In this document: in pieces, positions 1 to 64,000 of the stretch
How positions within the stretch are numbered: the first letter of the stretch is position 1
Layout: every line of letters begins with the position of its first letter
NCBI GenBank assembly: GCA_011170325.1
Contig: DUEX01000001.1
Coordinates: forward strand, 373-64,372
Source: Dehalococcoidia bacterium
GTDB taxonomy: Bacteria > Chloroflexota > Dehalococcoidia > GIF9 > UBA5629
Reading direction: 5' to 3'
Length of the DNA stretch: 64,000 nucleotides
Position numbers and translations under genes: made by a program
Notes under the pieces: generated by a model
Seen by the model: the letters and a program-made list of their open reading frames with translations, nothing else
The model's database searches: none
What the model was told of the DNA's origin: nothing

Positions 1-881
1 AAACCAGATACACGATAATAAAGAAGCATGAATAGCACTATTAATACCAGCCCAATAGCTCCAGCAATAAGGCTCTTTTGAATAGAGTCAGCCCCCAGCG
101 TGGCATCAACATCCTGTTCCTGAATAATCTTCAACGGCACATCTAACGAACCAGAGTTGAGCTGAATGGACAGCGTCCTGGCTTCATCTATGGCCAAACC
201 GGTGATAACACCTCTCTCCTCAATTACTGCCTGAACTGTCGGTGCTGAGATAATCTCATCATCTAGAAATATGCCCAGGGGCTTATGCAGGTTGCGCTTG
301 GTAATCTGCTCGAAAAGAACCGCGCCTTCCTCATTCCACTCAAAAGCCACCTGCGGCTCATTAGTCTGCGGCTCCAAAACCACGCTGGCATTGGGTTTAA
401 GATACTTACCCGTAAGCTGCTTTTCCTCGCCTTCAGTGCCGATAGCCATAGCCCTAATCCACTTTGGGTTGCCTTCCTCATCAAGCACTGGCTCCCCAGC
501 TTCGTCAAGCTTCGCCTCTCTGAAATCAAGCTGAGCTGTCTGCCCGATAAGCTTGATAGCTTCGTCAATATCCCTCACTCCGGGAAGCTGGACTAGAATT
601 CGGTCACGGCCTTGTCGCTGGATTATCGGCTCGGTAACACCATAGGCATTGACTCGCCGTTCAATTTTCCCTACCACCCCCACCATAGCATCATCATCGC
701 TCTGCGATGGGTCTTTTTGAGACAGGTCGGCTTCGTAAACCAGGTGGCTGCCACCCCTCAGGTCAAGACCAAGCGTTAATCCCTGCTTACCCAGTCTTTC
801 GCTATCCAGTGGCACGATCGCCCAAAGGGCAAAGCCAAAAAGGAGCAGGATAAGAACTAGCAACCAAGCTCTTTTTCCCAA
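1..881 (-). CDS. secD: Protein translocase subunit SecD, N-terminal part; the gene continues past the window start.
   Basis: Reverse-strand translation runs off position 1 without a stop. The N-terminal TM helix is followed by DLRGGSHLVYEAD, LDDEIISAP and LNSGSLDVPL motifs typical of SecD. Probable TTG start near 881. The six-frame track omits it because it is not stop-bounded at the 3' end. Confidence 0.8.
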   Translation of the reverse strand, partial: MGKRAWLLVLILLLFGFALWAIVPLDSERLGKQGLTLGLDLRGGSHLVYEADLSQKDPSQSDDDAMVGVVGKIERRVNAYGVTEPIIQRQGRDRILVQLPGVRDIDEAIKLIGQTAQLDFREAKLDEAGEPVLDEEGNPKWIRAMAIGTEGEEKQLTGKYLKPNASVVLEPQTNEPQVAFEWNEEGAVLFEQITKRNLHKPLGIFLDDEIISAPTVQAVIEERGVITGLAIDEARTLSIQLNSGSLDVPLKIIQEQDVDATLGADSIQKSLIAGAIGLVLIVLFMLLYYRVSG

Positions 882-989
882 CTGACTACCTAACTCTTCA
901 CGATATTAACTGATATAAATGCAAGGCTTTAGAGAAACCCAGAAAAATTGCAGATTTTTTGGGAACCCGCTTAGCCTCGCCAAACAACC

Positions 990-2474
990 TTAGAGAGTTA
1001 CACCACAATGTCGGTTCTCCAGTTTCTTACGCACCAGAGCTATGGCCTCTTCCTTCATGCTCAACTCACCAGCTGCCTGAGCTTCACGCACCATGTTCAA
1101 AAGCTCACCAATCAAGGGCCCCGGGCTCAAGTCAAAAATAACCATTAAATCATGCCCATCAATCAGTTTAATTGGCAAAACCCTAGCCCGTTGCTTGAAA
1201 TGCTCAGTCAATATATAGCTTATCAACTGATTATGCTGCTGCCATTCCTCGACATTAAGGCTAGGTCCATGAGTTGCCAGATAATCAGCTAAAGCTAAGA
1301 ACAGAATGTCGATGCCACCACCCCCAGTATCCCTAAAATAACGGTAAATAGCTCGACTAGTAGGTAAACCGTTATTCGCCATCTGAGCAGGACGGAGATG
1401 ATGATAAACCAGACTCTCTACCAGTCCTATCTCCCGACTGCTAAACCGTAGCCTTTCTAAGATGGCACTTACCATAGCTGCGCCCTCTTTAGCATGCCCC
1501 AAAAAACGCATCTTGCCTGTGTCATCAATTATCTTAGCCCTCGGCTTGGCAACGTCATGCAGCAATCCAGCTAGCTTGAGCAACTGCCTCCGATTACTGC
1601 CGCTAGAAACCCCCTCATCAAAATGCTGGCTTATCTCCTCCGACCATGGAGTTCCCGCTAACAAGTCCTTTTTACCATACTTCCAGTCACCCTCCCGAAG
1701 CAAAAACTCTAAAGTCACCACCGTCTCCACAGAATGGTCGAAAACATTCCAATAATGCTCCTTAGGTTGCTCCACCCCCTTCATTTCAGCCAGCTCAGGA
1801 ATTACTTCGGTGAGCAAAGCTAATTCGTCCAAATAACGCACCAAATCACCGGAACAGGGCAAAGCCAGCAGCCTGAGCACTTCCTCTCGCAACCTCTCCC
1901 CGGGAACTAACCTAGCCAATTGGCAATTTTCTCGAATCAAGTTTTCGGTCCTTGGTTCAATTTTAAAACCTAACTCCGCGGCTAACCTAACCGCCCGCAG
2001 CAATCTTGCTGCATCCTCCTCAAAAATCCGCTGGCTTACTACCCGCACTAACCCTGTCTTCAAATCACTTTCACCAAAGAAAGGGGCAATAAGTCGAGGT
2101 GAACTAGAGACAAAACCTTGAAGCTCCACTGCCATAGCATCTATAGTAAAATCTCGTCGCGCCAAGTCATTTTCAATGTCGCCTGAAAAAGAGGCGAAGT
2201 CCAGATGCCATGGTTGCCTGTCCCCCATAACTACTATTCTAGCCACTCTATTGGCTTCATCCAGCAATACATACCTGCCGTCAATAGCTTTAGCTACTTC
2301 CTGAGCTATACTTAAGGCATTTCCATTGACAGCAATGTCAACATCAGATGTCTCCCTGCCAAGGAGACAGTCGCGGACAAAACCACCAACCACATAAGCT
2401 TGGCAATTGTGCTGGGTTAAAATAGCAAACACCTTAGCTAGAAGACCAAGTAAATCTTGCTTGATGACAAACAC
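990..2474 (-). CDS. cca: CCA-adding tRNA nucleotidyltransferase / poly(A) polymerase family protein with an HD domain
   Basis: 494-aa ORF. The N-terminal head domain carries the GGxVRD...DxD nucleotidyltransferase motif (VVGGFVRDCLLGRETSDVDIAV), with an HD-type C-terminal region. Confidence 0.75.
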   Translation of the reverse strand: MFVIKQDLLGLLAKVFAILTQHNCQAYVVGGFVRDCLLGRETSDVDIAVNGNALSIAQEVAKAIDGRYVLLDEANRVARIVVMGDRQPWHLDFASFSGDIENDLARRDFTIDAMAVELQGFVSSSPRLIAPFFGESDLKTGLVRVVSQRIFEEDAARLLRAVRLAAELGFKIEPRTENLIRENCQLARLVPGERLREEVLRLLALPCSGDLVRYLDELALLTEVIPELAEMKGVEQPKEHYWNVFDHSVETVVTLEFLLREGDWKYGKKDLLAGTPWSEEISQHFDEGVSSGSNRRQLLKLAGLLHDVAKPRAKIIDDTGKMRFLGHAKEGAAMVSAILERLRFSSREIGLVESLVYHHLRPAQMANNGLPTSRAIYRYFRDTGGGGIDILFLALADYLATHGPSLNVEEWQQHNQLISYILTEHFKQRARVLPIKLIDGHDLMVIFDLSPGPLIGELLNMVREAQAAGELSMKEEAIALVRKKLENRHCGVTL

Positions 2475-2905
2475 TGACCCAGATTATATCCTCAGGCAGG
2501 TGGATTGTAAAGACTACTTCGAAGCTGAGAGCTCAGTAACTGCTTCAAAGACATTGATGCGCCCCTTACCAACACTGCTGATGCCAACCTCATCACAACT
2601 GCTGCCAATTGTGATGGTTTAAACCACTTCACCCCTCCTGTATATCACCGAATGGTCATAGTCCCATATAGGAATTTAGTCCCAATTAATCCCCATCTGA
2701 TTGGTCATGTTTCAGTTAAGAATTTAGTCCTGATAGCCTAGGGTCAGATATAAAAGTGGACGAAAGTAATATGTCAAAACCATTGACTTCACAAGAAGTA
2801 ACCTGTTAATGTTAAGCGATTTAGCATGAGCCTTAATCCCTAAGTACAGATTGATGAATCTCGCAGTAGCAAATTCGTTGCCAAGGCAAAATATAGGCAG
2901 AGTTA

Positions 2906-3664
2906 ATGAAAAACCCAGCTAACCTAGAAAGAGAACCGTCCTCGGCTCGAGCCAGGCAAACACTAGAGCTCATCTCCTTTCTAACCCATGAATTCAAGAC
3001 CACGCTAACCTCCATCATTACCTCCGCTGGCTTACTAGTTGAAGAATTAGCTCTCTCCCCCGATGACACTAAAGCTAAGCTGATCAGCAACATTTTAGCT
3101 TCGGCTCATAATCTTGAAGCTCGAGCATCAGAACTTCTAAACTTAACCAAATTAGAAGCTGAAGGCTTCCACCTGGAATTAGAGCCAGTGGACACAAATA
3201 CCATTGTTTATAGCGTCGTCGATCAGCTATCGCCGATCGTTCATAGCCGAGACCAATCCTTAACTCTAAACCTAGCACCTCGTCTCCCCACAATTATCGC
3301 TGATTCCTTAAGGGTGGAACAGATTTTGCTTAACCTTTTGTCCAATGCCACCAAGTTCACCCCACAGGGCGGCAGTATATCCCTAACAGTGAATAGACAG
3401 AACGGCTACATAGTCATCGAGGTTCAAGATAGCGGTCCTAGCATACCACTCGAAGAACAACACAAAATCTTCCAACCTTATTATCAGCTTAAAGGAGATA
3501 AGGAACACATTCTTGGGATAGGCTTAGGGCTTGCCCTATGTAAACATCTGGTAGAGCTCCATGCCGGTAAAATATGGGTGGCAAGCGAGCCAGGCAAAGG
3601 CAGTACCTTTGCTTTCTCCCTACCCCTAGGGACTAGTCAGGAGCCAGTATCCAATAGCCAGTAG
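2906..3664 (+). CDS. Short soluble sensor histidine kinase (HisKA + HATPase_c only)
   Basis: The H-box (FLTHEFKTTLTSI) lies about 25 aa from the N-terminus. N-box and G-boxes are present (LLSNATKFT, GIGLGLALCKHLVELHAGKIWVASEPGKGSTF). No TM or sensor domain. Confidence 0.7.
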   Translation: MKNPANLEREPSSARARQTLELISFLTHEFKTTLTSIITSAGLLVEELALSPDDTKAKLISNILASAHNLEARASELLNLTKLEAEGFHLELEPVDTNTIVYSVVDQLSPIVHSRDQSLTLNLAPRLPTIIADSLRVEQILLNLLSNATKFTPQGGSISLTVNRQNGYIVIEVQDSGPSIPLEEQHKIFQPYYQLKGDKEHILGIGLGLALCKHLVELHAGKIWVASEPGKGSTFAFSLPLGTSQEPVSNSQ

Positions 3665-3889
3665 GTCCAGGGAGAGGGAGCACGTCGTCCAAATTTTTGA
3701 AGGCTTAGTGGTGTGGCAAAAGGCTCATCTGCCGCTCGTTCGGGACAGGCCTCGCAAAGACGACTCTCTATCATTGTAAACTCCATGAGTGAGATTCTTC
3801 CTTACGCTCAGAATGACGAGTAGGCTTGCTAAATAACCTGTGCTATCTCTACTTGTTAGCTATGTCCTGCCACGCTATAATTAAGCACG

Positions 3890-5002
3890 ATGCTTTATCA
3901 GCGTCTGGTAGCCAAATTTGGCACCAATCTACTTACGGGTGGTACTGACCATCTTGACCCTGAGATTATGGCAAGCCTAGTGGAGCAAGTGGCTCAGCTC
4001 CACAATCAGAGACACGAAGTAATTATCGTGTCTTCTGGAGCAGTTGCCGCCGGAAGACAGAAGTTAGGGCTGACTAAGGAACGTAAAGATATCCCGTTTA
4101 AGCAAGTGCTTGCCTCAGTAGGGCAAAATCAGCTTATGCATGCCTATGAGCGGCTTTTCAGCCAGCACAATATAACTGTAGCTCAGGCACTCCTGACTAA
4201 ATCTGACCTTAGTGACCGCGCTGGCTACCTGAATGCACGAAATACTCTATTAGCTTTAATTGAGTTAGGTGCGGTTTGTATCGTTAATGAAAATGATGTG
4301 GTTGCCACAGATGAGATCGGTGAGGTTAAATTCGGAGATAATGATAATCTCTCAGCGATGGTGGCTAATCTGGTGGATGCTGACCTTTTGATATTGCTCA
4401 CTGATATCGATGGTTTGTACACTGCTGACCCACAGCACGACTCCGATGCTAAGCTTATCCCTAAAGTAGAAAAAATAGATGCTGAGATCGAGCGTTTAGC
4501 CAGCAAGCCCTCCACTCCTCACGGAGTTGGTGGCATGGCAACCAAGATTGAGGCTGCCCAACTAGCGACCTCCTCCGGGGTAACTGTGGTCATTGCCAAC
4601 GGACAAAAACCTGATATCCTGAGGCAAGTTGTGGCTGGTGAGAGTTCTGGTACTCTATTCTTGCCCCGAAGTAGCAAATTGGAAAGTAAGAAACGCTGGA
4701 TGCTCAGTGGACTTGCCTCTAAAGGTAGATTAGTAATCGATGGTGGGGCTGTTTTGGCTCTCAGGAAGCAAAATAAGAGCCTGCTTCCAGCCGGAGTTGT
4801 CAGCGTGGAAGGGGAATTCCAGCGCGGCGATGTAGTAGACATCTTCGACACGGAGGGTGGCCATATCGGCTACGGTATACCTAACTATAATTCCAAGGAT
4901 GCCACTACTATCAAAGGAGCCCATTCTGAAGCAATATCAAGCATTCTCGGCTATGAGTACGGTGATGAGGTGATTCACCGAAATAACATGGTGCTGATGT
5001 AA
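3890..5002 (+). CDS. proB: Glutamate 5-kinase with C-terminal PUA domain
   Basis: 370 aa with amino-acid kinase fold motifs (VIIVSSGAVAAG, GVGGMATKIEAA) and a PUA-like C-terminus. Sits directly upstream of proA. Confidence 0.9.
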   Translation: MLYQRLVAKFGTNLLTGGTDHLDPEIMASLVEQVAQLHNQRHEVIIVSSGAVAAGRQKLGLTKERKDIPFKQVLASVGQNQLMHAYERLFSQHNITVAQALLTKSDLSDRAGYLNARNTLLALIELGAVCIVNENDVVATDEIGEVKFGDNDNLSAMVANLVDADLLILLTDIDGLYTADPQHDSDAKLIPKVEKIDAEIERLASKPSTPHGVGGMATKIEAAQLATSSGVTVVIANGQKPDILRQVVAGESSGTLFLPRSSKLESKKRWMLSGLASKGRLVIDGGAVLALRKQNKSLLPAGVVSVEGEFQRGDVVDIFDTEGGHIGYGIPNYNSKDATTIKGAHSEAISSILGYEYGDEVIHRNNMVLM

Positions 5003-5048
5003 GGGGTATAATGATAGCTAACATTCGCTGTGAACTAAGGGGGAAAAT

Positions 5049-6323
5049 ATGCCATCTGCTGTAACCGAACTTGAAGAAAAAGGCAAGGCAGCTAAGGTGG
5101 CTTCGAGAAGTCTCGCCTTTCTTGCCACTGAAGTTAAGAATAAAGCTCTGCTCAATATCGCTGAAGCTATTATGGCCAAGCAAGACGAAACTCTGTCAGC
5201 TAACAGTCTTGACTACAAGGAAGCTAAAGCCTCCGGTATGAGCGCAGCTATGCTTGACCGGCTTATGTTATCTTCAAGCCGCCTAGAAGCGATAGCTCAA
5301 GACGTGAGGATGGTGGCTGCTTTGCCTGACCCTGTAGGTGAGGTGCTGGAAGAGCGTACCCTACCCAACGGTCTGCAGCTTAGCAAGAAACGAGTCCCGC
5401 TTGGGGTTATCGGCGCTATATATGAAAGCCGTCCTAACGTTACCGTGGATATCTCTGTCTTATGTCTTAAGTCGGGCAATGCCGTTGTCCTTCGCGGTGG
5501 CAAGGAAGCATCGCGCTCCAACTTAGCTCTAGCCAAGGTGGTTCAAGAAGCTGCTTACCAGGCTGGAGTACCTCAGGGAGCAGTGCAGTTCATTGAGTCG
5601 ACAGATAGAGCTCTGGTCGATCGCATGCTTGAGATGAGGGGAATAATAGACCTTATGATCCCCCGGGGTGGCGCTGGTCTGATTAAGCTTATTGCTGAAA
5701 ATGCCACCATGCCTGTGGTCACCGGTGGAGTTGGTGTCTGTCATACCTATGAGGATAAAAGCGCTGACTTAGACAAGGCAGCGGCTATCGCCTATAACGC
5801 TAAAGTCCAGCGACCAACAGTGTGTAATGCTCTGGACACTCTCCTAGTCCACGCTGAAGTTGCCCAGCGTTATTTGCCTTTAATTGCCCAAGAATGGGGA
5901 GGGGCCAAGGTGGAAATGCATTGTGATGAGCGTACCTTGGCTATTCTCAAACCGATTCCTTCTCTAAAGCTTGTCCCGGCGGAAAATGAAGATTGGGGCA
6001 AGGAATTCTTGGCACTAATTGCAGCAATTAAGGTGGTTGACTCTTTAGATGAGGCGTTGGAACATATTGAGCGCTATGGCTCTGGGCACTCTGAAGCTAT
6101 AATTACTGAGGATAACTCAGCAGCTATGCGTTTTCTCAATGAGGTAGATGCTGCCTGTGTCTATGCTAATGCCAGCACTCGTTTTACCGATGGTGCTCAG
6201 TTTGGCTTGGGAGCCGAGATAGGCATAAGCACGCAAAAGTTTCATGCTCGTGGTCCGATGGCACTCAGGGAGCTGACCAGCTACAAGTGGATTATCATCG
6301 GCACCGGTCAGGTTCGCCCTTAG
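5049..6323 (+). CDS. proA: Gamma-glutamyl phosphate reductase
   Basis: 424-aa aldehyde dehydrogenase-like protein with the conserved catalytic Cys region (VCNALDTLLVH). Forms an operon pair with proB. Confidence 0.9.
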   Translation: MPSAVTELEEKGKAAKVASRSLAFLATEVKNKALLNIAEAIMAKQDETLSANSLDYKEAKASGMSAAMLDRLMLSSSRLEAIAQDVRMVAALPDPVGEVLEERTLPNGLQLSKKRVPLGVIGAIYESRPNVTVDISVLCLKSGNAVVLRGGKEASRSNLALAKVVQEAAYQAGVPQGAVQFIESTDRALVDRMLEMRGIIDLMIPRGGAGLIKLIAENATMPVVTGGVGVCHTYEDKSADLDKAAAIAYNAKVQRPTVCNALDTLLVHAEVAQRYLPLIAQEWGGAKVEMHCDERTLAILKPIPSLKLVPAENEDWGKEFLALIAAIKVVDSLDEALEHIERYGSGHSEAIITEDNSAAMRFLNEVDAACVYANASTRFTDGAQFGLGAEIGISTQKFHARGPMALRELTSYKWIIIGTGQVRP

Positions 6324-7045
6324 TGTAGTTCTTCTAGAGCCCTTTTCTGAACTTCAAATAATTGCTTGATTCCACTTTCGGCAAGGGAGAGCAAGGCATC
6401 GATAGTTTCTTTAGAAAAAGGCTTGCCTTCGGCTGTGCCTTGAACTTCTACAAATTCACCCCTATCGGTCATGACTACATTGAAGTCCACTCTAGCCCTG
6501 TAGTCTTCTTGATAACAAAGGTCGAGAAGCTTATCTCTATTTACAATGCCAACGCTGGTAGCAGCTACGGCGCTTTTCAATGGAATTGATGGCAGGATGC
6601 CCTGCTTCTTCAACTTATATAATCCTTGAAACAAAGCTATATATCCTCCAGTAATGGCTGCGGTTCGAGTGCCACCGTCAGCTTGCAATACATCACAATC
6701 TACAGTAAAGGTTCTTTCCCCTAGGGCAGCCAAGTCGGTGACAGCTCTTAAACTGCGACCGATAAGACGCTGGATTTCTTGACTCCTACCGGCTGCCCTG
6801 TCAGAGAAAGGATTACGGGGAGTGCGGGTATGGGTAGAGCGAGGGAGCATTGCATATTCAGCAGTAACCCAACCGACCCCTTCGCCTTTGAGGAAATTGG
6901 GAACTCTGTCCTCTACACTCACGGCGCAGAGCACCCTGGTACGCCCCAGTTCTATTAACGCCGAGCCTTCAGCAAAAGCTTGGTAGCCCAGACTAATATG
7001 CACTGGGCGCAGCTCATCATTTGCACGACTATCTATCCTCCTCAT
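6320..7045 (-). CDS. rph: Ribonuclease PH
   Basis: The RNase PH family N-terminus (MRRIDSRANDELRPVHISLGY...) starts at an internal Met of the 255-aa track ORF, with phosphorolytic exoribonuclease domain motifs throughout. Confidence 0.85.
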   Translation of the reverse strand: MRRIDSRANDELRPVHISLGYQAFAEGSALIELGRTRVLCAVSVEDRVPNFLKGEGVGWVTAEYAMLPRSTHTRTPRNPFSDRAAGRSQEIQRLIGRSLRAVTDLAALGERTFTVDCDVLQADGGTRTAAITGGYIALFQGLYKLKKQGILPSIPLKSAVAATSVGIVNRDKLLDLCYQEDYRARVDFNVVMTDRGEFVEVQGTAEGKPFSKETIDALLSLAESGIKQLFEVQKRALEELH

Positions 7046-7498
7046 CAGAAGTCCTTGCCTTGTCTCCTTATCATCACAGTATAGCATTGACTTGGCTGGC
7101 TTAACAACGCTTAAATCGGATGATACTGCAACATCTTGATCAGTCGAGGCTGAAAATAGAGGAGAGACCTCACAGCATCCCAGGATGACTCCAAAGTAAG
7201 CTAATCTTTGGGTTAAGAAGGTCTCTCAACTGAAGAGCACAACACAGAGACGAAGATGCTGAAGCGGATCTCTTATGGTTTGAAAAATGTAGAAGCTTGC
7301 TGAAGGAAGATGCTCCTGGGGTTTGTACCATCCCGTAGCTATTTGCACACAATTTGACAAAGAGCCCCTAGTCTTGATAAGCTAGGCTGGTTTGCAATAA
7401 AGTTACAGTATATAAACTAAGGCTGTAGAATTTGCTTTTCCATTTGATTCAATTCCTTTTCCTAAATAAGGCTCTATTTTAAGGGAGGTTGTATTCTT

Positions 7499-8437
7499 AT
7501 GAACAGACTTAAGCCAACTTGTTATCTGGCTTGTGCCATCTTGCTCCTAATGATATTCGGCGGGTTGATAACCCAGCCAATTGCCTTGGCAGTATCAGAG
7601 GGAATCACTGAGTCATCTTCGCCGCCACCAGGGCAAGAATCAACACCAGCCGAAGAGGTTGAGATCAGTTGCAAATATCCGGTACTACGTAACCCATCTG
7701 GCACCTATTTCGTCTGGGATGTCGAATTACGCTATAAAGGTGGCGAGCAACCGCATTACTTTGACCTTCGCCTCAATGCGCCAGCTGGTTTTGATACCGC
7801 AATTAGACAAGTCACAGGGGAGGAGAGGGAAATAGCGAGAATTGCCCTTGACCCGAAGAGGGAATACACGGAGATGGTTAGAGTTTTTGCTTCCCCATTT
7901 GTTTGGTCAGCAGTAGAGCCAGGAGAGTATGTTATAACTATGGAAGCTGTGGAATCCAGCCTAGGAGAGTTGAAGAATAGCATTGAGCTTACGGCCATAA
8001 TCACCCCCAAGCCTGACCTTGCTTTGGAGACAACTAGTGGCCGGCTCAATGTTGAGGCTATTGCTGGTAAGGATAACTTTTCTTCGATTATTATCACCAA
8101 TATTGGGTCAGCAGAACTCGAGAAAATTACCTTCTTCTCAGAGACAAAAGATAGACCCCCGGGCTGGATTGTAACCTTCAGTCCGGAGAAGATAGATTCC
8201 CTGCCACTAGGTAGTAAGCGAGAAGTCGAAGTTAACATAAAGCCACCGCAGAAGACCATATCTGGCGACTATATGGTCACCATAGAAGCTGAGCCCGAAT
8301 CTAAACTAGCTTGGGATATGTTGGAGATCAGGGTAACTGTGCTGACGCCTACAATTTGGGGCTGGGTAGGTGTTGGTATTGTAATTGTCGTTATAGTCGG
8401 ATTGGTGGTGATGTTCATGCGCTTGGGCAGACGGTGA
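7499..8437 (+). CDS. COG1470-like membrane-anchored beta-sandwich protein (signal/TM at N-terminus, single C-terminal TM)
   Basis: 312 aa with an N-terminal hydrophobic segment, a repetitive beta-rich ectodomain and a C-terminal TM helix (IWGWVGVGIVIVVIVGLVVMF). Lies immediately upstream of the ABC-2 transporter genes, as is typical for this family. Confidence 0.45.
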   Translation: MNRLKPTCYLACAILLLMIFGGLITQPIALAVSEGITESSSPPPGQESTPAEEVEISCKYPVLRNPSGTYFVWDVELRYKGGEQPHYFDLRLNAPAGFDTAIRQVTGEEREIARIALDPKREYTEMVRVFASPFVWSAVEPGEYVITMEAVESSLGELKNSIELTAIITPKPDLALETTSGRLNVEAIAGKDNFSSIIITNIGSAELEKITFFSETKDRPPGWIVTFSPEKIDSLPLGSKREVEVNIKPPQKTISGDYMVTIEAEPESKLAWDMLEIRVTVLTPTIWGWVGVGIVIVVIVGLVVMFMRLGRR

Positions 8438-8444
8438 ACATAAA

Positions 8445-9380
8445 ATGAGCCAGCAGGACGTTATTGAAACCACAGACCTAACCAAGGCTTACGGCGATTT
8501 TATTGCTGTCGATAAGCTCAACCTGCACGTGGGTGAAGGCGAAGTTTTCGGTTTCCTCGGTCCTAACGGCGCTGGCAAAACTACCAGTATACTCATGCTG
8601 CTCGGACTTACCGAGCCAACATCAGGCATTGCCCGAGTATGTGGTTACAACCCTACTAGAGAGCCACTTAAAGTGAAGCGTATTGTTGGTTACTTGCCGG
8701 AAAAGGTCGGTTTTTATGAAGATTTAACCGCCAAACAGAATTTGGAATATACTGCTGCACTAAATAATCTACCACGGGGGGATGCCTCGAAGAAGATCAA
8801 TGAGCTTTTGGATACAGTGGGACTATCTGAAGTAGCTGAACAAAAGGTCGGCAAGTTTTCCCATGGCATGATCCAGCGTCTGGGAATTGCTGATGTTATG
8901 ATTAAAGACCCTAAGGTTGCTTTCCTTGATGAGCCCACAGCCGGGATAGACCCCGAAGGCATCGACCAAGTCCTTACCCTTATAATGAGCATGGCAAAGA
9001 AAAAAGTGACTGTCGTTCTATCCTCTCACCAGCTTCACCAGGTTCAGAGGATGTGCACCCGAGTGGGGATACTAGCCAAAGGACATCTAGTAGCTGAGGG
9101 ATCGGTAGACCGTCTGGGCAGGGATGCTATCGGTGGAGGCAAGTTTCGGATAGAAGCTCAGGTAGCACAACCCACTCCTAAGCTTATCAGTTCCATAAAC
9201 AAAATTAAAGGTGTGATAAATGTGGAAAGTTCGGAGAACTCGCTACTTATTAGCTGTGATGAGGACTTAAGACCTCAAATAGCTAAGACAATTATTGATA
9301 GTGACAGCCTGTTGGTTCAAATGAAGATTGAGGAGTATAGTCTGCAGGAAATCTATATGAAGTATTTTCGCGAGTCTTAA
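8445..9380 (+). CDS. ABC transporter ATP-binding protein
   Basis: Walker A GPNGAGKTT, ABC signature-like SHGMIQRLGIA and Walker B AFLDEPTAGID. Confidence 0.85.
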   Translation: MSQQDVIETTDLTKAYGDFIAVDKLNLHVGEGEVFGFLGPNGAGKTTSILMLLGLTEPTSGIARVCGYNPTREPLKVKRIVGYLPEKVGFYEDLTAKQNLEYTAALNNLPRGDASKKINELLDTVGLSEVAEQKVGKFSHGMIQRLGIADVMIKDPKVAFLDEPTAGIDPEGIDQVLTLIMSMAKKKVTVVLSSHQLHQVQRMCTRVGILAKGHLVAEGSVDRLGRDAIGGGKFRIEAQVAQPTPKLISSINKIKGVINVESSENSLLISCDEDLRPQIAKTIIDSDSLLVQMKIEEYSLQEIYMKYFRES

Positions 9381-9382
9381 CT

Positions 9383-10222
9383 ATGTCTGGGTTAATGGCG
9401 GTTTTCTGGAAGGAGCTAGTTGACCACCTTAGCGGCTGGAGGTTCATAATACTGTTTCTATTTATTTATGCCGCTGGGTTATCAGCTTGGTGGATAGCAA
9501 ACCAATATATAAGGAGTGAGGTAACTGAAACTAGCAAGTTCATCTTCCTCAGGCTTTTTGCTGTTTCAGGAGGCGAAATAGGGTCCTTCCTTTTCTTTAT
9601 GTCTATTCTCTTACCTATAGTCGGTATTGTTCTTGGCTTTGATGCCATAAACAGTGAGCGGACGAGCGGTAACCTTAGTCGACTTCTATCACAGCCTGTT
9701 TACCGAGATTCGGTGATTAATGGCAAATTTCTGGCTGGGCTGGTTACTCTATCACTTTTGGTGATGAGCATAGTGGCTATTGTTGCTGGTTTAGGACTGC
9801 GTTCGATTGGTGTACCGCCGACCTCAGAGGAAGTTCTAAGACTTCTGTCTTTTGTCCTTCTAAGCATAATTTACGGCGCTTTCTGGATGTCTCTAGCTAC
9901 CCTTTTCTCAGTTTTTTTCAATCGGATAGCTACCTCAGCTTTGGCTTCGCTGGGCCTGTGGTTTTTTCTTTTCGTTTTCTTTCTTTTCGGCATTGTTAGG
10001 GTTTCGCCTATCTTCCTATATCGAGAGGCGGTCACCATGCTGCTACTGCCCAGGACGATGGCGGGAGTTAGTGTGGTGCCTGTAGATTTAGTTTTTCCTC
10101 TCCCTTTTGGGCAGAGCTTATTGCTCATCTGGCCTCAAATAGTAAGCTTGATTGCCTTAGCCGCTGTATGCTTCGCCGTCTCCTACATTAAGTTTATGCG
10201 TGAAGAAATAAGGCCGACCTGA
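9383..10222 (+). CDS. ABC-2 family transporter permease
   Basis: 279 aa with about six predicted TM helices. Translationally coupled to the upstream ATPase by a 2-nt gap. Confidence 0.7.
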   Translation: MSGLMAVFWKELVDHLSGWRFIILFLFIYAAGLSAWWIANQYIRSEVTETSKFIFLRLFAVSGGEIGSFLFFMSILLPIVGIVLGFDAINSERTSGNLSRLLSQPVYRDSVINGKFLAGLVTLSLLVMSIVAIVAGLGLRSIGVPPTSEEVLRLLSFVLLSIIYGAFWMSLATLFSVFFNRIATSALASLGLWFFLFVFFLFGIVRVSPIFLYREAVTMLLLPRTMAGVSVVPVDLVFPLPFGQSLLLIWPQIVSLIALAAVCFAVSYIKFMREEIRPT

Positions 10223-10459
10223 ACTCCGGCTAATTCTAAATAGATTATAAATAGACATGAATTAGACCAATGGTCCTTTCAAAGGCGAGTCCACAAATGA
10301 AAAATGGCCAGATAGAAGTAGAGGTACCTACACGAGAGAATACTACCGTGTATTCTGCTTTCTGAGTGGCATGTGGTACCAAAAGTCTAATGCTTGTGCT
10401 TATTCCAGCATGACAACGAGAAATGGCAAACTTACTTAATTCATGGCAGGAGGGCAAGG

Positions 10460-11197
10460 ATGAGAATACGCACAATCATCATTATTGGTGAGACAGAGTT
10501 TAAGACGAAGCTGCAGGAACTTTTTTCAAAGGCTGGCTTCAAGGTCATTATGTCTGATTTGAATCAGGATTACGATAAACAAGCCTCGGAGGCCGATCTA
10601 GTCTTGGAGACCGTCTCCGAAGATATTGTTTTAAAGGAGGAGGTTTTCAAAAGATGTGACGCCAAGTGTCCTGAGCAGGCAATCTTAGCAACGACTACTG
10701 CTAAGCCATGGGTTACACAGATAGCAGAAGTGACTAGAAGACCAGAAAAGGTTGTCGGACTTAACTTCACTAAAAACCCGTTTGATGAGAAATACTTAGT
10801 TCAGATAATTAGAGGATTGCAAACCTCTGACGATACCATCCAAGTTTCGAAGGAGCTATTGGAGCAAGTTGGTGTCACTGCTGTAAAAATTGGGGAGACA
10901 CCTGGCTATATTTTGGATAGGGTAATTGCTTCAGTGGTTAATGAGGCTGCTCTCATGTATACAACAAAGCTTGCAACTGTGGAGGATATCGACAAGATGA
11001 TGAAGATCTGCACGAATTGGCCTATGGGCCCCTTCGAATTCGCCGATACTATAGGAGTGGATAAAGTAGTGGAGATTTTGGAATCTCTATCGCAGCAGCT
11101 TGGTCCTCGATACCTACCTTGCTTTCTGCTCAGGAAGATGGTGAATGCTGGTTGGTTGGGGAAGAAAACCAAGAGAGGATTTTATATATATAGCTAA
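10460..11197 (+). CDS. 3-hydroxyacyl-CoA dehydrogenase-like paralog with degenerate NAD-binding and catalytic motifs
   Basis: Collinear with Hbd, including the C-terminal dimerisation domain (GPFEFADTIGVDKVV, KKTKRGFYIY). The GxGxxG Rossmann motif is replaced by IIIIGETEF. The catalytic His of the HFFNP motif is lost (LNFTKNP). Start taken at the internal ATG (MRIRTIII) that follows an AGGAGG-like RBS. Confidence 0.55.
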   Translation: MRIRTIIIIGETEFKTKLQELFSKAGFKVIMSDLNQDYDKQASEADLVLETVSEDIVLKEEVFKRCDAKCPEQAILATTTAKPWVTQIAEVTRRPEKVVGLNFTKNPFDEKYLVQIIRGLQTSDDTIQVSKELLEQVGVTAVKIGETPGYILDRVIASVVNEAALMYTTKLATVEDIDKMMKICTNWPMGPFEFADTIGVDKVVEILESLSQQLGPRYLPCFLLRKMVNAGWLGKKTKRGFYIYS

Positions 11198-11217
11198 AAA
11201 TTTTTTAGGAGACAAAT

Positions 11218-12003
11218 ATGAAATTTGAAAACATTATCTACAGCAAGGAAAAGGGGATAGCCAGAATTATTATAAACAGACCCGAGAAGAGAAATGCCTT
11301 GAATCAAGCAGTAAGGCTGGAATTACAGCAGGTGCTCAGGGACATTGAAGCGGATGATAGCGTTAGAGTGGCTATTGTCACCGGTGCTGGAGATAAGGCC
11401 TTCATAAGCGGTGCCGATATAACAGAACTCAAAGAAATGACCCCAATAGCTTGTGAAGCACGGGCGTCCACCTTAGGTCAACAGCTTTTCACAGATTTAG
11501 AGAACCTTGGAGTTCCAGTTATAGCCATGATAAACGGGTTTTGTCTTGGCGGTGGTTGCGAGTTAGCCATGTGTTGTGATATAAGGATTGCCTCTGAAAA
11601 CGCCAAACTGGGGCAGCCAGAGATTAACATAGGTATCTTCCCCGGAGCTGGTGGGACACAAAGACTACCGCGGCTCGTTGGCTGGGGAAAAGCCAAGGAA
11701 CTGCTATATACCGGCAGAATGATAGATGCTGCCGAAGCGGAGAGAATTGGTTTAGTAGATAAAGTGGTTCCTCAGGATAAATTAGATTCGACTGTAACCG
11801 AGCTAGCGAAAACTATAGTCAGTAAAAGCCCAATAATCATAAAGTTGCTTAAAAGAGTTATTAATACGGGAATGCATACGAATCTTCCTGATGGATTGAG
11901 CTATGAGAAAAGCACTTTCAGTCTCTGCTTTGCTACTGAAGACCACTCTGAGGGAATGGCAGCCTTTCTGGAAAAGCGGGAGCCAGAGTTTAAAGGTAAA
12001 TAG
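11218..12003 (+). CDS. Enoyl-CoA hydratase (crotonase family)
   Basis: 261-aa crotonase fold with the oxyanion-hole region GFCLGGGCELAMCCDIRIA and the C-terminal EGMAAFLEKREPEFKG. Confidence 0.85.
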   Translation: MKFENIIYSKEKGIARIIINRPEKRNALNQAVRLELQQVLRDIEADDSVRVAIVTGAGDKAFISGADITELKEMTPIACEARASTLGQQLFTDLENLGVPVIAMINGFCLGGGCELAMCCDIRIASENAKLGQPEINIGIFPGAGGTQRLPRLVGWGKAKELLYTGRMIDAAEAERIGLVDKVVPQDKLDSTVTELAKTIVSKSPIIIKLLKRVINTGMHTNLPDGLSYEKSTFSLCFATEDHSEGMAAFLEKREPEFKGK

Positions 12004-12029
12004 AAGTCTATAGATTTGGAGGCAGGAAA

Positions 12030-12893
12030 ATGGAAATCAGAAGGATTGGCGTCTTGGGAGCTGGTACCATGGGGCATGGAATTGCCCAGGTTTGCGCTCA
12101 GTCAGGATATCAAGTTAATTTGCAAGATATTAAGGACGAATTTGTGGAGGCAGGGATTAGCAAGATTCAGAAATTCCTCGACGGTAGCGTTGAGCGCAAG
12201 AGGATGACCCAAGATGAAGCGGACCTTACGTCGAGTCGGATTAAAGGTACAACTGATTTAAGAGAAGCAGCCAAGGATGTTGACTTAGTGATCGAAGCCA
12301 TAGTTGAAGACATTAATATAAAGAAGGATGTCTTTAAAGAGCTAGACCAGATATGCCCTGAGGATGCTATATTTGCTTCCAATACCTCAGCTCAATCTAT
12401 CACTGAGATGGCAATGGTGACTAAGCACCCAGACAGGTTCATCGGCATGCATTGGTTCAACCCTCCTCAGCTTATGCGAGGGATAGAAGTCATTGTCACT
12501 GATAAGACCTCACAGGAAACACTGGACACCATGGTAAATCTATGCAAGAAGCTGGGCAAAGAGCCCGGGATATGCAAAGACTCACCGGGATTTATTGTCA
12601 ACAGGCTTCTCCAAATTTGGTACAACGAAAGCCTAAACATGTTCGATGAAGGTGTAGCTGACCCGCAGGACATAGACACCGCCTTAAAGGTGGCTTACAA
12701 TTTCAGGATGGGTCCTTTCGAATTGCGTGACCTGGTAGGTCTTGACGTTGCTTTAGTTGTTAGTGAAACGCACTACCGAGAGTTAATGAGGGAACAATTC
12801 AAACCACCACGATGTCTAGTGATGAAGGTTAAAGCCGGAGACCTGGGAAGGAAAACCGGGCGAGGTTTTTATGAATATGAGTCCAAAACTTAG
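12030..12893 (+). CDS. hbd: 3-hydroxybutyryl-CoA dehydrogenase
   Basis: Intact NAD-binding motif IGVLGAGTMGHGIA, catalytic HWFNPP region, and a C-terminal domain ending KTGRGFYEY. Confidence 0.85.
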   Translation: MEIRRIGVLGAGTMGHGIAQVCAQSGYQVNLQDIKDEFVEAGISKIQKFLDGSVERKRMTQDEADLTSSRIKGTTDLREAAKDVDLVIEAIVEDINIKKDVFKELDQICPEDAIFASNTSAQSITEMAMVTKHPDRFIGMHWFNPPQLMRGIEVIVTDKTSQETLDTMVNLCKKLGKEPGICKDSPGFIVNRLLQIWYNESLNMFDEGVADPQDIDTALKVAYNFRMGPFELRDLVGLDVALVVSETHYRELMREQFKPPRCLVMKVKAGDLGRKTGRGFYEYESKT

Positions 12894-13094
12894 ACTGAAT
12901 GAAGGGTTATCCATCAGCGATATGTTGTCTTTGACAAATTCGAGCATGCTTGAAGCTAGCTATGATGGTTTTGGACACAATCCAGAATGTTGGGCATAAT
13001 AACGAACTTCAGCTGATATTCAAAGAGTAGTCATGGTGCCCAATTTTACGGGTAGGGAATATCTCGCCCATACATAAGGGGGTAGAGAATAGCT

Positions 13095-14750
13095 ATGCCA
13101 AGCAGGAGCAAGCAAGAATGGCAGGAAACTACTTTAGCTTCAACGTTGAAGCGCTTTCCTGAAAGACAGGAAATTTTCGAAACTACTTCAGATATTCAGA
13201 TTGACACAGTCTACACCCCTGATGATTTAGATGGTTTCGACTATAACGCATCCCTGGGTTATCCTGGCGAATACCCATTTACCCGCAGTATCCAACCAAC
13301 AATGTATCGGGGCAGGATATGGACAATGCGACAATACGCTGGCTATGGTACAGCCGAAGAATCCAATCGCCGCTATCGTTACCTCTTGGAACAGGGGCAG
13401 ACCGGCTTAAGTGTTGCTTTCGATTTGCCAACTCAGATAGGTTATGATTCCAATCACCCATTAGCTCAGGGGGAAGTTGGCAAGGTTGGGGTGGCCATAG
13501 ATAGCCTTCAGGACATGGAAATCTTGTTTAAAGATATACCTTTAGACAAGATAAGTACCTCAATGACCATTAATGCCACCGCCTCTATCCTTCTTGCTAT
13601 GTATATTGCTGTAGCCAAGAAACAGGGAGTTGACCCGGCTAAACTAGACGGGACAACACAGAATGATATCCTGAAAGAATATATTGCTCGAGGGACTTAC
13701 ATTTTCCCACCTCGTTCCTCGATGCGCCTGACCGCGGATATTTTCGCCTATTGCAGCCAGTGCCTTCCCCAGTGGAATACTATCAGCATAGGTGGTTATC
13801 ACATTAGAGAGGCTGGTGCCACTGCCGCTCAGGAAATTGCCTTTGCCTTAGCCAATGGCATTGCCTATGTTGAAGCTGCTATCAATGCTGGACTAGAGGT
13901 AGATGCCTTTGCTGGTAGACTTTCGTGGATCTTTCAGACTCATAACAACTTCTTTGAGGAGATTGCCAAGCTTAGGGCAATCCGCAGAATGTGGGCTAGG
14001 ATAATGAAACAGAAATTCAAGGCTAAAGACCCGCGCAGTTGGATGCTCCGTACCCATGTTCAGACTGGGGGGTCAACATTAACAGCCCAGCAACCCATGA
14101 ATAATATGGTCAGAGCTACCATTCAGGCGCTAGCTGCCGTCCTGGGTGGGACGCAATCTCTGGCCGTTTCCTGCTATGATGAAGCCATTTGCCTTCCTAC
14201 AGAGGAGGCAGTACAAATGGCCCTGCGCATCCAGCAGATTCTAGCGTATGAAAACGGCGTTGCTGATGTTGTCGACCCTGTTGGCGGTTCCTACTTTGTA
14301 GAGAATCTTACTGATGCTTTGGAAAGGGAAGCAAATCAGTATATTGCTAAAATCGATAGTCTTGGTGGCGCTGTAGCCGCTATTGAGCAAGGGTTCCAGC
14401 AAAGCGAAATTCAGGAAAGCTCCTACCGCTATCAAAAGGAGGTCGAGGAAGGCAAAAAGACCATAGTCGGTGTTAACAGGTTTATTTCCACATATCCCAA
14501 GATGTCGGGATTACTCCGGGTTGACGCAGAGCAGGAAAGAAAACAGATAGAGCGTCTGGCTCAGGTTAAGAAACACAGAGATAATTCGAAGGTGAGTCAG
14601 ACGCTTAAGAGACTGGACGAGGTAGCCCGTAGCAGCGATAATACCATGCCGGCCTTTATTGGATGTGTAGAGGCTTATGCCACTTTAGGAGAGATATGCG
14701 ATGTGCTTCGCCGTGCCTTCGGTAGCCAAAAGGAATACTTGGTATTTTAA
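13095..14750 (+). CDS. Methylmalonyl-CoA mutase-type acyl-CoA mutase, large catalytic subunit (split type, no B12-binding domain)
   Basis: 551-aa TIM-barrel substrate domain with [30 protein letters not shown], matching the MCM signature and retaining the Tyr of the MCM TMY motif. There is no C-terminal DxHxxG B12 domain. Confidence 0.8.
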
Positions 14751-14811
14751 CGCTCGCTTGGGGCCGGCAAACAACTATACACCAAATTCAATTAGGAATT
14801 AGGGGCTTAAC

Positions 14812-15279
14812 CTAGGTTTTTGCATATCCACCTTCGGGTTTTCTCTTTACAAGGTGGGTTGTCTCCGTTTCAGCGACTGCCTCTTCCTTCTGGTTTTTGC
14901 AAACGCTCCGGTGAACTACGATTCCCCTGTTAGGATTCTTGGTTTCCCTCTTTTCAATCACTTCCCCGTAAACCTTCAGGGTATCCCCGGCTCTTACCGG
15001 GCTTGTTATCCTTACCTTGTCTATCCCAACAAGGGCAACCATAGTTTCCTCATCCCAGAATCCACACTGCTCCTCAAGACCCCCCATGAAGAGGAGGATT
15101 ATCCTTCCCGGGGCAATCCGTGTTCCAAAGGCAGTCTTTTTAGCCTCCTCTTCGTCCCAGAATAAAGGTAAGGTGAAGCCGGCAAGTCCGGCTATTATGT
15201 TTATCGCCCCTTCACCTATAGTCCTGCCCGGTGTTACAAATTCTTCTCCTGCTTCGTAGTCTTCCCAGTATCTGGACAC
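14812..15279 (-). CDS. MaoC-like (R)-specific enoyl-CoA hydratase, hotdog fold
   Basis: 155-aa single hotdog-domain protein with MaoC dehydratase-like sequence features. Confidence 0.65.
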   Translation of the reverse strand: MSRYWEDYEAGEEFVTPGRTIGEGAINIIAGLAGFTLPLFWDEEEAKKTAFGTRIAPGRIILLFMGGLEEQCGFWDEETMVALVGIDKVRITSPVRAGDTLKVYGEVIEKRETKNPNRGIVVHRSVCKNQKEEAVAETETTHLVKRKPEGGYAKT

Positions 15280-15481
15280 TTTTCACCTCCTCTAAACAGA
15301 ATCTCTTTGCTGAGCTTGCCAATGTACATCCAATAATCCCTGCACGTGGCCAAAGAAAAAACGCCGAATGCTATTTAGTAGGACAATGCCACTTCGTCAA
15401 CTTCCATCTTGACTTAGATTCACCACACATCGCATCTAAAAAGAAAACTGGTACTTCGCGCTGAATCCTAGAAGTCACTAA

Positions 15482-17050
15482 TCACATCGCCATTAGTTTT
15501 TTCGCTCTTTCACGCTCTTTGAGTTCTCTTCTCTTGATTTTCCCATCCGGAGTTTCGGGGACCTCTTTAACAAACTCTATCTCCTTAGGATACTCGTGCA
15601 TGCTCAACCTCGTCTTAACAAACTCCTGTATGTCCAGTTTTAGCTCTTCGCTTGGCTCACGATTGGCTACAATAAAGGCCTTGACTATCTCCCCGCGCTC
15701 TTTATGAGGACTGCCCACCACTGCAGCCCTCTCAATCGCGGGATGCTTCTCAAGGACACTTTCTATCTCAAAAGGCCCGATTCTGAACCCTGATGATTTT
15801 ATGACATCATCGCTTCTACCTTTAGGCCAAAAGTAGCCGTCCTCATCGAAGTAACCGAAGTCGCCCAGCGGACTCCACCTACCTTTACGCCACACTGCTA
15901 CCTCTCCTATCTCTCCCGGAGGTAACTCTCTCCTATTCTCATCCAAGGCGACCAACCTGGTTCCCAGCATCGGTCTGCCTGCACTACCCAGTTTAGGCTT
16001 ATAATCATCAAATGCATAGTCGATAACGATCGGACCTGCCTCAGTATTGCCATAGTTAGAGTGTATATAGAGGCCGAGTTTATCCAGAAAGTATTGAGTC
16101 ACTTCCCTGTCCATTGCTGAGCCAGTGTAACTTAGGTGCCTGAGTTTGAGGCTGTAATTATCTAACTTGCCACAGTCCATAATCATGCGATAGACCCTGG
16201 GAATAGCAGATACATTTGTGATTTCAAACTCTTCAAGCCCCTCAAGGAAGATCTCGGGGATAAACTTACCGCTATAGGCACCTATACCATTCCCAAATAT
16301 CATCGGGCCTATATTACCATACCAGATCCCATGACCCCACGCTGGAGATGAAGTGCACATGTATTTGTCATCATCACGAAGACCAATCCAGAATTTTGTA
16401 TAAACAGCGGTAACAGAGATAGCCGCATGATTATATAAAACTTGCTTGGGCAAACCCGTGGTGCCGCTGGAGAACTGCATCACAGCAAGGGTATCAGCAG
16501 AGGTACTAGATTTGTAATGCTCGTCTTCGCTTTGAATCAACTCTCGCAACTCCTCAGCAGCGATCAGATGTGACACCAGGTCAGGACTTACCAGGTCTGC
16601 TCTTTCTCTATTTATTATCGCCATTTTGGAATTAGATTCACGAAGTCGATACTCAAGGCCCTCTGGACCAAGAAGGGAATAACAAGGCACCGCTACAGCA
16701 CCCCTCTTTAGTACACCAAAGAAGCTCACGTAATACTCCACTGAGGGATTCAATATCATAGCCACGCGGTCTCCTGCATCTACCCCAAGCCTTTCCAACA
16801 TATTAGCAAATTGAGACGTCAAACGAGAGAGTCCCCCGAAGGTGTAGACTTCTCGCCTTCCATCATCAAATTTTAACCTGATTGCTGTTTTCTCTTCAGA
16901 GTGGCGATCTATGCACTCATAAGTTATGTTCAGATTTTCCTGACTCTCGTCAAACACTTCCCACCTTTCGCTCCATGTGAAACTTTCCTTAGCTTCCTCA
17001 TACGTCTTATATTGCAACTTCATGCTATCCCCCAATGATTTAACGTTCAA
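15482..17050 (-). CDS. AMP-forming acyl-CoA synthetase / ligase
   Basis: 522 aa with AMP-binding motifs (SSGTTGLPKQV, YGNTEAG, GDFGYFDEDGYFWPKGRSDDVIKSSG) and the C-terminal PKTPDGKIKRREL. Confidence 0.8.
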   Translation of the reverse strand: MNVKSLGDSMKLQYKTYEEAKESFTWSERWEVFDESQENLNITYECIDRHSEEKTAIRLKFDDGRREVYTFGGLSRLTSQFANMLERLGVDAGDRVAMILNPSVEYYVSFFGVLKRGAVAVPCYSLLGPEGLEYRLRESNSKMAIINRERADLVSPDLVSHLIAAEELRELIQSEDEHYKSSTSADTLAVMQFSSGTTGLPKQVLYNHAAISVTAVYTKFWIGLRDDDKYMCTSSPAWGHGIWYGNIGPMIFGNGIGAYSGKFIPEIFLEGLEEFEITNVSAIPRVYRMIMDCGKLDNYSLKLRHLSYTGSAMDREVTQYFLDKLGLYIHSNYGNTEAGPIVIDYAFDDYKPKLGSAGRPMLGTRLVALDENRRELPPGEIGEVAVWRKGRWSPLGDFGYFDEDGYFWPKGRSDDVIKSSGFRIGPFEIESVLEKHPAIERAAVVGSPHKERGEIVKAFIVANREPSEELKLDIQEFVKTRLSMHEYPKEIEFVKEVPETPDGKIKRRELKERERAKKLMAM

Positions 17051-17070
17051 ACATCTTCCAGTTTTTGTGC

Positions 17071-18300
17071 TTAAAAATAGACCCCTTTACCTGTGCCGCG
17101 AAATTCCTTCTCCGGCAGCCTCTTTTCCACAGGCCAGGTTCCTTTCTCTCTCGATGGAAGAACTACCGTGGAACGACCTGGTATGGTATCCTCTCCTCTT
17201 TGATTTATCCCATGAGTTTCGATATCTACACAATAATCCCCATTCTCACCAACATACTTCTTGATGACTTTACCACGAAACCATACCACATCCGAGTGAT
17301 ACACGAACTGGCGGTATTGAGCATTGCATGATTTTAGCCAACCTTCGTCACCCATCCAGTTAGTAAGCAGATTAACCAACCAGCAATGCCTCTGGACCCC
17401 TACGTCATAAGCATAGCGAGCACCGACGCCTCTGGCGGCTGCAACGGAGTAATGCACTCCATAGACTGGTTCCCAGGCATGACTCACTGGATCATGAAAG
17501 CCCCAGGCAGGATGCTTTTTATATAGGCGAAGCTGAACGCCATGAGCTGCAAGCTGCACTGGAGCTGCTCCAACACAGAAGGCAACTATATCTGTCATCC
17601 CAAGCGGACCCTTCACCACTGGCTTTAGCTCATCATCAACATTCACATCTTCCCAATATCTTACTCTGGAACCACTTATCTCCTCACCTAGCACATCCTC
17701 ATCTACCCTAGCGAGTTCCTCCTCAGTCCAGGGATGAGGCACCTGAATATGGTCATATTTCCCCTCCCCCTCCTCTGACCTACTCCTTGCCACCTGCCTC
17801 TCATACCTCACAAGCAGATTATATCCCCGGCTGACCAGTTCACCCCGCTGATTCCAGTATTCAAACCTTTGATATTCAAAAGCTGTCTTACCAGCGAACT
17901 TACTGGTTTTCACATCATAGCCGACAAAATAGCACTTAGGGATAATTTTGTCGTTAACGTATACTGGCTTGAGGAACTCCCAATCTGAAGCTGAGTGGTC
18001 TGCATGAATTCCCGGCAGCCCTTGCAACACCCAATGTGGGAAAACGCTAGCTGTCCAGGCAGGAGAGGCTACTAGCGCCTCATACCTGGTCTTCCTGGCA
18101 TATTCTTCATCTCGATATAATGGATTTACATCACCTATACCATTGGAGAAATTCCTTATCGCCTCATATGAGACCGTTTGGTTGAAAACACTCCCAACCC
18201 GCAATTCAAGCCCAAGCCTTTTCTGCCAGTCGGTTAACGCATCATTGTCGAGAACACCCTCAGCCACCTGGGCAACCTTTGCCTCCGATTCTTCTGCCAT
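17071..18300 (-). CDS. Double hotdog-fold MaoC-like acyl-CoA hydratase/dehydratase
   Basis: 409 aa. The N-terminal half carries a hydratase-2-like motif (GIGDVNPLYRDEEYA). Two hotdog-like halves, similar in organisation to mesaconyl-CoA / 2-enoyl-CoA hydratases. Confidence 0.55.
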   Translation of the reverse strand: MAEESEAKVAQVAEGVLDNDALTDWQKRLGLELRVGSVFNQTVSYEAIRNFSNGIGDVNPLYRDEEYARKTRYEALVASPAWTASVFPHWVLQGLPGIHADHSASDWEFLKPVYVNDKIIPKCYFVGYDVKTSKFAGKTAFEYQRFEYWNQRGELVSRGYNLLVRYERQVARSRSEEGEGKYDHIQVPHPWTEEELARVDEDVLGEEISGSRVRYWEDVNVDDELKPVVKGPLGMTDIVAFCVGAAPVQLAAHGVQLRLYKKHPAWGFHDPVSHAWEPVYGVHYSVAAARGVGARYAYDVGVQRHCWLVNLLTNWMGDEGWLKSCNAQYRQFVYHSDVVWFRGKVIKKYVGENGDYCVDIETHGINQRGEDTIPGRSTVVLPSREKGTWPVEKRLPEKEFRGTGKGVYF

Positions 18301-18320
18301 GTCAGCCTCCTTCTGAGAAT

Positions 18321-18512
18321 TTAAAATGTGCGTATATCAGGAAGGAAATCCCCTTCCTCCTCGAGGTAAGCAGCCAGCACCTTACCACACTTGGAGCATC
18401 TTCTCTCTACTATATCCCCATAATCATTTTTGGAGTGACTCACCCCAGGCACTACCATTTGGCCACACCACGGACACTTCACCTCTTTTTGCATGCTCTT
18501 AGTTACCTCCAT
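18321..18512 (-). CDS. Small zinc-ribbon protein (CxxC...CxxC)
   Basis: 63 aa with the pattern CPWCGQ...CSKCGK. Starts 20 nt upstream of the hydratase gene on the same strand. Confidence 0.4.
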   Translation of the reverse strand: MEVTKSMQKEVKCPWCGQMVVPGVSHSKNDYGDIVERRCSKCGKVLAAYLEEEGDFLPDIRTF

Positions 18513-18860
18513 TTGCTAGAAGGGCCTTAGAATAAGCCGATTGCTCATTTCCATGGATTTTTGCAATGGTCAAACATCGGTTGGCCGTCCAAATTTTACC
18601 GAACTGCTGAGGGCAAAGCAAGGAGAAATAGCACCTCACACTTCTACACCTTTCCTTCAGAAAGATAACTCAGCCACTGTATAACGGCCTTAGTCCTTTT
18701 CCTCTTCAGTTTACTACAAGCCTGACTACCTTTTCCCCATTGCCCCCGGCTTTCGGGATTTGTAACTCGGGTGCAAGGCTTGAACTTTCTAATTTCATTC
18801 AGCATCCTGCTTGACAGCAAACGCCTACTGGCTTATCCTTGTGACAAGAAAGGAGCCCAA

Positions 18861-19658
18861 ATGGAATATTCTACAATCATTCTGGACAAAGCTGAAGGAA
18901 TTGCTACTCTCACCCTCAATCGCCCAGACAAACTTAATGCTCTTGATGAGACAATGGCCGGTGAATTGCTTGATGCATTTACCCGGGTCGAGCAGGACAA
19001 TGATATAAGGGTATTGATTATTACCGGCAACGGTCGTGCCTTTTGTGCCGGAGCTGACATCAAGGATATTTTCCTGAAAAGGATAGAGGAAAGGAAAATC
19101 GGCAAAGAAGGCTATGATATTGCTGGCTGGCTAACTAAAGCTTGTTCGCAGCTTAGAAAAATGACAAGACCAACGATTGCCTCGATAAATGGTCATGCTG
19201 TCGGTGCCGGCATAACACTTCCCCTGGAGTGCGATATAAGAATTGCTTCGGAAGAGGCAAGAATATCATTGCCTTTTCCTCAAGTTGGTGTGACCCCGGA
19301 GTGCGGTTCTACTTACTCCCTGCCACGTCTAGTAGGAATAGCCAAGGCTTGCGAATTAGTCTTTGCTGGCAAGACTATCGGGGCTAAAGAAGCCAAAGAG
19401 ATAGGGCTGGTTAATCAGGTTGTGCCAGCGGCTGAATTAAAGACAGCCACTTATGAATTGGCGAAAACTATAGCTGAAGGAGCGCCTTTAGCTATTCAAA
19501 TGGCTAAGAAGGGGCTTTACCAAGGACTGAATGCAAACCTTGAAGATCAATTACAGTATGAGGAGCAGTCGCTAAACGCCACTCTTGACACTGAAGACCA
19601 TGAAGAGGGGCTAAGAGCCTTCTTAGAGAAAAGGCAACCGGTTTTCAAGGGCAAATAA
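18861..19658 (+). CDS. Enoyl-CoA hydratase (crotonase family)
   Basis: Internal Met after the RBS AAAGGAGCCCAAATG. Protein begins MEYSTIILDKAEGIATLTLNRPDKLNALDE, includes GHAVGAGITLPLECDIRIA and ends EGLRAFLEKRQPVFKG. Confidence 0.8.
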   Translation: MEYSTIILDKAEGIATLTLNRPDKLNALDETMAGELLDAFTRVEQDNDIRVLIITGNGRAFCAGADIKDIFLKRIEERKIGKEGYDIAGWLTKACSQLRKMTRPTIASINGHAVGAGITLPLECDIRIASEEARISLPFPQVGVTPECGSTYSLPRLVGIAKACELVFAGKTIGAKEAKEIGLVNQVVPAAELKTATYELAKTIAEGAPLAIQMAKKGLYQGLNANLEDQLQYEEQSLNATLDTEDHEEGLRAFLEKRQPVFKGK

Positions 19659-19662
19659 TATT

Positions 19663-19704
19663 GCGGGGCTAACTCAGTGGTAGAGTTCCTGCCTTCCAAG
19701 CAGG
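19663..19704 (+). pseudogene. Truncated tRNA-Gly(TCC) 5' fragment (acceptor 5' strand, D arm and anticodon arm only)
   Basis: 42 nt GCGGGGCTAACTCAGTGGTAGAGTTCCTGCCTTCCAAGCAGG matches 40 of the first 42 nt of the intact tRNA-Gly at 34148. No T-arm or acceptor 3' strand follows. Confidence 0.6.
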
Positions 19705-20085
19705 CATTTCCTCACCAAAGCTAGCGGCCACTGATTCAGCTTCAAAATTGGTGCGCCGAGGCAGGCACCAGCCATTTCTCACCCTCGGTTTGCTTTTATT
19801 CATTCTATCTGTTGATGCACTCACTTCTGTCCTCCTGGCTGTGTTTTTGTCCCCTTGAGTCGTTTCCATACCCTCTACTAGTCATTCCAGCTCTTCTACA
19901 ACGGATAAGGTAGCATTAGCTAAAACCGATGTTAATGATCAGCGGTCCGTATGCCAAGTATTATTATGTAAACCAACATTTTTCTTGTTGAAGACCATTG
20001 CAGCCAATGGAATCCAAGGAGCCCATGTCTTAAGCGGCAGCCTAGCCCCTTCTTGAACAACTATCCCAAAATGGAAGCGAGACCT

Positions 20086-20122
20086 GGCCAGCCAAAAGCT
20101 AGCTGCTAGCTTTTGGCTGGCC
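20086..20122. repeat. Perfect 18-bp-stem inverted repeat (GGCCAGCCAAAAGCTAGC t GCTAGCTTTTGGCTGGCC)
   Basis: Read directly from the sequence. Lies about 140 nt upstream of the IS110 transposase start. Confidence 0.6.
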
Positions 20123-20258
20123 GTCGGGGGCAAAACTTCAACCGCCTTTATATCTCTGAGGAAACAATACAGGTATCATGAAAGGGTAATGCACCTCCTG
20201 AGTCTATGGTGTAAAGTCAGGTTTGGAAGAACCCGAATATACCATAAGGAGGTGCTAA

Positions 20259-21334
20259 GTGGAGTATATTGGTTTGGACTGTCACAAGCAATATGACCAC
20301 GCGACAATGATTGACACAGAGACGGGAGAAGTAAAGGCAAAAAGACTAGCACATACCAAGGAGGAATTTAGAGAGTTCATAGGCAAGAGAGCAAACACTA
20401 GGATGGTGTTAGAGTTATGTTGGAATTGGTCCAAGACGTATGAGCTGGCGAAAGACCCTGTGGAGGAAGTGATTCTTGCTCATCCGCTTAAGGTAAAAGC
20501 TATTGTCTCAGCCAAGGTAAAGACTGATGCTATTGATTCTCGAACACTGGCTCAGCTACTAATGGATGATCTTATTCCCCAAGCCCATCTAAGGAAAGCA
20601 GACAACCGGGTAAAACAAAGGGTGATTAGACATAGGGCTTTCATAGTAGCAATGAGGACTCGAATAAAGAACCGAATACATGACCTTGTAAATAATCAGC
20701 CACTGCCACCGGAGATCGTTGAAGCAAAGCCAACGAACCTGTTCCTAAAGAAGAGAAAGAGGGGTACGGAATGGCTTACCTCATTGAAATGGGACAGGGA
20801 AGAGGACAGGAGAATAGTCCAATCAGATTTGAGACTTATAGAGCGTCTTAACCAGGAAATATCAACTAGCAATGAGATGATTGAGGAGATACACGGGAAA
20901 GACAGGGGATGCCCAGCTTCTTTTCACCATCCCCGGAATAAGGATACCCCTGGCTGTTCTCATTAGCACTGAAATAGATGGCATTAGCCGCTTTAGTTCT
21001 CCATCTAAGTTGTGTTCTTATGCTGGTCTTGTACCATCCACCCATTCGTCGGGAGGAAAGACATATCATGGGAAGATCACCTTGGAAAGGGACCGGTGGT
21101 TAAGGTGGGCTTTGGTGGAAGCTGTTGTACCCGCGTCCTACGCTTATATGGAAATAAGAAAAACTGTTGGATGCCCTTAGGAAAATCAAAAATGCAAATG
21201 TAGCTAAGACAATAATGGCTAGTTAGCTGCTTAAAGTGGTGTACCATGTGCTAAAAGAAGGTCGCCCTTATGTGCCAACTGATCCGGCTGAAGTAAGACC
21301 GGGCCGCCCTTCAAAAGCCTTAGCGAGCTCATAG
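20259..21334 (+). mobile_element. IS110-family transposase, disrupted by a +1 frameshift near 20890 and an in-frame TAG near 21222
   Basis: N-terminal DEDD-type domain (YIGLDCHKQYDHATMID). C-terminal domain motifs FTIPGI...ISRFSSPSKLCSYAGLVPSTHSSGGK lie in a second frame. Family-typical C-terminus AKTIMAS*LLKVVYHVLKEGRPY lies beyond a stop. Confidence 0.7.
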
Positions 21335-21716
21335 TAGTGAGTTGCGCTCCTAATACAGGTTAAGGGGTTCCGAATCGGACGTTACAATGTGCATCAAGAT
21401 TGATGGTACGGATAGGAAGCTGCTGTGACTCTAGCTGCACAAAAGAGGCAATTGTCACTCTTATGCTGAGCAGTATCCTAGTGTATAGTTTGGCTAGGGC
21501 TACCGTACTATTGACATTGTATGAAGAAATGTCCTATTGTTCATAACAAAAAAGGGGGTGCTCTTCTTCAGATAGGGTGTTTAAGATTGAGAACATTGCT
21601 GGGGGGGTATAGTTGGTGGTGCACATAGTCGAAAATTGTCGCTGGTGATGAAGTAACAAGCATAGGTAGAAGATAGACTACTACTGCATTAAATCTAATT
21701 TTGTGAGGAGTTACTT

Positions 21717-22952
21717 ATGAAGAAGTATGAGCCATTTATTATGGAAGAAGATCGACTTATGCTACGGACAGTCCGTGACTTCGTTGAGAAGGAGATCATG
21801 CCTGTCCGAAAGCAGCTAGATGATCCGCAACGGGGTCATCATATCTATACGGAGCTAATGGAAGGGTTAGTGCATATAGGGCTACAGAAGCGTGCTTTGC
21901 CAAGAGAGATCGGTGGCCTGGGACAAAGTTCTGCAGTCAGCCAAACCACCACTAGCGAGGAGCTAGCAAGAGGTGACCCTCTTTTTGGTATTATGCCTGG
22001 CATGGCCGCTTGGATTTTTGGCCCAGCGATAGTGAGCCGAAATATGACTGTTCTGGAAAAGTTTGCCGCCCAATTTTGTGAGGACAAACTACATACTGCT
22101 GCTTTATCTCTGACTGAGCCAAGCGGTGGATGTAATATCGCTAGCGCTGAGGAGAGGGGTCGCACAATCCAGACTATCGCCCGCTCGGAGGGTGATGAGT
22201 GGGTCATAAATGGGCACAAACGTTGGACAAGCAACGGAGGGATTGCCGAGATCTACTTGGTGCTTTGCCAGACAGACCATGCTCTGGGAGAGGATGGGAT
22301 AGCCCTGATTTATGTTCCTGCTGGCACTCCTGGGATGTCTTTTGGTAAACCGGAAAACCTGATGGGTTTCAAGGCTGATATAAATCTCGAGGTCTTCTAT
22401 GATGATGTCAGGGTGCCGAAGGCATGGCGAGCCTCAGATGAACCTGGCCGAGATGGCCGGAATGTGCGTCGTATCTCATGTTTTGCTCGGCTTATTTCTG
22501 CTGCATCTCTAACAGGGGTGGCCCAAGGTGTCTTCGATTACGTTGTAGAATATACCGCAAATAGGTTTTTCGGGGGTAAACAAGTTAGGCAGCACACAAT
22601 GCAAGCCGGCATTTTGGCTGATATGGCTATTGATCTGCTGAGTGCTCGGGCTTTTTACTTACAGATTGCATCATGGTTTGACAATCGTGCTGTCTTTGGT
22701 AGCCCTACTGGGGACTTCTTGCTAGGAATGGCAAGCGCCATAAGAATATATGCTGCGGATGCGACTATCAGAAGTTGCAACAAGGCTATGGAGCTCATGG
22801 GAGCCTATGGCTACTCAGAGGATTACCCCATCGCCAAGTATCTGCGGGATTCGAAGATCCTTCAGTTATGGGAAGGAGGTGTTCATCAAACTCGGATAGA
22901 TGTAGCACGCGCATTTTATTCCGTACATGGCCCAGAGCTTGTTATTCCGTAG
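21717..22952 (+). CDS. Acyl-CoA dehydrogenase family protein
   Basis: 411-aa ACAD fold with the C-terminal YPIAKYLRDSKILQLWEGG, where a Glu sits at the MCAD-type base position. Confidence 0.8.
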   Translation: MKKYEPFIMEEDRLMLRTVRDFVEKEIMPVRKQLDDPQRGHHIYTELMEGLVHIGLQKRALPREIGGLGQSSAVSQTTTSEELARGDPLFGIMPGMAAWIFGPAIVSRNMTVLEKFAAQFCEDKLHTAALSLTEPSGGCNIASAEERGRTIQTIARSEGDEWVINGHKRWTSNGGIAEIYLVLCQTDHALGEDGIALIYVPAGTPGMSFGKPENLMGFKADINLEVFYDDVRVPKAWRASDEPGRDGRNVRRISCFARLISAASLTGVAQGVFDYVVEYTANRFFGGKQVRQHTMQAGILADMAIDLLSARAFYLQIASWFDNRAVFGSPTGDFLLGMASAIRIYAADATIRSCNKAMELMGAYGYSEDYPIAKYLRDSKILQLWEGGVHQTRIDVARAFYSVHGPELVIP

Positions 22953-23002
22953 CTTTGGTCATTGCTAGAGATACAATAACAGAATCATAAGGAGCTGAGA
23001 AG

Positions 23003-24163
23003 ATGGAGTTTCAATTGAACGAAGAGCAAGTGATGCTTAAGAGAATGGTGCATGAGGTAGCCGAGAAGGAGTTCCGCCCGAAAGTAACAGAATGGGAGAC
23101 TAAAGCTGAATTCATGCCCCGTGAGTACTTCAAGAAGCTAAGCTCATTAGGGCTTTTAGGATTGTCTGTCCCTGTAGAATACGGAGGACAGGGGCGAACT
23201 GCTTTCGAAGTTATTCTAGCTATTGAAGAGCTAGCACGGGTATCAATTCTATGTGCTTTACCTGTTTTTGAATCTGGTGTGGGACCTGTCAGGGTGATCG
23301 AGCAATTTGGAACCGAAGACCAAAAACGAAAATATATACCTCCCGTATGCCAAGGCGAATCCTGGTGTGCCGTTGGTATGACTGAACCTGAGGCTGGTTC
23401 AGCGCTAACTGATCTCAGCACAAGAGCTGTCCTAAATGGCAATTACTATGTTGTGAACGGCACGAAATGCTTTATTACCGGAGGAGGCGAGGCTGACATT
23501 TACGTGACATATGTGAGACTCAGTGAGCAGAAAGGTGCTAAAGGCATTGGTGGGCTGATCATTGAAAAAGGGGCGGCAGGTTTTTCTTTCGGCAAGCAGG
23601 AGCAGTTTATGGGCTGGCGAGGCGTGCCAAGCTGTGACCTAATCTTCGAAGATTGCCGTGTGCCCAAAGAGAACCTTGTAGTCAGGGAAGGAGATTTCAG
23701 AAGGCTGATGACTGCGTTTGACCTTGAGCGGTGTGGTAATGCAACTATGTGTTTGGGGATAGCCCAAGGAGCCCTTGAACAGGCAATAGACTATTCGCAA
23801 CAAAGGAAGCAGTGGGGCAAAGACATATGTGAGTTTCAAGCAGTCCAGTTCATGTTAGCTGACGCACTTATAAAGGTCGAAGCAGCCCGGCTTTTAATCT
23901 ATAGGGCAACAGTCAATGCTGCCACGGGGTTGCCCTCTCCGCTTGAGGCGAACCTTGCTAAGTGCTTTGCTAATCAAATGGTGAGAGATGTCACCGCGCT
24001 TGTTTTGCAGATACACGGCGGCTACGGTTATTCGAAGGACTATCCTGTAGAGCGCATGTTACGTGATGGCTGGGGTTGGGGGATCGCTGGTGGTAGCATT
24101 GAGATTCAGAAAACCACCATAGCCTCTCAGCTTCTAAATCGCAGATTCGATCAGAGGAAGTAG
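23003..24163 (+). CDS. Acyl-CoA dehydrogenase
   Basis: 386 aa with N-terminal helical, middle beta and C-terminal helical ACAD domains (GMTEPEAGS, CFITGGG, YPVERMLRD). Confidence 0.85.
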   Translation: MEFQLNEEQVMLKRMVHEVAEKEFRPKVTEWETKAEFMPREYFKKLSSLGLLGLSVPVEYGGQGRTAFEVILAIEELARVSILCALPVFESGVGPVRVIEQFGTEDQKRKYIPPVCQGESWCAVGMTEPEAGSALTDLSTRAVLNGNYYVVNGTKCFITGGGEADIYVTYVRLSEQKGAKGIGGLIIEKGAAGFSFGKQEQFMGWRGVPSCDLIFEDCRVPKENLVVREGDFRRLMTAFDLERCGNATMCLGIAQGALEQAIDYSQQRKQWGKDICEFQAVQFMLADALIKVEAARLLIYRATVNAATGLPSPLEANLAKCFANQMVRDVTALVLQIHGGYGYSKDYPVERMLRDGWGWGIAGGSIEIQKTTIASQLLNRRFDQRK

Positions 24164-24775
24164 AGGGCTCGGGAATAAGGTCAGCACCATTCTATTTATG
24201 AAACCTATTTACCAAAAGCTTGCAATTGCGATATAGCTTTCCGCAATTGTACCGTAGACCATTTGGCATGCAATCCATCGTTTCGTTCAATCCGACGACA
24301 TCGAACTTTCCATCTTTTTGTTGCTTTACTTTAAGCCAATTTGTGTCTATATTCCCAACTTCCCAAAGGATATGCGGTATAGTAAATAATCCCAAGAGTT
24401 ACCCAGTAGATTACCAAGCAAAACCATCGAAGCACAAGATGGATGGCTTCTGCCTTTTCCAAACCCTATGTCTCCTGCAATTCCTGAATCGCTTCGGGAT
24501 CAGGATGAGCGTTAGATTCAGCCCAATGCTGCGCATAGATCAGGCTAGGGCCTCGTCTTCCAGTCAGCCACCAACGTCTCCTAATAGTAGCTAACTAATT
24601 TCCTCCTGACTAATCCCATCTATCAATGCTAATTTCGCGTGGAAGTAGGAACAATAACAGCAACCATCTACTGCACTTACAGCCAGCATAAGCCTCTCCT
24701 GGAAAGCTGGTGATAACAACCTCCCTTATTCTTCATTTCCTTCAGTCGTTCCCAACAGTATACTGTTTACGCAGC

Positions 24776-25933
24776 TTAGGCAAAAGCAGAAATTCCCAAC
24801 AAATCGCGGCCCACGATTAACTGCTGCATTTGAGTAGTGCCATCGGGAACAACAGCTACCCGTGCATCCCTAAAATAACGCTCTAATTGGTACTCCTCAG
24901 AAAGTCCGTAAGCCCCTAAAACCTCCATAGCCTCAGAAGTAACTCGCACAGCAACTCGTGGTGCGAACGATTTGGCGAGTGCCACGTTTCTAGCCCTTCC
25001 CTCTTCCTGATCTAGAGACTGAAAGGCTCTGTAGACTAAAAAGCGAGCTGCTTCGACATCAGCCCACATATCGGCCAGCATACCTTGAATCAGCTGAAAC
25101 TGACCAATTACTTTGCCAAACTGACGCCTTTGTTTCGCATAATCGATAGCACTGTCCAAAGCAGCCTGAGCAGCACCCAGGCTATTCATCGAAATACAGC
25201 ATCGAGACAACTCTACTCCAGCCATAAAACGTCTGAAGCCGCTTCCCGGCTCTCCAATGATGTTCTTTCTGTGTACCCAACAGTCCTCAAACGTAAGTTC
25301 GGCATTATCCCAACAGCGCATCCCGATTTTTGGTAGCAGACGCGTAGCAAAAGGAGAGACTTCCTTGTCGATAATGATAAGTGACATACCTCGACTGCCT
25401 TTGCTAGGATCCATAAGTGCTAAAACGATAGCCATTTCAGCTATAAATGCACATGAAATCCAAGTCTTCGTCCCATTGATTACGTAATAATCATTATCTA
25501 GTGCAGCTATGGTTTTACACTCGGCCAAATTTGAGCCAGCTTCAGGCTCAGTCCCGGCCTCGCACCATATTTTGTCACCTGCAAACAAAGCAGCTAAATG
25601 CCATCTTTGGTCTTCGGCACCTGGTGCAGCCAGATAATGAGCACCAGCAATCTGTATTTGTACGATTCCGGCTAAGGAGCCCCATGCTCTGGCTAACTCT
25701 TCGTAAAGTACAGCATACGAAGTCCAATCTAGAGCCATACCACCACACTCCTTAGGAAAGGGCCCGTTTAGATACCCTAAAGGAATGATCGTTTTCAGCA
25801 ATTCATGAGCCGCTTGATTAGGTAGATGGGTCATTTTTTCGTATGTGTTTACAACAGGGATTATTTCTCGTTCCATGAAAGAACGAGCATTCTGCTTGAC
25901 GAGCTTTTGTTCTTCATTTAACTCAAAATCCAT
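24776..25933 (-). CDS. Acyl-CoA dehydrogenase (IVD/LCAD-type catalytic Glu on helix G)
   Basis: 385-aa ACAD fold. NAELTFEDC carries a Glu at the IVD-type base position. The C-terminal motif reads VPDGT. Confidence 0.85.
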   Translation of the reverse strand: MDFELNEEQKLVKQNARSFMEREIIPVVNTYEKMTHLPNQAAHELLKTIIPLGYLNGPFPKECGGMALDWTSYAVLYEELARAWGSLAGIVQIQIAGAHYLAAPGAEDQRWHLAALFAGDKIWCEAGTEPEAGSNLAECKTIAALDNDYYVINGTKTWISCAFIAEMAIVLALMDPSKGSRGMSLIIIDKEVSPFATRLLPKIGMRCWDNAELTFEDCWVHRKNIIGEPGSGFRRFMAGVELSRCCISMNSLGAAQAALDSAIDYAKQRRQFGKVIGQFQLIQGMLADMWADVEAARFLVYRAFQSLDQEEGRARNVALAKSFAPRVAVRVTSEAMEVLGAYGLSEEYQLERYFRDARVAVVPDGTTQMQQLIVGRDLLGISAFA

Positions 25934-26647
25934 TTAAATTTACCCCCAATTTTCATTAGGATGTCGGCTTCAACAATAGAACAATCTATTATACAAAGGA
26001 TATTAGCTTAATGCTATAAGTGTATGTTGTCAGCGAAAATGGGACAATTTGGCCCTCAGAGTTAATGGACACCTCAGAGACCAATGTCCTACTTCCTGGC
26101 GGTTCTATTATGATCCCTTCTTGCTTGTAATGTCCCGTTTTCCGCCGCCTTTACTCAACGAGGCTATTCAATTTTGCCTCGAATTTGAGCTTACATTTGT
26201 TTCGACCTTCCTTGAAAACTTTCATCGCCAATTTAGTCCTCACTTCCAGCTTCATTATTTTGCGAAAACTGTGGGGACTTCAAAGCCGATTCCGACTTTC
26301 TCGATATCTGAAGCATCTGGTCTGCACTTAAGATATTCTACGGCAAAAAGCAACAGATTAGGCTAAACGCTTAATCGATTAAGTTTTGCGGCGGTTTTGT
26401 TGGCTAAGTTACTGCCCCAAAACAGATACAATTCTGGGTAAAAACTGGGGTGTCAACCTGCTAATCAGCTAGCTGCTTGCTTGCTGGCTAAGCAGCTAAG
26501 CAACTGCTTTAAGCAATGGAGCAATCTGATGGTGATACTTGTAACAGGAGCAACAGGATGTCTTGATTCAGGAGTAGTGCCGAGATCAAGTTGAAAGGCA
26601 GTTTATTCTAGCGTAGAATCAAGGCCATGACAGGTTGGAGGGGAGTT

Positions 26648-26767
26648 ATGGACAGAAAGGAAAGGTATGAGCAATTACAGGAGAAGATAATAGAACTTAC
26701 GAGGCAGCCTAAGAGAAAGATAGAGCTGAAAGCGGTAATGGACATAGGAGGAATGATTAAGGCCTAG
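26648..26767 (+). CDS. Hypothetical 39-aa charged, coiled-coil-like peptide
   Basis: ATG preceded by GGAGGGGAG. Encodes MDRKERYEQLQEKIIELTRQPKRKIELKAVMDIGGMIKA. Lies 26 nt upstream of the crotonase gene. Weak evidence only. Confidence 0.2.
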   Translation: MDRKERYEQLQEKIIELTRQPKRKIELKAVMDIGGMIKA

Positions 26768-26792
26768 GAAAAGAGCATAGAGGAGTTGAGCG

Positions 26793-27551
26793 ATGAAATA
26801 TGAAAATCTAATGTATGAAAAAGACGAGGGTATTGCCAAAATAACTATAAACCGTCCTAAGGTGATGAATGCTCTGAGCCCAGCGGTTCTCTCAGAGATC
26901 AAAGCAGCTTTGCAGGAGGCAAGCAAAGATGACGATGTGCGAGTAGTGGTGCTTACTGGAGCAGGCCGTGCCTATTCTGCGGGAGCGGACTTGCTATCAT
27001 TAGAAGACCGTAAGCTGGAGGGAGGAGCCATAGGACCTATACTAGATGATCCAGGTAGAGATGTTATCGATACTATACAGACTATACCCAAGGTTGTGAT
27101 AGCTATGATTAACGGATATTGCCTCACCGGTGCATTGGAAATATCCCTGGCTTGTGATCTCATTATAGCCTCGGAAGAGGCCAAGTTTGGAGATACTCAT
27201 ACCCGCTGGGGGCTTCGGCCCAGCTGGGGAATGAGCCAACGTTTGCCGCGCACTCTCGGACTACTGAAAGCTAAAGAACTATCCTTTACTGCAGAGACCA
27301 TTACAGCACAGGAAGCAGAGCGCATCGGCTTGGTAAATATGACAGTCCCTGCAGAGAAATTGGAGGGGACTGTGCAAGAGCTGGCGAGGAAGATAATGGC
27401 CAATAGTCTCGAAACGATTGCTGCTTATAAATATCTTTACAATCGTGGTATGAGAGATAGCCTGGAAAAGGGCTTAGAACTGGAGTCTAAGAGCAAGTTT
27501 GTGATTACAGATACCGACGAGAGACTAGAAAAGTTCAGGAAGAAGCACTGA
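26793..27551 (+). CDS. Enoyl-CoA hydratase (crotonase family)
   Basis: 252 aa beginning MKYENLMYEKDEGIAKITINRPKVMNAL. Crotonase fold with GYCLTGALEISLACDLIIA. Confidence 0.85.
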   Translation: MKYENLMYEKDEGIAKITINRPKVMNALSPAVLSEIKAALQEASKDDDVRVVVLTGAGRAYSAGADLLSLEDRKLEGGAIGPILDDPGRDVIDTIQTIPKVVIAMINGYCLTGALEISLACDLIIASEEAKFGDTHTRWGLRPSWGMSQRLPRTLGLLKAKELSFTAETITAQEAERIGLVNMTVPAEKLEGTVQELARKIMANSLETIAAYKYLYNRGMRDSLEKGLELESKSKFVITDTDERLEKFRKKH

Positions 27552-27873
27552 GTAAGACTCGTAAAAATGGAGGAGCCTGCGCTAATACCCTTATCTCAGC
27601 AGTAGGGCAAACCTGCTAGAGGCCGCTCAAGGAAATTGGGGACACGCTTTGATTATACCCATAAGCCAAGGCAAGATGGATGAAACAAAGGTAAGTGTCA
27701 GGAGACTGCGGTCAAACGATAGCATTTCTGCTGAGGGCTAACAAGGAGTTCAGTGTTATTGTTTGTGAGAGCTAGGGGAGAAAATCTCAAAATCTCCAAA
27801 CTACAACTGAGATGATGTTGTGTTCCGTTATGGTTGCTGCCTCTATCGCCAAAACTATAGCTAACAAGAGTGC

Positions 27874-28041
27874 TTACCTTACTGCCAAGCCTAGATAATA
27901 TGGCCAGATAACTAAAGCAAGTATAATTTTCCACCAAATCAGATTGGCATAAGCAATAGTGAATAACCAACCGATGAACCAAATAATGCCCACAAGGCCC
28001 GATGCAGCCTGATTCGCCCTATGTTTGCTTCCCTGCGTCAT
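27874..28041 (-). CDS. Hypothetical small membrane protein (about 55 aa, 2 TM)
   Basis: Reverse-strand ORF encoding MTQGSKHRANQAASGLVGIIWFIGWLFTIAYANLIWWKIILALVIWPYYLGLAVR. Below the track cutoff. No homology recognised. Confidence 0.25.
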   Translation of the reverse strand: MTQGSKHRANQAASGLVGIIWFIGWLFTIAYANLIWWKIILALVIWPYYLGLAVR

Positions 28042-28367
28042 GTCACTTTTCCTCCGTAACGCCTTACAAATTAATGTTCTTTTGGATTGTTAACGTGTTT
28101 CCTGCAATATTTCAATGCAAATTTTTCTGGATAACAATTTGGGGGCTCGTATGCTCACCTTTGAGGACAGCATGAAGCATTACAAGGCAGTGTCCCAAGA
28201 GCTTCTTGGCTCTATTATGAATTCTGTGGAAATGAAGCCGGTTCTCGAGGTGTGCCACCTGCCCATCCGATTGAACAGAAATCCAAATTGTTAGATTAGC
28301 AGATTGTTAAATCTGGCCTCGAATACTGTTACACTACCTACAAAATGATTTATGAAACAATATAACG

Positions 28368-28565
28368 ATGGGTGATACAGGTTTCATAATAGGCATGTTT
28401 ATTGGTATGTCAGGTGGCATTTCTATTGGCATCCCGATGGGGAGGCAACAGAAACCTTGGTCTGAATTAACTCCCAGAGAGAAACGGTTACGCATAGGCT
28501 TAGCAGCTCTAGGCGCCATTCTGGTAGTAGCTGGTATAGTCGTGTTTCTCCTAAGAGCTACTTAG
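28368..28565 (+). CDS. Hypothetical small membrane protein with glycine-zipper N-terminus and C-terminal TM
   Basis: 65 aa: MGDTGFIIGMFIGMSGGISIGIPMG...AALGAILVVAGIVVFLL. Confidence 0.3.
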   Translation: MGDTGFIIGMFIGMSGGISIGIPMGRQQKPWSELTPREKRLRIGLAALGAILVVAGIVVFLLRAT

Positions 28566-28640
28566 TTTTGGTTCTTCAGCCACCATTCCATTGCGCAATG
28601 CGATGGATTGTTGGATTTGTGATGCAAATTCCATTCTGGT

Positions 28641-29390
28641 TCAGGCACTCTCGAATCGTTTCCTCAACTGCTCCTCAGTCAACAGCCCACCTGTAAGACT
28701 CCTAGCATCCTGAGCTGCTACTAATGCCGCATACTTGCCCCACATCCATGGGGATTGCCAGCCTGACATGTCAGCCTGTGGGTTTACGAACCTGGTCCCC
28801 TCCGTAACAGTATAGCTAGGACAAAGGGCATTCACAGCAATATTGTATTCCTCAAGTTCCTTAGCCAAACCAAGCGTAAACCTCTCAATTGCTGCCTTGG
28901 AACAGCCATAGGCTGTATTGCCTTCAATCAGTGTAGTTCCTAGTATTGACGAAAGGTTGATAATATTGCCCCGTTTTTGATCTAGCATGTAAGGAAGGAC
29001 AGCTTTAGTACAGAGGAAAGTGCCTCTTAGATTAACAGCCAATATGAGATCCCAGCGTTTTATAGAAAGTTCAAGTACGGAACTGCGAGCTGATATCCCT
29101 GCATTGTTGACCAAGATGTCCACCCTTTTGAACTCACTAATAGTATGCCTAACCATCCTCTCTACCTCCTCTTCCTTCGTGACGTCTGTCTTTAGAGCAA
29201 GGCAACACCGGCCTAGATTTTGAATTTCGCTTGCGGTCTCATGGATGGTCCCGGGCAAGTCTTTATGGGCTGTCTCAGTTCGTGCTGCAACTACTATGTC
29301 GGCTCCTTCTTTAGCCAAGGCGATAGCTATGGCTTTACCTATACCTCGGCTACTGCCAGTGACTATGGCTACTTTCCTCGACAATGTCAT
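28641..29390 (-). CDS. Short-chain dehydrogenase/reductase (SDR) family oxidoreductase
   Basis: TGSSRGIGKAIA cofactor motif, NNAG motif, and catalytic YGCSKAA (YxxxK). Confidence 0.85.
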   Translation of the reverse strand: MTLSRKVAIVTGSSRGIGKAIAIALAKEGADIVVAARTETAHKDLPGTIHETASEIQNLGRCCLALKTDVTKEEEVERMVRHTISEFKRVDILVNNAGISARSSVLELSIKRWDLILAVNLRGTFLCTKAVLPYMLDQKRGNIINLSSILGTTLIEGNTAYGCSKAAIERFTLGLAKELEEYNIAVNALCPSYTVTEGTRFVNPQADMSGWQSPWMWGKYAALVAAQDARSLTGGLLTEEQLRKRFESA

Positions 29391-29766
29391 GGTTCTCACA
29401 CCTCCTCCGTTACTTGCTTTATATTACAGCAAAACTAAACCCAAAAGCTACACATCTGGCTGTGCTTGCGGATTGGTGTTACGGTGGCAAATAACTCCTA
29501 AACGCAAGATGGCTGATGCAAGATTTACTCACCTAACTGGCACATAAACAATCTGGTTAATTGTTTGCCTCAATCTAATGTTTTCACAGAAGTGAGTAAC
29601 CTTCATATCTCGGCTGACTTTTAGCCCTGTTTGATTCTAAGTCTCAGCCCATATATAATTTGTTGTTGACTAGCAAAAATCATATGCTCTCAAAGGCAGT
29701 TTCCAGGGCTGTCCAAAGGAGAATTAGCTATCCCTAGTAAATCAATTTTCAGGAGGTATTTGACTA

Positions 29767-30627
29767 ATGAAAAGCGATGGTTTTGATCAATTCAAGGGTT
29801 CGTCTGATTATGTTACTTCTGAACCCTTAAGGAATGCGGTTAATGTAGCTATAGCCTTGGGAAGACCGTTATTAATTAGGGGAGAGCCGGGAACAGGGAA
29901 GACCCTGCTTGCTCACAGCATCTCCAGTGGGTTGGGCAAAAAGCTGATTGTATGGAATATAAAATCAACCACCAAGGCTCAAGAGGGATTATATGTTTAT
30001 GACACTGTGCAAAGGCTGAACGACAGTCGCTTCGGTGATAGAGATGTTTCTGACATCAAGCAATACATCAAGCTGGGTAAATTAGGGCAAGCCTTCGCTT
30101 CTCTCGAGCAGGTGGTGCTTCTCATCGACGAGGTAGATAAGGCTGACATTGAGTTTCCCAATGACCTCCTTAATGAATTGGATGAAATGAGCTTTCACAT
30201 TCCAGAGACCAATGAGACCATCACAGCTATTCACCGACCGATATCAGTCATCACCAGCAATGCTGAGAAAGAGCTCCCCGATGCGTTCTTGCGGCGTTGT
30301 ATATTCCACTATATTGAGTTCCCCGACCCTGAGCTGATGGAGGAAATCGTCCAGGTACATTTCCCTAATATTAAGAATAGCCTTCTTCGCGAAGCCCTGA
30401 AGACCTTTTACTCACTGAGGGAGATCGACGAGTTCAGGAAGAAACCCTCGACTAGTGAACTAATAGACTGGATTCGGGCTCTTATTGTTGGAGGCATACC
30501 CCACGAAAACGTTTCTAAGGAGATTCCCTTTGTTGGCACTCTGCTGAAGAAAGAGACGGATTACGATTACTTTGTAAATAGTCACATGACTAGGATTGGC
30601 AGTACTTTCATCACTCGGCGGCAGTAG
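29767..30627 (+). CDS. MoxR/CoxD-like AAA+ ATPase
   Basis: 286 aa with Walker A GEPGTGKT, Walker B LLIDEVDKA, and the sensor region VITSN. Confidence 0.75.
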   Translation: MKSDGFDQFKGSSDYVTSEPLRNAVNVAIALGRPLLIRGEPGTGKTLLAHSISSGLGKKLIVWNIKSTTKAQEGLYVYDTVQRLNDSRFGDRDVSDIKQYIKLGKLGQAFASLEQVVLLIDEVDKADIEFPNDLLNELDEMSFHIPETNETITAIHRPISVITSNAEKELPDAFLRRCIFHYIEFPDPELMEEIVQVHFPNIKNSLLREALKTFYSLREIDEFRKKPSTSELIDWIRALIVGGIPHENVSKEIPFVGTLLKKETDYDYFVNSHMTRIGSTFITRRQ

Positions 30628-30629
30628 AT

Positions 30630-31799
30630 ATGTTCACTGACTTTTTCTATACCCTCAGGAAAAGGAAGGTGCCAGTTTCAACTACTGAGTGGATGACCCT
30701 TATGGAGGCTCTTACTAAGGGTTGCATCACCAACCTAGATGAATTCTACTTTTTGGCAAGAGCGATACTGGTTAAGAGTGAAGCCTACTATGACCATTAT
30801 GATGTTGCCTTCAAGGAATATTTTAAGGGGGTGGAAACCCCAGCCGAGATTTCAGAACAGATATTGGAGTGGATTAGAGACCCCATTAACCGGATGATTC
30901 TTACTGAAAAGGAGCAAATCCTATTCGATAGCATGGATTTCGACGAACTGCTTGAGGAGTTGGAAAAGAGACTCAAAGAGCAGACTGAGCAGCATGATAG
31001 GGGTGGTTACTGGATCGGCCGGGGGGGCACCTCTCCCTTTGGTCATTCTGGATACTATCCCGCTGGCATTAGAATTGGTGGTGAATCAAGGGGCAGGCAT
31101 GCCATACAAATTGCTCAGGAGAGGAGATTCCGAAACTATCGCAACGATTTGACCCTCGATGTCCGCCAGATCAAGATAGCCCTAAAAAGCTTGCGAAGGC
31201 TAAGCCGAATTGGCTCTGAGGATGAGCTAGACTTAAAGAAAACTATCGACGCTATTGCTAAGAATGCGGGTGAGATTGAGCTAATGTGGCAGCGAAGCCG
31301 AAAGAATGCAGTTAAAGTGCTCCTGTTAATGGATGTTGGCGGGTCTATGGAACCCTTTGCTTTGCTGTGCAATCAACTATTCTCGGCAGCTCACTCTAGC
31401 ACTCATTTCAAAGATTTGCGCTACTATTATTTTCATAATTGCATCTATGATGACCTTTATCAGGACATTGAGAGACAAGAGGCAGTAAGCACCGACCGTC
31501 TCCTAAGCACCATAGAGTCTGACTATAAGCTGATATTGGTGGGAGATGCCAGGATGGCTCCCTCAGAGCTAATGGAGAGGTACGGGGCAATCAATTACTA
31601 TGAGCGCAATGAAACACCGGGGATAGTCCGGCTCAATCAGATTGCCGAACATTTTACTCACTATGTTTGGCTGAATCCCTATGGCCCACGCTTCTGGATT
31701 CACCCCACTGTTCAAATGATTGGGAAGATCTTTCCTATGTTTCCCCTTACCCTCAATGGTCTGGAGCAGGCCGTGAAAAGCTTGATCGTGAAGAAATAA
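30630..31799 (+). CDS. CoxE-like VWA domain protein
   Basis: 389 aa with a MIDAS-like LLLMDVGGSM motif in the C-terminal half. Separated from the upstream AAA+ gene by 2 nt. Confidence 0.75.
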   Translation: MFTDFFYTLRKRKVPVSTTEWMTLMEALTKGCITNLDEFYFLARAILVKSEAYYDHYDVAFKEYFKGVETPAEISEQILEWIRDPINRMILTEKEQILFDSMDFDELLEELEKRLKEQTEQHDRGGYWIGRGGTSPFGHSGYYPAGIRIGGESRGRHAIQIAQERRFRNYRNDLTLDVRQIKIALKSLRRLSRIGSEDELDLKKTIDAIAKNAGEIELMWQRSRKNAVKVLLLMDVGGSMEPFALLCNQLFSAAHSSTHFKDLRYYYFHNCIYDDLYQDIERQEAVSTDRLLSTIESDYKLILVGDARMAPSELMERYGAINYYERNETPGIVRLNQIAEHFTHYVWLNPYGPRFWIHPTVQMIGKIFPMFPLTLNGLEQAVKSLIVKK

Positions 31800-32046
31800 C
31801 CCTGCTTACTTCTTGAAGTGGCTCATACGTTGTTTGGGGTTCGTGTGTCGACTATTCTTGCCTACTAAAAATTAGTAGGCCCCAATTTGCACAAAATGAC
31901 GGGATGTTCAGTATACTCAGCCCTCTTGACAATATGGTCAGCTGGTTAAAATATTGAGTAGCTGCCCATTCACTATTGTCGACGCCGCAATGTGCCCGCA
32001 CCGAAGATTGTAGTCCGAAGGTTTGCCATTTGTCCAGGTTTCTAGG

Positions 32047-32718
32047 TCAGCTTGTCGGCCCGGTGCTCTTCTCCGGTTGATCTCCGCCAAACCCGTCAGT
32101 AACCCCCTTGGCTGACACCTTGCCCGCAGACATCACCATCTTCAGAGCGTCATCAATCGAAATATCGGTAGGGGTAACGTCTTCCTCAGCCACTATCTGT
32201 AGGAACCCCGAGGTGGGATTTGGTGCGGTAGGGATGAACACATTAAGCATTTGTTTGCCGGATTGACCCGCGTACTCGTTGGTGACAAAGGCAACCGTCT
32301 TCATGCCTTCCTTGGGAAATTCTATCATCACCACCCGCATAAAACTGCCCTTATCCTGTGATGAGAAGCTCTCCACGATCTGTTTGATGCTGTAGTATAG
32401 CTGACAAACCAGTGGTATTTTTGACAAAATAGATTCCCCGTAATGGATCAATTTACGGCCAGCGACGCTACCGACAATAACTCCGACTATAAGAATCAAC
32501 AGGATTGTAACGACGAGACCAACTCCAGGCACATTGTGCCCAAATATAGCTCTGATTACCGGCTGCAAGATGCCGTCGACCTTGTCGAAAACCCAGACCA
32601 GTATCAATATGGTGACACCGAGTGGTATAATGATCTTCAAACCGTCAAGGAACCGCCTTCTCAATGTCTTGGGTAGCCATTGACGGCCCGCAGACAATTT
32701 CTTTCCTGTCGCTTGCAT
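32047..32718 (-). CDS. DUF502 family membrane protein
   Basis: N-terminal RRRFLDGLKIIIPLGVTILILVWVF and a second TM helix, a typical DUF502 arrangement. Start placed at an internal Met of the 260-aa track ORF. Confidence 0.6.
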   Translation of the reverse strand: MQATGKKLSAGRQWLPKTLRRRFLDGLKIIIPLGVTILILVWVFDKVDGILQPVIRAIFGHNVPGVGLVVTILLILIVGVIVGSVAGRKLIHYGESILSKIPLVCQLYYSIKQIVESFSSQDKGSFMRVVMIEFPKEGMKTVAFVTNEYAGQSGKQMLNVFIPTAPNPTSGFLQIVAEEDVTPTDISIDDALKMVMSAGKVSAKGVTDGFGGDQPEKSTGPTS

Positions 32719-33264
32719 CCAGTCTCTGGCTTGGGTCTGTGTCAGACTGAGATATTTCCGTGAGGAATCAACTGCCTTCCGGGCGGCGGTTTTGCTATAA
32801 AAGACTCCCGAGTCCTTGAAAGATTTCATCGCTCATATTTTACCACTTCTTACCTGCCTCGAGAAATGGCCAAACTAAAAAGCATCTGCATCATCTCCCT
32901 GTCCAAAGTTGTAAATAAATTCTGCACGCCCTTGGGTTCACCTCCACGCTTGGTCCTAAACCAACGAAATAGCGTTTCGTGAGACGCTCTCCCGAAATCG
33001 AGCGTAGTCTACTTGGGGATGGTTCTGCCCTAAGATGAGTTAACCATCAATGTCGGGTGTTTCCGAAGGTAGGAGCAAGAGTGGTTGAGTCGGTTAGAAA
33101 GCATCTCGTGGAACGTGTAGTATTACAGAACTGCTTCTAGACTATGTGCGCACGGTGCTGCGGCATAGTAGCTGTGTTAAACGTTGCTTGCTGTTATTAT
33201 TGGCGGGTATATCTCTGTCTGATATAATATAAATGACCTAAGATTATACGCAAGGAGGGTACAG

Positions 33265-33828
33265 GTGAAAGACTCACGTTCTTTAGTCAATAGGATGCTC
33301 CGGGCTTCTAAACTCGAGGTTGGCCTCTACGAGGAAGTCGAATCTGACACAACGGCCAACTCGCAAGTTCTGATGGCAGTAGTCATAGTCAGCTTGGCCA
33401 CGGCGATCGGCACTGGCATCGCCGGGCTAGCTACGAAAGGTGCCCTGGGATTCTTGTAGGGGCTATTAGCTGGTCTTGCCGGCTCTCTAGTCGGCTGGCT
33501 GGCTTGGTCGTACCTCACATACATCCTGGGCACTACGGTGCTGAAGGGACCACATACTTCAGCAACTTGGGGTGAGCTGCTCAGAACCATCGGCTTCGCA
33601 CATTCTCCAGGCGTGCTGCGCATTTTTTCGTTTATTCCTTTTGTCGGCGGCATTATCTCCTTTGGTGCTTCTATCTGGTTTCTGATTGCCGGTGTAATTG
33701 GGGTAAGGCAGGCCCTTGATGTCTCCACCGGACGTGCTCTTGTGGTCTGTGTTGTGGGCTGGCTTGTCTATTTGGTAATCATCATGCTAATCAGCCTTCT
33801 ACTGGTGGGTGTCGGGGGGCTTTTCTAG
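33265..33828 (+). pseudogene. Yip1-family membrane protein interrupted by an in-frame TAG (33457..33459)
   Basis: Track ORFs 33265..33459 and 33538..33828 share one frame. The translation is continuous across the TAG (…GALGFL*GLLAGLAGSLVGW…) and Yip1-like throughout. Confidence 0.5.
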
Positions 33829-34147
33829 GAAACGTAACGGTATCTATCTTTACGTGGTAATAGGAGTCAGAATAACCGGAAAACTCACCCGCCAAAGCAT
33901 TAACAATTGGGCGAAAAGTGTAGCTCTTAGTCAGGTAGTGCTTGACATGGGCAGCCCAGCAGACTCAAGGAAGCGCTCGAGATAGATCACGCTGCTGGTA
34001 ACCATATCTATGGTCTTCTGGCTTTTGCCACCCCCGCATAGATTCGGTAGCCTGCGACCAGGGCTAAGAGTCCGAGCACCTTTTTTGATGAAGCAGGAGC
34101 CCCTTTTGACGAAGCTGAGATTTTGGGCTAGAATAGATATGATTTTT

Positions 34148-34222
34148 GCGGGAGTAACTCAGTGGTAGAGTTCCTGCCTTCCAAGCAGGCTGTCGCGGGT
34201 TCGAGCCCCGTCTCCCGCTCCA
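34148..34222 (+). tRNA. tRNA-Gly (anticodon TCC)
   Basis: Cloverleaf reconstructed by hand: acceptor stem GCGGGAG/CTCCCGC, D arm ACTC-AGTGGTA-GAGT, anticodon stem CCTGC/GCAGG with loop CTTCCAA, T arm GCGGG-TTCGAGC-CCCGT, and an encoded CCA. Confidence 0.85.
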
Positions 34223-34234
34223 CCAGATAGAGCC

Positions 34235-35668
34235 TCAGCTTTGTTGATGCCACTGTTGATATTGAATAAATTTGTTGATGGCACTGGCAGCTCGGCTTAT
34301 GGAGGGGTAAACGGGGAATCCAGCTTCACGTAGCCTCACATGCACCTCTGAAGCGAGCCGCTTAGCTTCATCTGTGGCATAGGAGTGCAAAACAACAGCC
34401 ATGGGCTTACTTAACGTGTTGTTCAAGTTGATGAGAGACTCAATAGAGGGCTTAATCACATCCTTTCCGTCTATCACACCCCAGGTGTCAAACGCCACAT
34501 GTATGATTAACAAATCAATCTGGTCACAATCAGCAATTATCCTGCTAGTGTTCAGAAGCATCTCTGGCCTCGCAAGTGTATCTACAGGATTTCCAAAAAT
34601 GTGCCCGGCCTCAGTGCCGTAAATCTCCTTCAGTTTCCGCCTGATCTGCGCCGGCAACACCGGTAGGGTTAACCCGGCATTTAAGCAGTCATCGGCAGAC
34701 TGGACACTGGCCCCACCCCCCGATCCAATTATCGCCGTGTTTCTTCCTTTCGGAGGAGACATGCGCAAAAAAAGCAAGGCTATATCAACTATTTCCTCCA
34801 CGCTGTGCACCTGAATGGCACCAGCTTGCTTCAAGAAACTCTCCCAGATTATGTTTGAGCCGGCTATAGCGCTGGTATGTGAAGCAGCAGCCCTTGTTCC
34901 ACTTTCCGTAGTCCCGGCCTTAAAGATTATCACTGGTTTTACTTTAGCTGCTCTCCTTAGCACTGTGGCAAAACGAGAGCCACCTTTCAAGCCTTCGATA
35001 TAGAGAGCGATTATCTGAGTCTCCGGGTCACAAGTAAAATACTCCAAAAAATCGGTCTCGTTGAGGTCAGAAGCATTCCCATAGCTTATGACCTTGCTGA
35101 AGTAAATGCCCCTTGTAGTTGCCTCCCTAATGCAATAGATGCTGTTTCCGCCACTCTGAGCAATAAGACCGACCGGGCCATTTTGTTTGGGAAAGCCACT
35201 TTGCTCAGGAAAGTTCACGGCGAACGATAAGCCCGTTTTAGGGCAGTATAAGCCCATACAATTTGGCCCAATGATCCGGATACCACTCTGGCGAGCTACC
35301 CTGAGGACCTCCGATTCCAGTTGTTGACCTTCCTCATCCTCTATTTCACTGAAGCCAGAGGTGAAAAAATGAATAGCTCTCACTCCCTTAGCAGCACAGT
35401 CCGCCACCAGTTGCGGCGTATATGGAGCCGGGATGGCTGATATAACATAATCAACTCTATCTGGAATATCCCTAACACTTGGATATATTTTCGAGCCAGA
35501 TACCTCGCCACCCTTAGGATTAACGGGATAAATCTTCCCTTCGAACCCAGTGTCGATCAAGCTTTGCATGAACCCTTGACCGGGGCTAAATTTAGTCGAA
35601 TCGCCTGAAACACCAGCAATAGCTATCGACCGGGGATGGAAAAGATAATCGAGGCCTAACTCATCCAT
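34235..35668 (-). CDS. Acyl-CoA synthetase (ADP-forming) alpha-subunit-like protein (CoA-binding + succinyl-CoA-synthetase-like flavodoxin domains)
   Basis: 477 aa with an N-terminal CoA-binding Rossmann region (IAIAGVS...KIYPVNPKG), a CoA-ligase domain, and the region containing the phospho-His loop. Confidence 0.65.
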   Translation of the reverse strand: MDELGLDYLFHPRSIAIAGVSGDSTKFSPGQGFMQSLIDTGFEGKIYPVNPKGGEVSGSKIYPSVRDIPDRVDYVISAIPAPYTPQLVADCAAKGVRAIHFFTSGFSEIEDEEGQQLESEVLRVARQSGIRIIGPNCMGLYCPKTGLSFAVNFPEQSGFPKQNGPVGLIAQSGGNSIYCIREATTRGIYFSKVISYGNASDLNETDFLEYFTCDPETQIIALYIEGLKGGSRFATVLRRAAKVKPVIIFKAGTTESGTRAAASHTSAIAGSNIIWESFLKQAGAIQVHSVEEIVDIALLFLRMSPPKGRNTAIIGSGGGASVQSADDCLNAGLTLPVLPAQIRRKLKEIYGTEAGHIFGNPVDTLARPEMLLNTSRIIADCDQIDLLIIHVAFDTWGVIDGKDVIKPSIESLINLNNTLSKPMAVVLHSYATDEAKRLASEVHVRLREAGFPVYPSISRAASAINKFIQYQQWHQQS

Positions 35669-36174
35669 TGTGATTCCTGCTTTGTATTCTCAATTGTCCC
35701 GCCTGATTCTCCTGCCGGTAATGTCTCTGTTCTCCTACAAGAAGTCTTAGACACAATTGCCAGCAACAGCTAACCATTCTATACCGTCACCAGTTCCCTT
35801 TCAATCTTCAAGTTATGACCTCACAGAATCAGCCAACAGCCAGAGTATCGTTCTCAAGGCAACAGAATAGACAGTCCTGGACGTATGCTTATCACTAACA
35901 TATTTGCTTGGTGCGTATGTGCCAAGTAAAGATAGAGTGACTGGTCTCCCATTCCACCCTATCTGGGTCAGCTTTGGATTGCTTGGGGTAAGTTTTTGCC
36001 TGTTGACAAAATAGGAAAAAGCTTCTATCATATAATTGCCATCGACCATAAGGCGGTGAGTTTTTAGTAAAATAAAAATATCCGCTTGGATCAGCACTGA
36101 CCGAGACGGAAAATAGTGGCAATCTATCTTAGGCCTTTTCAGCAGTGCTGAGAAGGTCTAATTTTTGGGCAACT

Positions 36175-37134
36175 ATGTATAACGCTATAACTGACATTCC
36201 GGGAATCAAAGTAGGACATTACAGTGATAGGGAAGCAATCACTGGCTGCACCGTGATTCTGTGCGAGACGGGGGCAGTAGCTGGAGTTGATGTCAGGGGC
36301 TCAGCACCAGGAACCAGAGAAACCGACCTGCTCCGACCAATGAACTTAGTGGAAAAGGTCCAGGCTATCCTTCTCAGCGGCGGCAGCGCCTTTGGACTGG
36401 ATGCCGCCAGTGGGGTAATGCGTTACCTCGAGGAGCGAGGCTTCGGTCACGAAACCTCAGTAGCTAAGGTGCCTATCGTTCCTGCAGCCATACTCTTCGA
36501 TTTAAGGATAGGTAGCTCCAAAATCAGACCCGGGGCCGAAGAAGGCTATAAGGCTTGCCTAGCTGCGAGTGACAGAGAGGTAGCCGAAGGTTGTGTTGGC
36601 GTTGGCACCGGAGCTACAGTAGGCAAGGCTCTGGGAATAGACAGCGCAACTAAAAGCGGTCTGGGCACAGCTAGCCAGGAAATAGGCGATGGTATCATTG
36701 TTGCTGCCCTGGTTGTGGTTAATGCCTTCGGAGATGTTATTGACCCCGGAACGGGAAGAATTTTAGCTGGTCCTCGTCATCACCAGGATAAGGAGTTCCT
36801 CAGTACCGCTGAACTATTAAAACAAGGTTATAACAGGCGAAATTCCCTGCCTGATAATACCACTCTGGGTGTAGTAGCCACCAACGCTGGCTTGAGTAAG
36901 GAGCAGGTGAACAAACTGGCACAGATGGCGCAAGACGGCGTAGCTCGGGCTATCAACCCCAGCCACACTATGTACGATGGCGATACCATGTTTGCTCTCT
37001 CCTTAGGTGAAAAGATGAGCGATGTCACCATTCTCGGTTCAGTGGCTGCTGAGATAGTAGCTACTGTTATAGTCAGGGCAATTCTTCAGGCCGAGACAGT
37101 TGCTGGTGTACCAGCAGTTAAAGATATGGTTTAG
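36175..37134 (+). CDS. DmpA/BapA-type (peptidase S58) aminopeptidase
   Basis: ITDIPGIKVGHYSD and VDVRGSAPGTRETDLL are N-terminal S58 family hallmarks, with an Ntn-hydrolase-like GGSAFGLDAA. Start taken at an internal Met. Confidence 0.65.
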   Translation: MYNAITDIPGIKVGHYSDREAITGCTVILCETGAVAGVDVRGSAPGTRETDLLRPMNLVEKVQAILLSGGSAFGLDAASGVMRYLEERGFGHETSVAKVPIVPAAILFDLRIGSSKIRPGAEEGYKACLAASDREVAEGCVGVGTGATVGKALGIDSATKSGLGTASQEIGDGIIVAALVVVNAFGDVIDPGTGRILAGPRHHQDKEFLSTAELLKQGYNRRNSLPDNTTLGVVATNAGLSKEQVNKLAQMAQDGVARAINPSHTMYDGDTMFALSLGEKMSDVTILGSVAAEIVATVIVRAILQAETVAGVPAVKDMV

Positions 37135-37145
37135 TTGGGGAAAAG

Positions 37146-38003
37146 ATGCTAACGATAGGCTTTATAGGTGCCGGGACTGTAGGCACAGCTTTAGCTGTAA
37201 GGCTTGCTCAGCAGCAGGGATACCAAATAATCGCTGTATCCAGCCGGAGCTTGACTTCAGCAGAAAAATTGGCTGAAAAGATAAGCGGCTGCCAGGTCTA
37301 TAAAGAAGCCCAAGAAGTAGCTGACATAGCTCAGCTTGTTTTCATTACCACTCCCGACGACGCTATTTCTAAGGTAGCTGCTGAAGTTCGGTGGCACAAT
37401 GGGCATAATGTGGTCCACTGCAGCGGTGCCCACTCCGTTGATATCCTGGAACCAGCCAAGCGATGGGGAGCCAATACAGGTTGTTTTCATCCCTTGCAGA
37501 CTTTTGCCAGTGCTGAACAAGCTATAGACAATCTACCCGGTTCCACCTTCGCTGCCGAAGCTGAAGGACCGCTACTGAATATACTCAAGGAGATGACTAT
37601 TGCTTTGGGAGGTGATTGGGTAATTCTCAAGGCTGGCGATAAGGTCCTATATCATGCAGCGGCGGTCTTTGCTTGTAACTATATGGTAACCTTGGTGAAG
37701 CTAGCCACAGACTTGTGGCAAACCTTCGGAGTATCACAAGCACAGGCAATCAAAGCCCTCATACCCCTGCTACGAGGTACATTGAGCAATATCGACAATG
37801 TTGGCTTACCCAACTGTCTCACTGGACCTATTGCCCGGGGCGATCTAGGCACAATAAGGAAGCACCTAGAAGCATTAGAAAAGGAGGCCCCGTCTTTACT
37901 TAGCAGTTATAAGGAGCTAGGGCTACAGACTATTCCGATTGCTCTAGCCAAAGGGAGAATCAGTTCAGAAAGAGCCAGGGAGTTACAAACCTTATTAAAA
38001 TAA
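37146..38003 (+). CDS. Rossmann-fold NAD(P)-binding protein with DUF2520-like C-terminus (putative PanG-type ketopantoate reductase)
   Basis: N-terminal [14 protein letters not shown] dinucleotide motif. Sits immediately upstream of panD-panB-panC. No canonical panE is present in the cluster. Confidence 0.55.
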
Positions 38004-38026
38004 ACATAAGGAGGATGGCCATGAGA

Positions 38027-38413
38027 ACAATGCTTAAAAGCAAAATCCATCGGGCTCGGGTTACCGAAGTTAATGTCGATTATGAAGGTAGTATAACCAT
38101 TGACAAGTGTCTGATGGAAGCAGCCGACATTCTTCCTTATGAACGAGTAGAGGTATTGAATATCAGCAATGGTGCCAGGTTTGACACCTATGCTATTGAA
38201 GGCGACAGAAACTCAGGGGAAATCTGCATCAACGGTGCCGCAGCGAGACTTGTGGCTAAAGGTGATATAGTGATTATTTTGACTTTCCAGCAAGTTTCAG
38301 ACGATGAGGCGACTACAGTTATACCAAAGTTAGTTTATGTAGATTCAGCCAATCGAATCCTTGAGTCTAAAAGGGAAAGGGATTGGGCAAAAGATTTGAT
38401 ATCACCATTTTAG
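38027..38413 (+). CDS. panD: Aspartate 1-decarboxylase
   Basis: [13 protein letters not shown]... with the self-processing region and the GAAARL motif. Confidence 0.85.
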
Positions 38414-38427
38414 GGAGGGAGTCGAAA

Positions 38428-39261
38428 ATGCGTGTTGCCATCAATGAAATAAAGGAAATGAAACAAAAGAAAGAAATAATAGTCATGCTTACTGCCTATG
38501 ACTACTCTACGGCTAAGTTGATAGATGAAGCTGGTGTGCCGTTAATTTTGGTTGGGGATAGCCTGGGCATGGTGGTGCTGGGCTATGACTCAACCATTCC
38601 AGTAACTATGGAAGAAATGATTCACCATACTAAAGCTGTGGTTAGAGGCACTAAACGAGCTCTGGTAATAGGCGACATGCCATTTATGACTTATCACACT
38701 AGCATTTCTGATGCCTTGCGTAACGCCGCCCGGTTTATGCAGGAGGGAGGAGCTCAAGCAGTTAAGTTAGAAGGAGGTGTAGTTGTTGCTGATACAGTGA
38801 GGCGGATTGTCGATTGCGGAATTCCGGTTATGGGGCATATCGGGCTAACCCCACAATCTGTTCACCAGCTGGGAGGTCACAAGGTGCAGGGCAAAACTCC
38901 GGAGGCTGCTGAGCGCTTGCTCCAGGATGCTCGTGCCTTAGAACAAGCCGGCGCCTTCGCCATCGTCCTCGAGTTAGTGCCGGCGCCGCTATCCAAGCTA
39001 ATTACACAGACCATAAGCATCCCTACAATCGGCATCGGTGCCGGCCCTGACTGCGATGGTCAGGTACAAGTAATTAGCGACCTTCTAGGTCTATTTGCTG
39101 ATTTTGTGCCCAAACATGCCAAGCAGTATGCCAAGTTGGCTAGCGCAATCAGGGCTGCCATCGCTGATTACATGACTGAAGTCAAGTCAGGTAGCTTTCC
39201 TACCGCAGAACATAGCTCCACTATGGATGAGAGCCTGCTTGAAGAATTGGTTCATCACTAA
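38428..39261 (+). CDS. panB: 3-methyl-2-oxobutanoate hydroxymethyltransferase
   Basis: MLTAYDYSTAKLIDEAGVPLILVGDSLGMVVLGYDST is the PanB signature. Confidence 0.9.
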   Translation: MRVAINEIKEMKQKKEIIVMLTAYDYSTAKLIDEAGVPLILVGDSLGMVVLGYDSTIPVTMEEMIHHTKAVVRGTKRALVIGDMPFMTYHTSISDALRNAARFMQEGGAQAVKLEGGVVVADTVRRIVDCGIPVMGHIGLTPQSVHQLGGHKVQGKTPEAAERLLQDARALEQAGAFAIVLELVPAPLSKLITQTISIPTIGIGAGPDCDGQVQVISDLLGLFADFVPKHAKQYAKLASAIRAAIADYMTEVKSGSFPTAEHSSTMDESLLEELVHH

Positions 39262-39267
39262 ATAGTC

Positions 39268-40101
39268 ATGGAGGTAACCATAACCATTGCCGAGATGAAA
39301 GCGCTGAGGCGAGAGATTCCCGGCTCAGTAGGTTTTGTCCCCACCATGGGCTATCTTCATCAGGGACACTTGGCTTTGGTCAAGCAGGCTCGAGCTGATA
39401 ACTCAACAGTGGTAGCCAGCATCTTCGTTAATCCTACTCAGTTTGGTCCTGGTGAGGACTTTGACACCTATCCCCGCGATACAGAGCGTGATTTGGCTTT
39501 ATTAGAAAAAGAGAATGCTGATATCGTCTTCATTCCGTCAAACGAAGAGATGTATCCTGAAGGGTTCAGCAGCTTGGTGGAGGTGGAAAAAGTCACCGAG
39601 CGGCTTGAAGGGAGCCATCGTCCGGGGCATTTCAGGGGAGTGACTACTGTGGTCGCCAAGCTATTCAACATCGTCGAACCCACCCGATCTTACTTTGGTC
39701 AAAAGGATGCTCAGCAGGCCACAGTAATTAAGAAAATGGTCACTGACCTCAATATGAATTTAGAGATCACAGTTGTGCCTACTGTTCGGGAAAGTGATGG
39801 ACTGGCAATGAGCAGCCGTAATATCTACCTCAACCCCGAAGAACGTCAAGCGGCTACTGTTCTGTTCAAGGCACTCAGTCTAGCCCGGCAATTACAGGAA
39901 AGGGGCAAGATAGACGCCGAGTACCTACGCCAGAAAATGACTTCCCTCATTGGCAAGGAGCCGTTAGCCAAGATTGACTACGTCAGCATTGCCGATGCTC
40001 AAACTCTGGAAGAATTAACGGAAATCGATAGGCCAGCACTGGCTTCCCTGGCAGTTAGAATCGGCAAGACAAGGCTTATAGATAATATGGTACTAGAATA
40101 A
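39268..40101 (+). CDS. panC: Pantoate--beta-alanine ligase
   Basis: GFVPTMGYLHQGHLALV HIGH-class motif, and 277 aa in length. Confidence 0.9.
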   Translation: MEVTITIAEMKALRREIPGSVGFVPTMGYLHQGHLALVKQARADNSTVVASIFVNPTQFGPGEDFDTYPRDTERDLALLEKENADIVFIPSNEEMYPEGFSSLVEVEKVTERLEGSHRPGHFRGVTTVVAKLFNIVEPTRSYFGQKDAQQATVIKKMVTDLNMNLEITVVPTVRESDGLAMSSRNIYLNPEERQAATVLFKALSLARQLQERGKIDAEYLRQKMTSLIGKEPLAKIDYVSIADAQTLEELTEIDRPALASLAVRIGKTRLIDNMVLE

Positions 40102-40103
40102 AA

Positions 40104-41348
40104 TCACTCACGAACCAATGTTAATAGCCCAAGCATTGCCAGAGACGCTAGACCAGCCCCGAAGTAGAAAGGGGCTGCTGGGCTGATTGCCTGCCACAGC
40201 CAGCCAGCGATTACACTGGCTGGCAAAAGAGTGCCACCGACTATGCCATGGAGAAGACCATAGGCGGTGCCTCGTCTCTCTTCTGGCACTAAATCAGCCA
40301 CAAAAGCTCTAGTCACCCCCTCAGCTAGCCCGTAATAGACCCCGTAAAATGCAAAAAGTAGCCATGCCTGCCACGAAGTTGATGCCAGGGCAAAACCAAA
40401 GTAGGTAAGCGCATAGATAAGCCACCCCAGAACTATGACTCGCCTTCTCCCCAGTCTGTCTGATAACACCCCGGCTGGCGTTGATAAAGTTGCATAGACG
40501 ACATTAAACAGAATGAGCATTAAGAGTATGTAAAGAACGGAGTTGCCTAGGTTTTGCGCCCGCAGAATGAGAAAGGCATCACTGGAATTGCCCAAAGTAA
40601 ACAGAAACATGATACCGAGAAAAAGCTTAAAGCGGTTATCAAAGCCAGCCTTGGCAGCTTGGGAGCTTATATCCAAATATGGCTGGCTTGCTTTCAAGTC
40701 AGAAGACTGTGGGCTTGAGCCTCTTTTGGACTCGTGGACAAAGAGAAACATGAATAAAGCTAGCACCGCAGGGACGATCCCAATAAGCACCAACCACTGA
40801 TAAGTGCCCCGGGCCAGTTCTAAAGTGCCCCTTTGCAGTAGAAAGACGACGACAGCTGCTGCCACAAGCCCTAAGGCAGCACCGAAGGTATCCATAGCTC
40901 GATGAATGCCGAAGCCTTTGCCTCGTTCTTCGGTGGATACAGAATCGGCTACCAGAGCATCTCGTGGAGCAGTGCGCACACCCTTCCCTAATCTATCAGT
41001 GAACCTTACTCCGAGCACCACTCCCCAGGTTGTAGCTACATACATGAAAGGCTTGGCCAGAGTAGATAATCCATAGCCAATAATAGCTAAAGATTTACGC
41101 TTACCCAGTTTATCGCTAAGCCAGCCACTGAGAATCCTGACCAGGGAAGCTGTGCTTTCAGTCAGTCCCTCGATGAAACCGATAATAACGGTAGCCGCCC
41201 CCAGTACATTGGCTAAAAACAAAGGGAGCAGAGTGAAAACCATCTCACTGCTGACATCAGTGAGAAAGCTCACCAGCCCCAAGAAGAATATATTGGGGTT
41301 AAGACCAAAAACACGCTTTCGTTCTGTGACTTGTGGGAGCTTTTCCAT
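40104..41348 (-). CDS. MFS transporter
   Basis: 414 aa with 12 predicted TM helices. MFS signature-like GWLSDKLGKRKS between TM2 and TM3. Confidence 0.75.
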   Translation of the reverse strand: MEKLPQVTERKRVFGLNPNIFFLGLVSFLTDVSSEMVFTLLPLFLANVLGAATVIIGFIEGLTESTASLVRILSGWLSDKLGKRKSLAIIGYGLSTLAKPFMYVATTWGVVLGVRFTDRLGKGVRTAPRDALVADSVSTEERGKGFGIHRAMDTFGAALGLVAAAVVVFLLQRGTLELARGTYQWLVLIGIVPAVLALFMFLFVHESKRGSSPQSSDLKASQPYLDISSQAAKAGFDNRFKLFLGIMFLFTLGNSSDAFLILRAQNLGNSVLYILLMLILFNVVYATLSTPAGVLSDRLGRRRVIVLGWLIYALTYFGFALASTSWQAWLLFAFYGVYYGLAEGVTRAFVADLVPEERRGTAYGLLHGIVGGTLLPASVIAGWLWQAISPAAPFYFGAGLASLAMLGLLTLVRE

Positions 41349-41501
41349 GAAATATGAGCCTAATATAACACTACTGCTGAGAAGTCTACCATAAGTGATA
41401 GCTAAGCATCATAACATTAACTAATCTAGCTAGCATAAAGTTTGACCAAGAAAGCATTTTCTGCTAAACTACCGATTTGGTTATTTAAGCCTGTGGAGGG
41501 C

Positions 41502-41960
41502 ATGGTGCGTGATGAGTTAGCTGAGATACTGGCTGAATATGGGGGGGAAAAAGGGGCATTAATTCCAATTCTGCAAAGGATTCAAGAGAAGTTCGGGTAT
41601 CTTCCAGAAGAGGCAATTTCAGAGATAGCTAAATTTTCTCGGATGGCGGAAAGCGAAATCTTTGGAGTTGCCTCTTTTTATGCCCAGTTCTACTTCACTC
41701 GTCGTGGTCAGCATACCGTCAAAGTCTGTCTAGGTACTGCCTGCCATGTCCGCGGGGGTGAGCGTATTCTGGACGAGGTGAAGAGAGAGCTAGGTGTTGA
41801 GTCTGGAGGCACGACCAAAGACTATAAACTCAGCCTAGAGAGGGTAGCTTGTTTTGGCTCTTGTGCATTGGCTCCAGTAATGGTTATCGATAAAAATGTT
41901 TATGGTCGGATGACTATTGCTAAGGCAAAGGATATCCTAGATGAATATCGCCGAGGATAG
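41502..41960 (+). CDS. NuoE-like 2Fe-2S thioredoxin-fold subunit (FdsG-like) of an NAD-linked formate dehydrogenase
   Basis: Cys motif CLGTACHVRGG...CFGSCALAP. ATG follows GGAGGG. Confidence 0.8.
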   Translation: MVRDELAEILAEYGGEKGALIPILQRIQEKFGYLPEEAISEIAKFSRMAESEIFGVASFYAQFYFTRRGQHTVKVCLGTACHVRGGERILDEVKRELGVESGGTTKDYKLSLERVACFGSCALAPVMVIDKNVYGRMTIAKAKDILDEYRRG

Positions 41961-41966
41961 AGAGCT

Positions 41967-43877
41967 ATGACTTTCGAGGAAATCCGCAATCGGGCAGCAT
42001 CAGAATGGGAAGCACTGCAATCCAGTAATAAGCCGCGGATCTTAGTCGGTGCAGGCACTTGTGGTAGAGCCGCCGGGGCTCTTGGTATTCTTGAAGCCAT
42101 TAATGAAGAGCTTACACGACTAAATATTGAGGCTATTGTTATCCAGGTTGGCTGCATGGGCCTATGTTATGCTGAACCGATGATTGGCATAACAAAGCCG
42201 GGGCGCGCACAAATCATTTACGGCGCTTTGACCCCTGAGCTAGTGACTCAGCTTATTGATGATTACCTGGTTAATGGTAACCCCCACTCCGACTTGGCTC
42301 TAGGCTATGTCGGTAATGGTAGCGTTGATGGTATCCCTAATTTGTTCGAGTTGCCGGTAATCAAGCCACAAGTTCGCTTGATCCTTCGTAAATGCGGTTT
42401 TATCGATCCTGAGAGTATCAACCATTACATTGCCAATGGTGGCTATAGTGGTTTGGTCAAGGCGTTAAAGATGGCGCCAGAGGCAATCATCGAGGAGATT
42501 AAGAAGTCAGGTCTGCGTGGGAGAGGAGGCGCTGGCTTCCCAACTGGGCAAAAGTGGGATTTTTGTCGGAAAGCACCGGGAAACGAAAAATACATTATTT
42601 GCAATGCCGACGAAGGCGACCCGGGGGCTTTTATGAATCGGTCATTGCTGGAAGGCGACCCTCATTCAGTTTTGGAGGGGATGGTTATCGGTGCTTACAC
42701 TATAGGGGCGAACCAGGGCTATATTTACTGCCGCGCTGAATATCCCTTAGCTCTGGAGAGATTGAGGCTGGCTCTTCATCAAATGGAAGAGCACGGTTTC
42801 ATCGGGGATAATATTCTTGGTTCCGGTTTCAATTTCCATATAAAGATTAAGGAAGGAGCAGGAGCATTTGTTTGTGGCGAAGAGACAGCTTTGATGGCCT
42901 CTATTGAAGGCAAGCGAGGAATGCCCCGGTCACGACCACCTTTTCCAGCGATTTCCGGATTGTGGGGTAAGCCAACAAATATTAATAATGTGGAAACTTG
43001 GGCAGATGTAGCGCTGATTTTACAAAAAACCAGTGACTGGTATGCCCAGTACGGTTCGGAGACAAGCAAGGGAACAAAGACATTCGCCTTAGTCGGTAAG
43101 GTGGACCGCACCGGGCTTATTGAGGTCCCCTTAGGCATTACTTTAGGTGAAATCATTTATGACATTGGCGGCGGCATTCTTAAAGGCAAAAAATTTAAAG
43201 CAGTGCAAACTGGCGGCCCTTCGGGAGGTTGCCTGCCATCGTCTATGCTTGATTCACCTGTTGATTATGAATCGTTGACCGCTGCTGGCTCAATCATGGG
43301 CTCAGGCGGCATGATTGTTGCTGATGAAGATACCTGCATGGTTGACCTGACAAAGTATTTTCTTACTTTTACTCAGGCGGAGTCTTGCGGTAAATGCCCC
43401 CCATGTCGAGTTGGCACACGGCAAATGCTGGGTATTTTGGAACGTATAACCCGAGGGGAAGGCGAGCCTGGGGATGTAGAGCAGCTTGACAGGATAGCTA
43501 CCACGGTTAAGCAGGGCTCCCTCTGTGGTCTAGGGCAAACCGCCCCTAACCCGGTGCTGACTACTATTCGCTATTTCCGTGATGAATATGATGCTCACAT
43601 TAATGAAAAGCGGTGCCCATCCCTGATATGTAAAGATTTGATTTCCTTTTACATTTTGCCAGATAAATGTCAGGGCTGTATGATTTGTTTGCGAAATTGC
43701 CCTGTTGAAGCAATTTCTGGCGGTAAAAGATTAGTACACGTTATCGACCAGGATAAATGTGTTAAATGTGGGACATGTCTTGATGTTTGCCCACCTCGTT
43801 TTGCTGCTGTAGCTAAAGTCTCAGGTGAGCAGATTGAAGTCCCTTCACAGCCTGTACCTATTGAGACATCAGCTTGA
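41967..43877 (+). CDS. NuoF-like NAD(H)/FMN-binding Fe-S subunit (FdsB/HndC-like) with C-terminal 2x[4Fe-4S] ferredoxin domain
   Basis: GRGGAGFPTGQKW FMN site. ESCGKCPPCRVG. C-terminal CQGCMICLRNCP...CVKCGTCLDVCP. Confidence 0.85.
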   Translation: MTFEEIRNRAASEWEALQSSNKPRILVGAGTCGRAAGALGILEAINEELTRLNIEAIVIQVGCMGLCYAEPMIGITKPGRAQIIYGALTPELVTQLIDDYLVNGNPHSDLALGYVGNGSVDGIPNLFELPVIKPQVRLILRKCGFIDPESINHYIANGGYSGLVKALKMAPEAIIEEIKKSGLRGRGGAGFPTGQKWDFCRKAPGNEKYIICNADEGDPGAFMNRSLLEGDPHSVLEGMVIGAYTIGANQGYIYCRAEYPLALERLRLALHQMEEHGFIGDNILGSGFNFHIKIKEGAGAFVCGEETALMASIEGKRGMPRSRPPFPAISGLWGKPTNINNVETWADVALILQKTSDWYAQYGSETSKGTKTFALVGKVDRTGLIEVPLGITLGEIIYDIGGGILKGKKFKAVQTGGPSGGCLPSSMLDSPVDYESLTAAGSIMGSGGMIVADEDTCMVDLTKYFLTFTQAESCGKCPPCRVGTRQMLGILERITRGEGEPGDVEQLDRIATTVKQGSLCGLGQTAPNPVLTTIRYFRDEYDAHINEKRCPSLICKDLISFYILPDKCQGCMICLRNCPVEAISGGKRLVHVIDQDKCVKCGTCLDVCPPRFAAVAKVSGEQIEVPSQPVPIETSA

Positions 43878-43938
43878 GGTGGATTTCTAAAGTGGCACTC
43901 GCTCATGATTTGTGTATGCTAGCAGGAATTGATAGGAG

Positions 43939-46710
43939 TTGAGCATGGTTGTTGGTCAGGAGACTAGAACTATTGATTTGACTATTGACGGGCAGCAGGT
44001 CAAGGCAAAAGAAGGAGCTACAGTACTTGAGGTGGCCCGGGAGGGGGGTATTTATATTCCTACTCTATGTTACCATCCCAGCTTGACTCCATACGGAAGC
44101 TGCCGTATGTGCATAGTTGAGATTGAGAACATACGGGGATTCCCCACTGCTTGCACTACACCAGTAACTGAGAGCATGGTAGTCAACACCAATACGCCGC
44201 AGCTTCAAGAGTTAAGACGCAATATCCTTGAACTAGCTCTTAGTGAGCATCCCTATGCCTGCCTCATTTGTGACCGTAGAGAGCGTTGCCAACCTTTCCA
44301 CATTACACTGCGAAAAACAGCTGTAACTAGTGGATGCACAATGTGCCCCAAGAATAGGCGCTGTGAGTTGCAGGAGGTAGTTGATTACGTTGGTCTTACC
44401 GAAGTTAGGTTATCTCCTATCTATCGGGATTTACCGATTCTTAGAGATTCACCCTTTTTTGACCGGGATTACAACTTGTGCATACTTTGCGGGCGCTGCG
44501 TTCGGGTATGTCAGGAGGTAAGAGGAGCTGGAGCAATTGCCTTTACTTACCGAGGTAGCCAGGCTCTGGTTGGCACTGCCTTCGATAGGTCGTTACAAGA
44601 CTCAGGATGTCAATTTTGCGGGGCTTGCGTTGATGCTTGTCCCACTGGTGCTTTAATGGAGCGCTCTGGTAAATGGCAGGGACTACCTGAGTCCACTGTA
44701 ACTACAACCTGTGGCTATTGCGGGGTCGGTTGCCAATTAAACCTTGAAATAAAGGGAGGAAAGATTGTTCGGGTAGCACCAGTTCTGGACAATTCAGTTA
44801 ATCAGGGACAAGCCTGTGTTAAAGGTCGTTTTGGCATTGCCGAATTTGTCCATCATCCTCAGCGCTTGACTACGCCCTTAATACAAAGGAATGGAGAATT
44901 AGTCGAGGCGAGCTGGGACGAGGCACTAACTCTGGTAACAAAAAGGTTGGCGAACTACAAGGGAAATCAATTTGCCTTTATTTCCTCAGCCAAATGCACC
45001 AACGAGGAGAATTACCTAGCTCAGAAGTTCACTCGCATGGTAATGGCTACCAATAATATTGACCATTGTGCCCGGTTATGTCATGCGCCCACAGTAGCTG
45101 GTTTAGCTCAGGCTTTTGGCAGCGGTGCTATGACCAATTCCATCAATGAGATCAAGGATGCTGCCTGTATACTTGTTATCGGCAGTAATACAAGCTCAGG
45201 TCATCCGGTTATTGCCCTGGAGATAATAAAGGCAGTGCGCAATGGTGGTAAACTCATTGTGGCTAATCCCAGGGAGATTGAACTTTGTCGCTACGCTGAT
45301 ATCTGGTTGAGGCATTTCCCTGGCAGCGATGTTGCCTTGCTTATGGGTATGATGCGGGTCATTATAGATGAGGAGCTAGCCGATTTAGCGTTTGTCGAAG
45401 AACAGTGCCAGGACTTCGATGCTTTTAGAGAATCGCTAATCAATTTTGATCTGGATCTTGCAGAGAAGGTTACTGGTGTAACCAGCGATAAGATAGTTGA
45501 GGCAGCTCGGCTGTATGCTACTCATAAACCAGCAAGCATTATCTACGCTATGGGCATTACCCAGCATAGTCATGGCACAGATAATGTATCAGCTACCGCC
45601 AATTTAGCTATGCTCGCTGGTAACATTGGCAAGCCGTCAACGGGTGTAAACCCGCTGCGAGGGCAGAATAACGTTCAAGGTGCCTGTGACCTGGGAGCTT
45701 TACCTAATGTTTATACTGCTTACCAGAGGGTTGATAATCCTGACATTCAGAAGAAATTTGAGACTGCCTGGGTATGCAGCCTAGATGCTAGTCCAGGGTT
45801 AACTTTACCAGAGATGATTGAAGCTGCTTATAGTGGGCAGATTAAGGCGGTTTATTTAATGGGTGAAAACCCGTTACTGAGCGAAGCTGATGCTGGGCAT
45901 GCTCAGGAGGCATTGAGTAAGCTAGACTTCTTAGTGGTTCAGGATATTTTTCTTACCGAGACAGCTCAGCTAGCTGATGTAGTTTTGCCAGCAGCTAGCT
46001 TTGCTGAGAAAGATGGCACTTTTACTAATACCGAACGGCGAATACAGCGAGTAAGAAAAGCAATCGAGCCTATAGGCAATGCCAAGCCTGACTGGTGGAT
46101 TATCTGCCAGATAGCTAAGAGGTTAGAGGCTGAGGGTTTTGATTTTGAGCATCCTTCACAAATAATGGCTGAGATTGCTAGTTTGACTCCCAGCTACGGA
46201 GGTATCAGCTACCAGCGTCTGGAAGAATGTGGTCTACAGTGGCCTTGTCCGACTAAAGACCATCCTGGGACACCTATATTGCATGTGGGCAAGTTCGTTC
46301 GTGGTTTGGGAAAGTTTACACCGCTCGAGTATAGGCCGCCGGCAGAGTTACCCGACGAAGAGTATCCGCTAGTGCTGACCACGGGTCGTAGCCTCTACCA
46401 TTTTCATACCGGGACTATGACACGGAGGGTAATGGGGCTCAATGCCATCGAACCGGAAGGAGTAGTGGAGATAAACCCAGTTGACGCTTCTCATTTGAAG
46501 ATTGCCGATGGTGACAAAGTCAAGGTAATTTCTCGTCGTGGCGAGGTAATAGCTAAAGTGAGAGTAACTGAGGAGTCACCGCCCAAGGTAGTATTTATGA
46601 CCTTCCACTTTGCCGAGAGTGCAGCCAATATCCTGACTAATCCAGCGCTTGATCCTGTATCTAAAATTCCAGAATTCAAAGTATGCGCTGTAAGGGTTGA
46701 GAAAGTTTAG
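43939..46710 (+). CDS. Formate dehydrogenase alpha subunit (FdsA-type: NuoG-like Fe-S N-terminus + molybdopterin catalytic domain), cysteine-type
   Basis: 923 aa. N-terminal 2Fe-2S and 4Fe-4S motifs. Active-site region IDHCARLCHAPTVAGL is homologous to E. coli FdhF NCARVUHGPSVAGL, with Cys replacing Sec. MGD-binding domains follow. Confidence 0.85.
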   Translation: MSMVVGQETRTIDLTIDGQQVKAKEGATVLEVAREGGIYIPTLCYHPSLTPYGSCRMCIVEIENIRGFPTACTTPVTESMVVNTNTPQLQELRRNILELALSEHPYACLICDRRERCQPFHITLRKTAVTSGCTMCPKNRRCELQEVVDYVGLTEVRLSPIYRDLPILRDSPFFDRDYNLCILCGRCVRVCQEVRGAGAIAFTYRGSQALVGTAFDRSLQDSGCQFCGACVDACPTGALMERSGKWQGLPESTVTTTCGYCGVGCQLNLEIKGGKIVRVAPVLDNSVNQGQACVKGRFGIAEFVHHPQRLTTPLIQRNGELVEASWDEALTLVTKRLANYKGNQFAFISSAKCTNEENYLAQKFTRMVMATNNIDHCARLCHAPTVAGLAQAFGSGAMTNSINEIKDAACILVIGSNTSSGHPVIALEIIKAVRNGGKLIVANPREIELCRYADIWLRHFPGSDVALLMGMMRVIIDEELADLAFVEEQCQDFDAFRESLINFDLDLAEKVTGVTSDKIVEAARLYATHKPASIIYAMGITQHSHGTDNVSATANLAMLAGNIGKPSTGVNPLRGQNNVQGACDLGALPNVYTAYQRVDNPDIQKKFETAWVCSLDASPGLTLPEMIEAAYSGQIKAVYLMGENPLLSEADAGHAQEALSKLDFLVVQDIFLTETAQLADVVLPAASFAEKDGTFTNTERRIQRVRKAIEPIGNAKPDWWIICQIAKRLEAEGFDFEHPSQIMAEIASLTPSYGGISYQRLEECGLQWPCPTKDHPGTPILHVGKFVRGLGKFTPLEYRPPAELPDEEYPLVLTTGRSLYHFHTGTMTRRVMGLNAIEPEGVVEINPVDASHLKIADGDKVKVISRRGEVIAKVRVTEESPPKVVFMTFHFAESAANILTNPALDPVSKIPEFKVCAVRVEKV

Positions 46711-46717
46711 AGAGAAA

Positions 46718-48904
46718 ATGACCGAGCTTAATCTAATCATTGATGGACAACAAATAGCAGCAGAGCGTGGAATGACCATATTTGAGGCTGCCACCAAGGC
46801 AGGCATATATATTCCCAGCCTTTGTGCTCATCCCGACTTGTCTCCTTCGGGGGAATGTGGACTGTGTTTAGTAGAAATTGAAGGCGAGCCTGAGTTCGCA
46901 ATTTCATGCACTACAGATGTCGCTGAAAATATGGTGCTGCACACCGATACACCACAGCTTCGGCAGAAGCAGCACGAGGTCTTAGAGAAGATTCTATCTG
47001 AGCATCCAAATGCCTGCCTCACTTGCTGGCGCAAGGAGCGCTGTGAACCATTTGATATATGTCTACGGAATGTAGCAGTAACCGAGCGCTGTGTTACCTG
47101 CCCTGAAAATGGGCGATGCGAACTGCAAAAAGTGGTCGACTACTTGGATATTGGAATCGCAACCATTCCTTACAAGTATAGGAAACTCCCAATAAACAGG
47201 GATAATCCTTTCTTCGATCTGGATTACAATCTGTGCATTGCCTGCGGGCGGTGCGTTAGAGCTTGCCAAGATTTGAGAGGGGTAAAAGCTCTAGACTTCA
47301 TTGAATTGAATGGCTATCGAGTAGCTGGGCCAATTAGGGGCAACCACAAGGATTCGGGATGCAAGTTTTGCTTTACTTGTGTCGAAGTTTGTCCCACTGG
47401 GGCACTAGTAGACAGAGAAGCAAGATATCAGACTATCTCGGATTGGGAAGCTTATGTTGTTCCATGTCGCCAAGCTTGCCCAGCTCATATAGACATACCC
47501 CGCTACATAAATTTCATTGCTCAGGGAAAATACAGTGAGGCCTTAGCTGTGATACGAGAGAAGGTTCCGTTTCCTGGAGTGCTAGGGCGTGTTTGCGTAC
47601 ATCCGTGTGAACAAGCATGCCGACGCAGTCAATTAAGTGAGCCGATTTGTATAAAGTTTCTCAAGCGTTTCGCCGCTGACTACGATACTGGCTTATGGAA
47701 ACAGAATGCTAAAGTGGCGCCACCAACAGGCAAGCGAGTAGCTGTAGTTGGCTCAGGCCCAGCAGGGCTTACTGCAGCCTATTACTTGGCCAAACTCGGG
47801 CATTCGGTAACGGTTTTCGAAGCTTTGCCGCAAACAGGAGGTATGACACGGGTAGGTATTCCAGCCTACCGTTTGCCACGAGAAATCCTGAATGCTGAAA
47901 TTGAAGAGATCGAAAAAGTAGGCGTTGATATAAAAACTAACACTAAAATAGAATCCCTAGATAGTCTCTTTGAGCAAGGCTATAATTGTGTATTTTTGGC
48001 TCTGGGGGCTCATCGGGGAACCAAGATGGGTGTTGATGGTGAAGACAGCCCCGGTGTAATAGACGGTGTGGATTTCCTTCGCCAGGTAAGCTTAGGTGAA
48101 GAAGTAACGATAGGAGAAAAGGTAGCCATAATTGGTGGTGGCAACGCAGCTATAGACTGTTCGCGAACCGCACTCCGCCTTGATGCTAAAGAGGTGACCA
48201 TTATTTACCGCCGCACCCGGGCTGAAATGCCAGCCAGTCCTGAAGAGGTAGAAGAGGCATTAAGAGAAGGGGTGAAAATTATATTCTTGGCAGCACCCAC
48301 CCAGGTAAGCGTCAAAGATAGACACATCGAGCTGGAGTGTCTGCAGATGAAATTGGGTGAGCCTGATGCCAGCGGCAGGCGCCGACCAGTGCCAATCAGG
48401 GGGAGCGAGTTCACTATGGAATTTCACAATGTGATAGCTGCTATTGGACAAGCGCCTGAAGTTCCAGCCCAGTTTGAGATCGAACTTGGTCGGGGGAATG
48501 TCATTAAGACAAATAGCGAAACCTTGGCTACTAATCGAGAAGGTGTGTTTGCTGGTGGTGATGTTGTCACTGGTCCGGCCTCAGTCATCGGAGCTATTGC
48601 CCAAGGCAGACAGGCAGCTAGCTCTATAGACAGCTATCTGGGTGGCAATGGCATTATTGATGAGTCCCTCATATCTGCTGATGAACCTGACCCTTGGTTG
48701 GGAACCGATGGTGATTTTGCTGACCGAATCCGAGCACATATGTCCTGTCTAGATATCAGTCAGCGCTTGGCTGACTTTGCCGAGGTAGAGCTCGGCTATG
48801 ATGAGGCGACAGCCGAAGAAGAGGCAAAGCGCTGCTTAAGATGCGACCTTAGACTGAAACTGTCTTCGCCCATGTTGCCACCGGTAAAGGTTAAATCTGC
48901 TTAG
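46718..48904 (+). CDS. Fusion protein: NuoG/FdsA-N-terminal-like Fe-S domain + GltD/NfnB-like NAD(P)H:FAD oxidoreductase (SfrB-like)
   Basis: Residues about 1-235 are a paralog of the FdsA N-terminus, down to the NLCIxCGRCVRxCQ and CxFCxxCVxxCPTGAL motifs. Then 2x Cys clusters and VAVVGSGPAGLTAAYYLAKLGHSVTVFE dinucleotide motifs of the GltD family. Confidence 0.7.
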   Translation: MTELNLIIDGQQIAAERGMTIFEAATKAGIYIPSLCAHPDLSPSGECGLCLVEIEGEPEFAISCTTDVAENMVLHTDTPQLRQKQHEVLEKILSEHPNACLTCWRKERCEPFDICLRNVAVTERCVTCPENGRCELQKVVDYLDIGIATIPYKYRKLPINRDNPFFDLDYNLCIACGRCVRACQDLRGVKALDFIELNGYRVAGPIRGNHKDSGCKFCFTCVEVCPTGALVDREARYQTISDWEAYVVPCRQACPAHIDIPRYINFIAQGKYSEALAVIREKVPFPGVLGRVCVHPCEQACRRSQLSEPICIKFLKRFAADYDTGLWKQNAKVAPPTGKRVAVVGSGPAGLTAAYYLAKLGHSVTVFEALPQTGGMTRVGIPAYRLPREILNAEIEEIEKVGVDIKTNTKIESLDSLFEQGYNCVFLALGAHRGTKMGVDGEDSPGVIDGVDFLRQVSLGEEVTIGEKVAIIGGGNAAIDCSRTALRLDAKEVTIIYRRTRAEMPASPEEVEEALREGVKIIFLAAPTQVSVKDRHIELECLQMKLGEPDASGRRRPVPIRGSEFTMEFHNVIAAIGQAPEVPAQFEIELGRGNVIKTNSETLATNREGVFAGGDVVTGPASVIGAIAQGRQAASSIDSYLGGNGIIDESLISADEPDPWLGTDGDFADRIRAHMSCLDISQRLADFAEVELGYDEATAEEEAKRCLRCDLRLKLSSPMLPPVKVKSA

Positions 48905-48917
48905 CTTTAGAGGTATC

Positions 48918-49778
48918 ATGTTCAGAATTCTGGCTAAAGAGAAGCTTACCCCCTTTATAACTATGCTGAAAATCCAGGCGCCTGCAATAGCCCGAAAAGC
49001 CCAACCAGGACAGTTTGTTGTCGCTCGGGTCGACGAGGTTGGTGAGCGTTTTCCGATTAGTTTAGCCAATTGGGACAATGAAGAGGGCAGTATTACCATA
49101 GTGGTCATGGAAGTGGGCACTTCTACGCGTAAACTAGCGTGCCTTAACGCAGACGACCATATATTAAATTTGGCAGGCCCACTAGGTCTGCCTGCCCACA
49201 TAGACAATTTTGGTAAGGTGGTTTGTGCTGGTGGCTGCTATGGCATCGGAGCAATCCTGCCCATAGCTCGTGCCCTTAAAGAATCAGGCAATGAGATTAT
49301 TTCCATTATAGAAGCCCGGAGTAAAAACCTGCTTTACTGGCAGGAACCTCTGCGCCAAGTTAGCGATGAGCTCATCATGACTACAGGCGATGGCTCCTAC
49401 GGTTATAAAGGTTGGACTTATGACCCGCTAAAGGAAATGCTGGAAAAAGGTGAAAAGGTCGACCGAGTATTCGCTCACGGCTGTAATTTTATGATGATGC
49501 TTTGCTCCGAAATCACGAAGCCTTTTGGTGTCAAAACCATGGTTAGCCTTAACCCAATTATGGTTGATGGTACCGGCATGTGCGGAGTATGTCGGGTCTC
49601 CGTAGGCGGCGTCACCAAGTTTGCTTGTGTCGACGGACCAGAGTTTGACGGACACGAAGTTGACTGGGAATTGCTAGCATCCAGACGCCAAAGCTACATT
49701 CAAGAGGAAATAAGGTCGCTGGAATGGTGGGAATGCCAGCAATGGTGCCTGACAACAGCTAAGTCTAAGGAGGCTTAA
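48918..49778 (+). CDS. nfnA: NfnA/SudB/PyrK-like FAD-NAD(P) ferredoxin-reductase-type subunit with C-terminal 2Fe-2S site
   Basis: 286 aa with an FNR-like fold and the C-terminal MCGVCRV...C cluster. Confidence 0.7.
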   Translation: MFRILAKEKLTPFITMLKIQAPAIARKAQPGQFVVARVDEVGERFPISLANWDNEEGSITIVVMEVGTSTRKLACLNADDHILNLAGPLGLPAHIDNFGKVVCAGGCYGIGAILPIARALKESGNEIISIIEARSKNLLYWQEPLRQVSDELIMTTGDGSYGYKGWTYDPLKEMLEKGEKVDRVFAHGCNFMMMLCSEITKPFGVKTMVSLNPIMVDGTGMCGVCRVSVGGVTKFACVDGPEFDGHEVDWELLASRRQSYIQEEIRSLEWWECQQWCLTTAKSKEA

Positions 49779-49780
49779 AC

Positions 49781-51193
49781 TTGGAGGAAAAACCAAAGCC
49801 GAAGCTTGATTTAAATAGAGTGCCAATGCCTAGGCAAGATCCAAAGGCCAGGGCAAAAAATTATAATGAGGTAGCTCTGGGCTACACTGAGGAAATGGCA
49901 CTTCAGGAGGCAAATCGTTGCATTCAATGCCCAAAGCGTCCATGTATCGATGGCTGCCCAGTAAATGTGGACATTCCCGACTTTATTAAGGCAATACGAG
50001 ACAACGATATGGCCGAGGCAGTAAGGATACTCAAAAGCAAGAACAGCCTTCCCGGTGTCTGTGGACGTGTCTGTCCTCAGGAAACACAGTGCGAAGCGCT
50101 ATGCTCGCTGGGCAAAAAGGGGGCGCCTATAGCTATCGGCCGCCTGGAGCGCTACGTGGCTGATTGGGAACAAAGCCATGGTTCAAATCCACGTCCTTCA
50201 CCTGAATTGCCACCACCGACGGACAAAAAAGTAGCTGTCATTGGCTCAGGCCCAGCCGGGTTAACCTGTGCTGCTGATCTAGCCAAATTGGGACATGAAG
50301 TGACTATTTTTGAGGCGCTCCATGTTGCTGGTGGTGTGCTAATGTATGGCATTCCTGAGTTCAGACTTCCCAAGAGTATCGTCCAGGCTGAAGTTGACTT
50401 TGTTAAGTCTTTAGGGGTGGATATCAGGCTCGATTCAGTAATGGGTAAATTAGCTACTGTTGACGAGCTATTAGAAGGTGACTACGATGCTATCTTCTTA
50501 GGCACCGGAGCTGGATTGCCGATGTTCATGGATATACCCGGTGAGAACCTCAACGGTATCTATTCAGCTAATGAATTCCTTACCAGGGTCAATCTAATGA
50601 AAGCCTATCTCTTTCCTGAATATGATACCCCCATAAAGGTGGGAAGGAGAGTAGCCGTTATAGGTGGTGGCAATGTAGCCATGGACTCAGCTCGCTGTGC
50701 CCTAAGGCTTGGAGCCAATGAAGTTTATATCGTCTACCGACGGTCTCGAGCCGAGATGCCAGCCCGACTTGAGGAGGCAGAAAACGCTGAGGAGGAAGGG
50801 ATTATCTTCAAGATTCTCACTAATCCAAAGCAGTTTATAGGCGATAACCAGGGCTGGGTAACAGCCATGGAATGCTACGAGATGGAACTGGGTGAACCTG
50901 ATGCCAGTGGCCGACGTCGCCCCATTGTCAAGGAAGGTAGTGAATTCATCATCGATGTTGATGTGGTGGTTGTAGCTCTGGGAACAACCCCTAATCCTTT
51001 AATTCCGTCAACTACAAAAGGCTTAGAAACCACAAAGCGTGGCACTGTAGTCGCCGATGAGGAAACCGGTAAAACGGTGAAGGACAAAGTCTGGGCTGGC
51101 GGCGATGTTGTTACTGGTGCAGCTACGGTCATCAGCGCTATGGGTGCTGGAAAAAGAGCTGCCGCCTCAATAGATGCCTATCTCAAGAGATAG
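49781..51193 (+). CDS. nfnB: NfnB/SudA/GltD-like NADPH-dependent FAD oxidoreductase with N-terminal 2x[4Fe-4S]
   Basis: CIQCPKRPCIDGCP and CGRVCPQETQCEALC motifs, with VAVIGSGPAGLTCAADLAKLGHEVTIFE. Confidence 0.75.
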   Translation: MEEKPKPKLDLNRVPMPRQDPKARAKNYNEVALGYTEEMALQEANRCIQCPKRPCIDGCPVNVDIPDFIKAIRDNDMAEAVRILKSKNSLPGVCGRVCPQETQCEALCSLGKKGAPIAIGRLERYVADWEQSHGSNPRPSPELPPPTDKKVAVIGSGPAGLTCAADLAKLGHEVTIFEALHVAGGVLMYGIPEFRLPKSIVQAEVDFVKSLGVDIRLDSVMGKLATVDELLEGDYDAIFLGTGAGLPMFMDIPGENLNGIYSANEFLTRVNLMKAYLFPEYDTPIKVGRRVAVIGGGNVAMDSARCALRLGANEVYIVYRRSRAEMPARLEEAENAEEEGIIFKILTNPKQFIGDNQGWVTAMECYEMELGEPDASGRRRPIVKEGSEFIIDVDVVVVALGTTPNPLIPSTTKGLETTKRGTVVADEETGKTVKDKVWAGGDVVTGAATVISAMGAGKRAAASIDAYLKR

Positions 51194-51338
51194 TGACTCC
51201 ACTCTAGTCTTTCTGCAACATACACTTGGCCCCGTCTTAGCTATCCGGGTTATAATGATTGGTGGTTAGACAAGATGCCAATACTTCCCACACTGACAAG
51301 GCTCTCTAGAGAGACATCAACCTAGTCTTATGTCCCTT

Positions 51339-51893
51339 TTATTCTTCTAGCTTAAATTCCCATTGGCAACAGACTTCATTCTTGCTTTTTCTGGGCGGTG
51401 ATTTCAGGCACTTTACCTCTATGCCAGGACTAAAAAAGGAGGCATAGTCTTTAAAAACCTTAGTGTCTACCAGATTACAAATGCTCTCTTCTCTCCCTTC
51501 GCCTTCCTCTTCTAGAGCTATTAGTGTAGGACAGTGAGTGATCGTAAGCATAGCCTGATTCCTATTCTCAACCTCCAGTTTATATTCAAGATTCCAAAAC
51601 CATGGGCTGAGTTGAAGAGTCTTCACGAGAGCAGCAACATCGTTTCCGTCGATTTTCATCATCTTCGTGAGACGCTTTGATTCATACTTAACTACACTTT
51701 CCCAAGCCAATAAGTCACAGGCCAGAGCTTCCTCATTACTACTCCTCTCCTTAACTGAAAGATACCAAAATCCGTCTATTGCCAGGTAAAACCTAGCATA
51801 TAGCCTTAGCAGCTCTATAAGCGTATCTTTAGAAAAGCTCTCAAGGCGCATTTCCGGAAGAAATTCTCCGTTGTAATCCCTCAGTATTTTCAC
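51339..51893 (-). CDS. Hypothetical cytosolic protein (Cys-containing, 184 aa)
   Basis: ORF of plausible coding character. No family recognised by eye. Confidence 0.4.
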   Translation of the reverse strand: MKILRDYNGEFLPEMRLESFSKDTLIELLRLYARFYLAIDGFWYLSVKERSSNEEALACDLLAWESVVKYESKRLTKMMKIDGNDVAALVKTLQLSPWFWNLEYKLEVENRNQAMLTITHCPTLIALEEEGEGREESICNLVDTKVFKDYASFFSPGIEVKCLKSPPRKSKNEVCCQWEFKLEE

Positions 51894-52149
51894 AATAGCC
51901 TCCTTATAGTATTTTGCTCAAACGTTTCCCACCGTGAACACTTTTCTTCTTATGGTCATGACACCATTAAATGCTAATTAGTGCTTCAACAGCATAGTCT
52001 CTTAGGTTATGACCTTGATTGCTAAGGTTAGCTTGGTTTGTCGCGTAGTTTATAGCTTTTTGCCGAAGTCGTCAAAAACTTGACAAATCCCGAATAGATA
52101 CTTAAAATATACTGCAATAGAATATAGCAAAGGCTGAGAACAGAACTAG

Positions 52150-52412
52150 TACGCCTTAAAGCGAAGCTACAGAGAGTCAGAGTAGGTGAAAGCTGATGCT
52201 AGCGCAAAGGCTGAATGGATCTGGGAGCCGCAAACCGAAAGGTTAGTGGAAGCAAGCACGAGTAGGTTTTGACGCAAGGGTAGCGTTATCAAAACTCAGG
52301 GTATCGCTTTAGTAAATTACAGCCGTACCTGAAAGAGATGGTCGATAAAGGCCAACAAGGGTGGCACCGCGAAGCTTAAGCCTCTCGCCCCTTAGGCGAG
52401 AGGCTTAAATTT
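52150..52412 (+). promoter_or_regulatory. T-box riboswitch leader (probable tRNA-Trp responsive) with intrinsic terminator, upstream of trpE
   Basis: Conserved T-box AAGGGTGGCACCGCG at 52357..52371. Followed by the terminator hairpin AAGCCTCTCGCC-CCTTA-GGCGAGAGGCTT (52378..52406) and then AAATTTAT. Upstream AGAGAG and AGTAGG Stem-I-like elements, and a TGGA candidate specifier. Confidence 0.55.
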
Positions 52413-52426
52413 ATAAAGGATCAAAT

Positions 52427-53923
52427 ATGTACTTGCCGGACTTAAATACTTTCTGCCATAAAACAGAAACTGGCAATTTAGTGCCAGTCTTCCGTGAGCT
52501 ATCAGCAGATTTAGAAACCCCGGTATCAGTGTTCCTTAAACTAAAGAATGATACTCCCTGTTTCTTGCTAGAGAGTGTAGAGAGGGGCGAACAATTAGGA
52601 CGTTACTCCTTTATTGGTACCAATCCCTTCCTAATCTTTCAAGCTCAGGGTACAAAAGGAAGCATAAATGACCATGGTAAAATAAGCAAGGCTTACTTCG
52701 ACCCACCACCATCGGATAACAATCCCCTGAGGGAAATCCAAAGGCTACTTTCTCAATACAAAGTAGCAGCTGTCCCTGAATTGCCCCGTTTCTTCGGAGG
52801 TGCCGTTGGTTACCTATCTTATGACATGGTACGCTTTTTTGAAAAACTACCGCCATCACCTAAAGACCAGCTTAAGCTTCCTGATTGCGTTTTCCTCTTC
52901 ACCGATACTTTGGTCATCTTCGACCACGTCGCTAATAAGATGAAAATTGTATCTAATGCCATGGCCAGCGACAACGACTCAGTTGCTTATCAAGAAGCGG
53001 TAGATAAAATCGAAGATATAATCTCTATCCTTAGCCAGCCACTAACTACAACAGAACCAGCCCGCACATCCACCCCAGACGATTCTGAGACCCCCCAATT
53101 AAGTTCCAATTTTACATCACAAGAGTTCAATGAAGCGGTAAAAGTCGCCAAAGAGCATATTCTTAATGGAGATGCCTTCCAGATTGTCCTATCTCAACGT
53201 TTGTGCCGTCAGACCACGGCTCAACCATTCTCCATCTATAGGGCATTGCGCATGCTTAATCCCTCGCCATATATGTTTTACCTCGACTTTAGCAACTTCC
53301 AACTGATTGGGTCATCTCCCGAGATGCTAGTCAAGCTTGAAGGCAACCAAGCTGAAACCCGCCCTATTGCTGGCACTAGACCAAGAGGGAATAGCGAAGA
53401 CAAAGATGAACTGATTATCACCGAGTTGCTTGCCGACCCTAAAGAGAGGGCCGAACATGTAATGCTGGTCGACCTAGGCAGAAATGATCTGGGGAGAGTT
53501 TGCCGCTTTGGCACCGTCGAAACGCCCCTCTTCATGACTACGGAGAAATACTCTCATGTTATCCATATAGTCTCCTCAGTAACCGGCGAATTGCAGGAAA
53601 AGCAGAATGCATTCGACCTGCTTCATGCTTGCTTCCCAGCAGGCACAGTCACTGGAGCTCCGAAAATCAGAGCTATGGAAATTATTAATGAGCTGGAAGG
53701 AGTAAGCCGAGGGCCTTATGCTGGCGCAGTAGGCTATTTCAGCTTCACAGGTAACATGGATACCTGCATAACTATTCGCACAATTGTCCAGATTGGTAAT
53801 ACTGTTTACCTTCAAGGTGGCGCTGGTATCGTTGCTGACTCAGACCCAGAACGAGAATACTTGGAAACCCTCAAAAAGATGGAGGTTCTACAAAAGGCAG
53901 TTAATTTAGCTGAAACTAGGTGA
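52427..53923 (+). CDS. trpE: Anthranilate synthase component I
   Basis: 498 aa with chorismate-binding enzyme motifs LLESVERGEQLGRYSFIG and GAVGYFSFTGNMDTCITIR. Confidence 0.9.
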   Translation: MYLPDLNTFCHKTETGNLVPVFRELSADLETPVSVFLKLKNDTPCFLLESVERGEQLGRYSFIGTNPFLIFQAQGTKGSINDHGKISKAYFDPPPSDNNPLREIQRLLSQYKVAAVPELPRFFGGAVGYLSYDMVRFFEKLPPSPKDQLKLPDCVFLFTDTLVIFDHVANKMKIVSNAMASDNDSVAYQEAVDKIEDIISILSQPLTTTEPARTSTPDDSETPQLSSNFTSQEFNEAVKVAKEHILNGDAFQIVLSQRLCRQTTAQPFSIYRALRMLNPSPYMFYLDFSNFQLIGSSPEMLVKLEGNQAETRPIAGTRPRGNSEDKDELIITELLADPKERAEHVMLVDLGRNDLGRVCRFGTVETPLFMTTEKYSHVIHIVSSVTGELQEKQNAFDLLHACFPAGTVTGAPKIRAMEIINELEGVSRGPYAGAVGYFSFTGNMDTCITIRTIVQIGNTVYLQGGAGIVADSDPEREYLETLKKMEVLQKAVNLAETR

Positions 53924-53935
53924 GGATTTAAAACT

Positions 53936-54946
53936 GTGATTAGAGAAGCGATTGCTAAATTGATAGAAAAGAATGATCTTGCCGAAAGCGAAGCTGAAGC
54001 GGTTATGCACCAGATCATGCACGGTGAGGCTACCCCCAGTCAAATAGGTGCTTTCCTTACTGCACTCCGAATGAAAGGAGAGACCGTAGATGAAATTACC
54101 GGCTGCGCCCGGGCTATGCGGGCTAACGCTATAAGTGTAACCACCAATCAAAAATTACTGGTAGATACCTGTGGCACCGGAGGTGATAGCACAGGCACAT
54201 TCAATATTTCCACTATTGTCAGCCTGGTAGTAGCTGGAACTAAATTAGCTGTAGCTAAACATGGCAACCGCTCCGTATCCAGCCGCTGTGGCAGTGCCGA
54301 CCTCCTTGAAACTCTGGGCGTCAAAATCGACCTTGGTCCTGAAGAGGTAGCAAGATGTATAGACGAGGTGGGCATCGGCTTTCTCTTCGCCCCACGTTTC
54401 CATCCAGCTATGAAATATGCCTCCACACCTCGCCGTGAAATGGGCATTAGAACTATCTTTAACCTCCTAGGGCCATTAATCAACCCAGCTTCAGCCTCAG
54501 TTCAACTGATGGGTATCTATGCCCCCGAGCTTACTGAAACCTTAGCACAGGTTTTAGATTCACTAGGCACCCATCAAGCTATGGTAGTCCATGGAGGCGG
54601 TCTTGACGAGCTTTCTACCACAGCTACCAACAGAATAAGCCAGCTCACGAATGGCCAAGTAACTACTTACTACCTTGATCCTAGTGAATTAGGGTTACCA
54701 CCGACCCGCTTGGAAGAATTGAAAGGCGGGGCACCCCGGGAAAACGCTAAAATTGCACTGAATCTGCTCCGAGGCGAGCCGGGTGCAAAAAGAGATATTG
54801 TGCTACTAAACGCTGCCGCTGCCCTTGTTACCGCGGGAAAAGCCAAGGATTTCAAGGCAGGCGTGGCTATAGCTACTGAATCCATTGACGGTGGCCAAGC
54901 ACTGAACAAGCTAGAGGAGCTTATCCATTTAAGCAACGCTCTTTGA
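53936..54946 (+). CDS. trpD: Anthranilate phosphoribosyltransferase
   Basis: LVDTCGTGGDSTGTFNIST motif. 336 aa. Confidence 0.9.
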   Translation: MIREAIAKLIEKNDLAESEAEAVMHQIMHGEATPSQIGAFLTALRMKGETVDEITGCARAMRANAISVTTNQKLLVDTCGTGGDSTGTFNISTIVSLVVAGTKLAVAKHGNRSVSSRCGSADLLETLGVKIDLGPEEVARCIDEVGIGFLFAPRFHPAMKYASTPRREMGIRTIFNLLGPLINPASASVQLMGIYAPELTETLAQVLDSLGTHQAMVVHGGGLDELSTTATNRISQLTNGQVTTYYLDPSELGLPPTRLEELKGGAPRENAKIALNLLRGEPGAKRDIVLLNAAAALVTAGKAKDFKAGVAIATESIDGGQALNKLEELIHLSNAL

Positions 54947-54955
54947 GATTTTGAT

Positions 54956-55777
54956 ATGACTAATAACAAAATTCTTGACAATATAATAGCTACTACTTAT
55001 CGAAGCCTTGCCCAAAGAAAACGCCAAAAACCTTTGAACGAGCTTAAGCAGGAAATAAGCCAAAAAAGCAAGCCTAAAGATTTGGAAGATTGCTTGCGGG
55101 GAGAAGAAATTAAACTTATTGCTGAAATCAAAAGGGCATCGCCAAGCAAAGGGGCGCTACATCCTGACCTTAATATTATTAAGTCAGCCCAAAGCTATGC
55201 TCAAGGCGGAGCTGCAGCCATCTCAGTGCTCACTGAACCAACCTTCTTCTTAGGAAGTTTTGCTGACTTAGGCATAGTTCGAAAAGCCACAAATTTGCCT
55301 ATCTTATGTAAAGATTTCATCCTTGATACCTACCAAATTTACGAAGCTCGTGCTTACGGAGCCGATGCCATATTAATTATCGCTGCCATACTCCAGCAGC
55401 AAGAGCTAAAATCCTTAGCCACGCTGGCTCATGACCTTGACATGTCAGCTCTAATAGAAGTGCACGATGAAACGGATATAGAGAAGGCGCTGGATGCTGA
55501 AGCCTGCCTTATCGGCATAAACAACCGCAATTTGGCCGACTTCAGCGTTAATCTGGAAACAACTTTAAGGCTACGACCTCTAATCCCAGAACACGCGACT
55601 GTAGTAAGTGAAAGTGGCATCCAATCTGCTGCTGACATAGCTAGGCTTAAGGCAGCCGGAATCAATGCCATTCTAGTTGGCGAAGCTCTAGTTACCAGCC
55701 CTGACCCAGTAGCTAAAATCAAACAACTGCTGGGCTTAATCCCCGTAAGGCAAGGGAATTTCAATGGTAAGAGTTAA
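54956..55777 (+). CDS. trpC: Indole-3-glycerol phosphate synthase
   Basis: LIAEIKRASPSKG and ILCKDFI motifs. ALIEVHDE. Confidence 0.85.
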   Translation: MTNNKILDNIIATTYRSLAQRKRQKPLNELKQEISQKSKPKDLEDCLRGEEIKLIAEIKRASPSKGALHPDLNIIKSAQSYAQGGAAAISVLTEPTFFLGSFADLGIVRKATNLPILCKDFILDTYQIYEARAYGADAILIIAAILQQQELKSLATLAHDLDMSALIEVHDETDIEKALDAEACLIGINNRNLADFSVNLETTLRLRPLIPEHATVVSESGIQSAADIARLKAAGINAILVGEALVTSPDPVAKIKQLLGLIPVRQGNFNGKS

Positions 55778-56393
55778 GGTCTGCGGTATAACCAATATTC
55801 AAGATGCCCTATCAGCCATAGACTACGGTGCTGATGCCTTGGGCTTTGTCTTTGCTCCAAGCCCGAGGCAGTTAACCCCAGAACAAGTTCAAGACATAGT
55901 TAGCCAATTGCCTCCTCATACTTGTAAAGTTGGCGTCTTTGTGGATTTCGAGTTAGCAACCGTAAATGATATAAAATCAAGATGCCATTTAGACATAGTT
56001 CAACTACATGGCTCCGAGAGTCCTGAGTATTGCCAATCTCTTTTACCCAATGTAATAAAATCTTTCCAGGTTAGAGATGAAACAATCTTAGAGCTCCTAC
56101 CCACCTATAGGGTAAAGGCTTACCTACTGGATAGCTACCACACTAAACTAAAAGGTGGCACAGGACACAGTTTCGATTGGTCAATCGCTAAAAAAGCTAA
56201 GGAATACGGACCGATTATCTTATCTGGCGGGCTTAACCCGGATAATATACGCCAAGCTATTGCCGCTGTCCAGCCATTTGCCGTAGATGTCTCCAGCGGT
56301 GTAGAGGCCACTCCAGGGAAAAAAGACCAAAATAAACTTCGCAATTTTTTGAAAGCAGCCAAACAAGTACAGGTAGAGAAGGCAAAGTTTTGA
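55764..56393 (+). CDS. trpF: Phosphoribosylanthranilate isomerase
   Basis: VKVCGIT...DALGFVF with the C-terminal LSGGLNPDN. Overlaps trpC by 14 nt. Confidence 0.85.
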
Positions 56394-57580
56394 AGTTACC
56401 TGATAACAAAGGCTATTTTGGAGAATACGGTGGCAAATTTGTACCTGAGGTACTAGTGGCACCTTTAGCCGAGTTAGAATCAGCTTATGCTGAAGCCTAC
56501 GCCGATACTCGTTTCTGGGATGAATTCAATGCCCTTTGCCACAACTGGATTGGACGCCCAACACCACTCTATTTCGCTCGCCAACTCTCAGCCAAGTTAG
56601 GAGGAGCCACCATTTTGCTCAAACGGGAAGATCTAGCTCATACTGGTGCTCATAAAATCAACAATACTTTAGGGCAAGGGCTGCTGGCAAAGCGGATGGG
56701 TAAGAAAAGGATTGTTGCCGAAACCGGGGCAGGGCAACACGGTGTAGCCACAGCCACAACATGCGCATTGCTTAATATCGAATGTGTTGTATACATGGGA
56801 GAAGAGGACATTCAGCGCCAGTCACTTAATGTCCTGCGCATGAAGTTACTGGGGGCTGAGGTACGGCCAGTATCTTCGGGTAGCCGAACTCTTAAGGATG
56901 CTATCAATGAAGCTATCAGAGACTGGATAACCAACGTATCTAACACTTACTACCTCCTTGGCTCGGTGGTCGGTCCTCATCCCTACCCCATGATGGTTCG
57001 TAATTTCCAGTCAATAATTGGCAAAGAAACAAGGGAGCAAGTATTAGCCGAATATGGGAATTTGCCTAATTATATAGTAGCTTGTGTTGGTGGTGGTAGT
57101 AATTCAATAGGCATCTTTTACCCATTTGTAGACGATAGCCCTATCAAATTGATTGGGGTCGAGGCTGCTGGAAAAGGATTAAGTAGTGGAAAACATGCTT
57201 CTCCTTTAATGGCTGGTAGAACCGGCGTTCTCCACGGAGCCAGGTCTTACTTAATGCAAGACGAGCACGGGCAGGTACTCACTACTTACAGTATCGCCCC
57301 TGGTTTAGATTATCCTGGCGTAGGACCGGAACACTGCTACTATAAAGACACTGGTCGAGTTAATTACACAAGTGTTACCGATAACCAAGCATTAGACGGC
57401 TTTCACCTCCTCTCCACCACCGAGGGCATTATCCCAGCACTAGAGCCAGCTCACGCTATCTACTATGCCGCTGAGCTAGCCAAGGATTTGACCAAAGACC
57501 AGATTATAATCATCAACCTTTCTGGTAGAGGAGACAAAGATTTGGATATAGTCTCTAAAGCTACGGGGGTAAGGCTATGA
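56390..57580 (+). CDS. trpB: Tryptophan synthase beta chain (TrpB1 type)
   Basis: [19 protein letters not shown]-lysine motif and GGGSNSIG. Confidence 0.9.
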
Positions 57581-58356
57581 GCCAACTTGCTTCCGTTTTC
57601 ACTACCCCTGAACATAAAGCGTTAATTGCTTATGTTACTGTGGGTTATCCCAGTATTGAAGCTACCTTAGAAGTGGTACCATTACTAGCCTCCTTGGGCT
57701 GTGATGTAGTAGAGCTAGGTATTCCCTTTTCTGACCCATTGGCTGACGGAGTTACTATTCAGGAGGCAAGCTACCGAGCTCTGCGCCAAGGTGTTTCACC
57801 TTTGTCATGCCTAGACACAGCCGCTAGACTGCGAGAAAAAATAAGCATACCGTTGATATTTATGACTTACTATAATCCGGTTTTCAGTTTTGGAATAGAC
57901 AATTTTTGCCAGGCTTGCCTTAACTCAGGTATCGATGGGCTTATAATTCCTGATCTGCCTCCTGAGGAATCCAATGAACTAGAAACTTCCACCCAACAGC
58001 GCCAGCTTGACCTGATTTATTTGCTAGCGCCTAACAGTCCCGAGGAACGCATCAGAGTAGTAGCCCAAAAATCCCGTGGCTTTATCTACTTGGTTTCCCT
58101 CACCGGCACTACCGGTGCCCGAGAAAGGCTACCGCCGGATTTAGAAAGCTTTGTAGCTCGGGTGAGACAAAAAACCAGCCAACCCCTTTGTGTCGGCTTT
58201 GGCATCTCCACACCAGAGCAGGCACAGCGGGTAGCTAAAATAGCCGATGGCACAATTGTCGGTAGCCGTCTTATCCAGCTATTAGATGAACGACCACTTA
58301 ACAAGCTCGCCGAATTTATCAAAAGTTTACGAAAGGCTTTGGATAATCACCATTAG
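57577..58356 (+). CDS. trpA: Tryptophan synthase alpha chain
   Basis: [11 protein letters not shown] and [13 protein letters not shown] motifs. Confidence 0.9.
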
Positions 58357-58386
58357 CAGATAAAAAACTAAAAAGGAGGCAACAAT

Positions 58387-58446
58387 ATGTCAACAATGTC
58401 ATGGAGCTGGCCCCAAGAGGGCCAAGAACAGTTTCAATCACATTAA
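58387..58446 (+). CDS. Candidate Trp-rich leader peptide (19 codons, MSTMSWSWPQEGQEQFQSH)
   Basis: ATG 7 nt after AAAAGGAGG. Two Trp codons (TGG AGC TGG) within 19 codons. Ends 33 nt before the trpB2 start. Confidence 0.35.
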   Translation: MSTMSWSWPQEGQEQFQSH

Positions 58447-58479
58447 CAAAACTTTTAGCACTTAAAAAGGAGGATAAAA

Positions 58480-59844
58480 ATGGAAAGAACAATGTACTTT
58501 CTTGACCAAAAGGATATGCCAACTCACTGGTATAATATCCAGGCTGATTTGCCTGAGCCATTGCCACCTCTGCTTCATCCTGGTACCAAGGAGCCCACAC
58601 GTCTCCCCCCCCCGCTCTTCCCCGAGGCCTGTAATGAGCAGGAGTTCAGCAAAGAGCGCTGGATTGAGATCCCCGAAGAGGTACAAGAGATTTACCGCAC
58701 GTGGAGACCCACAGTATTACATCGGGCGCGTCGGCTGGAGAAAGCCTTAGACACACCAGCCAAGATCTTCTTTAAATATGAAGGGACAAGCCAGGCTGGT
58801 AGTCATAAACCCAACACTGCCGTAGCTCAAGCCTATTATGCAAAAAAACAGGGGGCTAAGCGCATGACCACAGAGACCGGTGCTGGACAGTGGGGAAGTG
58901 CCCTCTCCATGGGCTGCATGTTCTTTGGTCTCGAATTAAAGGTCTATATGGTTAAAGTAAGCTACAACCAGAAACCTTATCGCCGTATCTTGATGGAGAC
59001 CTGGGGAGCCAACTGCGTGCCCAGCCCTAGCACAGATACCGAAATCGGACGCAAAATTCTAGCTGAAAACCCCGACTCACCGGGCAGCCTGGGGATTGCC
59101 ATCAGCGAGGCGATAGAAGATGCTCTAAATCGTGATGATACTTTCTATTCTATAGGCAGCGTAGTAAATCATGTCCTACTACACCAGACTATTGTAGGCG
59201 AGGAGACCCGGAAGCAAATGGAGATGGCGGATGCCTACCCTGATATTATCGTCGGCTGTATCGGCGGCGGCTCTAACTTCGCCGGGCAATTCCTGCCCTG
59301 GATCAGGGATAAAATTAGCGGGAAAAAACCAGACATGCGCATCATCTGCGTTGAGCCCATGGCTGCCCCCAGCTTGACCAAGGGTCCCTATACTTGGGAC
59401 TATGGGGATATAGCTGGCCTTGCCCCTATAGTCAAGATGTATACCCTAGGGCATACCTTTATTCCATCCCCAATTCACGCTGGAGGACTGCGCTACCATG
59501 GGATGGCACCCATAATATGCCACCTCTATAAGTTAGGATTAGTCGAGGCTAGGGCTGAGTATCAGATCCCGGTCTTCGAGGCAGGCGTAAAGTTTGCTCG
59601 GACTGAGGGCATTATCACGGCCCCGGAACCATGCCATGACCTCAAGGTAACTATTGATGAAGCCCTTAAATGTAGGGAAGCAGGCGAATCAAAGACCATC
59701 CTGATAGCTCATAGTGGACACGGGCATTTCGACCTGGCTGCCTATGACGAATATCTCTCAGGAAAGCTTAAGGATTATGAGTATCCTGAAGAGAAGGTAA
59801 GGGAAGCTTTAGCTGAATTACCAAAAGTACCGTCGGGGATATAA
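58480..59844 (+). CDS. Tryptophan synthase beta chain-like, TrpB2 type
   Basis: 454 aa with an extended N-terminus ([18 protein letters not shown]), the PLP-lysine motif SHKPNTA, and GGGSNFAG. Confidence 0.8.
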
Positions 59845-59983
59845 TAAAGGTTTAAGGTTCAGCCTAGAAGGAAAGGGCGAGCAGCCCAGGGCCAGTATCG
59901 ACGCCAGCAATCGGTAGCCAGTTAGCAATTTAGACTTCGATACAGTCAAACTGAGAGGAGATTATATCTCTGAAGTTTGCGGC

Positions 59984-60224
59984 TTACTGAAGCGTGTCAG
60001 CGTGGTCAATAATGACACGCATTGGTCGGCTAACCATCTCTTTTATAACATCGACCAAGCGTTCCAAGGCCTTTGGTCTGGTTCTGACCCTCTCCAGCGG
60101 ATCAACGATGCCGCTGGAGAATCCTATAAATGACGACATTGGTTACTATTCGAATACCATACCGTTCAACCAGCTGTGCCGGCAAACCAGCTGTACTATC
60201 AGTGATAATAGCTACTTTGGACAT
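59984..60224 (-). pseudogene. DegV-family (fatty-acid-binding) gene remnant with internal deletion/frameshift
   Basis: Reverse strand encodes MSKVAIITDSTAGLPAQLVERYGIRIV (the DegV N-terminus), then shifts frame to a DegV C-terminal-like SSGIVDPLERVRTRPKALERLVDVIKEMVSRPMRVIIDHAD. About 200 codons of the middle are missing. Confidence 0.4.
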
Positions 60225-60233
60225 AGCCACCCT

Positions 60234-61013
60234 CTATAAAGCAATTTTCATACCTTCATAGCCTACATCGATATTAGCTCCCAGCTCTCGAGCTGCATCT
60301 TCAATTTCTTGCTCGACTTCCCCCTGATACTGAGGTGGGATATGAACAATAACAACACGAGGTATATATTCCTTGATTTGACGAAATTGGGTAAGCTCCT
60401 CCTTAAGGAGCTGAGCTGAAAGATGCCCAACGCTTTTCAGAAATTCTTCAAACTTATTAAGACCGGAAACCTCAACAATAAGCAACTGAGGTGAAATGTG
60501 TTCCCAGCAAGCCGATAACCCGGGGCCAGTATCCCCAGTATAGAATAAGCTCTTCCCATCCTTAGAAGTAACTTGATAGCCAATGGTAGGTACGGGATGC
60601 TTCACTGGCACAGCTAAAACTTCGTAGCTTGCGATAATCTCCGTCTTAAACGGCTCAATAGCCTTTAACTGAAGAAAAGGCCTTTCTTGGGACGGCCATT
60701 TGGAGAAATCAACGTACATTCTGCCATCGAGGAGACAGGAGTTAACAATATCAAGAGTCTCACTCAAAGCATAGACTTCAACTGGAATCTGAAAAATACC
60801 ACCGTTAGCCCCTAAGGTGACTAGATCCCGAGTATGGTCGAAGTGATGATGAGTCAAAAGAATTGCCCTTACCCTTTCCTGCTCAGATAAGGAAAGGCTT
60901 GACGTAAGCCCGCCAGCATCTATAGCCAAAATACTATCGATAAGCAAAGAGGCCATCCGTAACCCTTTAGCCTCAACACTATGAGCGCCTAAAATCTGGA
61001 CTTCCATTTCCAT
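60234..61013 (-). CDS. Metallo-beta-lactamase fold hydrolase
   Basis: HxHxDH motif (LTHHHFDHTRD). 259 aa. Confidence 0.7.
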   Translation of the reverse strand: MEMEVQILGAHSVEAKGLRMASLLIDSILAIDAGGLTSSLSLSEQERVRAILLTHHHFDHTRDLVTLGANGGIFQIPVEVYALSETLDIVNSCLLDGRMYVDFSKWPSQERPFLQLKAIEPFKTEIIASYEVLAVPVKHPVPTIGYQVTSKDGKSLFYTGDTGPGLSACWEHISPQLLIVEVSGLNKFEEFLKSVGHLSAQLLKEELTQFRQIKEYIPRVVIVHIPPQYQGEVEQEIEDAARELGANIDVGYEGMKIAL

Positions 61014-61022
61014 GCCTCCAAC

Positions 61023-61321
61023 TCACAAATTTGCCTTGGGGCCATCAGTACCTAGACCCATGAGCTTATCAACAGCGATAGAAAAGCTTTGCCATTCAAC
61101 CAGCTTCTTCGACAGAGTCTGATGGCCTAATTCGGTTATCTCATAATACCGGCGCCTCTGCCGCTCAGCAACCTGTTGCCAGCGACTAGTGACCATCCAG
61201 CCACTTCCAAACGGCACAATGCTGGGTAAATTGTATTGCTTTTGAACTTGAAATAACCCTGACTCCTCCCCAATTCCTTAACAATCTGATGACCATGGCT
61301 TGGTAGCTCATTTATGATAGA
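61023..61321 (-). pseudogene. PadR-family transcriptional regulator disrupted by two frameshifts
   Basis: Three reverse-strand frames carry consecutive PadR segments. MSYQAMVIRLLRN is the N-terminus. LPSHGHQIVKELGRSQGYFKFKSNTIYPALCRLEVAGW is the wing and recognition helix. GWMVTSRWQQVAERQRRRYYEITELG is the C-terminal part. Confidence 0.5.
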
Positions 61322-61543
61322 AAGCAGAAGAAAATCAGTAACACCCCTTATAACTCTTGGGCATGGTCTCTCATTGCCTCAGTCCCCCACTACATTGCGT
61401 TGCTACTTACCATAGCTTAAGTCTCCTTTGAAATCAAGTCTTTGTGCTTGTCCTTTAACTCACTGAAAGCTACACTTTGCTCCACACAAGCCTTTATGCT
61501 AAAATCAAGTCACTATTGACTGTAGTTGTAGGCGGGAAAACAA

Positions 61544-62662
61544 ATGAAACATATCCTCATTACCCTAGTGTTGCTGAGTCTAACACTAAGCGCAGTTGGT
61601 TGTCTTATATCACCATCTCAAACTCCAGCACCACCAATCGAGACACCAGCTAATAATACTCCTGCGGCACCAATAGACCCAAGTTGGTCAGCACCCTCAC
61701 TGGGAAATAACACCCCAGCGCTACCAAGCATTGCTGATGCAGTAGGCAAGGTTTATCAATCAGTAGTAACTATAAGTACCGAGGTAATGACTTTGGATTT
61801 ATTTTTTGGACCTCGAACGCAGTCAGGCGCTGGATCAGGATGGATTATAGACAAAAATGGCATCATCGTGACCAACAACCATGTAGTTGAAGGAGCTAAA
61901 AAGGTGACCGTAGAACTGGCTGATGGCAGAACCTTTCAAGCAAACCCAGACAATATATATCGAGATCCCCTAACTGACTTGGCTATCATCAAAATCGATG
62001 CCACTGACCTGCCAGCTGCCAGCCTCGGTAGCTCAGCACAACTGAGAGTTGGCGACTGGGTAGTAGCCATCGGCAATCCCCTAGGCCAGGGACTGCGAGC
62101 TAAAGAAGGCACAGTCAGCGGCTTAAAGGTATCCTTACCCTTAGATCAGGGTCAAAGTTTGTATGACCTTATCGAAACCTCAGCAGCTATTAATCCAGGC
62201 AACAGCGGCGGACCCTTAGTGAACATGAAAGGAGAAGTCGTCGGCATTACCAGCGCTAAAATCGCTAGCGTTGGCGTTGAGGGCATGGGCTATGCCATAA
62301 GCACCAGAACAGCCATACCAATCATCGAGCAGCTAATCCGCAACAGCTACGTGATTCGTCCATGGCTTGGAGTTCAACTGTATACTGTCGACCAATATGT
62401 CGCCGCAGTAAACCACCTACCCGTAGACAAAGGAGCAGTTATTACATACATAGCACCAGGTAGTCCAGCAGAAAAAGCAGACTTGAAAAAGCTTGATGTA
62501 ATTATTCGCTTCCAAGATACAGAGATAACCACAGCCGAGGAACTAATACAAGCCATACACAATTCCCAAGTCGGAGAGAAGGTCAAGATAACCTTCGCCA
62601 GGGGAGAAGATACAAAGATAACTTATGCCCACCCTATACAAAGTCCACCCCCCGGCAACTGA
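61544..62662 (+). CDS. HtrA/DegP-family trypsin-like serine protease with PDZ domain, lipoprotein-type signal peptide
   Basis: N-terminal LTLSAVGC lipobox-like sequence, GNSGGPL catalytic Ser motif, and a C-terminal PDZ-like region. Confidence 0.8.
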   Translation: MKHILITLVLLSLTLSAVGCLISPSQTPAPPIETPANNTPAAPIDPSWSAPSLGNNTPALPSIADAVGKVYQSVVTISTEVMTLDLFFGPRTQSGAGSGWIIDKNGIIVTNNHVVEGAKKVTVELADGRTFQANPDNIYRDPLTDLAIIKIDATDLPAASLGSSAQLRVGDWVVAIGNPLGQGLRAKEGTVSGLKVSLPLDQGQSLYDLIETSAAINPGNSGGPLVNMKGEVVGITSAKIASVGVEGMGYAISTRTAIPIIEQLIRNSYVIRPWLGVQLYTVDQYVAAVNHLPVDKGAVITYIAPGSPAEKADLKKLDVIIRFQDTEITTAEELIQAIHNSQVGEKVKITFARGEDTKITYAHPIQSPPPGN

Positions 62663-62687
62663 AAAGGACAACATCGATAACAATTTC

Positions 62688-64000
62688 CTAACTTGTTTCT
62701 TTCTTGATACCGAATAAGACCTCACGATTTAAAATACGATGTTTCTGAGTACAACTTCCATCAGGCGGTGGCTCGAAGACTAGCTGCCGGGATAGTGTTT
62801 CCTGCTTAATATAATCGGCAAATTTTGCCATCACCTGCTGAACTGAGGCTTCGCCTTGATAATAGGTAACAATATAATCAGTGATATCCAGCCCTGCTGA
62901 GCGACGCATAGTTTGCAAACGCCGCACTACCTCACGGGCTATCCCTTCAGCCACCAGCTCCGGTGACAGTTCAGTAGCTACTGCTACCTGGTAGTCTCCA
63001 TCTGCAGCCAAGGCATAACCTGGTTTATCACCGATAACCTCCCCCTCAGCGAACTCCATTTCTTTAACATTAAGCTCGTCCAATACCTGGTAAGCCAACC
63101 TACGCAAAGCTTCCTTCTCGGTCGCTGACCTTACTTTGACTAACACACCAGACAGAGGCTGACGCACTTTTATTCCAGCTTTAGCCCGGGCGGCACGGCC
63201 GAGGCTACACACCACCATAGCCAGACGGGTAGCATCAATCAACTGTTTATCTATCTGAGCTCGGTCGGCAGTCGGAAAATCAGTCAGGTGCACGCTTTCT
63301 GGAGCTCTAGGATCAACAGAACGTACTAAGTTCTGGTAAATCTCTTCGGCAACAAAAGGGGTAAAAGGAGCTAGAAGCTTAGATGAAGCAACTAAGCAAT
63401 GATATAGTGTGGTATAAGCTGCCAGTTTATCAGCATCGCTCTGGCTCTTCCAAAAGCGGCGTCGGCTTCGCCTCACATACCAGTTGGAAAGATCATTAAC
63501 AAAGGTCTCAATCCTCCGCCCAGCTGTGGTGGGATCATAATTGCCCAAGCCTTCATCTACATCAGCTATAAGCTGATTAAGTTCAGAGAGAATCCAGTTA
63601 TCTAAATCGGAAGGAGATGGCGTCGCTGCTGACTTAGGGTCAAAATGGTCAATATTAGCATAGGTTACAAAGAAAGAATAAGTGTTCCACAGGGTAAGCA
63701 GAAAATTACGCAGTGCCTCAGCCACCATATCACTGGAGAAACGCCGCACATTCCCAGCTGGTGAAGAGGTAATCAAATACCAACGTAGAGCATCAGCACT
63801 GTAGCTATCAAGCACTGCCCATGGGTCAACTACATTTCCCTTAGCTTTGCTCATCTTCTCACCCTGAGCATCGAGAACATGTCCTAGACAGATAACATTC
63901 TTAAAGCAATGGTGTTCGAAGAGCAAAGTAGATATAGCATGCAAGCTATAAAACCAGCCGCGGGTCTGGTCAACAGCTTCGCAGATAAAGTCAGCCGGAA
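62688..64000 (-). CDS. ileS: Class I aminoacyl-tRNA synthetase C-terminal part, most likely isoleucyl-tRNA synthetase; the 5' end lies beyond the window
   Basis: KMSKAKGN (KMSKS) motif, followed by about 390 aa of anticodon-binding and C-terminal domains. The reading frame is open to the window end. The tail length argues against LeuRS and is compatible with IleRS; ValRS is not excluded. Confidence 0.55.
   Translation of the reverse strand, partial: PADFICEAVDQTRGWFYSLHAISTLLFEHHCFKNVICLGHVLDAQGEKMSKAKGNVVDPWAVLDSYSADALRWYLITSSPAGNVRRFSSDMVAEALRNFLLTLWNTYSFFVTYANIDHFDPKSAATPSPSDLDNWILSELNQLIADVDEGLGNYDPTTAGRRIETFVNDLSNWYVRRSRRRFWKSQSDADKLAAYTTLYHCLVASSKLLAPFTPFVAEEIYQNLVRSVDPRAPESVHLTDFPTADRAQIDKQLIDATRLAMVVCSLGRAARAKAGIKVRQPLSGVLVKVRSATEKEALRRLAYQVLDELNVKEMEFAEGEVIGDKPGYALAADGDYQVAVATELSPELVAEGIAREVVRRLQTMRRSAGLDITDYIVTYYQGEASVQQVMAKFADYIKQETLSRQLVFEPPPDGSCTQKHRILNREVLFGIKKETS

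Follow-up and report, generated by a model that had tools for sequence, protein, structure and literature searches.

A degenerate 3-hydroxyacyl-CoA dehydrogenase homologue conserved beside Hbd: a candidate stand-alone counterpart of the second half of PaaH

In FadB, FadJ, mitochondrial TFP-alpha, and peroxisomal MFE-1, the second protomer of a 3-hydroxyacyl-CoA dehydrogenase (HAD) is replaced by domain E, a duplicated HAD C-domain, giving an intramolecular pseudo-dimer that has one active site. In the BbsCD 2-[hydroxy(phenyl)methyl]succinyl-CoA dehydrogenase, BbsC is an inactive paralogous subunit encoded beside the active one, and the two form a hetero-oligomer. PaaH, the 3-hydroxyadipyl-CoA dehydrogenase of E. 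coli, has been described as two HAD genes apparently fused into one, so that a single chain imitates the HAD dimer, and its second Rossmann domain is reduced, without catalytic residues and without the NAD cleft (PMC4498308). The combination of an active with a dead HAD unit is already known from PaaH. In searches of the open-access literature, no HAD pseudoenzyme, heterodimeric Hbd, or free-standing dead Hbd subunit was found.

The stretch of DNA analyzed here (64,000 nucleotides, hereafter the window) encodes a degenerate HAD homologue, called pHbd in the following, a crotonase, and a full-length Hbd, all on one strand and separated by spacers of 20 and 26 nt (Table 1). We consider it probable that pHbd is a stand-alone non-catalytic subunit which heterodimerises with the neighboring Hbd, i.e., a PaaH split into two genes. 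The evidence comes from the motifs and their conservation, from the gene neighborhood, and from fused homologues, and it is discussed below together with the competing explanations.

Table 1. Coordinates of the features at the pHbd locus; family counts refer to the best 120 clusters among 486 hits
Feature	Position in the window	Strand	Details
pHbd ORF, degenerate HAD homologue	10460..11197	+	245 aa
AGGAGG ribosome-binding site	10448..10453	+	6 nt 5' of the pHbd ATG; read from the sequence
Degenerate dinucleotide-binding loop GETEFK	10487..10504	+	residues 10-15; GAGTMG in Hbd; family consensus G-[ED]-G-E-L-A
Site of the ~39-residue deletion	10574..10579	+	residues 39/40; helical segment between Rossmann beta-2 and beta-3 removed
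Ala81 at the substrate-binding Ser (NTS motif) position	10700..10702	+	family: Ala 56, Ser 54
LNFTKNP in place of MHWFNP	10760..10780	+	residues 101-107; catalytic His is Asn102 (116/120 in family)
Gln115 at the Glu of the His-Glu dyad	10802..10804	+	120/120 in family
Asp153 at the substrate-binding Asn (NR motif)	10916..10918	+	119/120 in family
pHbd C-terminal dimerisation domain	10898..11194	+	residues 147-245; Pfam 3HCDH_C 1-97/97; holds most invariant columns
Crotonase (short-chain enoyl-CoA hydratase) gene	11218..12003	+	between the pHbd and Hbd genes; optional cluster member
Bona fide Hbd gene	12030..12893	+	287 aa; every motif intact; putative partner protomer

Motif losses in pHbd and their conservation

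The pairwise alignment of pHbd with the window Hbd was collinear (BLASTP, residues 37-244, 34% identity, E 2e-41), and the Hbd motifs were all intact, in line with an earlier note on this DNA that had called the downstream ORF a bona fide Hbd collinear with pHbd. The two-domain HAD fold was present in pHbd, as seen from its Pfam domains and from an AlphaFold2 (AF2) model whose top Foldseek matches were Hbd structures. The 3HCDH_C domain was complete, and 3HCDH_N was matched only at profile positions 63-179 of 180. All 19 NCBIfam matches of pHbd stayed far below cutoff, the best of them, NF004474, scoring 216.6 bits where 408 are required, and none spanned the N-terminal ~30-40 residues.

The GxGxxG fingerprint was absent from the window pHbd, where the stretch IIIIGETEF placed GETEFK opposite the GAGTMG of Hbd. 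Within LNFTKNP, the catalytic His of MHWFNP was replaced by Asn102 and one residue was inserted; within LDRVI, aligned with VNRLL, the conserved Asn was Asp153. These three replacements had been described in the earlier note, and the alignment reproduced each of them. Gln115 and Ala81 are two further losses at catalytic positions, beyond those first noted. All four catalytic and substrate-contacting residues were thus changed in pHbd (Ser to Ala81, His to Asn102, Glu to Gln115, and Asn to Asp153): the His-Glu dyad is represented by Asn102 and Gln115, and the substrate-binding Ser and Asn are both replaced. A loss of about 30 residues after the second beta strand had also been proposed; the loss itself was confirmed but it is larger, with a gap of 39 alignment columns against the window Hbd and 36 of the 40 Hbd positions 36-75 absent. 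In the pHbd model, this segment appeared as only a short helix (H38-44), whereas the catalytic half of the modeled fusion protein described below has a pair of long helices there.

As the earlier note had stated, the ORF was intact and its ATG was preceded by a good ribosome-binding site. An upstream TTG start at 10394 was rejected, because the orthologues begin at the Met equivalent to 10460. Scanning of positions 10100..13200 for promoters and terminators gave results no better than those from shuffled sequence.

Conservation was counted over the best 120 clusters among the 486 hits in a collection of 5.8 billion proteins. These 120 were ~245 aa long and 63-100% identical to pHbd, and the deletion and the substitutions were common to the family. 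The few clusters among them that carry an organism name were Dehalococcoidia/Chloroflexota MAGs. Position 102 was Asn in nearly all clusters, otherwise Cys (2), Ser (1), or Asp (1), and never His, while positions 115 and 153 were almost without exception Gln and Asp, and position 81 was divided between Ala and Ser (Table 1). The orthologue P-loop read G-[ED]-G-E-L-[A/V/K], and its x positions were acidic; formally it was GxGxxA in 67 of the 120, and the Asp at the end of beta-2 was kept in 70 of the 120. Because of these two counts, the loss of NAD(H) binding by pHbd, judged from its residues, is likely rather than proven. Thr12 was peculiar to the window copy (Gly in 116/120), so the window P-loop is more degenerate than that of the family. 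The earlier note had reasoned that orthologues with a normal GxGxxG and HFFNP would point to local sequencing error; none of the 120 orthologue clusters had His at position 102, and the note was not refuted by this check, though the formal GxGxxA of 67 clusters should be kept in mind. A sequencing error or local frameshift was ruled out, since the orthologues carry every feature of pHbd.

Coding sequences were then taken from 21 species-representative GTDB genomes, and Nei-Gojobori dN/dS was calculated on pairs with unsaturated dS. The ratio was 0.07-0.21 for pHbd compared with 0.05-0.10 for the partner Hbd, and non-synonymous change in pHbd was about 1.7 times that of Hbd. It is clear that pHbd is under purifying selection, and the constraint is asymmetric. 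The C-terminal (dimerisation) domain had a mean pairwise identity of 79% in pHbd and 82% in Hbd, whereas the N-terminal domain fell to 57% in pHbd and stayed at 77% in Hbd. The former beta-alpha-beta dinucleotide-binding unit was at 46% in pHbd (residues 1-42) and at 75% in Hbd (residues 1-81). The dimerisation domain is preferentially kept and the former NAD-binding domain is relaxed.

The more degenerate P-loop of the window copy (Thr12) is what a decaying pseudogene or a sequencing or assembly artefact might leave behind. The chance of either is negligible in view of the intact ORF with its good ribosome-binding site, an identical protein in the public collection (P0001, which may derive from the same contig), the same length and substitutions in more than 120 clusters, the dN/dS range, and a gene pairing conserved across phyla. 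The suggestion that pHbd is a retained pseudo-enzyme and not a decaying gene therefore agrees with the selection data, with the constancy of length and substitutions, and with the strict synteny. With its catalytic residues lost and its sequence under purifying selection, pHbd has these two properties of a pseudoenzyme, and it almost certainly lacks the 3-hydroxyacyl/3-hydroxybutyryl-CoA dehydrogenase activity of EC 1.1.1.35/157.

A search with a profile of the distant short forms revealed a larger superfamily of proteins of 236-258 aa, including one Bacteroidota MAG. Of 229 short forms, 203 kept only 4 of the 40 Hbd positions 36-75, and the deletion is in effect universal among the 229. In the wider set, His was replaced in 96/109 and Asn was changed to Asp in 78/109. 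The four active-site positions differed among the short-form subfamilies (SNED, LLEN, SNQD, SHED, and others), a pattern expected after loss of catalysis, and the P-loop differed again in the loci L017-L020 (GRNSL, GRTAL).

These data bear on a second explanation, in which pHbd is a neofunctionalised ligand-binding protein or non-redox enzyme whose Asn102/Gln115/Asp153 cleft binds 3-hydroxy-/3-oxoacyl-CoA or NAD(H). It might then act, alone or in a dimer, as an isomerase/epimerase, as a substrate-channelling site, or as an allosteric sensor for the beta-oxidation/mutase operon. In the close family the substituted residues are nearly invariant and do not drift, and the changes from His to Asn, Glu to Gln, and Asn to Asp are isosteric. 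The G-[ED]-G-E-L-A loop, the formal GxGxxA, and the beta-2 Asp are kept there to the extent given above, and a methylmalonyl-CoA-mutase-like gene recurs nearby. Such a protein is nevertheless unlikely, as the same positions and the P-loop vary in the wider superfamily, the window protein itself reads GETEFK, and constraint on pHbd is weakest in its N-domain. The deleted segment corresponds to the helical region that takes part in the CoA-phosphate contacts in Hbd/HAD structures, and we know of no HAD-fold enzyme that works without the His general base.

Gene neighborhood of pHbd and of related short forms

In each of the 20 GTDB loci that could be assessed, pHbd was followed by a full-length Hbd gene, either directly or after one crotonase gene. 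These Hbds were 72-83% identical to the window Hbd, and the spacer between pHbd and Hbd, where the two genes were adjacent, was 25-50 nt. Locus L016 was at first sight an exception lacking Hbd; it was ruled out as such, because an N-run assembly gap lies inside the gene.

Seven distant short forms were also looked up, most of them ~35-45% identical to the window pHbd. For six of the seven, at seven loci in all (L023/L024, L025, L026, L027, L028, and L030), the short gene was directly upstream of an Hbd of 284-304 aa, with or without a crotonase gene; the latter stood between the pair in L026, L028, and L030. A Bacteroidota MAG is among the genomes with this arrangement. The short-form and Hbd ORFs of L023 overlapped by 11 nt. 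In L029, a crotonase gene followed the short form and the contig ended within it, before any Hbd. The pHbd-Hbd gene pair is thus invariant across phyla.

Other neighbors varied and included thiolase, acyl-CoA dehydrogenase, an HMG-CoA-synthase-like/DUF35 protein, CoA-transferases, and a methylmalonyl-CoA-mutase-type large subunit. A search of the window for thiolase, the HMG-CoA-synthase-like/DUF35 protein, and the B12-binding small subunit, as in related loci, found none of them. As these neighbors change from locus to locus, the invariant unit consists of the short form and Hbd. The earlier note had proposed pHbd as a structural or regulatory partner of the crotonase/Hbd pair. The association with Hbd was upheld in every assessable GTDB locus, but crotonase as a conserved partner was rejected, as its gene lay between the two in only 6/20.

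The same neighborhoods could also be explained if pHbd were a scaffold or adaptor for crotonase, thiolase, and mutase, forming a homodimer or docking them on its reduced Rossmann domain, and not the second half of an Hbd dimer. The presence of pHbd in operons that also encode crotonase, thiolase, acyl-CoA dehydrogenase, and mutase is compatible with this role, as is the retention of the reduced N-domain at the identity given above, in which pHbd differs from FadB domain E. This role seems distinctly improbable, because Hbd is the sole invariant neighbor, and a mutase gene, like the intervening crotonase, was present (within 8 kb of pHbd) in only 6/20 GTDB loci. In the sequences examined, short degenerate halves were fused to Hbd halves only, and none to a non-Hbd enzyme. 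When the Paa enzymes were co-expressed, PaaH included, PaaF-PaaG was the sole stable complex (PMC4498308), which also argues against a scaffold.

Fused homologues and the proposed Hbd-pHbd heterodimer

An exhaustive search of representative sequences gave, among the best 150 matches, 77 proteins of ~490-680 aa with two HAD stretches. When these tandem proteins were split, most consisted of a canonical Hbd unit and a weaker, degenerate unit. In the class of ~520-560 aa, the degenerate unit was C-terminal and lacked the same helical segment as pHbd. The degenerate halves of this class were closer to pHbd than to the window Hbd, often over the full length: the scores against pHbd and the window Hbd were 153 and 104 bits for P0122, 133 and 107 bits for P0129, 127 and 95 bits for P0128, and 117 and 83 bits for P0135, respectively. 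Three of the five fusions tested exceeded the curated cutoff of NCBIfam NF006124 (PRK08268, PaaH-like, 507 aa). The pHbd profile (120 members) aligned end to end with residues 303-546 of P0122 in hhalign (probability 100%, E 6e-54), the target being a 57-member alignment of P0122-type fusions. Residues 134-226 of pHbd were 35% identical to the C-terminus of PaaH. These comparisons indicate that pHbd is homologous to the second rather than the first repeat of the PaaH-type fusions.

An AF2 model of P0122, built from the alignment of P0122-type fusions, was obtained with a pLDDT of 95.3 and a pTM of 0.93. Its best PDB match was E. coli PaaH (3MOG), aligned over the whole chain with a TM of 0.90 (normalised to 3MOG) and an rmsd of 3.6 Å. 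Whole-chain matches also included 1wdk, 6ysv, and 5omo, which are of the FadB/TFP-alpha/MFE-1 type. In the model of isolated pHbd, the N-domain was confident and the C-domain was poor (pLDDT blocks 47-86), whereas the equivalent C-domain in the fusion model was above 93. A C-domain that is poor alone and confident beside its partner is consistent with a domain that requires a partner.

Phylogeny was analyzed by a neighbor-joining tree on 202 shared columns with bootstrap. The stand-alone short forms formed one clade (80% bootstrap), as did the PaaH-type second halves including E. coli PaaH (76%) and the partner Hbds (100%). The short forms were sister to the fusion second halves with only 38% bootstrap; common descent and convergent degeneration are therefore both retained as explanations of their likeness, and the two-gene form may be either a fission product of the fusion or its precursor. 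The actinobacterial tandem proteins, whose weak half is the N-terminal one, grouped away from pHbd.

We infer a physical heterodimer of pHbd and Hbd from the synteny, the fusions, and the analogy with PaaH. In the proposed mechanism, pHbd, which would be co-transcribed with the full-length Hbd just downstream, would contribute a HAD fold with its C-terminal dimerisation domain kept and its Rossmann domain reduced, without the catalytic Ser/His/Glu/Asn. Contacts between the two C-terminal domains would hold it to Hbd, in the manner of HAD homodimers, of PaaH, and of FadB/MFE-1, in which only the C-domain is duplicated. Only the Hbd protomer of the heterodimer would carry an active site, and two chains would thereby produce a PaaH-like architecture. 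The benefit may lie in stability, in oligomer assembly, or in the use of the Rossmann remnant for docking. A "structural partner" in the sense of the earlier note would then, by analogy, most likely be the second protomer of a pseudo-homodimer.

Some observations count against reading pHbd and Hbd as a split PaaH. Canonical Hbds homodimerise, and a preference of the partner Hbd for pHbd is presumed. The window order, pHbd then Hbd, is the reverse of that in P0122/PaaH-type proteins, in which the Hbd half precedes the degenerate half. Furthermore, the replacing residues Asn, Gln, and Asp are themselves strongly conserved. A slim chance is left that the conserved Asn/Gln/Asp cleft binds 3-hydroxy-/3-oxoacyl-CoA or NAD(H) and gives the heterodimer a second, non-redox function. 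Such a function may concern 3-hydroxybutyryl-CoA stereochemistry or its channelling among the B12-type acyl-CoA mutase, crotonase, and Hbd, or the allostery of the active protomer.

Implications and comparison with known systems

Where source annotations are given, they name the short forms "3-hydroxybutyryl-CoA dehydrogenase". As a result, an almost certainly inactive protein is counted as an enzyme when the metabolism of Dehalococcoidia and other uncultured anaerobes is reconstructed. If pHbd is indeed a free-standing second repeat of PaaH, the Hbd heterodimer is predicted to be obligate and asymmetric, and to have one active site only. Two genes, fusions of ~540 aa, PaaH with its smaller remnant, and domain E of FadB/MFE-1 would then make up a split and fused series, useful for understanding why a HAD enzyme requires two C-terminal domains when one active site is enough. 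pHbd and Hbd, as two small soluble proteins, are also a simple system for testing the role of the retained Rossmann remnant. Existing knowledge of beta-oxidation is not overturned by this finding, which is useful for annotation and for the study of pseudo-dimer evolution.

On its own, pHbd was matched best, in sequence and in fold, by the Hbds/HADs of C. acetobutylicum (6AA8/6ACQ), C. butyricum (4KUE), and human (HADH, 1F0Y). pHbd has the two-domain fold in common with these canonical homodimeric enzymes, and it differs from them in having neither GxGxxG nor the Ser/His/Glu/Asn set, and in the loss of the helical segment that follows beta-2. The structure matches also listed crystal structures of the human mutants S137A, E170Q, and N208S (1LSO, 1IL0, 1M75). 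pHbd carries the same Ser-to-Ala and Glu-to-Gln changes at equivalent positions, has Asp at the N208S site, and has additionally changed His to Asn.

BbsCD resembles the pHbd-Hbd pair in the arrangement of its genes, but it has the short-chain dehydrogenase (SDR) fold and belongs to another family, so that it serves as an analogy only. The actinobacterial tandem HADs of ~570-600 aa (P0124, P0132, and P0133) are like pHbd in that one half is much lower-scoring and has lost some catalytic residues. Unlike pHbd, their weak half is N-terminal and retains the long insertion and often the P-loop; its position apart from pHbd in the tree indicates that it probably degenerated independently. In proteins with domain E, the second unit has lost its Rossmann part entirely and is fused to a crotonase domain, whereas pHbd keeps a folded, conserved remnant and is free-standing. 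The proteins of 640-680 aa with an extra crotonase part (e.g., P0190) had only a duplicated C-domain.

The closest likeness is to the HADs of ~500-550 aa represented by PaaH (3MOG), PRK08268/NF006124, and TIGR02279, which combine a catalytic unit with a HAD-derived second unit, as proposed here for Hbd and pHbd. In the second unit of PaaH, as in pHbd, the dimerisation domain is kept and the Rossmann domain is reduced and without catalytic residues. The two differ in that pHbd is encoded by a separate gene, upstream of the catalytic one and at times with a crotonase gene between them, and in that its Rossmann remnant of ~146 aa is much larger than the ~80 aa of E. coli PaaH. pHbd occurs in a setting of butyryl/short-chain acyl-CoA metabolism that includes a B12-type mutase, whereas PaaH belongs to the paa operon. 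In PaaH the second unit is joined to the catalytic unit in one chain, whereas for pHbd and Hbd we infer the association between two.

The mutase-type gene downstream of Hbd

Downstream of Hbd, the full-length 3-hydroxybutyryl-CoA dehydrogenase inferred to partner the short degenerate homologue pHbd, a mutase-type gene follows after 200 nt. Its product scored below the equivalog cutoff for MCM in TIGR00641 and did not contain a B12-binding domain. The subunit may act on isobutyryl-, 2-hydroxyisobutyryl- or another acyl-CoA. In other loci, too, orthologues of 81-87% identity lie close to pHbd and Hbd. In one of them, L023, the mutase-type gene is followed by a separate B12-binding gene, and tblastn of the window with the partial B12-binding protein of L023 gave no match.

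Compared with the 200 nt in the window, the distance from Hbd to the mutase was about 2.3 kb in several related loci. In one such locus, L002, this interval (10427..12781) codes for a protein of 373 aa as well as for a P-loop GTPase with a GAGKTT motif, possibly a MeaB/HypB-like chaperone.

Further acyl-CoA genes of the window

The double hot-dog protein showed FAS1_DH_region and MaoC matches, and nothing in NCBIfam at E <= 1e-10. Beyond it, beta-oxidation-type genes are closely packed over 18771..29399, and this set is split by an IS110-family transposase fragment. No thiolase gene was detected across the whole 64-kb window by tblastn with one thiolase of locus L030 as query. The MoxR-like AAA ATPase and VWA genes are a common chaperone-type pair and have no relation to the pHbd finding.

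Features of the window downstream of Hbd
Feature	Position	Strand	Remark
Methylmalonyl-CoA-mutase-type large subunit	13095..14750	+	551 aa; TIGR00641, 769.8 bits
MaoC hydratase, small	14812..15279		near double hot-dog gene
Acyl-CoA synthetase	15482..17050		adjoins double hot-dog gene
Double hot-dog protein	17071..18300	-	408 aa
Crotonase	18771..19658
IS110-family transposase fragment	20259..20966
Acyl-CoA dehydrogenase	21717..22952
Acyl-CoA dehydrogenase	23003..24163
Acyl-CoA dehydrogenase	24776..25933
Crotonase	26793..27551
SDR	28641..29399
MoxR-like AAA ATPase, then VWA (CoxE-like) protein	29767..31799	+

Duplicated pairs and tandem proteins

The MAG CAVSBU01 carried two pHbd/Hbd pairs on separate contigs (L007 and L010). 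In the L010 short gene (7992..8726), codons 1 and 3 counted from the expected start are in-frame stops, and the longest ORF was 212 aa. The gene may have become a pseudogene recently or may start elsewhere, or the assembly may be wrong at this point.

P0121, P0123, P0124, P0132 and P0133 are tandem forms of 3-hydroxyacyl-CoA dehydrogenase (HAD), each some 570-600 aa long, and seem to come from actinobacteria. Either both halves were canonical, or the N-terminal half was partly degenerate with the long insertion kept. In the neighbour-joining tree of HAD units they fell apart from the stand-alone pHbd-type proteins, and this separate grouping suggests that duplication and degeneration occurred independently within the HAD family.

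Follow-up and report, generated by a model that had tools for sequence, protein, structure and literature searches.

A partial copy of a tRNA-Gly(TCC) gene lies directly behind a crotonase gene in a Dehalococcoidia genome, with an intact copy 14.5 kb downstream and a decayed insertion sequence (IS) between them. Is this pair the trace of an integrated element, the scar of a rearrangement, or an old resident of the locus? A partial and an intact tRNA kilobases apart are the standard signature of a genomic island, and an IS nearby invites a rearrangement story. The locus was studied in the window, i.e., the whole stretch of 64,000 nucleotides that was analysed (contig DUEX01000001.1), and in fetched loci of relatives and metagenomes (L numbers). 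It is probable that an old tRNA-Gly(TCC) pseudogene resides after the crotonase gene, that its 5' part has been renewed by gene conversion, that the IS110 element inserted independently of it, and that a ~16-kb difference from relatives beside it is no att-bounded island.

The fragment at 19663–19705 (+) shares 41 of its 43 bases with positions 1–43 of the functional tRNA-Gly(TCC) at 34148–34222 (+), and comprises the acceptor 5' strand, the D arm, the anticodon arm and the first variable-loop base. The first-pass annotation had reported this match of a 5' part to the gene 14.5 kb away, and the match is real. Both mismatches fall at tRNA positions 6–7, where the fragment has GC instead of AG. 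The remaining stretch is identical over 36/36 positions (19670–19705 vs. 34155–34190), and 100 shuffles gave no pair of this kind; with two T upstream of the tRNA, the alignment reaches 45 nt with two mismatches (19661–19705 vs. 34146–34190). Both copies are on the same strand, in direct orientation. The enoyl-CoA hydratase (crotonase) gene occupies 18861–19658 (+; Pfam ECH_1, E=2e-67), and the fragment starts 4 nt past its stop codon at 19656–19658.

The intact gene is the sole tRNA-Gly call made by ARAGORN in the window, and it reaches 67.3 bits with the Rfam tRNA model. The fragment is not called by ARAGORN, and the Rfam model covers only 19672–19704 (model positions 10–42) at 23 bits vs. 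a threshold of 29, so that the complete cloverleaf and the detector scores of a functional tRNA are lacking. The tRNA 3' half (31 nt) has no further copy within the window at up to 3 mismatches, the far end of the IS included.

The junction is present in six independently assembled metagenome contigs that are 99.4–100% identical. Five of them span it entirely (the overlap of the sixth, L004, is 100 nt and stops inside the fragment), and the fragment is therefore not an assembly artefact. The exact crotonase protein is found on 4 metagenome contigs. The tRNA-Gly sequence is almost invariant across the group: the tRNA-Gly(TCC) of the window and that of the distant relative L022 differ by one base within the tRNA body and are identical in the 5' half, so that the high identity of fragment and intact gene cannot by itself date a duplication.

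Decayed tRNA-Gly copies after the crotonase gene of relatives

In seven related lineages, whose crotonases are 73–75% identical to that of the window, a decayed tRNA-Gly-like sequence begins 4–5 nt after the crotonase stop codon. The loci with a remnant (L060, L061–64, L145, L147, L148, and L153) represent every lineage with a crotonase in this identity range, and in every lineage that carries a remnant it follows the stop codon of this gene. The remnant is full length in four lineages, L145, L153, L148, and, more weakly, L147. ARAGORN made no tRNA call on the remnants in L145, L153, L147, L148, L061, and L060.

The two halves of the functional tRNA-Gly (5', 43 nt; 3', 32 nt) were fitted separately to each locus, and the fit of the 3' half was compared with shuffled sequences. 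Both halves are recognisable in L145 (39/43 and 26/32, p<0.0005) and in L148 (33/43 and 25/32, p<0.0005). The values are 37/43 and 22/32 in L147 (p=0.09) and 31/43 and 20/32 in L061 (p=0.0075). In L060 the 5' half matches at 28/43 and the 3' half is not significant (p=0.32); in the window the 5' half matches at 41–42/43 and the 3' half is again not significant (p=0.54). The L153 remnant was judged full length by eye, and it has an altered anticodon loop in common with L145. In both (L145 1308–1382, L153 1247–1321), CTTCCAA has become CTCGCAA (anticodon CGC), and the acceptor stem is interrupted by a C at position 3. As both changes are shared and derived, loss of function of this copy predates the split of L145 and L153.

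The remnants thus have the features of a tRNA pseudogene, an orthologous position in relatives and some full-length copies with both halves significant (L145, L148). Structure has been lost without compensating changes: across nine aligned sequences 75% of the cloverleaf cells are paired vs. 72% in shuffles, and the anticodon and T stems contain many unpaired cells. A complete gene once occupied the site, and all lineages that still have the copy have it in decayed form. The first-pass annotation took the fragment for a rearrangement scar; that reading fails on an outcome which the annotation itself had given as refuting it, the complete, if decayed, tRNA-Gly found at the same site in L145, L153, L148, and, more weakly, L147.

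Relatives available in databases are either of the same species (≥99% protein identity) or at most 75% identical. Members of the 90% identity cluster are all at least 99% identical and thus the same species, a metagenome scan with the crotonase returned only further members of the distant groups and same-strain contigs, and the best crotonase matches in species-representative genomes are 64–70% identical and have no other window gene in common. As no genome falls between 75 and 99% identity, the timing of events at the site cannot be bracketed.

The remnant is gone from the more distant L018, L019, and L021. In these loci the crotonase gene lies among tRNA genes, with tRNA-Met upstream and tRNA-Arg(TCT) ~640 nt downstream. 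In L022, tRNA-Pro is upstream of the crotonase gene, and a functional tRNA-Gly(TCC) and tRNA-Met are ~950 nt downstream. Behind the crotonase gene, L018–L021 and L145 have a conserved promoter and hairpin (TTGACT...TATAAAATTAGCAGTCGGAAAATGAGACTGCTAA).

Uneven decay of the pseudogene and its possible causes

The similarity of the window copy to the functional tRNA breaks off between positions 43 and 44. This break is not a fresh truncation, since beyond position 43 the window retains homology to L061: window 19717–19749 aligns at the same offset with L061 2154–2186 at 26/33 positions (79%), a value exceeded by 0 of 500 shuffles. A derived AAAGCTAGCGG replaces the T loop in both, and the crotonase tree groups the window with L061 as its sister. 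The interval 19706–19749 (+), homologous to L061 and without significant fit to the tRNA 3' half, would therefore hold the strongly decayed 3' part of the pseudogene and the sequence immediately downstream. By this alignment the 3' part appears to be present and ruined, with damage that predates the split of the window and L061, although its tie to a tRNA runs via L061, itself of modest resemblance. The T arm and 3' acceptor strand had been described as absent in the first-pass annotation; this stands as far as a recognisable 3' half is concerned, and gives way to a probably ruined 3' part within 19706–19749.

The 5' part has a different affinity. In the window it is 41/43 identical to the paralogue 14.5 kb away, whereas the orthologue in L061 retains only 31/43 positions of the tRNA. 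Among all copies compared, the window copy has both the best preserved 5' 43 nt and the most degraded 3' part. One mark of a gene conversion tract is present: in the 5' part the paralogue is closer than the orthologue, and from 19717 on the flank is homologous to L061 and unlike the paralogue.

Judged from the mosaic pattern alone, gene conversion would be the simplest mechanism. The pseudogene has probably been located 4–5 nt past the crotonase stop codon since a time before the window and several other lineages of Dehalococcoidia diverged. Its 5' part has probably been overwritten, repeatedly or recently, through non-reciprocal homologous recombination with the functional tRNA-Gly, which has the same orientation and lies 14.5 kb downstream. 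An early indel in the T loop would have removed the homology on the 3' side, so that the 3' part escaped conversion and drifted. The gene at 34148–34222 is the likely donor that keeps the 5' part fresh; the donor 5' half is identical in L022, and hence there is no lineage-specific marker by which the window's own gene could be proven as the donor. Published work was searched for gene conversion affecting tRNA pseudogenes, with nothing relevant found for bacteria.

Bacterial genomes tend to lose unused DNA. That a pseudogene stays in place over such divergent lineages is out of the ordinary for them, and might be a hint that it still has some function. Selection might keep the 5' part, with the D and anticodon arms forming a structured 3' end of the crotonase mRNA that could be a site of processing, a stabilising element, or a weak terminator originating in an ancestral co-transcribed tRNA. 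This explanation is unlikely. It would account for the constant place of the remnant, 4–5 nt past the stop codon in seven lineages whose downstream DNA is heavily rearranged, and L061 has a perfect 17-bp inverted repeat with the anticodon-arm region (fold z-score -5.2), with a weaker complement at the same offset in the window (19761–19768). However, the stems are broken without compensation in most lineages (the 75 vs. 72% pairing given above), the window sequence folds no better than shuffled sequence (z=-0.9), and no terminator-like site was detected after the crotonase gene. Structure alone would not hold the loop bases identical to the tRNA over 36/36 positions, and L018, L019, and L021 no longer have the remnant. 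The related idea of an exapted tRNA-like 3' element, which would be cleaved or would stabilise the crotonase transcript, hence be retained in several Dehalococcoidia lineages, and in the window genome keep perfect D and anticodon arms, is quite doubtful.

The inverted repeat of L061 pairs 2118–2134 with 2196–2212, the second arm lying ~60 nt downstream of the anticodon-arm region of the pseudo-tRNA. Its counterpart in the window is weaker, GAGGCAGG to CCTGCCTT, and two pair differences look compensatory, in a comparison of two sequences only. Selection for a hairpin could explain the repeat, as could template switching that made a palindrome perfect. A conserved RNA structure was considered and rejected, because the strong hairpin is confined to L061, the window z-score is -0.9, and the cloverleaf counts indicate decay. 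Rfam matches in L061 and L060 were discarded as spurious microRNA or sRNA hits.

The 5' part may also have received fewer substitutions in the window lineage by chance, with neither conversion nor selection. The stretch is only 43 nt long and decay rates vary among lineages, with 5' halves from 28 to 39/43, yet the 3' part directly adjoining is unrecognisable and the sister copy in L061 has 12 changes in its 5' half. Just downstream, the window and L061 are ~20–30% different, a divergence at which 36 consecutive unchanged bases would occur about once per several hundred trials (an estimate, not a formal test). Chance is accordingly given a low probability.

The ~16-kb block and the IS110 element

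The DNA between the crotonase gene and the next conserved gene differs among relatives. In L147 and L148, the crotonase gene is followed by the pseudo-tRNA, ~230 nt, and then a Peptidase_S58 gene and the gene next to it, both 79–81% identical to window 36145–37134 and 37212–37730. With crotonase, pseudo-tRNA and S58 adjacent in these loci, ~16 kb (~19750–36000) are extra in the window. The right-hand synteny anchor at 36001–37134 (+) consists of a promoter, a pan-motif leader and the S58 gene; L147 1321–1559 matches window 36001–36237 at 77%, and homology with L147 and L148 resumes at 36001, i.e., 1.8 kb beyond the intact tRNA. The first-pass annotation had the 14.5 kb bounded by the two tRNA-Gly copies and proposed a synteny check of 19.7–34.2 kb in relatives. 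The check bears out that DNA between crotonase and S58 is variable, the ~16 kb being absent in L147 and L148; as a boundary the intact tRNA does not hold, the right edge lying 1.8 kb past it.

The pan motif RNA (RF01749) is at 36037–36113 (+; 46.3 bits vs. a threshold of 36.2), between a TTGACA/TATCAT-type promoter and the S58 gene; promoter and leader are 77% conserved in L147 and are present in L148 too. Another regulatory RNA of the window, a T-box leader (RF00230, 103 bits) at 52127–52395 (+), presumably regulates the gene downstream.

The block contains a spacer, the IS, three acyl-CoA dehydrogenase genes, a second crotonase gene, an SDR gene, an AAA/VWA pair, a DUF502 gene, the functional tRNA-Gly, and a minus-strand gene for an NDP-forming acyl-CoA synthetase-like protein (34235–35668; Pfam Succ_CoA_lig, CoA_binding). 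The latter gene is absent between crotonase and S58 in L147 and L148, and its homologues elsewhere (68–70% identical) have no adjoining tRNA-Gly and no neighbours in common with the window. Pfam searches of 20 ORFs (15482–37134) gave metabolic, AAA/VWA and DUF502 proteins and, apart from the IS110 pseudogene, no integrase, excisionase or other recombinase. The cargo serves fatty-acid and CoA metabolism, like the flanks. A foreign composition of the block, which was to be checked against the flanks, was rejected: GC content is uniform with the flanks, and the tetranucleotide distance to the rest of the window is only slightly shifted (121 vs. 89–117 for control blocks).

The ~16 kb may be either an insertion in the window or a deletion in the L147/L148 lineage. 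Elsewhere the genes after the pseudo-tRNA are a Zn-ribbon gene in L145, a 1037-aa activase-like gene in L061, and another gene in L060, which brings the downstream neighbours among the relatives examined to at least four different ones. To judge from these neighbours, rearrangements have evidently recurred in the stretch that follows the pseudo-tRNA, and the ~16-kb difference would be a lineage-specific rearrangement beside the tRNA locus, with no att-bounded island. A short repeat, GTCATTCTGAGCG.AGCGAAGAATC, is intergenic in several Chloroflexota contigs (L145 1445–1493; L149, L153). The same type occurs once in the window, at 3792–3839 (-), at 80% over 50 nt, and may be REP- or MITE-like.

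An old tRNA-targeted integration, with fragment and intact tRNA as the direct repeats of an element of 14.5 kb that has since lost its integrase, was one of the two origins suggested in the first-pass annotation, and it is very improbable. The direct repeat of 43–45 nt has the geometry expected if the element carried the tRNA 5' part, the intervening DNA is missing in L147 and L148, and by tetranucleotide profile the block departs slightly more from the rest of the window than the controls do. Against this, relatives hold a full-length tRNA-like sequence at the site, neither empty nor half; even the block-less L147 and L148 carry the decayed full-length copy, and the sequence past position 43 is common to L061, which is without the block. 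Furthermore, the DNA missing in L147/L148 overshoots the intact tRNA, mobility genes are lacking, and cargo and GC content resemble the flanks. Integrative elements reportedly duplicate the 3' part of a tRNA as a rule, whereas the remnant is a 5' part. Among the marks of att repeats, a partial copy in direct orientation is thus present, and an integrase, an uninterrupted tRNA in block-less genomes, and block ends exactly at the repeats were not found.

The second suggested origin involved the IS. The decayed IS110-family element extends over 20162–21502 (+) and includes a transposase pseudogene (20259 to ~21335) with two frameshifts and one stop, in which Pfam DEDD_Tnp_IS110 and Transposase_20 are found in different reading frames. 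Intact homologues, 70–88% identical, are common in Chloroflexota metagenomes, and 13 loci carrying two different intact relatives were fetched. DNA homology of the window to intact copies is confined to 20162–21422. The left end at ~20162–20170, ACAGGTA(A/T)CATGAA...TAATGCACCTCC, is common to the window, L005, and L013; the right end is at ~21502 in the window (...TTCATAGGAGGCT), L005 and L007 diverging ~165 nt past the transposase stop. The left end is thus ~460 nt downstream of the tRNA fragment, and does not abut it as the first-pass annotation had stated. The left flanks of three independent insertions (window, L005, L013) have only an ACAA-type motif in common, which is unrelated to tRNA. 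The 13 loci with intact relatives contain no tRNA genes, no IS is present at the remnant site in relatives carrying the remnant, and the window has no second copy of the IS.

A splitting or duplication of an ancestral tRNA locus, by the IS or by recombination among its copies, is hardly credible: a decayed IS110-family element does lie in the same intergenic region, and L005 and L007 show that DNA beside such copies can be rearranged, but the element has its own conserved ends ~460 nt off, the motif in its flank is not tRNA-derived, and neither a tRNA near the intact relatives, nor an IS beside the remnants of relatives, nor a second IS copy or a tRNA 3' half elsewhere in the window was found. 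Targeting of the tRNA by the IS was rejected on the same mapped ends and the 13 tRNA-free loci. The IS110 insertion is independent of the tRNA remnant; the frameshifted element inserted later, on its own.

The spacer between pseudogene and IS (19750–20161) has no similarity to the fetched loci except same-strain contigs, and its two short minus-strand ORFs have no Pfam match. It contains a near-perfect palindrome of 37 nt at 20086–20122 (CCAGCCAAAAGCTAGC...GCTAGCTTTTGGCTGG), ~45 nt upstream of the IS left end, with no T-run after it; in L013 a hairpin is also found upstream of the IS copy. In IS110 relatives the left end measures ~90 nt, and GCACCTCC can pair with the ribosome-binding site GGAGGTGC. 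The transposase gene is followed by ~165 nt of non-coding DNA with conserved ends and a variable middle, where a guide (bridge or seek) RNA would be expected. L005 and L007 have the same IS and left flank and different right flanks, so that the DNA adjoining the IS has been rearranged.

Relation to known systems

Like other tRNA pseudogenes of bacteria, the window remnant has a once full-length tRNA homology, is missed by detectors, has uncompensated stem breaks and a functional copy elsewhere, and occupies an orthologous position in relatives. It differs in the strikingly uneven decay, with a near-perfect 5' stretch of 43 nt beside an unrecognisable 3' part, and in its persistence across lineages with proteins only ~73% identical.

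Gene conversion and concerted evolution are known between dispersed bacterial repeats, for example rRNA operons and tufA/tufB. The window resembles these in a perfectly identical block with an abrupt end at the point where homology ceases, and in the similarity to the paralogue exceeding that to the orthologue. In contrast to them, the recipient is a dead gene, the tract measures 36–43 nt, and the donor is invariant across the clade. IS110-family elements are DEDD transposases guided by non-coding RNA to specific targets. The window element agrees with the family in its two Pfam domains, its conserved ends, the ~165 nt of non-coding DNA after the transposase, and an intergenic position near a palindrome; it has nothing to do with the tRNA remnant, from which it lies 460 nt away, its flanks have no tRNA sequence in common, and it is a pseudogene itself.

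Partial tRNA copies are left at the ends of integrated elements (attL/attR) in archaea and bacteria (PMC9897764). The window is alike in having a partial copy, in direct orientation, kilobases from the intact gene, and an island finder would pair the two. Unlike those copies, that of the window is a 5' part instead of the usual 3' part, there is no integrase, the flank is ancestral, the variable DNA overshoots the intact tRNA, and relatives carry a full-length copy at the site.

As a feature the fragment is real and probably ordinary. It is probably what can still be recognised of an old tRNA-Gly pseudogene, the 5' part of which would have been homogenised with that of the functional gene. An island call for 19.7–34.2 kb would be a false positive, because the "half" tRNA would be an old resident pseudogene, and not every partial tRNA copy marks an island. 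The mosaic decay may be a compact case, in an uncultured Dehalococcoidia genome, of gene conversion that acts on a dead gene over a very short tract.

Follow-up and report, generated by a model that had tools for sequence, protein, structure and literature searches.

Gene content and organisation of the locus

The window analysed here is a stretch of 64,000 nucleotides from an uncultured Dehalococcoidia bacterium. An ORF check of the window confirmed six open reading frames on the + strand between 41442 and 51193. They are listed here together with the features referred to below:

41349..41441, +: probable promoter region, AT-rich, intergenic between a divergent MFS gene and the first gene (putative role)
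41442..41960, +: bfuC (hydC, nuoE-like), [2Fe-2S] subunit; 172 aa from TTG 41442, alternative start ATG 41502; PF01257, NF005722
41967..43877, +: bfuB (hydB-type), NAD(H)/FMN subunit; 636 aa; Pfam and solved bifurcating B subunits
43386-43406, +: BfuB B1 [4Fe-4S] motif
43596-43631, +: BfuB His/Cys site motif
43668-43793, +: BfuB C-terminal 2x[4Fe-4S] ferredoxin domain motif
43945..46710 (or from 43939), +: fdhA, Cys-type Mo/W-bis-PGD formate dehydrogenase (FDH) catalytic subunit; 921 aa, 101 kDa; TIGR01591
45652-45681, +: FdhA conserved Arg motif PLRGQNNVQG
46718..48904 (ORF from 46697), +: fusion protein, NuoG-like Fe-S plus GltD-type; 728 aa, 79.6 kDa; Pfam
47738-47803, +: fusion FAD motif
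48206-48235, +: fusion YRRTRAEMPA motif
48722-48853, +: fusion C-terminal tail, providing the CxxC of the first GltD cluster (circular permutation)
48918..49778, +: nfnA, PyrK-like FAD/[2Fe-2S] NAD(H)-binding small subunit of NfnAB; 286 aa; NF004862, PF10418
49781..51193, +: nfnB, GltD-like bifurcating FAD/2x[4Fe-4S] NADP(H)-binding large subunit of NfnAB; 470 aa; TIGR01316, full-length PF14691

The stop-to-start gaps between the six genes are, in order, 6, 61 (or 67), 7, 13 and 2 nt. The value of 67 nt applies if fdhA starts at ATG 43945, which is favoured over TTG 43939 because a ribosome-binding site (AGGAG) is located 6 nt 5' of this ATG. Another such site, AAGGAGG, is found 8 nt before the TTG start of nfnB at 49781. 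The start of the fusion gene was placed at ATG 46718 because its homologues are 727–734 aa long and a 100% identical database protein has 728 aa. The start codon of bfuC is uncertain, since the alignments with its relatives begin at residue 1 in some lineages but only at about residue 18–22 in others.

A consensus scan of 41349..41441 found no promoter-like site; the sole nearby promoter-like match begins at 41442, within the first ORF. The scan also found no convincing intrinsic terminator on the + strand inside the cluster. A pan motif with panDBC and the divergent MFS gene are found upstream; on the downstream side are a convergent ORF and the trp operon, which is headed by a T-box leader. 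The six-gene unit is flanked by operons under separate regulation. We infer that the six genes constitute one operon because the gaps are short (2–67 nt), RBS-like motifs are present, a convincing internal terminator is absent and the neighbours have their own leaders. The initial annotation of this DNA had described six same-strand genes with these gaps and domain contents, which is borne out by the ORF positions, Pfam and NCBIfam, and the identities it gave to all six modules are correct by profile matches.

BfuC and BfuB

The product of the first gene matched PF01257 (169 bits, aa 27–170) and the NCBIfam NuoE model NF005722 (148.6 bits, cut-off 141), and it contains the motifs CLGTACHVRG...CFGSCALAP. 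BfuB has an N-terminal thioredoxin-like domain and the Pfam domains Complex1_51K, SLBB, NADH_4Fe-4S and two Fer4, the last corresponding to the C-terminal 2x[4Fe-4S]. It aligned end to end with solved bifurcating B subunits (7t2r_B 827, 9n5u_B 801, 9bov_B 789 and 8oh5_B 765 bits), and these alignments cover the His/Cys site as well as both C-terminal CxxCxxCxxxCP motifs. The scores were about half as high against the non-bifurcating FdsB (6vw7_B 440, 6tg9_B 381 bits), which lacks the thioredoxin-like N-terminus, the His/Cys site and the C-terminal 2x[4Fe-4S]. Such extra sites are missing from non-bifurcating homologues (PMC11829005), T. kivui HydABC no longer bifurcates once its B3/B4 clusters are deleted (PMC11829005), and the same features separate bifurcating from non-bifurcating homologues (PMC11829005, PMC9304861). 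By sequence, BfuB is a HydB/BfuB-type subunit: no feature of bifurcating B subunits is missing, and the additional Fe-S domains typical of the electron-bifurcating Bfu family are all there. Because of these domains, the first three genes look like a "Type 1 Fdh-Bfu" (formate, NAD+ and ferredoxin) and not a simple NAD-linked Fds enzyme. The label "Fds-type NAD-linked" first given to them does not fit scores of 765–827 bits to bifurcating B subunits versus 380–440 to FdsB.

FdhA and the fusion protein

FdhA scored 854.5 bits against TIGR01591 (cut-off 666), and its N-terminus carries the NuoG/BfuA-like Pfam domains Fer2_4, NADH-G_4Fe-4S_3 and Fer4_Nqo3. The active site is of the Cys type (CARLCHAPT, Cys codon TGT at 45079-45081); 31 of 36 orthologues have Sec. 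Full-length alignments were obtained with R. capsulatus FdsA (6tg9_A, 765 bits) and 9wxb_B (782 bits), in which both CAR(V/L)CH and PLRGQNNVQG are kept. FdhA is a complete catalytic subunit by sequence: both catalytic motifs (Cys-His and Arg) are in place, and its N-terminus resembles BfuA. Such an N-terminus on the FDH catalytic subunit is exactly the arrangement defined as Type 1 Fdh-Bfu (PMC9304861).

The fusion protein consists of a NuoG-like Fe-S module (aa 1–245) of the same type as the FdhA N-terminus, to which it is 52% identical, and a GltD-type FAD/NADPH module (aa 249–710, Pyr_redox_2/Fer4_20). The BfuA-type N-terminus, with [2Fe-2S], His-ligated cluster and 2x[4Fe-4S], is complete in both proteins. 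The FAD and YRR(T) motifs are common to the fusion and NfnB, and the C-terminal tail of the fusion aligns with NfnB residues 10–53. Among solved structures, it is most closely related to the NADPH-input subunits 9bov_A (546 bits), 8oh5_C (491) and 9n5u_A (483), whose chain residues 103–568 align with fusion residues 247–712; the score was 302 bits against T. maritima NfnB, compared with 546 bits to this arm of Stn/NfnABC. The same three chains were the top Foldseek PDB matches, over 722–739 columns, of an AlphaFold model of the fusion (pLDDT 90.5, pTM 0.88). By sequence, the GltD module is closest to the NADPH-input arm of Stn/NfnABC, and the fold search with the predicted structure agrees. 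Together, FdhA and the fusion tile StnC/NfnA, fusion 249–712 corresponding to StnC 103–568 and FdhA 148–592 to StnC 580–987.

The fusion fell below the curated cut-off of every NCBIfam model (NF009454, 591 vs 916; NF009410, 492 vs 516). It had been asked initially whether this protein is already known in exactly this context. It is a member of a common, already database-labelled family, its homologues being named "formate dehydrogenase (NADP+) beta subunit" by JGI, but no characterised enzyme with a nuoEF and nfnAB context was found.

NfnA and NfnB

NfnA scored 380 bits against NF004862 (cut-off 220), with P. furiosus NfnI small subunit 5jca_S (335 bits) and 4ylf_A (240 bits) as best PDB matches. 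Its DGTGMCGVC...C motif presumably corresponds to the Asp/Cys3-ligated cluster of NfnA. NfnB scored 606 bits against TIGR01316 (cut-off 472), and its best PDB matches were T. maritima NfnB 4ylf_B (611 bits) and 5jca_L (549 bits). Both proteins have canonical lengths and no extra docking domain. NfnAB is canonical, in line with the initial annotation.

Conservation and rearrangement of the gene set

Synteny was assessed in 33 distinct lineages with enough flanking sequence, lineages being defined by fusion proteins that are ≤95% identical to each other. The six-gene order described in the initial annotation was found exactly in 11 of the 33 lineages and in extended versions in 2 more, and because of this recurrence the arrangement is not due to chance. 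The genes fusion-nfnA-nfnB are directly adjacent in 25 of the 33 fully flanked lineages (median distance 18 nt, n=64 loci). They occur alone in nine lineages, where nuoEF was not found in the 5–10 kb upstream flank examined, and the adjacency is also kept in the 47%-identical outgroup L029. Fusion-NfnAB is the most conserved unit; more distant fusion relatives (57–64% identity) are without nfnAB and have AOR or FdhA as partner. On the other side of the cluster, nuoE-nuoF is immediately 5' of fdhA in 13 lineages and still linked to it in the rearranged L096 and L101. These patterns suggest that the cluster should be parsed as nuoE-nuoF-fdhA plus fusion-nfnA-nfnB rather than as FdsGBA, fusion and NfnAB.

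Several lineages display permuted versions. L096 has the order fusion-nuoE-nuoF::GltD-fdhA-nfnA-nfnB, with nfnAB after fdhA and not after the fusion, and L012 carries the nfnBA pair in inverted form, with fdhA 6.7 kb away. In L012, L029 and L090 nuoF is followed directly by the fusion with no fdhA between, giving a Stn-like trio. L013 and L018 have fdhA-fusion without nuoEF, and in L098 and L104 the fusion is paired with a tungsten AOR. In L055, L106, L107 and L109 a fusion-like gene precedes an fdhA without its N-terminal 215 aa, in a Moorella-like beta-alpha order, and there the fusion would have to supply the Fe-S wire. The modules appear functionally linked yet combinable, since the six-gene order recurs and permuted versions exist; survival of the synteny through the rearrangements in L096 and L012 strengthens the case for the functional coupling proposed earlier.

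Comparison with known systems

The first three genes resemble the Type 1 Fdh-Bfu of the BfuABC (HydABC-like) family, of which an example is predicted in Carboxydothermus hydrogenoformans (PMC9304861). Both have NuoE-like and HydB-type NuoF-like subunits and a NuoG-like Fe-S N-terminus fused to an active Mo/W-pterin FDH domain, and the BfuBC of the window has the full set of cofactor motifs predicted for the BC core. In contrast, the window operon adds an NADPH flavoprotein with a second BfuA-like N-terminus, and then NfnAB. In the literature we found no report of a biochemically characterised Type 1 Fdh-Bfu, no description of a Bfu enzyme combining formate and NADPH modules, and no study of the recurring six-gene combination. 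Each part of the operon is of a known kind. Relatives that have been characterised, G. acidurici HylABC-FdhF2 and the C. autoethanogenum Hyt-Fdh complex, have FdhF as a separate protein; the second of them is the only bifunctional precedent found, and it combines H2 with formate.

The fourth gene, together with fdhA, recalls Moorella thermoacetica NADP-FDH FdhAB, an alpha2beta2 enzyme (PMC13040438) with genes annotated sfrB2 and sfrA2+fdhF3, and Geobacter SfrAB; the likeness to SfrAB-type enzymes had been noted initially. In each case a Mo/W FdhA with an Fe-S N-terminus adjoins an approximately 80-kDa Fe-S/GltD-type NADPH flavoprotein. The likeness of the fusion to Moorella FdhB and SfrB is based on database names, subunit sizes (96 + 76 kDa in Moorella vs 101 + 79.6 kDa in the window; PMC13040438) and literature statements. 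The Moorella enzyme contains Sec, as do most orthologues of the window's FdhA, whereas the latter is Cys-type; the order in the window is alpha-beta, not beta-alpha, with a HydBC-type module before the pair and NfnAB after it.

The B and C subunits of Stn (Sporomusa-type Nfn) and NfnABC (Nfn-Bfu; 8oh5, 9bov, 9n5u) are about 60–65% identical to those of the window, as judged by eye from printed alignments. The GltD module and fold of the fusion are closest to StnC/NfnA, including the permuted Fe-S segment, and FdhA and the fusion jointly cover the StnC sequence. However, the GltD module of Stn is inserted in a single subunit of about 1170 aa with a catalytically dead FdhF-like domain, whereas the window encodes the pterin subunit as a separate, apparently active protein, and GltD is C-terminal to a complete NuoG-like module in a protein of 728 aa.

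The last two genes, separated by 2 nt, give full-length matches to T. maritima NfnAB and P. furiosus NfnI (611 and 335 bits) and also exceed the curated NCBIfam cut-offs. The proteins are no different from these; the unusual feature is how closely and consistently they are linked to the fusion gene directly upstream. FdsABG of Rhodobacter capsulatus and Cupriavidus necator shares the gamma-beta-alpha order, full-length FdhA-FdsA homology and the Cys-type active site, but the window's B subunit has the extra Fe-S domains of bifurcating enzymes, and no FdsD- or FdsC-like gene is among the six.

A proposed modular formate, NAD(H), NADP(H) and ferredoxin system

The reading we prefer, with a probability of roughly one half, is that the operon encodes a soluble modular formate/CO2-NAD(H)-NADP(H)-ferredoxin oxidoreductase system of an anaerobic bacterium, comprising a Type 1 Fdh-Bfu, an NADP(H) branch and NfnAB. 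BfuC, BfuB and FdhA would form the HydABC-like Type 1 Fdh-Bfu, FdhA replacing BfuA. Through a NuoG-like Fe-S chain, FdhA would deliver electrons at about -420 mV to the [B1-FMN-C1] site of BfuBC, or draw them from it; at this site they would be divided between NAD(H) and ferredoxin, or merged from the two (2 formate + NAD+ + Fd(ox) <-> 2 CO2 + NADH + Fd(red)). The fusion would be an FdhB/SfrB/StnC-type NADP(H) flavoprotein, itself non-bifurcating, whose paralogous Fe-S N-terminus connects a second, NADPH-linked branch to the same Fe-S network; it may dock on FdhA, as in the Moorella alpha2beta2 NADP-FDH, or at the BfuA position on BfuBC, as StnC does. NfnAB would be free-standing and co-expressed, equilibrating NADPH with NADH and ferredoxin. 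We infer these protein-protein contacts and substrate specificities as well as the reaction direction. Beta-oxidation genes in other parts of the window point to the reduction of CO2 to formate as a way of disposing of electrons, but the system might just as well oxidise formate.

In favour of this reading, Moorella is an established case of NADP-FDH being paired physiologically with NfnAB (PMC11996240, PMC13040438). Against it, two BfuA-like subunits are encoded per one BfuBC pair, and Fdh-Bfu, NADPH branch and NfnAB are together partly redundant. Furthermore, FdhA and nuoEF are dispensable beside the fusion in the nine triad-only lineages, L018 has fdhA without nuoEF, and purified Moorella NADP-FDH is an alpha2beta2 enzyme that contains no NuoEF-type subunits (PMC13040438).

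In an alternative, shared-core model, FdhA and the fusion would take turns as the BfuA subunit of a single BfuBC core. Two separate trimeric enzymes would result from the one operon, namely a bifurcating Fdh-Bfu and a transhydrogenase of minimal Stn-like form (Nfn-Bfu lacking the dead FdhF-like domain), with NfnAB as an independent third. We regard this as possible but tentative. The complete, 52% identical N-termini and the direct nuoF-fusion succession in L012, L029 and L090 agree with it, and the closest solved folds, StnC and NfnA, dock on the B and C subunits of their complexes (StnAB, NfnBC; PMC10482914). However, a Stn-like enzyme beside NfnAB would duplicate its reaction, and Stn and Nfn are almost mutually exclusive in acetogen genomes (Kremp et al., PMC7483475). 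In addition, Stn tetramerises through a C-terminal FdhF-like domain (PMC10482914) which the fusion does not have, and the triad-only lineages are without nuoEF in the upstream flank examined.

It is unlikely that FdhA and the fusion simply form a non-bifurcating alpha2beta2 NADP-dependent FDH of the Moorella kind, with NfnAB supplying or removing NADPH and NuoE/NuoF being an unrelated or loosely associated NADH module, upstream in one subclade. The 7-nt fdhA-fusion gap, the Moorella-like masses, the predominance of Sec among FdhA orthologues and the JGI name would all fit, as would L013 and L018 and the four lineages with truncated fdhA. Nevertheless, BfuBC needs an A-type partner, for which FdhA and the fusion are the operon's only candidates, and the linkage of nuoE-nuoF to fdhA in 13 lineages and in L096 and L101 also speaks against it.

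The tight fusion-nfnA-nfnB adjacency, which persists without nearby fdhA or nuoEF and in L029, might instead mean that the fusion is a physical third subunit of NfnAB. FdhA and BfuBC would then be optional clients on its NuoG-like domain, and low-potential electrons from NfnB bifurcation would pass via FdhA to CO2 instead of to free ferredoxin. This seems quite improbable, as NfnA and NfnB are canonical in length without an extra docking domain, distant fusion relatives pair with AOR or FdhA without nfnAB, nfnAB follows fdhA in L096, and on thermodynamic grounds a closed fusion-NfnAB system would only dissipate NADPH into NADH.

Finally, the literal reading of the initial annotation, a non-bifurcating FdsGBA-type NAD+-dependent FDH followed by an SfrB-like protein and NfnAB, matches the gamma-beta-alpha order and the 765-bit FdsA alignment but is very unlikely, being disfavoured by the three BfuB features that FdsB lacks (those used in PMC11829005 and PMC9304861) and by scores of 765–827 vs 381–440 bits.

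Organisation of the six-gene cluster

The initial annotation had described six open reading frames on one strand at 41442-51193 (+), which the ORF coordinates bear out, and the stop-to-start gaps of 6, 61, 7, 13 and 2 nt match the values it gave. The genes encode, in order, a NuoE-like protein (BfuC), a NuoF-like protein (BfuB), FdhA, a 728-aa protein joining a NuoG-like Fe-S module to a GltD-type module (the fusion), NfnA and NfnB; the domain contents proposed for all six were confirmed with Pfam and NCBIfam. The start of fdhA is most likely ATG 43945, which has AGGAG 6 nt upstream and lengthens the preceding gap to 67 nt. The fusion gene was assigned to ATG 46718 and not to the overlapping TTG 46697, because homologues are 727-734 aa long and a 100% identical database protein has 728 aa. 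The start of the first gene is ambiguous (TTG 41442 or ATG 41502), since the alignment of relatives begins at residue 1 or, in other lineages, only near residue 20. The operons on either side are unrelated and have regulatory leaders of their own:

34148-34219 (+), tRNA gene
36037-36113 (+), pan motif (RF01749, 46 bits), upstream flank, before a putative pan operon (panD/B/C)
40104-41348 (-), MFS transporter gene, divergent from the six-gene operon
downstream flank, before the T-box leader, convergent 184-aa ORF
52127-52395 (+), T-box leader (RF00230, 103 bits), before trpE, with trpEDC downstream

The pan motif, the T-box leader and the tRNA, all in the flanks, were the only Rfam matches, and no Moco or other riboswitch was found upstream of the operon. 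Consensus scans yielded little information, with 25 promoter-like sites where 16 were expected and 15 terminator-like sites where 12 were expected. The divergent position of the MFS gene is kept in six related loci carrying the full cluster (L002, L009, L039, L040, L042 and L043), and an MFS gene also lies upstream of loci with only fusion-nfnA-nfnB, often beside panC.

The NuoE- and NuoF-like subunits

The first gene encodes a NuoE/HydC-like [2Fe-2S] protein (PF01257, 169 bits) with all four cysteines present. BfuB contains the NuoF core with the FMN/NADH site and the B1 [4Fe-4S] cluster (Complex1_51K, 154 bits; NADH_4Fe-4S, 117 bits; motifs GRGGAGFPTG and CGKCPPC). Three elements are added to this core: a thioredoxin-like domain at the N-terminus, a His/Cys site and, at the C-terminus, a domain carrying two CxxCxxCxxxCP motifs. 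The latter motifs, CQGCMICLRNCP and CVKCGTCLDVCP (aa 568-609, Fer4 Pfam matches), correspond to the 2x[4Fe-4S] B3/B4 pair and line up with the equivalent motifs in 7t2r_B, 9n5u_B, 9bov_B and 8oh5_B. The thioredoxin-like domain (residues 24-120) and the His/Cys (B2) site HINEKRCPSLIC (aa 544-555), a candidate Fe-S or Zn site, also align with solved B subunits.

According to Schut et al. (PMC9304861) and Li et al. (PMC11829005), these extra B-subunit sites separate the HydABC-like electron-bifurcating family (Bfu) from NuoF, FdsB and HoxF. The C-terminal ferredoxin-like 2x[4Fe-4S] domain is absent from the non-bifurcating proteins, and loss of the two clusters B3/B4 abolishes bifurcation (PMC11829005). 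BfuB aligned end to end with the B subunits of A. mobile NiFe-Hyd (7t2r_B, 827 bits), T. sibiricus Nfn (9n5u_B, 801 bits), C. saccharolyticus Nfn (9bov_B, 789 bits) and S. ovata Stn (8oh5_B, 765 bits), whereas the alignments to non-bifurcating FdsB (6vw7_B, 440 bits; 6tg9_B, 381 bits) stop at BfuB residue 541-544, before the C-terminal domain. The assignment of this subunit to the Fds type in the initial annotation does not hold, as BfuB has 636 aa with a C-terminal 2x[4Fe-4S] domain and FdsB has about 500 aa without one.

Some relatives encode, upstream of fdhA, a NuoF fused to a GltD module (1024-1027 aa; L042 4109-7183, L096 12893-15976, L026 1-1159), so that such operons hold up to three GltD-type modules. 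The L096 protein aligns with BfuB only as far as residue 559, short of the 2x[4Fe-4S] domain.

FdhA and its NuoG-like module

The third gene encodes a complete FdhA of 101 kDa (TIGR01591, 854 bits against a cut-off of 666), which aligns over residues 6-918 with R. capsulatus FdsA (6tg9_A, 765 bits). It keeps the FdsA-type Cys/His/Arg active site (CAR-x-C-H, here CARLCH, and PLRGQNNVQG). The active-site codon is TGT (Cys) at 45079-45081, as in five related loci (L002, L003, L032, L096 and L101), while 31 of 36 orthologous loci carry an in-frame TGA at this position (loci listed for the comparison: L005-L018, L026, L037-L055, L070, L084, L097 and L106-L111). The FdhA family is therefore mostly of the selenocysteine type, and the window holds a Cys variant.

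FdhA and the fusion share the Pfam domains Fer2_4, NADH-G_4Fe-4S_3 and Fer4_Nqo3, and both have the [2Fe-2S] and further Fe-S N-terminus that characterises A subunits of the Bfu family. Relative to R. capsulatus FdsA, both NuoG-like modules also have a Cys-rich insertion of about 25 residues after the His(Cys)3 motif:

44248-44373, Cys-rich insertion in FdhA (aa 102-143)
47003-47128, Cys-rich insertion in the fusion (aa 96-137)

In the fusion, four ligands would be expected here, but the insertion contains one His and seven Cys, each of them fully or almost fully conserved, and the AlphaFold pLDDT falls to about 58. The insertion may form an extra metal site, either [4Fe-4S] or Zn. Recent gene conversion between the two modules was considered and rejected, as the two are 45-53% identical within nearly every locus and 64% identical in L018 only. 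The duplication of the NuoG-like module is therefore old.

The fusion protein

Residues 1-245 of the fusion form a NuoG/BfuA-like Fe-S module that shares 52% identity with the FdhA N-terminus, and residues 249-710 a GltD-type FAD/NADPH module. The latter retains the FAD motif as well as the YRR(T)RAEMPA motif common to NfnB, which we take to be a marker of NADP(H) binding. The last ~45 residues (48722-48853) align with NfnB residues 10-53 and carry a CxxC; the tail thus supplies the CxxC found at the N-terminus of NfnB, meaning that the Fe-S segment of GltD is circularly permuted in the fusion. The protein stays below every curated NCBIfam cut-off. Among solved structures, the NADPH-input subunits of NfnABC/Stn enzymes come closest (9bov_A, 546 bits; 8oh5_C, 491 bits; 9n5u_A, 483 bits), and the score against T. 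maritima NfnB (302 bits) is far below these. The same three chains ranked first for the AlphaFold model (pLDDT 90.5, pTM 0.88), with 722-739 aligned columns.

Among its relatives, the fusion is paired with FdhA, N-terminally truncated FdhA, AOR or Mo-hydroxylases. Each of these partners is a low-potential Mo/W enzyme that in other settings relies on ferredoxin. Beside an fdhA without an Fe-S N-terminus of its own, the electron wire has to come from the fusion. The homologous flavin in Stn is not the bifurcation site; it passes electrons via Fe-S clusters to the BC core (PMC10482914). From the partner enzymes, the FAD and YRR(T) motifs and the role of this flavin, we read the fusion as a putative NADP(H)-linked electron-input/output subunit, a role also ascribed to the 76-kDa beta subunit of the Moorella NADP-FDH (PMC13040438). 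The family appears to serve low-potential Mo/W enzymes in general as their NADP(H) adaptor.

NfnA and NfnB

Genes five and six, 2 nt apart, encode canonical NfnA and NfnB, both above curated NCBIfam cut-offs. NfnB (TIGR01316, 606 bits against 472; PF14691, positions 1-111 of 113) has a complete 2x[4Fe-4S] N-terminus and the FAD/NADPH sites, and its best solved match is T. maritima 4ylf_B (611 bits, full length). NfnA (NF004862, 380 bits against 220) is PyrK-like with a [2Fe-2S] site and best matches P. furiosus NfnI-S (5jca_S, 335 bits).

Occurrence and gene order

A library of 1.84 billion representative proteins gave 5805 matches to the fusion at E <= 1e-30. Most of the best 150 of these match via the GltD module only; they include proteins of the same architecture at 40-48% identity, relatives of ~700 aa and many StnC-like proteins of ~1100-1250 aa. 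All close homologues come from Chloroflexota/Dehalococcoidia MAGs and metagenomes, and one 8.1-kb JGI contig (L032) is 100% identical. A scan of genome contigs returned only Chloroflexota loci and one spurious weak match (L019, Haoranjiania flava, 25% identity). Altogether 111 loci were gathered. Neighbourhoods were classified for fusion homologues of at least 50% identity, comprising 104 loci in 72 lineages (fusion proteins grouped at 95% identity), of which 33 had enough flank on both sides.

Gene arrangements around the fusion in the 33 fully flanked lineages
11/33: exact nuoE-nuoF-fdhA-fusion-nfnA-nfnB; fusion 72-85% identical to that of the window
2/33: extended six-gene order (L007, L016)
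9/33: fusion-nfnA-nfnB only, with unrelated or opposite-strand genes upstream; 64-69% identity
2/33: fdhA-fusion-nfnAB without nuoEF (L018, L038)
2/33: fusion-like gene, then fdhA without its first ~215 residues (L107, L109)
1/33: fusion-nuoE-[nuoF fused to GltD, 1027 aa]-fdhA-nfnA-nfnB (L096)
1/33: NuoE-like fragment, then fusion-nfnA-nfnB (L004)
1/33: cluster broken by a run of N (L010)
4/33: fusion alone; in L098 and L104 a tungsten aldehyde:ferredoxin oxidoreductase gene lies directly upstream

The synteny survey proposed in the initial annotation hence finds the six-gene order repeatedly, and in its exact form in a third of the fully flanked lineages. Within one Dehalococcoidia subclade the cluster is a genuine unit that occurs repeatedly, and its parts are modular, with fusion-NfnAB as the most stable module pair and nuoEF and fdhA as add-ons. 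The fusion gene is directly followed by nfnA-nfnB in 25 of the 33 lineages (median distance 18 nt, 64 loci). Loci with only these three genes were L020-L027 and L057-L075, the latter partly without full flanks. Among partly flanked loci, nuoF directly precedes the fusion in L012, L029 and L090, the fusion precedes nuoE-nuoF(-fdhA) in L076, L087 and L101, and the truncated-fdhA arrangement recurs in L055 and L106. The survival of the gene set through rearrangement argues for functional coupling and not for inherited order alone.

Clade-specific inheritance was considered as the cause of the fusion-nfnAB adjacency. The 47%-identical outgroup L029 still has nuoF-fusion-nfnA-nfnB, and L096 has kept nfnAB in a rearranged cluster; inheritance alone is thus unlikely. 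Relatives at 57-64% identity without this adjacency also occur.

More distant homologues (42-46% identity) adjoin genes for Mo-hydroxylases, OYE-type or 2-oxoacid:ferredoxin oxidoreductases; in L028 (3487-7951), the genes preceding a 46% homologue encode xanthine-DH/CODH-type Mo-hydroxylases and a small NuoG-N-like protein. The homologues directly 3' of the tungsten enzyme gene (L098 7992-9881, L104 8126-9988) are 57-60% identical to the fusion.

Proposed mechanism and alternatives

Our preferred reading, to which we give a probability of about 50%, is a Type 1 Fdh-Bfu, that is, a Bfu enzyme whose A subunit has an active FDH domain (PMC9304861), combined with an NADP(H) branch and a separate NfnAB. 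As predicted from sequence, BfuC-BfuB-FdhA would couple formate/CO2 to NAD(H) and ferredoxin. The fusion, bound to FdhA or placed at the A position of BfuBC, would add the NADP(H) branch, and NfnAB would act as a separate, co-expressed equilibrator. In Moorella, NADP-FDH is known to be paired physiologically with NfnAB (PMC11996240).

The foremost alternative is that FdhA and the fusion are interchangeable A subunits on one BC core, forming two enzymes. Both proteins have the N-terminal Fe-S domains of an A subunit. We regard these separate enzymes as possible, though not probable.

A plain Moorella-type alpha2beta2 enzyme, with NuoEF unrelated, is unlikely. As in Moorella FdhAB and SfrAB, a Mo/W alpha gene adjoins a GltD-type NADPH-binding Fe-S/FAD beta gene (7-nt gap), and the subunits of 79.6 and 101 kDa resemble the 76 and 96 kDa of the Moorella NADP-FDH (PMC13040438), where the gene of the 76-kDa beta subunit is annotated sfrB2. 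The likeness of the fusion to Moorella FdhB and Geobacter SfrB rests on mass, adjacency and JGI names, and indirectly on StnC, which is 39.9% identical to SfrB (PMC7483475). Cluster look-ups of 10 distant fusion representatives returned only Collinsella and Acetobacterium names, and no domain description was found for Moth_2312 or Moth_2314. On the other side stand the nuoEF genes in the recurrent six-gene order and the bifurcating-type B subunit.

A three-subunit Nfn variant would account for the fusion being tied to nfnAB even without a partner nearby, and we consider it quite improbable; a closed system of fusion and NfnAB would only dissipate NADPH. The literal Fds-type reading of the initial annotation agrees with the FdsA-like catalytic subunit (NuoG-like N-terminus, Mo-bis-PGD) and is highly improbable in view of the beta subunit.

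Beyond the preferred Fdh-Bfu with its NADP(H) branch, we tentatively envisage, as a rather unlikely extension, that BfuC, BfuB, FdhA and the fusion assemble into a single 'Fdh/Nfn-Bfu' complex of four subunits. One flavin/Fe-S bifurcation core would be fed by formate/CO2 through the pterin and by NADP(H) through the GltD flavin, with NAD+ and ferredoxin receiving the electrons; one more protein might be physically attached by way of the fusion-NfnAB triad. This idea is based on the Stn comparison: fusion residues 249-712 correspond to StnC 103-568 and FdhA residues 148-592 to StnC 580-987, so that the two proteins together tile the single large subunit of Stn. In the large subunit of Stn/NfnABC (950-1180 aa), GltD is inserted after the N-terminal [2Fe-2S], with the remainder of NuoG and an inactive FdhF-like domain behind it. 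In StnC this domain is catalytically dead, and two clusters of the subunit have been described as an evolutionary remnant (PMC10482914; PMC7483475). The fusion departs from this architecture: it has NuoG-like and then GltD modules in 728 aa, no pterin-like domain, and matches the Stn/NfnABC PDB chains in two separate stretches. It may nevertheless work like StnC, and by the alignments the window holds a split, apparently active counterpart of the Stn large subunit. The StnC/NfnA chains match the GltD region of the fusion, with its permuted tail, at chain residues 103-568, consistent with a shared layout. A bifunctional Bfu has one precedent, the C. autoethanogenum hydrogenase-FDH complex (PMC9304861), the only one met in the literature.

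Novelty and implications

Every module of the operon belongs to a described family. The possibility that the fusion is an already characterised FDH beta subunit stands in so far as the family is common and JGI names many homologues 'formate dehydrogenase beta subunit' or 'formate dehydrogenase (NADP+) beta subunit'; it falls in that we found no characterised enzyme with nuoEF and nfnAB alongside. Nor did we find in the literature a description of the combined operon, the fusion-NfnAB triad or a formate-plus-NADPH Bfu enzyme, such absence not being proof.

Thermodynamically, formate/CO2 interconversion at about -420 mV is the bottleneck both in the Wood-Ljungdahl pathway and in the syntrophic transfer of formate, and Dehalococcoidia are among the most abundant uncultured bacteria in anoxic sediments. 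The operon and its permutations show a Dehalococcoidia lineage in which FDH is genetically wired to NADH, NADPH and ferredoxin. This bears on energy-yield models for MAGs, where 'FdhA-HydBC' and 'NADPH-dependent FdhAB/FdpAB' are scored as separate enzyme types (bioRxiv 10.1101/2021.07.06.451242) and usually count as alternatives. If the four-subunit reading is true, the complex would be a catalytically intact, unfused counterpart of Stn/NfnABC, and one hypothesis is that Bfu-type transhydrogenases descend from NADP-linked bifurcating formate dehydrogenases. With its natural split of the Stn/NfnABC large subunit, the operon makes the origin of the dead FdhF-like domain testable, as well as the idea of one Bfu core serving two input modules. 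If the genes merely encode co-regulated known enzymes, the cluster would still provide a useful annotation rule, and no surprise.

Metabolic and regulatory context

Elsewhere in the window, genes of the beta-oxidation type are densely arranged:

10394-25933, 3-hydroxyacyl-CoA dehydrogenases, enoyl-CoA hydratases, three acyl-CoA dehydrogenases and an acyl-CoA ligase
13095-14750, methylmalonyl-CoA mutase large subunit

This gene set suggests that the organism lives by oxidising organic acids and has to dispose of NADH and reduced ferredoxin, and CO2 reduction to formate as a sink for both would fit the beta-oxidation-type enzymes and the methylmalonyl-CoA mutase. In L012 (6361-11496), nuoE-nuoF-fusion is parted from a Sec-type fdhA by inverted nfnBA, a GAF/PAS histidine kinase and a LuxR-type response regulator, and the kinase/regulator pair hints at dedicated regulation.

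Follow-up and report, generated by a model that had tools for sequence, protein, structure and literature searches.

Leader ORFs rich in the codons of the regulated amino acid are a textbook attenuation device. To our knowledge, almost all known leaders of this kind work through a terminator, through sequestration of the Shine-Dalgarno sequence (SD) or through its occlusion. The rtpLP leader ORF of the Bacillus subtilis anti-TRAP operon (rtpA/yczA) reportedly carries three consecutive Trp codons and ends at the SD of rtpA, which the terminating ribosome is said to block. TnaC consists of 24 residues with the spacing W12-D16-P24 and works via Rho and a long spacer, and the Salmonella mgtA leader combines a Mg2+ riboswitch with a Pro-codon leader ORF, mgtL. 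In a passage of PMC10327191 that cites Chen & Yanofsky (2003, 2004), the expression of B. subtilis anti-TRAP (AT) is placed under the control of a T-box and of tRNA-dependent ribosome stalling. Actinobacterial trp leaders are ribosome-mediated trp attenuators (PMC1262725). In Dehalococcoides, T-boxes were found before trpE and before a 'trpB-like' gene (Wels et al. 2008, PMC2494555), and neither that paper nor the literature found by full-text search mentions an ORF between the T-box and the gene. TrpB2 is considered to be a beta chain that scavenges indole (PMC2700814, PMC1854888).

In this study, a short Trp-codon ORF upstream of trpB2 was analyzed in a 64-kb stretch of Dehalococcoidia DNA, which is referred to as the window. 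Judging from the sequence comparisons below, this ORF is a member of a conserved, apparently undescribed family of translated Trp-codon leader ORFs with a hairpin. The closest system by function is the T-box plus rtpLP of the B. subtilis anti-TRAP operon. In both cases a Trp T-box is followed by a short Trp-codon ORF before the regulated gene, and tRNA-Trp, as in B. subtilis, would be sensed in tandem in the Dehalococcoidia, at the levels of transcription and translation. However, the stop codon of the Dehalococcoidia leader does not lie at the SD (it is 21 nt away in the window), and a nearly invariant Pro as well as a conserved hairpin come after its W-x-W. The hosts are Dehalococcoidia, the genes under control are trpB2 and transporter-like ones, and the T-box of the window is located six genes upstream of the leader ORF.

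The other known leaders share individual features with this locus. Escherichia coli trpL (Rfam Trp_leader, RF00513) is also a short SD-led ORF with two Trp codons, and its segment 1:2 is analogous to the hairpin of the present leader, the 5' arm of which contains the Trp codons. In contrast to trpL, the leader is not at the 5' end of the operon, its peptide core is kept at the amino-acid level, and neither a 2:3 / 3:4 alternative pairing nor a U-tract terminator nor a match to RF00513 was found. The leader resembles TnaC in that both a Trp and a Pro are conserved where stalling is presumed, and a few members share the Pro-stop. In contrast to TnaC, the core of the leader has 9 residues, its spacer measures 33 nt, and it would be illogical for free Trp to induce a gene that is biosynthetic. 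As in the erm and cat leaders, the hairpin begins within the short leader ORF and would be opened by a stalled ribosome; unlike in those leaders, the trpB2 SD takes part in no predicted alternative pairing, with an accessibility of 0.62 either way. The mgtA leader resembles the present one in joining a riboswitch-type sensor to a codon-based leader ORF, but mgtL lies inside the riboswitch and responds to a different signal, whereas in the present leader the ORF comes after the T-box terminator and Trp would be the signal for both elements. Since it lacks the stop at the SD of rtpLP, the terminator of trpL, the spacer and Rho feature of TnaC and the SD sequestration of erm, the leader was classed in none of those families. 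A reading of the window made from its letters (the sequence-only reading) had proposed a Trp-linked leader of the trpL or TnaC type that gates trpB2. What stood of this proposal was a conserved, coding-type, T-box-linked ORF. The likeness to trpL was given up for want of a terminator or alternative-hairpin set and of an Rfam Trp_leader match, and that to TnaC because there is no long Rho-loading spacer and the Pro-stop is usually absent.

The leader ORF and its neighbors in the window

The features of the locus are listed in Table 1. The first ten codons of the leader ORF are ATG TCA ACA ATG TCA TGG AGC TGG CCC CAA, and the remaining ones are GAG GGC CAA GAA CAG TTT CAA TCA CAT, followed by TAA. 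A spacer of 7 nt separates GGAGG (58375-58379) from the leader ATG, and 33 nt (58447-58479) lie between the leader stop and the trpB2 ATG. Both the short ORF, described beforehand as having a strong ribosome-binding site (RBS) and a W-S-W arrangement, and its 33-nt distance to a trpB2 start with an RBS of its own agreed exactly with the sequence. The accompanying statement that Trp is rare in the coding background was also correct, as Trp makes up 1.0% of the codons in the long ORFs of the window. The operon order trpE-D-C-F-B-A spans 52427-58356, and the leader ORF and trpB2 come after it. The 7.4-kb trpB2 region of the window is identical to contig DAOUDO010000238.1 (GCA_034431065.1), and the nearest TrpB2 relatives are metagenome-assembled genomes (MAGs) of Dehalococcoidia.

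Table 1. Features of the trpB2 leader region and of the T-box in the window.
Feature	Position	Strand	Details
Trp-specific T-box leader	52127..52395	+	Rfam RF00230, 103.3 bits vs gathering score 93
trpA	57577..58356	+	TIGR00262, 278 bits; upstream neighbor of the leader ORF
Covariance-model R1 match (SD + core ORF + hairpin)	58371..58427	+	52.3 bits, E 3.7e-13
SD of leader ORF, AAGGAGG	58373..58379	+	sequence
Leader ORF, 19 codons + TAA, encodes MSTMSWSWPQEGQEQFQSH	58387..58446	+	conserved core = codons 1-9
W6 codon of leader ORF	58402-58404	+	UGG
W8 codon of leader ORF	58408-58410	+	UGG
P9 codon of leader ORF	58411-58413	+	CCC
Hairpin	58408..58424	+	6 bp, no U-tract, -11.2 kcal/mol, also in MFE fold
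SD of trpB2, AAAGGAGG	58466..58473	+	A-rich segment, predicted largely unpaired
trpB2 (TrpB-like PLP enzyme)	58480..59844	+	NF009057 697 bits; TIGR01415 626 bits

Within the window alone, the composition of the leader ORF was not significant. The probability of at least two Trp in 18 codons is 0.014, and with 28 short ORFs having an SD and an ATG in the window, about 0.4 such ORFs are expected; a second short SD-led ORF with two Trp codons was in fact present on the minus strand at 51736, as a chance occurrence. The sequence TGGNNNTGGCCC is expected 0.56 times per window. The R1 match of Table 1 was the sole plus-strand match in 64 kb, and the other match of R1 in the window was a weak one on the reverse strand (E 0.47), which is the palindromic hairpin itself. 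Searches by pattern and by covariance model revealed no further copies of the element in the 64-kb window. A chance ORF was ruled out by conservation among relatives and not by composition; the leader ORF was thus judged real because it is conserved in relatives.

Conservation of the leader ORF upstream of trpB2

The region upstream of trpB2 was read in the best 80 TrpB2 relatives from one-genome-per-species contigs, and all sequences compared are MAGs or metagenomes. In 19 of these loci, an SD-led ATG ORF of 9-38 codons with the core M-x-T-M/I-S-W-x-W-P was found, starting 75-108 nt before trpB2, and the SD was at the same spacing in all 19. Only four of the 80 loci had trpA directly upstream of trpB2. 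A lack of conservation had been named beforehand as the result that would speak against the leader; instead, the nine-codon core recurs upstream of trpB2 in many Dehalococcoidia. The spacing from the ATG to the hairpin is exactly seven codons in the Dehalococcoidia members, the one exception being L078, whose shorter copy (MFTMYWP) lacks two codons. The constrained features are the ATG-to-ATG distance of 75-108 nt, the seven codons to the hairpin, and the hairpin.

The covariance model R1 was built from 18 members, the subset with a 7-bp stem and a 3-nt loop; the MAFFT alignment had left the 3' arms out of register. At E<1e-3, R1 matched 22 of the 80 loci; every match was immediately upstream of trpB2, and the 675 kb searched contained no other strong match. 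Over about 1.35 Mb searched, R1 matches were confined to trpB2 operons.

Some of the relatives have lost the ORF or keep a shortened one. It is absent in L001, which has 90% TrpB2 identity and a trpA-trpB2 gap of 38 nt. A start-stop ORF, ATG-TAG, occupies the leader position in L002 and L056, L024 has ATG-CTC-TAA (M-L-stop) there, and L052 carries a degraded copy of the leader without a clear hairpin. Given the losses in operon-embedded relatives, the window copy may be under relaxed selection.

An exact-pattern scan of metagenome contigs with ATGNNNAYNATGTCNTGGNNNTGGCCC returned at least 120 loci. This set is conserved at the pattern positions by construction, and the statements on codon conservation below rest on the 19 members retrieved through TrpB2. 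Among the matches listed, 54 have the trpB2 start 83-106 nt after the ATG of the ORF (one match lacks its 5' end), a long conserved protein accounts for about 35 false positives, and the remaining ones are truncated contigs or scattered chance matches. The scan added at least about 60 family members, and the family as collected comprises about 80 distinct sequences.

Codon-level signature

In the 19 TrpB2-retrieved members, the leader ATG is invariant and codon 2 varies. Sixteen of the 19 have Thr at codon 3, with all four Thr codons in use (entropies of 0.30, 0.63 and 1.93 at positions 1, 2 and 3). Codon 4 is Met or Ile (0, 0 and 1.19), and codon 5 is Ser in 14 of 19 (0.59, 0.77 and 1.43). 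The third-position variation in codons 2-5 indicates that the frame is translated and that the peptide itself, beyond the Trp codons, is under selection. At codon 6, TGG is kept in 15 of 19, and the other four members have Arg or Cys, leaving one Trp codon. Codon 7 is unconstrained at all three positions, and codon 8 is TGG in 18 of 19. Codon 9 is Pro in 17 of 19 and is CCC in all 17 of these, whereas CCC accounts for 21% of the Pro codons of the window. The fixed CCC reveals an additional constraint at the RNA level.

After Pro9, the ORF is unconstrained, with lengths of 9-31 codons in 45 representatives, and the leader stop can be anywhere from directly after the Pro to inside trpB2. The window ORF continues for ten more codons. 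A Pro-stop or Pro-Pro-stop was found in only a few members (L053, L059, L078, L085 and L149), and MFTMSWYWP*, MTTIFWMWP* and MCTMSWKWPP* are examples of the short members.

A conserved hairpin overlaps the Trp codons

In the window, the hairpin consists of the 5' arm UGGCCC (58408-58413), the loop CAAGA and the 3' arm GGGCCA (58419-58424). Its 5' arm is made of the W8 and P9 codons, so that the hairpin begins at the second Trp codon. The form seen in the family is UGGCCC(C) paired with (G)GGGCCR across a loop of 3-5 nt. When the search was anchored on W8, 65 of 77 distinct members showed a stem of 5 bp or more (6-7 bp in most of them), and in most of the remaining 12 the stem is shifted by one or two bases. 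Family-wide, 97% of the cells are paired, the basal pair switches between U-A and U-G, and the mean stability is -12.0 kcal/mol. There are only two double changes, and the covariation support is weak because the hairpin sequence hardly varies. The variable length of the loop places the 3' arm in two different reading frames (47 vs 20 members), so that this arm is kept as RNA and not as peptide.

The sequence-only reading had stated that no terminator hairpin follows the ORF. Its statement on termination holds, as there is no intrinsic terminator, but the conserved hairpin inside the ORF had been overlooked. A search of Rfam at E<=10 over 58340-58500 gave only noise, with a best score of 17.8 bits against a gathering score of 49.9. 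A known RNA family was thus ruled out for the leader element, as an Rfam match was absent.

Association with Trp T-boxes and gene contexts

The T-box of the window heads the trpEDCFBA-sORF-trpB2 operon, where sORF denotes the leader ORF, six genes upstream of the latter. Its specifier is GAA-UGG-A, with UGG at the specifier position in the RF00230 alignment. This T-box at the head of the operon had gone unmentioned in the sequence-only reading. In most relatives, a Trp T-box with a terminator is located directly upstream of the sORF. Rfam detected a T-box there in L006, L018, L023, L108, L143 and L180, the specifier of L006 again being GAA-UGG-A, and the T-box core motif together with GAATGGA was present in most loci. 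By motif, the sORF was present in 48 of 64 T-box-trpB2 leaders, a count that includes pattern-biased loci. At the trpE T-box of the window, trpE follows 31 nt downstream without an sORF in between, and therefore the element belongs to the trpB2 module and not to Trp T-boxes generally. Taken as sequence evidence, these results support well the view that the trpB2 leader is a conserved cis-acting ORF tied to tryptophan control; the ORF itself would sense Trp.

Further contexts were found in the metagenome set. At seven loci, a T-box, a terminator, the sORF and the hairpin precede a gene for a PF04392 ABC substrate-binding lipoprotein, and in L108 and L143, which were read further downstream, this gene is followed by trpB2. 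In L153, one copy of the element precedes the gene of a 199-aa membrane protein, and another precedes trpB2. Likewise, L180 has a copy before the binding-protein gene and another before trpB2; the latter deviates from the scan pattern (MFTISWRWPPWGPR) and was found by R1. L110 and L115, from other lineages, repeat the trpA-sORF-trpB2 order of the window with an intact sORF. The family marks trpB2, the PF04392 substrate-binding protein and the small membrane protein as a co-regulated module for tryptophan/indole salvage, and R1 is usable as an annotation marker for trpB2 operons.

Comparison with known output devices

Several known routes from a leader ORF to its downstream gene were considered for trpB2. 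No intrinsic terminator was found in 58387-58480, where the sole stable hairpin is followed by AAGAACAG, and the 3' flank of the hairpin is purine-rich family-wide. Intrinsic termination was rejected for want of sequence support, since there is neither a terminator-like site nor a U-tract. The accessibility of the trpB2 SD was calculated by partition-function folding with a simulated ribosome footprint on UGG8. In 45 diverse members, the predicted unpaired probability was 0.62 in the free state and 0.62 in the stalled state (Wilcoxon p=0.9). As the predicted accessibility was unchanged, an erm-type switch, in which stalling releases a sequestered SD, was not supported.

The distance from the leader stop to the trpB2 SD has a median of about 30 nt in the family and ranges from -25 to 55 nt, compared with 21 nt in the window. 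Because these distances are too long and too variable, an rtpLP-type model, with a terminating ribosome that occludes the SD, was rejected; with such variation it cannot be general. The gap from stop to start, 33 nt in the window, has a family median of 41 nt, with spacers of 19-66 nt. A Rho-dependent model was judged unlikely, given a short spacer that is followed by a strong SD. A search by constrained folding for an alternative partner of the freed 3' arm yielded a diffuse signal that peaked 70-80 nt inside the coding region of trpB2, and the peak was attributed to a conserved Pro-rich motif with C-rich codons. The remaining candidates for the output are routes by which a parked ribosome could act, that is, mRNA 5' protection or ribosome hand-over.

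Proposed mechanism

We lean, by a modest degree, towards the reading that the translated leader senses charged tRNA-Trp by stalling at UGG6/UGG8 and modulates trpB2 together with the T-box. Ribosomes would load at the strong SD and translate M-S-T-M-S, and would then decode UGG6 and UGG8 while unwinding the GC hairpin, whose 5' arm is UGG8-CCC9. The helicase site of the ribosome is about 11 nt 3' of the P-site codon. With this distance, unwinding of the hairpin would start as UGG6 enters the A site, and the whole 5' arm would be inside the ribosome once UGG8 is in the A site. When Trp-tRNA is scarce, the ribosome would park on the UGG codons and hold the hairpin open, under the same condition in which the operon T-box would let transcription through. 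When Trp-tRNA is ample, the ribosome would run on to a stop of non-conserved position and the hairpin would re-form. Either the parked ribosome or the open versus closed state of the hairpin would set the output of trpB2, most likely upward. The leader would then add a further level of sensing to that of the T-box, with both acting in tandem as in the B. subtilis anti-TRAP operon. In general, the leader ORFs probably provide a second check on tryptophan supply, one that is based on the ribosome.

From the arrangement of the leader we infer that the ribosome stalls, that it does so in dependence on Trp-tRNA, and in which direction and by which route trpB2 would be affected. Two observations support the idea that what matters is a ribosome parked about 55-70 nt before trpB2, namely the B. 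subtilis precedent and the SD-ATG-TAG ORFs at the same position in other relatives. The conservation of the T3-M4-S5 peptide goes beyond what a pure hungry-codon sensor would need and counts against the stalling reading, and it looks redundant to sense tRNA-Trp twice in one leader. The loss of W6 in 4 of 19 members and the weak covariation of the hairpin were also counted on the opposing side, as were the operon-embedded relatives with a lost or shortened sORF and the failure to find an output device, given the missing terminator, the unchanged accessibility of the trpB2 SD and the distance of the leader stop from it.

The family joins a T-box to a Trp-codon ORF and conserves a peptide core together with an overlapping hairpin, without the known output devices, and it comes from an environmentally abundant, largely uncultured class. 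If the stalling reading is true, tandem sensing of tRNA-Trp would extend beyond one Bacillus operon to another phylum with a different output, and the leader would offer a compact element of 57 nt.

Alternative explanations

The selection on the peptide could also be read as that on a nascent chain, with M-x-T-M-S-W-x-W-P causing arrest at W8-P9, either intrinsically or with a bound ligand (indole or free Trp). A leader of this kind would sense something other than tRNA charging and would make an AND gate with the T-box, which avoids a second tRNA-Trp sensor that is redundant with the T-box. Thr3, Met/Ile4 and Ser5 are kept as amino acids in spite of saturated third positions, W8-P9 is nearly invariant while Trp6 is dispensable, some members stop right after the motif in a manner that recalls the Pro-stop of TnaC, and the position of the stop is otherwise irrelevant. 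The presence of the element on the indole-salvage module, and not on the trpE T-box of the window, also fits. However, the near-invariance of W8-P9 is explained by the hairpin as well, given the fixed third position of CCC, and the conservation may partly reflect shared ancestry, since a narrow clade was sampled. A nine-residue chain is short, the data indicate no ligand, and it makes no sense for Trp to induce a Trp-forming enzyme. We consider arrest by the peptide unlikely. Its more specific form, in which W-x-W-P and the hairpin make up a new short arrest class that parks the ribosome on a small molecule, with indole as the logical candidate, seems very improbable to us; if it were true, trpB2 would be on only when tRNA-Trp is uncharged (T-box) and a salvageable precursor is present.

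Retention of UGG6 in 15 of 19 members, although it lies outside the hairpin, is difficult to reconcile with the idea that the hairpin alone is the functional element, acting in protein binding, processing or stability, and that the ORF delivers ribosomes to it or is a by-product, with no sensing of Trp at the leader site. The same can be said of the invariant ATG and SD with their fixed spacing to the hairpin in Dehalococcoidia members, and of the third-position periodicity in codons 2-5, which reflects selection on translation of the frame; moreover, no known RNA family matches. On the other hand, the hairpin is the most constant feature of the family (97% paired, CCC fixed). The trpB2 leaders of Desulfobacterota keep a hairpin-like TGG-NAG-TGGCYYC...GRRGCC but lack an in-frame ATG and in some cases contain an in-frame TAG, three of them (L068, L077 and L079) giving weak R1 matches, and other relatives have only a start-stop ORF at the same position. 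A role of the RNA hairpin by itself appears rather doubtful. It is also conceivable, though quite improbable, that the family is real and the window copy is a neutral remnant of a T-box-sORF-trpB2 module that became fused behind trpA. This would agree with the trpA-trpB2 relatives closest in TrpB2, which have no sORF (L001), and with the start-stop ORFs of L002 and L056, the M-L-stop of L024 and the degraded copy of L052 in others. Nevertheless, the window copy keeps the SD, the ATG, T3, M4, S5, W6, W8, CCC9 and a 6-bp hairpin, with a score of 52 bits, and L110 and L115, which have trpA upstream, keep the leader intact.

Specificity of the leader for the trpB2 module

In the window, just 31 nt separate the Trp T-box that heads the operon from trpE, and this stretch contains no leader ORF. 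Because this junction lacks the ORF, we conclude that the WxWP leader, the 19-codon ORF between trpA and trpB2, belongs specifically to the trpB2 module. The trp operon of the window lacks trpG. Two further features of the window are a tRNA gene and a pan motif (RF01749, 46 bits), the latter located 5' of an ORF (Table).

In seven of the related loci (L108, L143, L144, L171, L178, L180 and L187), trpB2 shares its operon with a gene for a PF04392 ABC substrate-binding lipoprotein, and in L153 with a gene for a 199-aa multi-pass membrane protein that has no clear Pfam family. All these operons are preceded by a Trp T-box. The lipoprotein and the membrane protein are candidate components of tryptophan or indole uptake. 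A T-box was also found 5' of the isoleucyl-tRNA synthetase gene in L108, as likewise reported for Dehalococcoides (PMC2494555).

Table. Coordinates of the features
Locus	Feature	Position
Window	junction of operon-head Trp T-box and trpE	52395-52427
Window	pan motif RF01749	36037-36113
Window	ORF 3' of the pan motif	36145-37134
Window	tRNA gene	34148-34219
Window	short ORF MRKLWPVTYWLGKV, minus strand	51736
Window	184-aa ORF containing MRKLWPVTYWLGKV	51339-51893
L005	covariance model match, leader copy	3917-3973
L108	T-box 5' of isoleucyl-tRNA synthetase gene	5101-5366
L180	leader and hairpin, two copies	7155-7212; 8294-8347

Doubled, start-stop and decayed leaders

Two copies of the leader and its hairpin, one before each gene, were observed in the operons of L153 (~750 nt apart) and L180. 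Since a remnant of the 3' half of the T-box terminator precedes the second copy in L153, the sequence suggests that a block consisting of the T-box end and the leader was duplicated there.

In five loci, the position held elsewhere by the WxWP leader, 55-58 nt 5' of trpB2, is occupied by a strong SD followed by ATG TAG. This start-stop mini-ORF is preceded by a T-box in L007, L063 and L067 and by trpA in L002 and L056; a variant, SD-ATG-CTC-TAA, was found in L024. It may represent a variant on which ribosomes are parked constitutively, or it may have arisen by decay of the leader. The copy in L005, ~68 nt 5' of trpB2, is a decayed leader: it reads ATG TTT GCC TTG CCA TAG CAG TGA CCC, with both Trp codons changed into stops, and still matched the covariance model of the leader with 22 bits.

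Leaders of trpB2 in Desulfobacterota

Eight Desulfobacterota MAGs (L062, L064, L068, L069, L074, L076, L077 and L079) carry an element-like sequence, TGG-(C/T)AG-TGGCYTC...GRRGCCAA, 55-70 nt 5' of trpB2, in which a hairpin is possible using G-U pairs. An in-frame ATG and an SD are absent from these leaders, and a TAG is sometimes in frame. The sequences are either relics after inter-phylum transfer of trpB2 or an RNA-only version of the element. Another group of Desulfobacterales (L019, L036, L040, L042, L044, L048, L049 and L080) has a distinct conserved hairpin, GTCCGYG...GCGGAC, 30-70 nt 5' of trpB2 and followed by GAAATG(G/T)TAA; in L036 it is contained in a 12-codon ORF ending with Lys-Trp-stop.

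Chance and false matches

Among the matches listed from the pattern scan, about 35 loci within L084-L200 (e.g., L086, L100 and L106) were rejected, as the pattern falls inside a long conserved protein reading ...MRTMSWVWPYQQITGK.AMPAGNRDVSICPADTF.... These loci have neither a T-box motif nor trpB2 nearby and are unrelated to the leader. In the window itself, a further short ORF, MRKLWPVTYWLGKV, also starts behind an SD and contains two Trp codons; it exemplifies the chance background.
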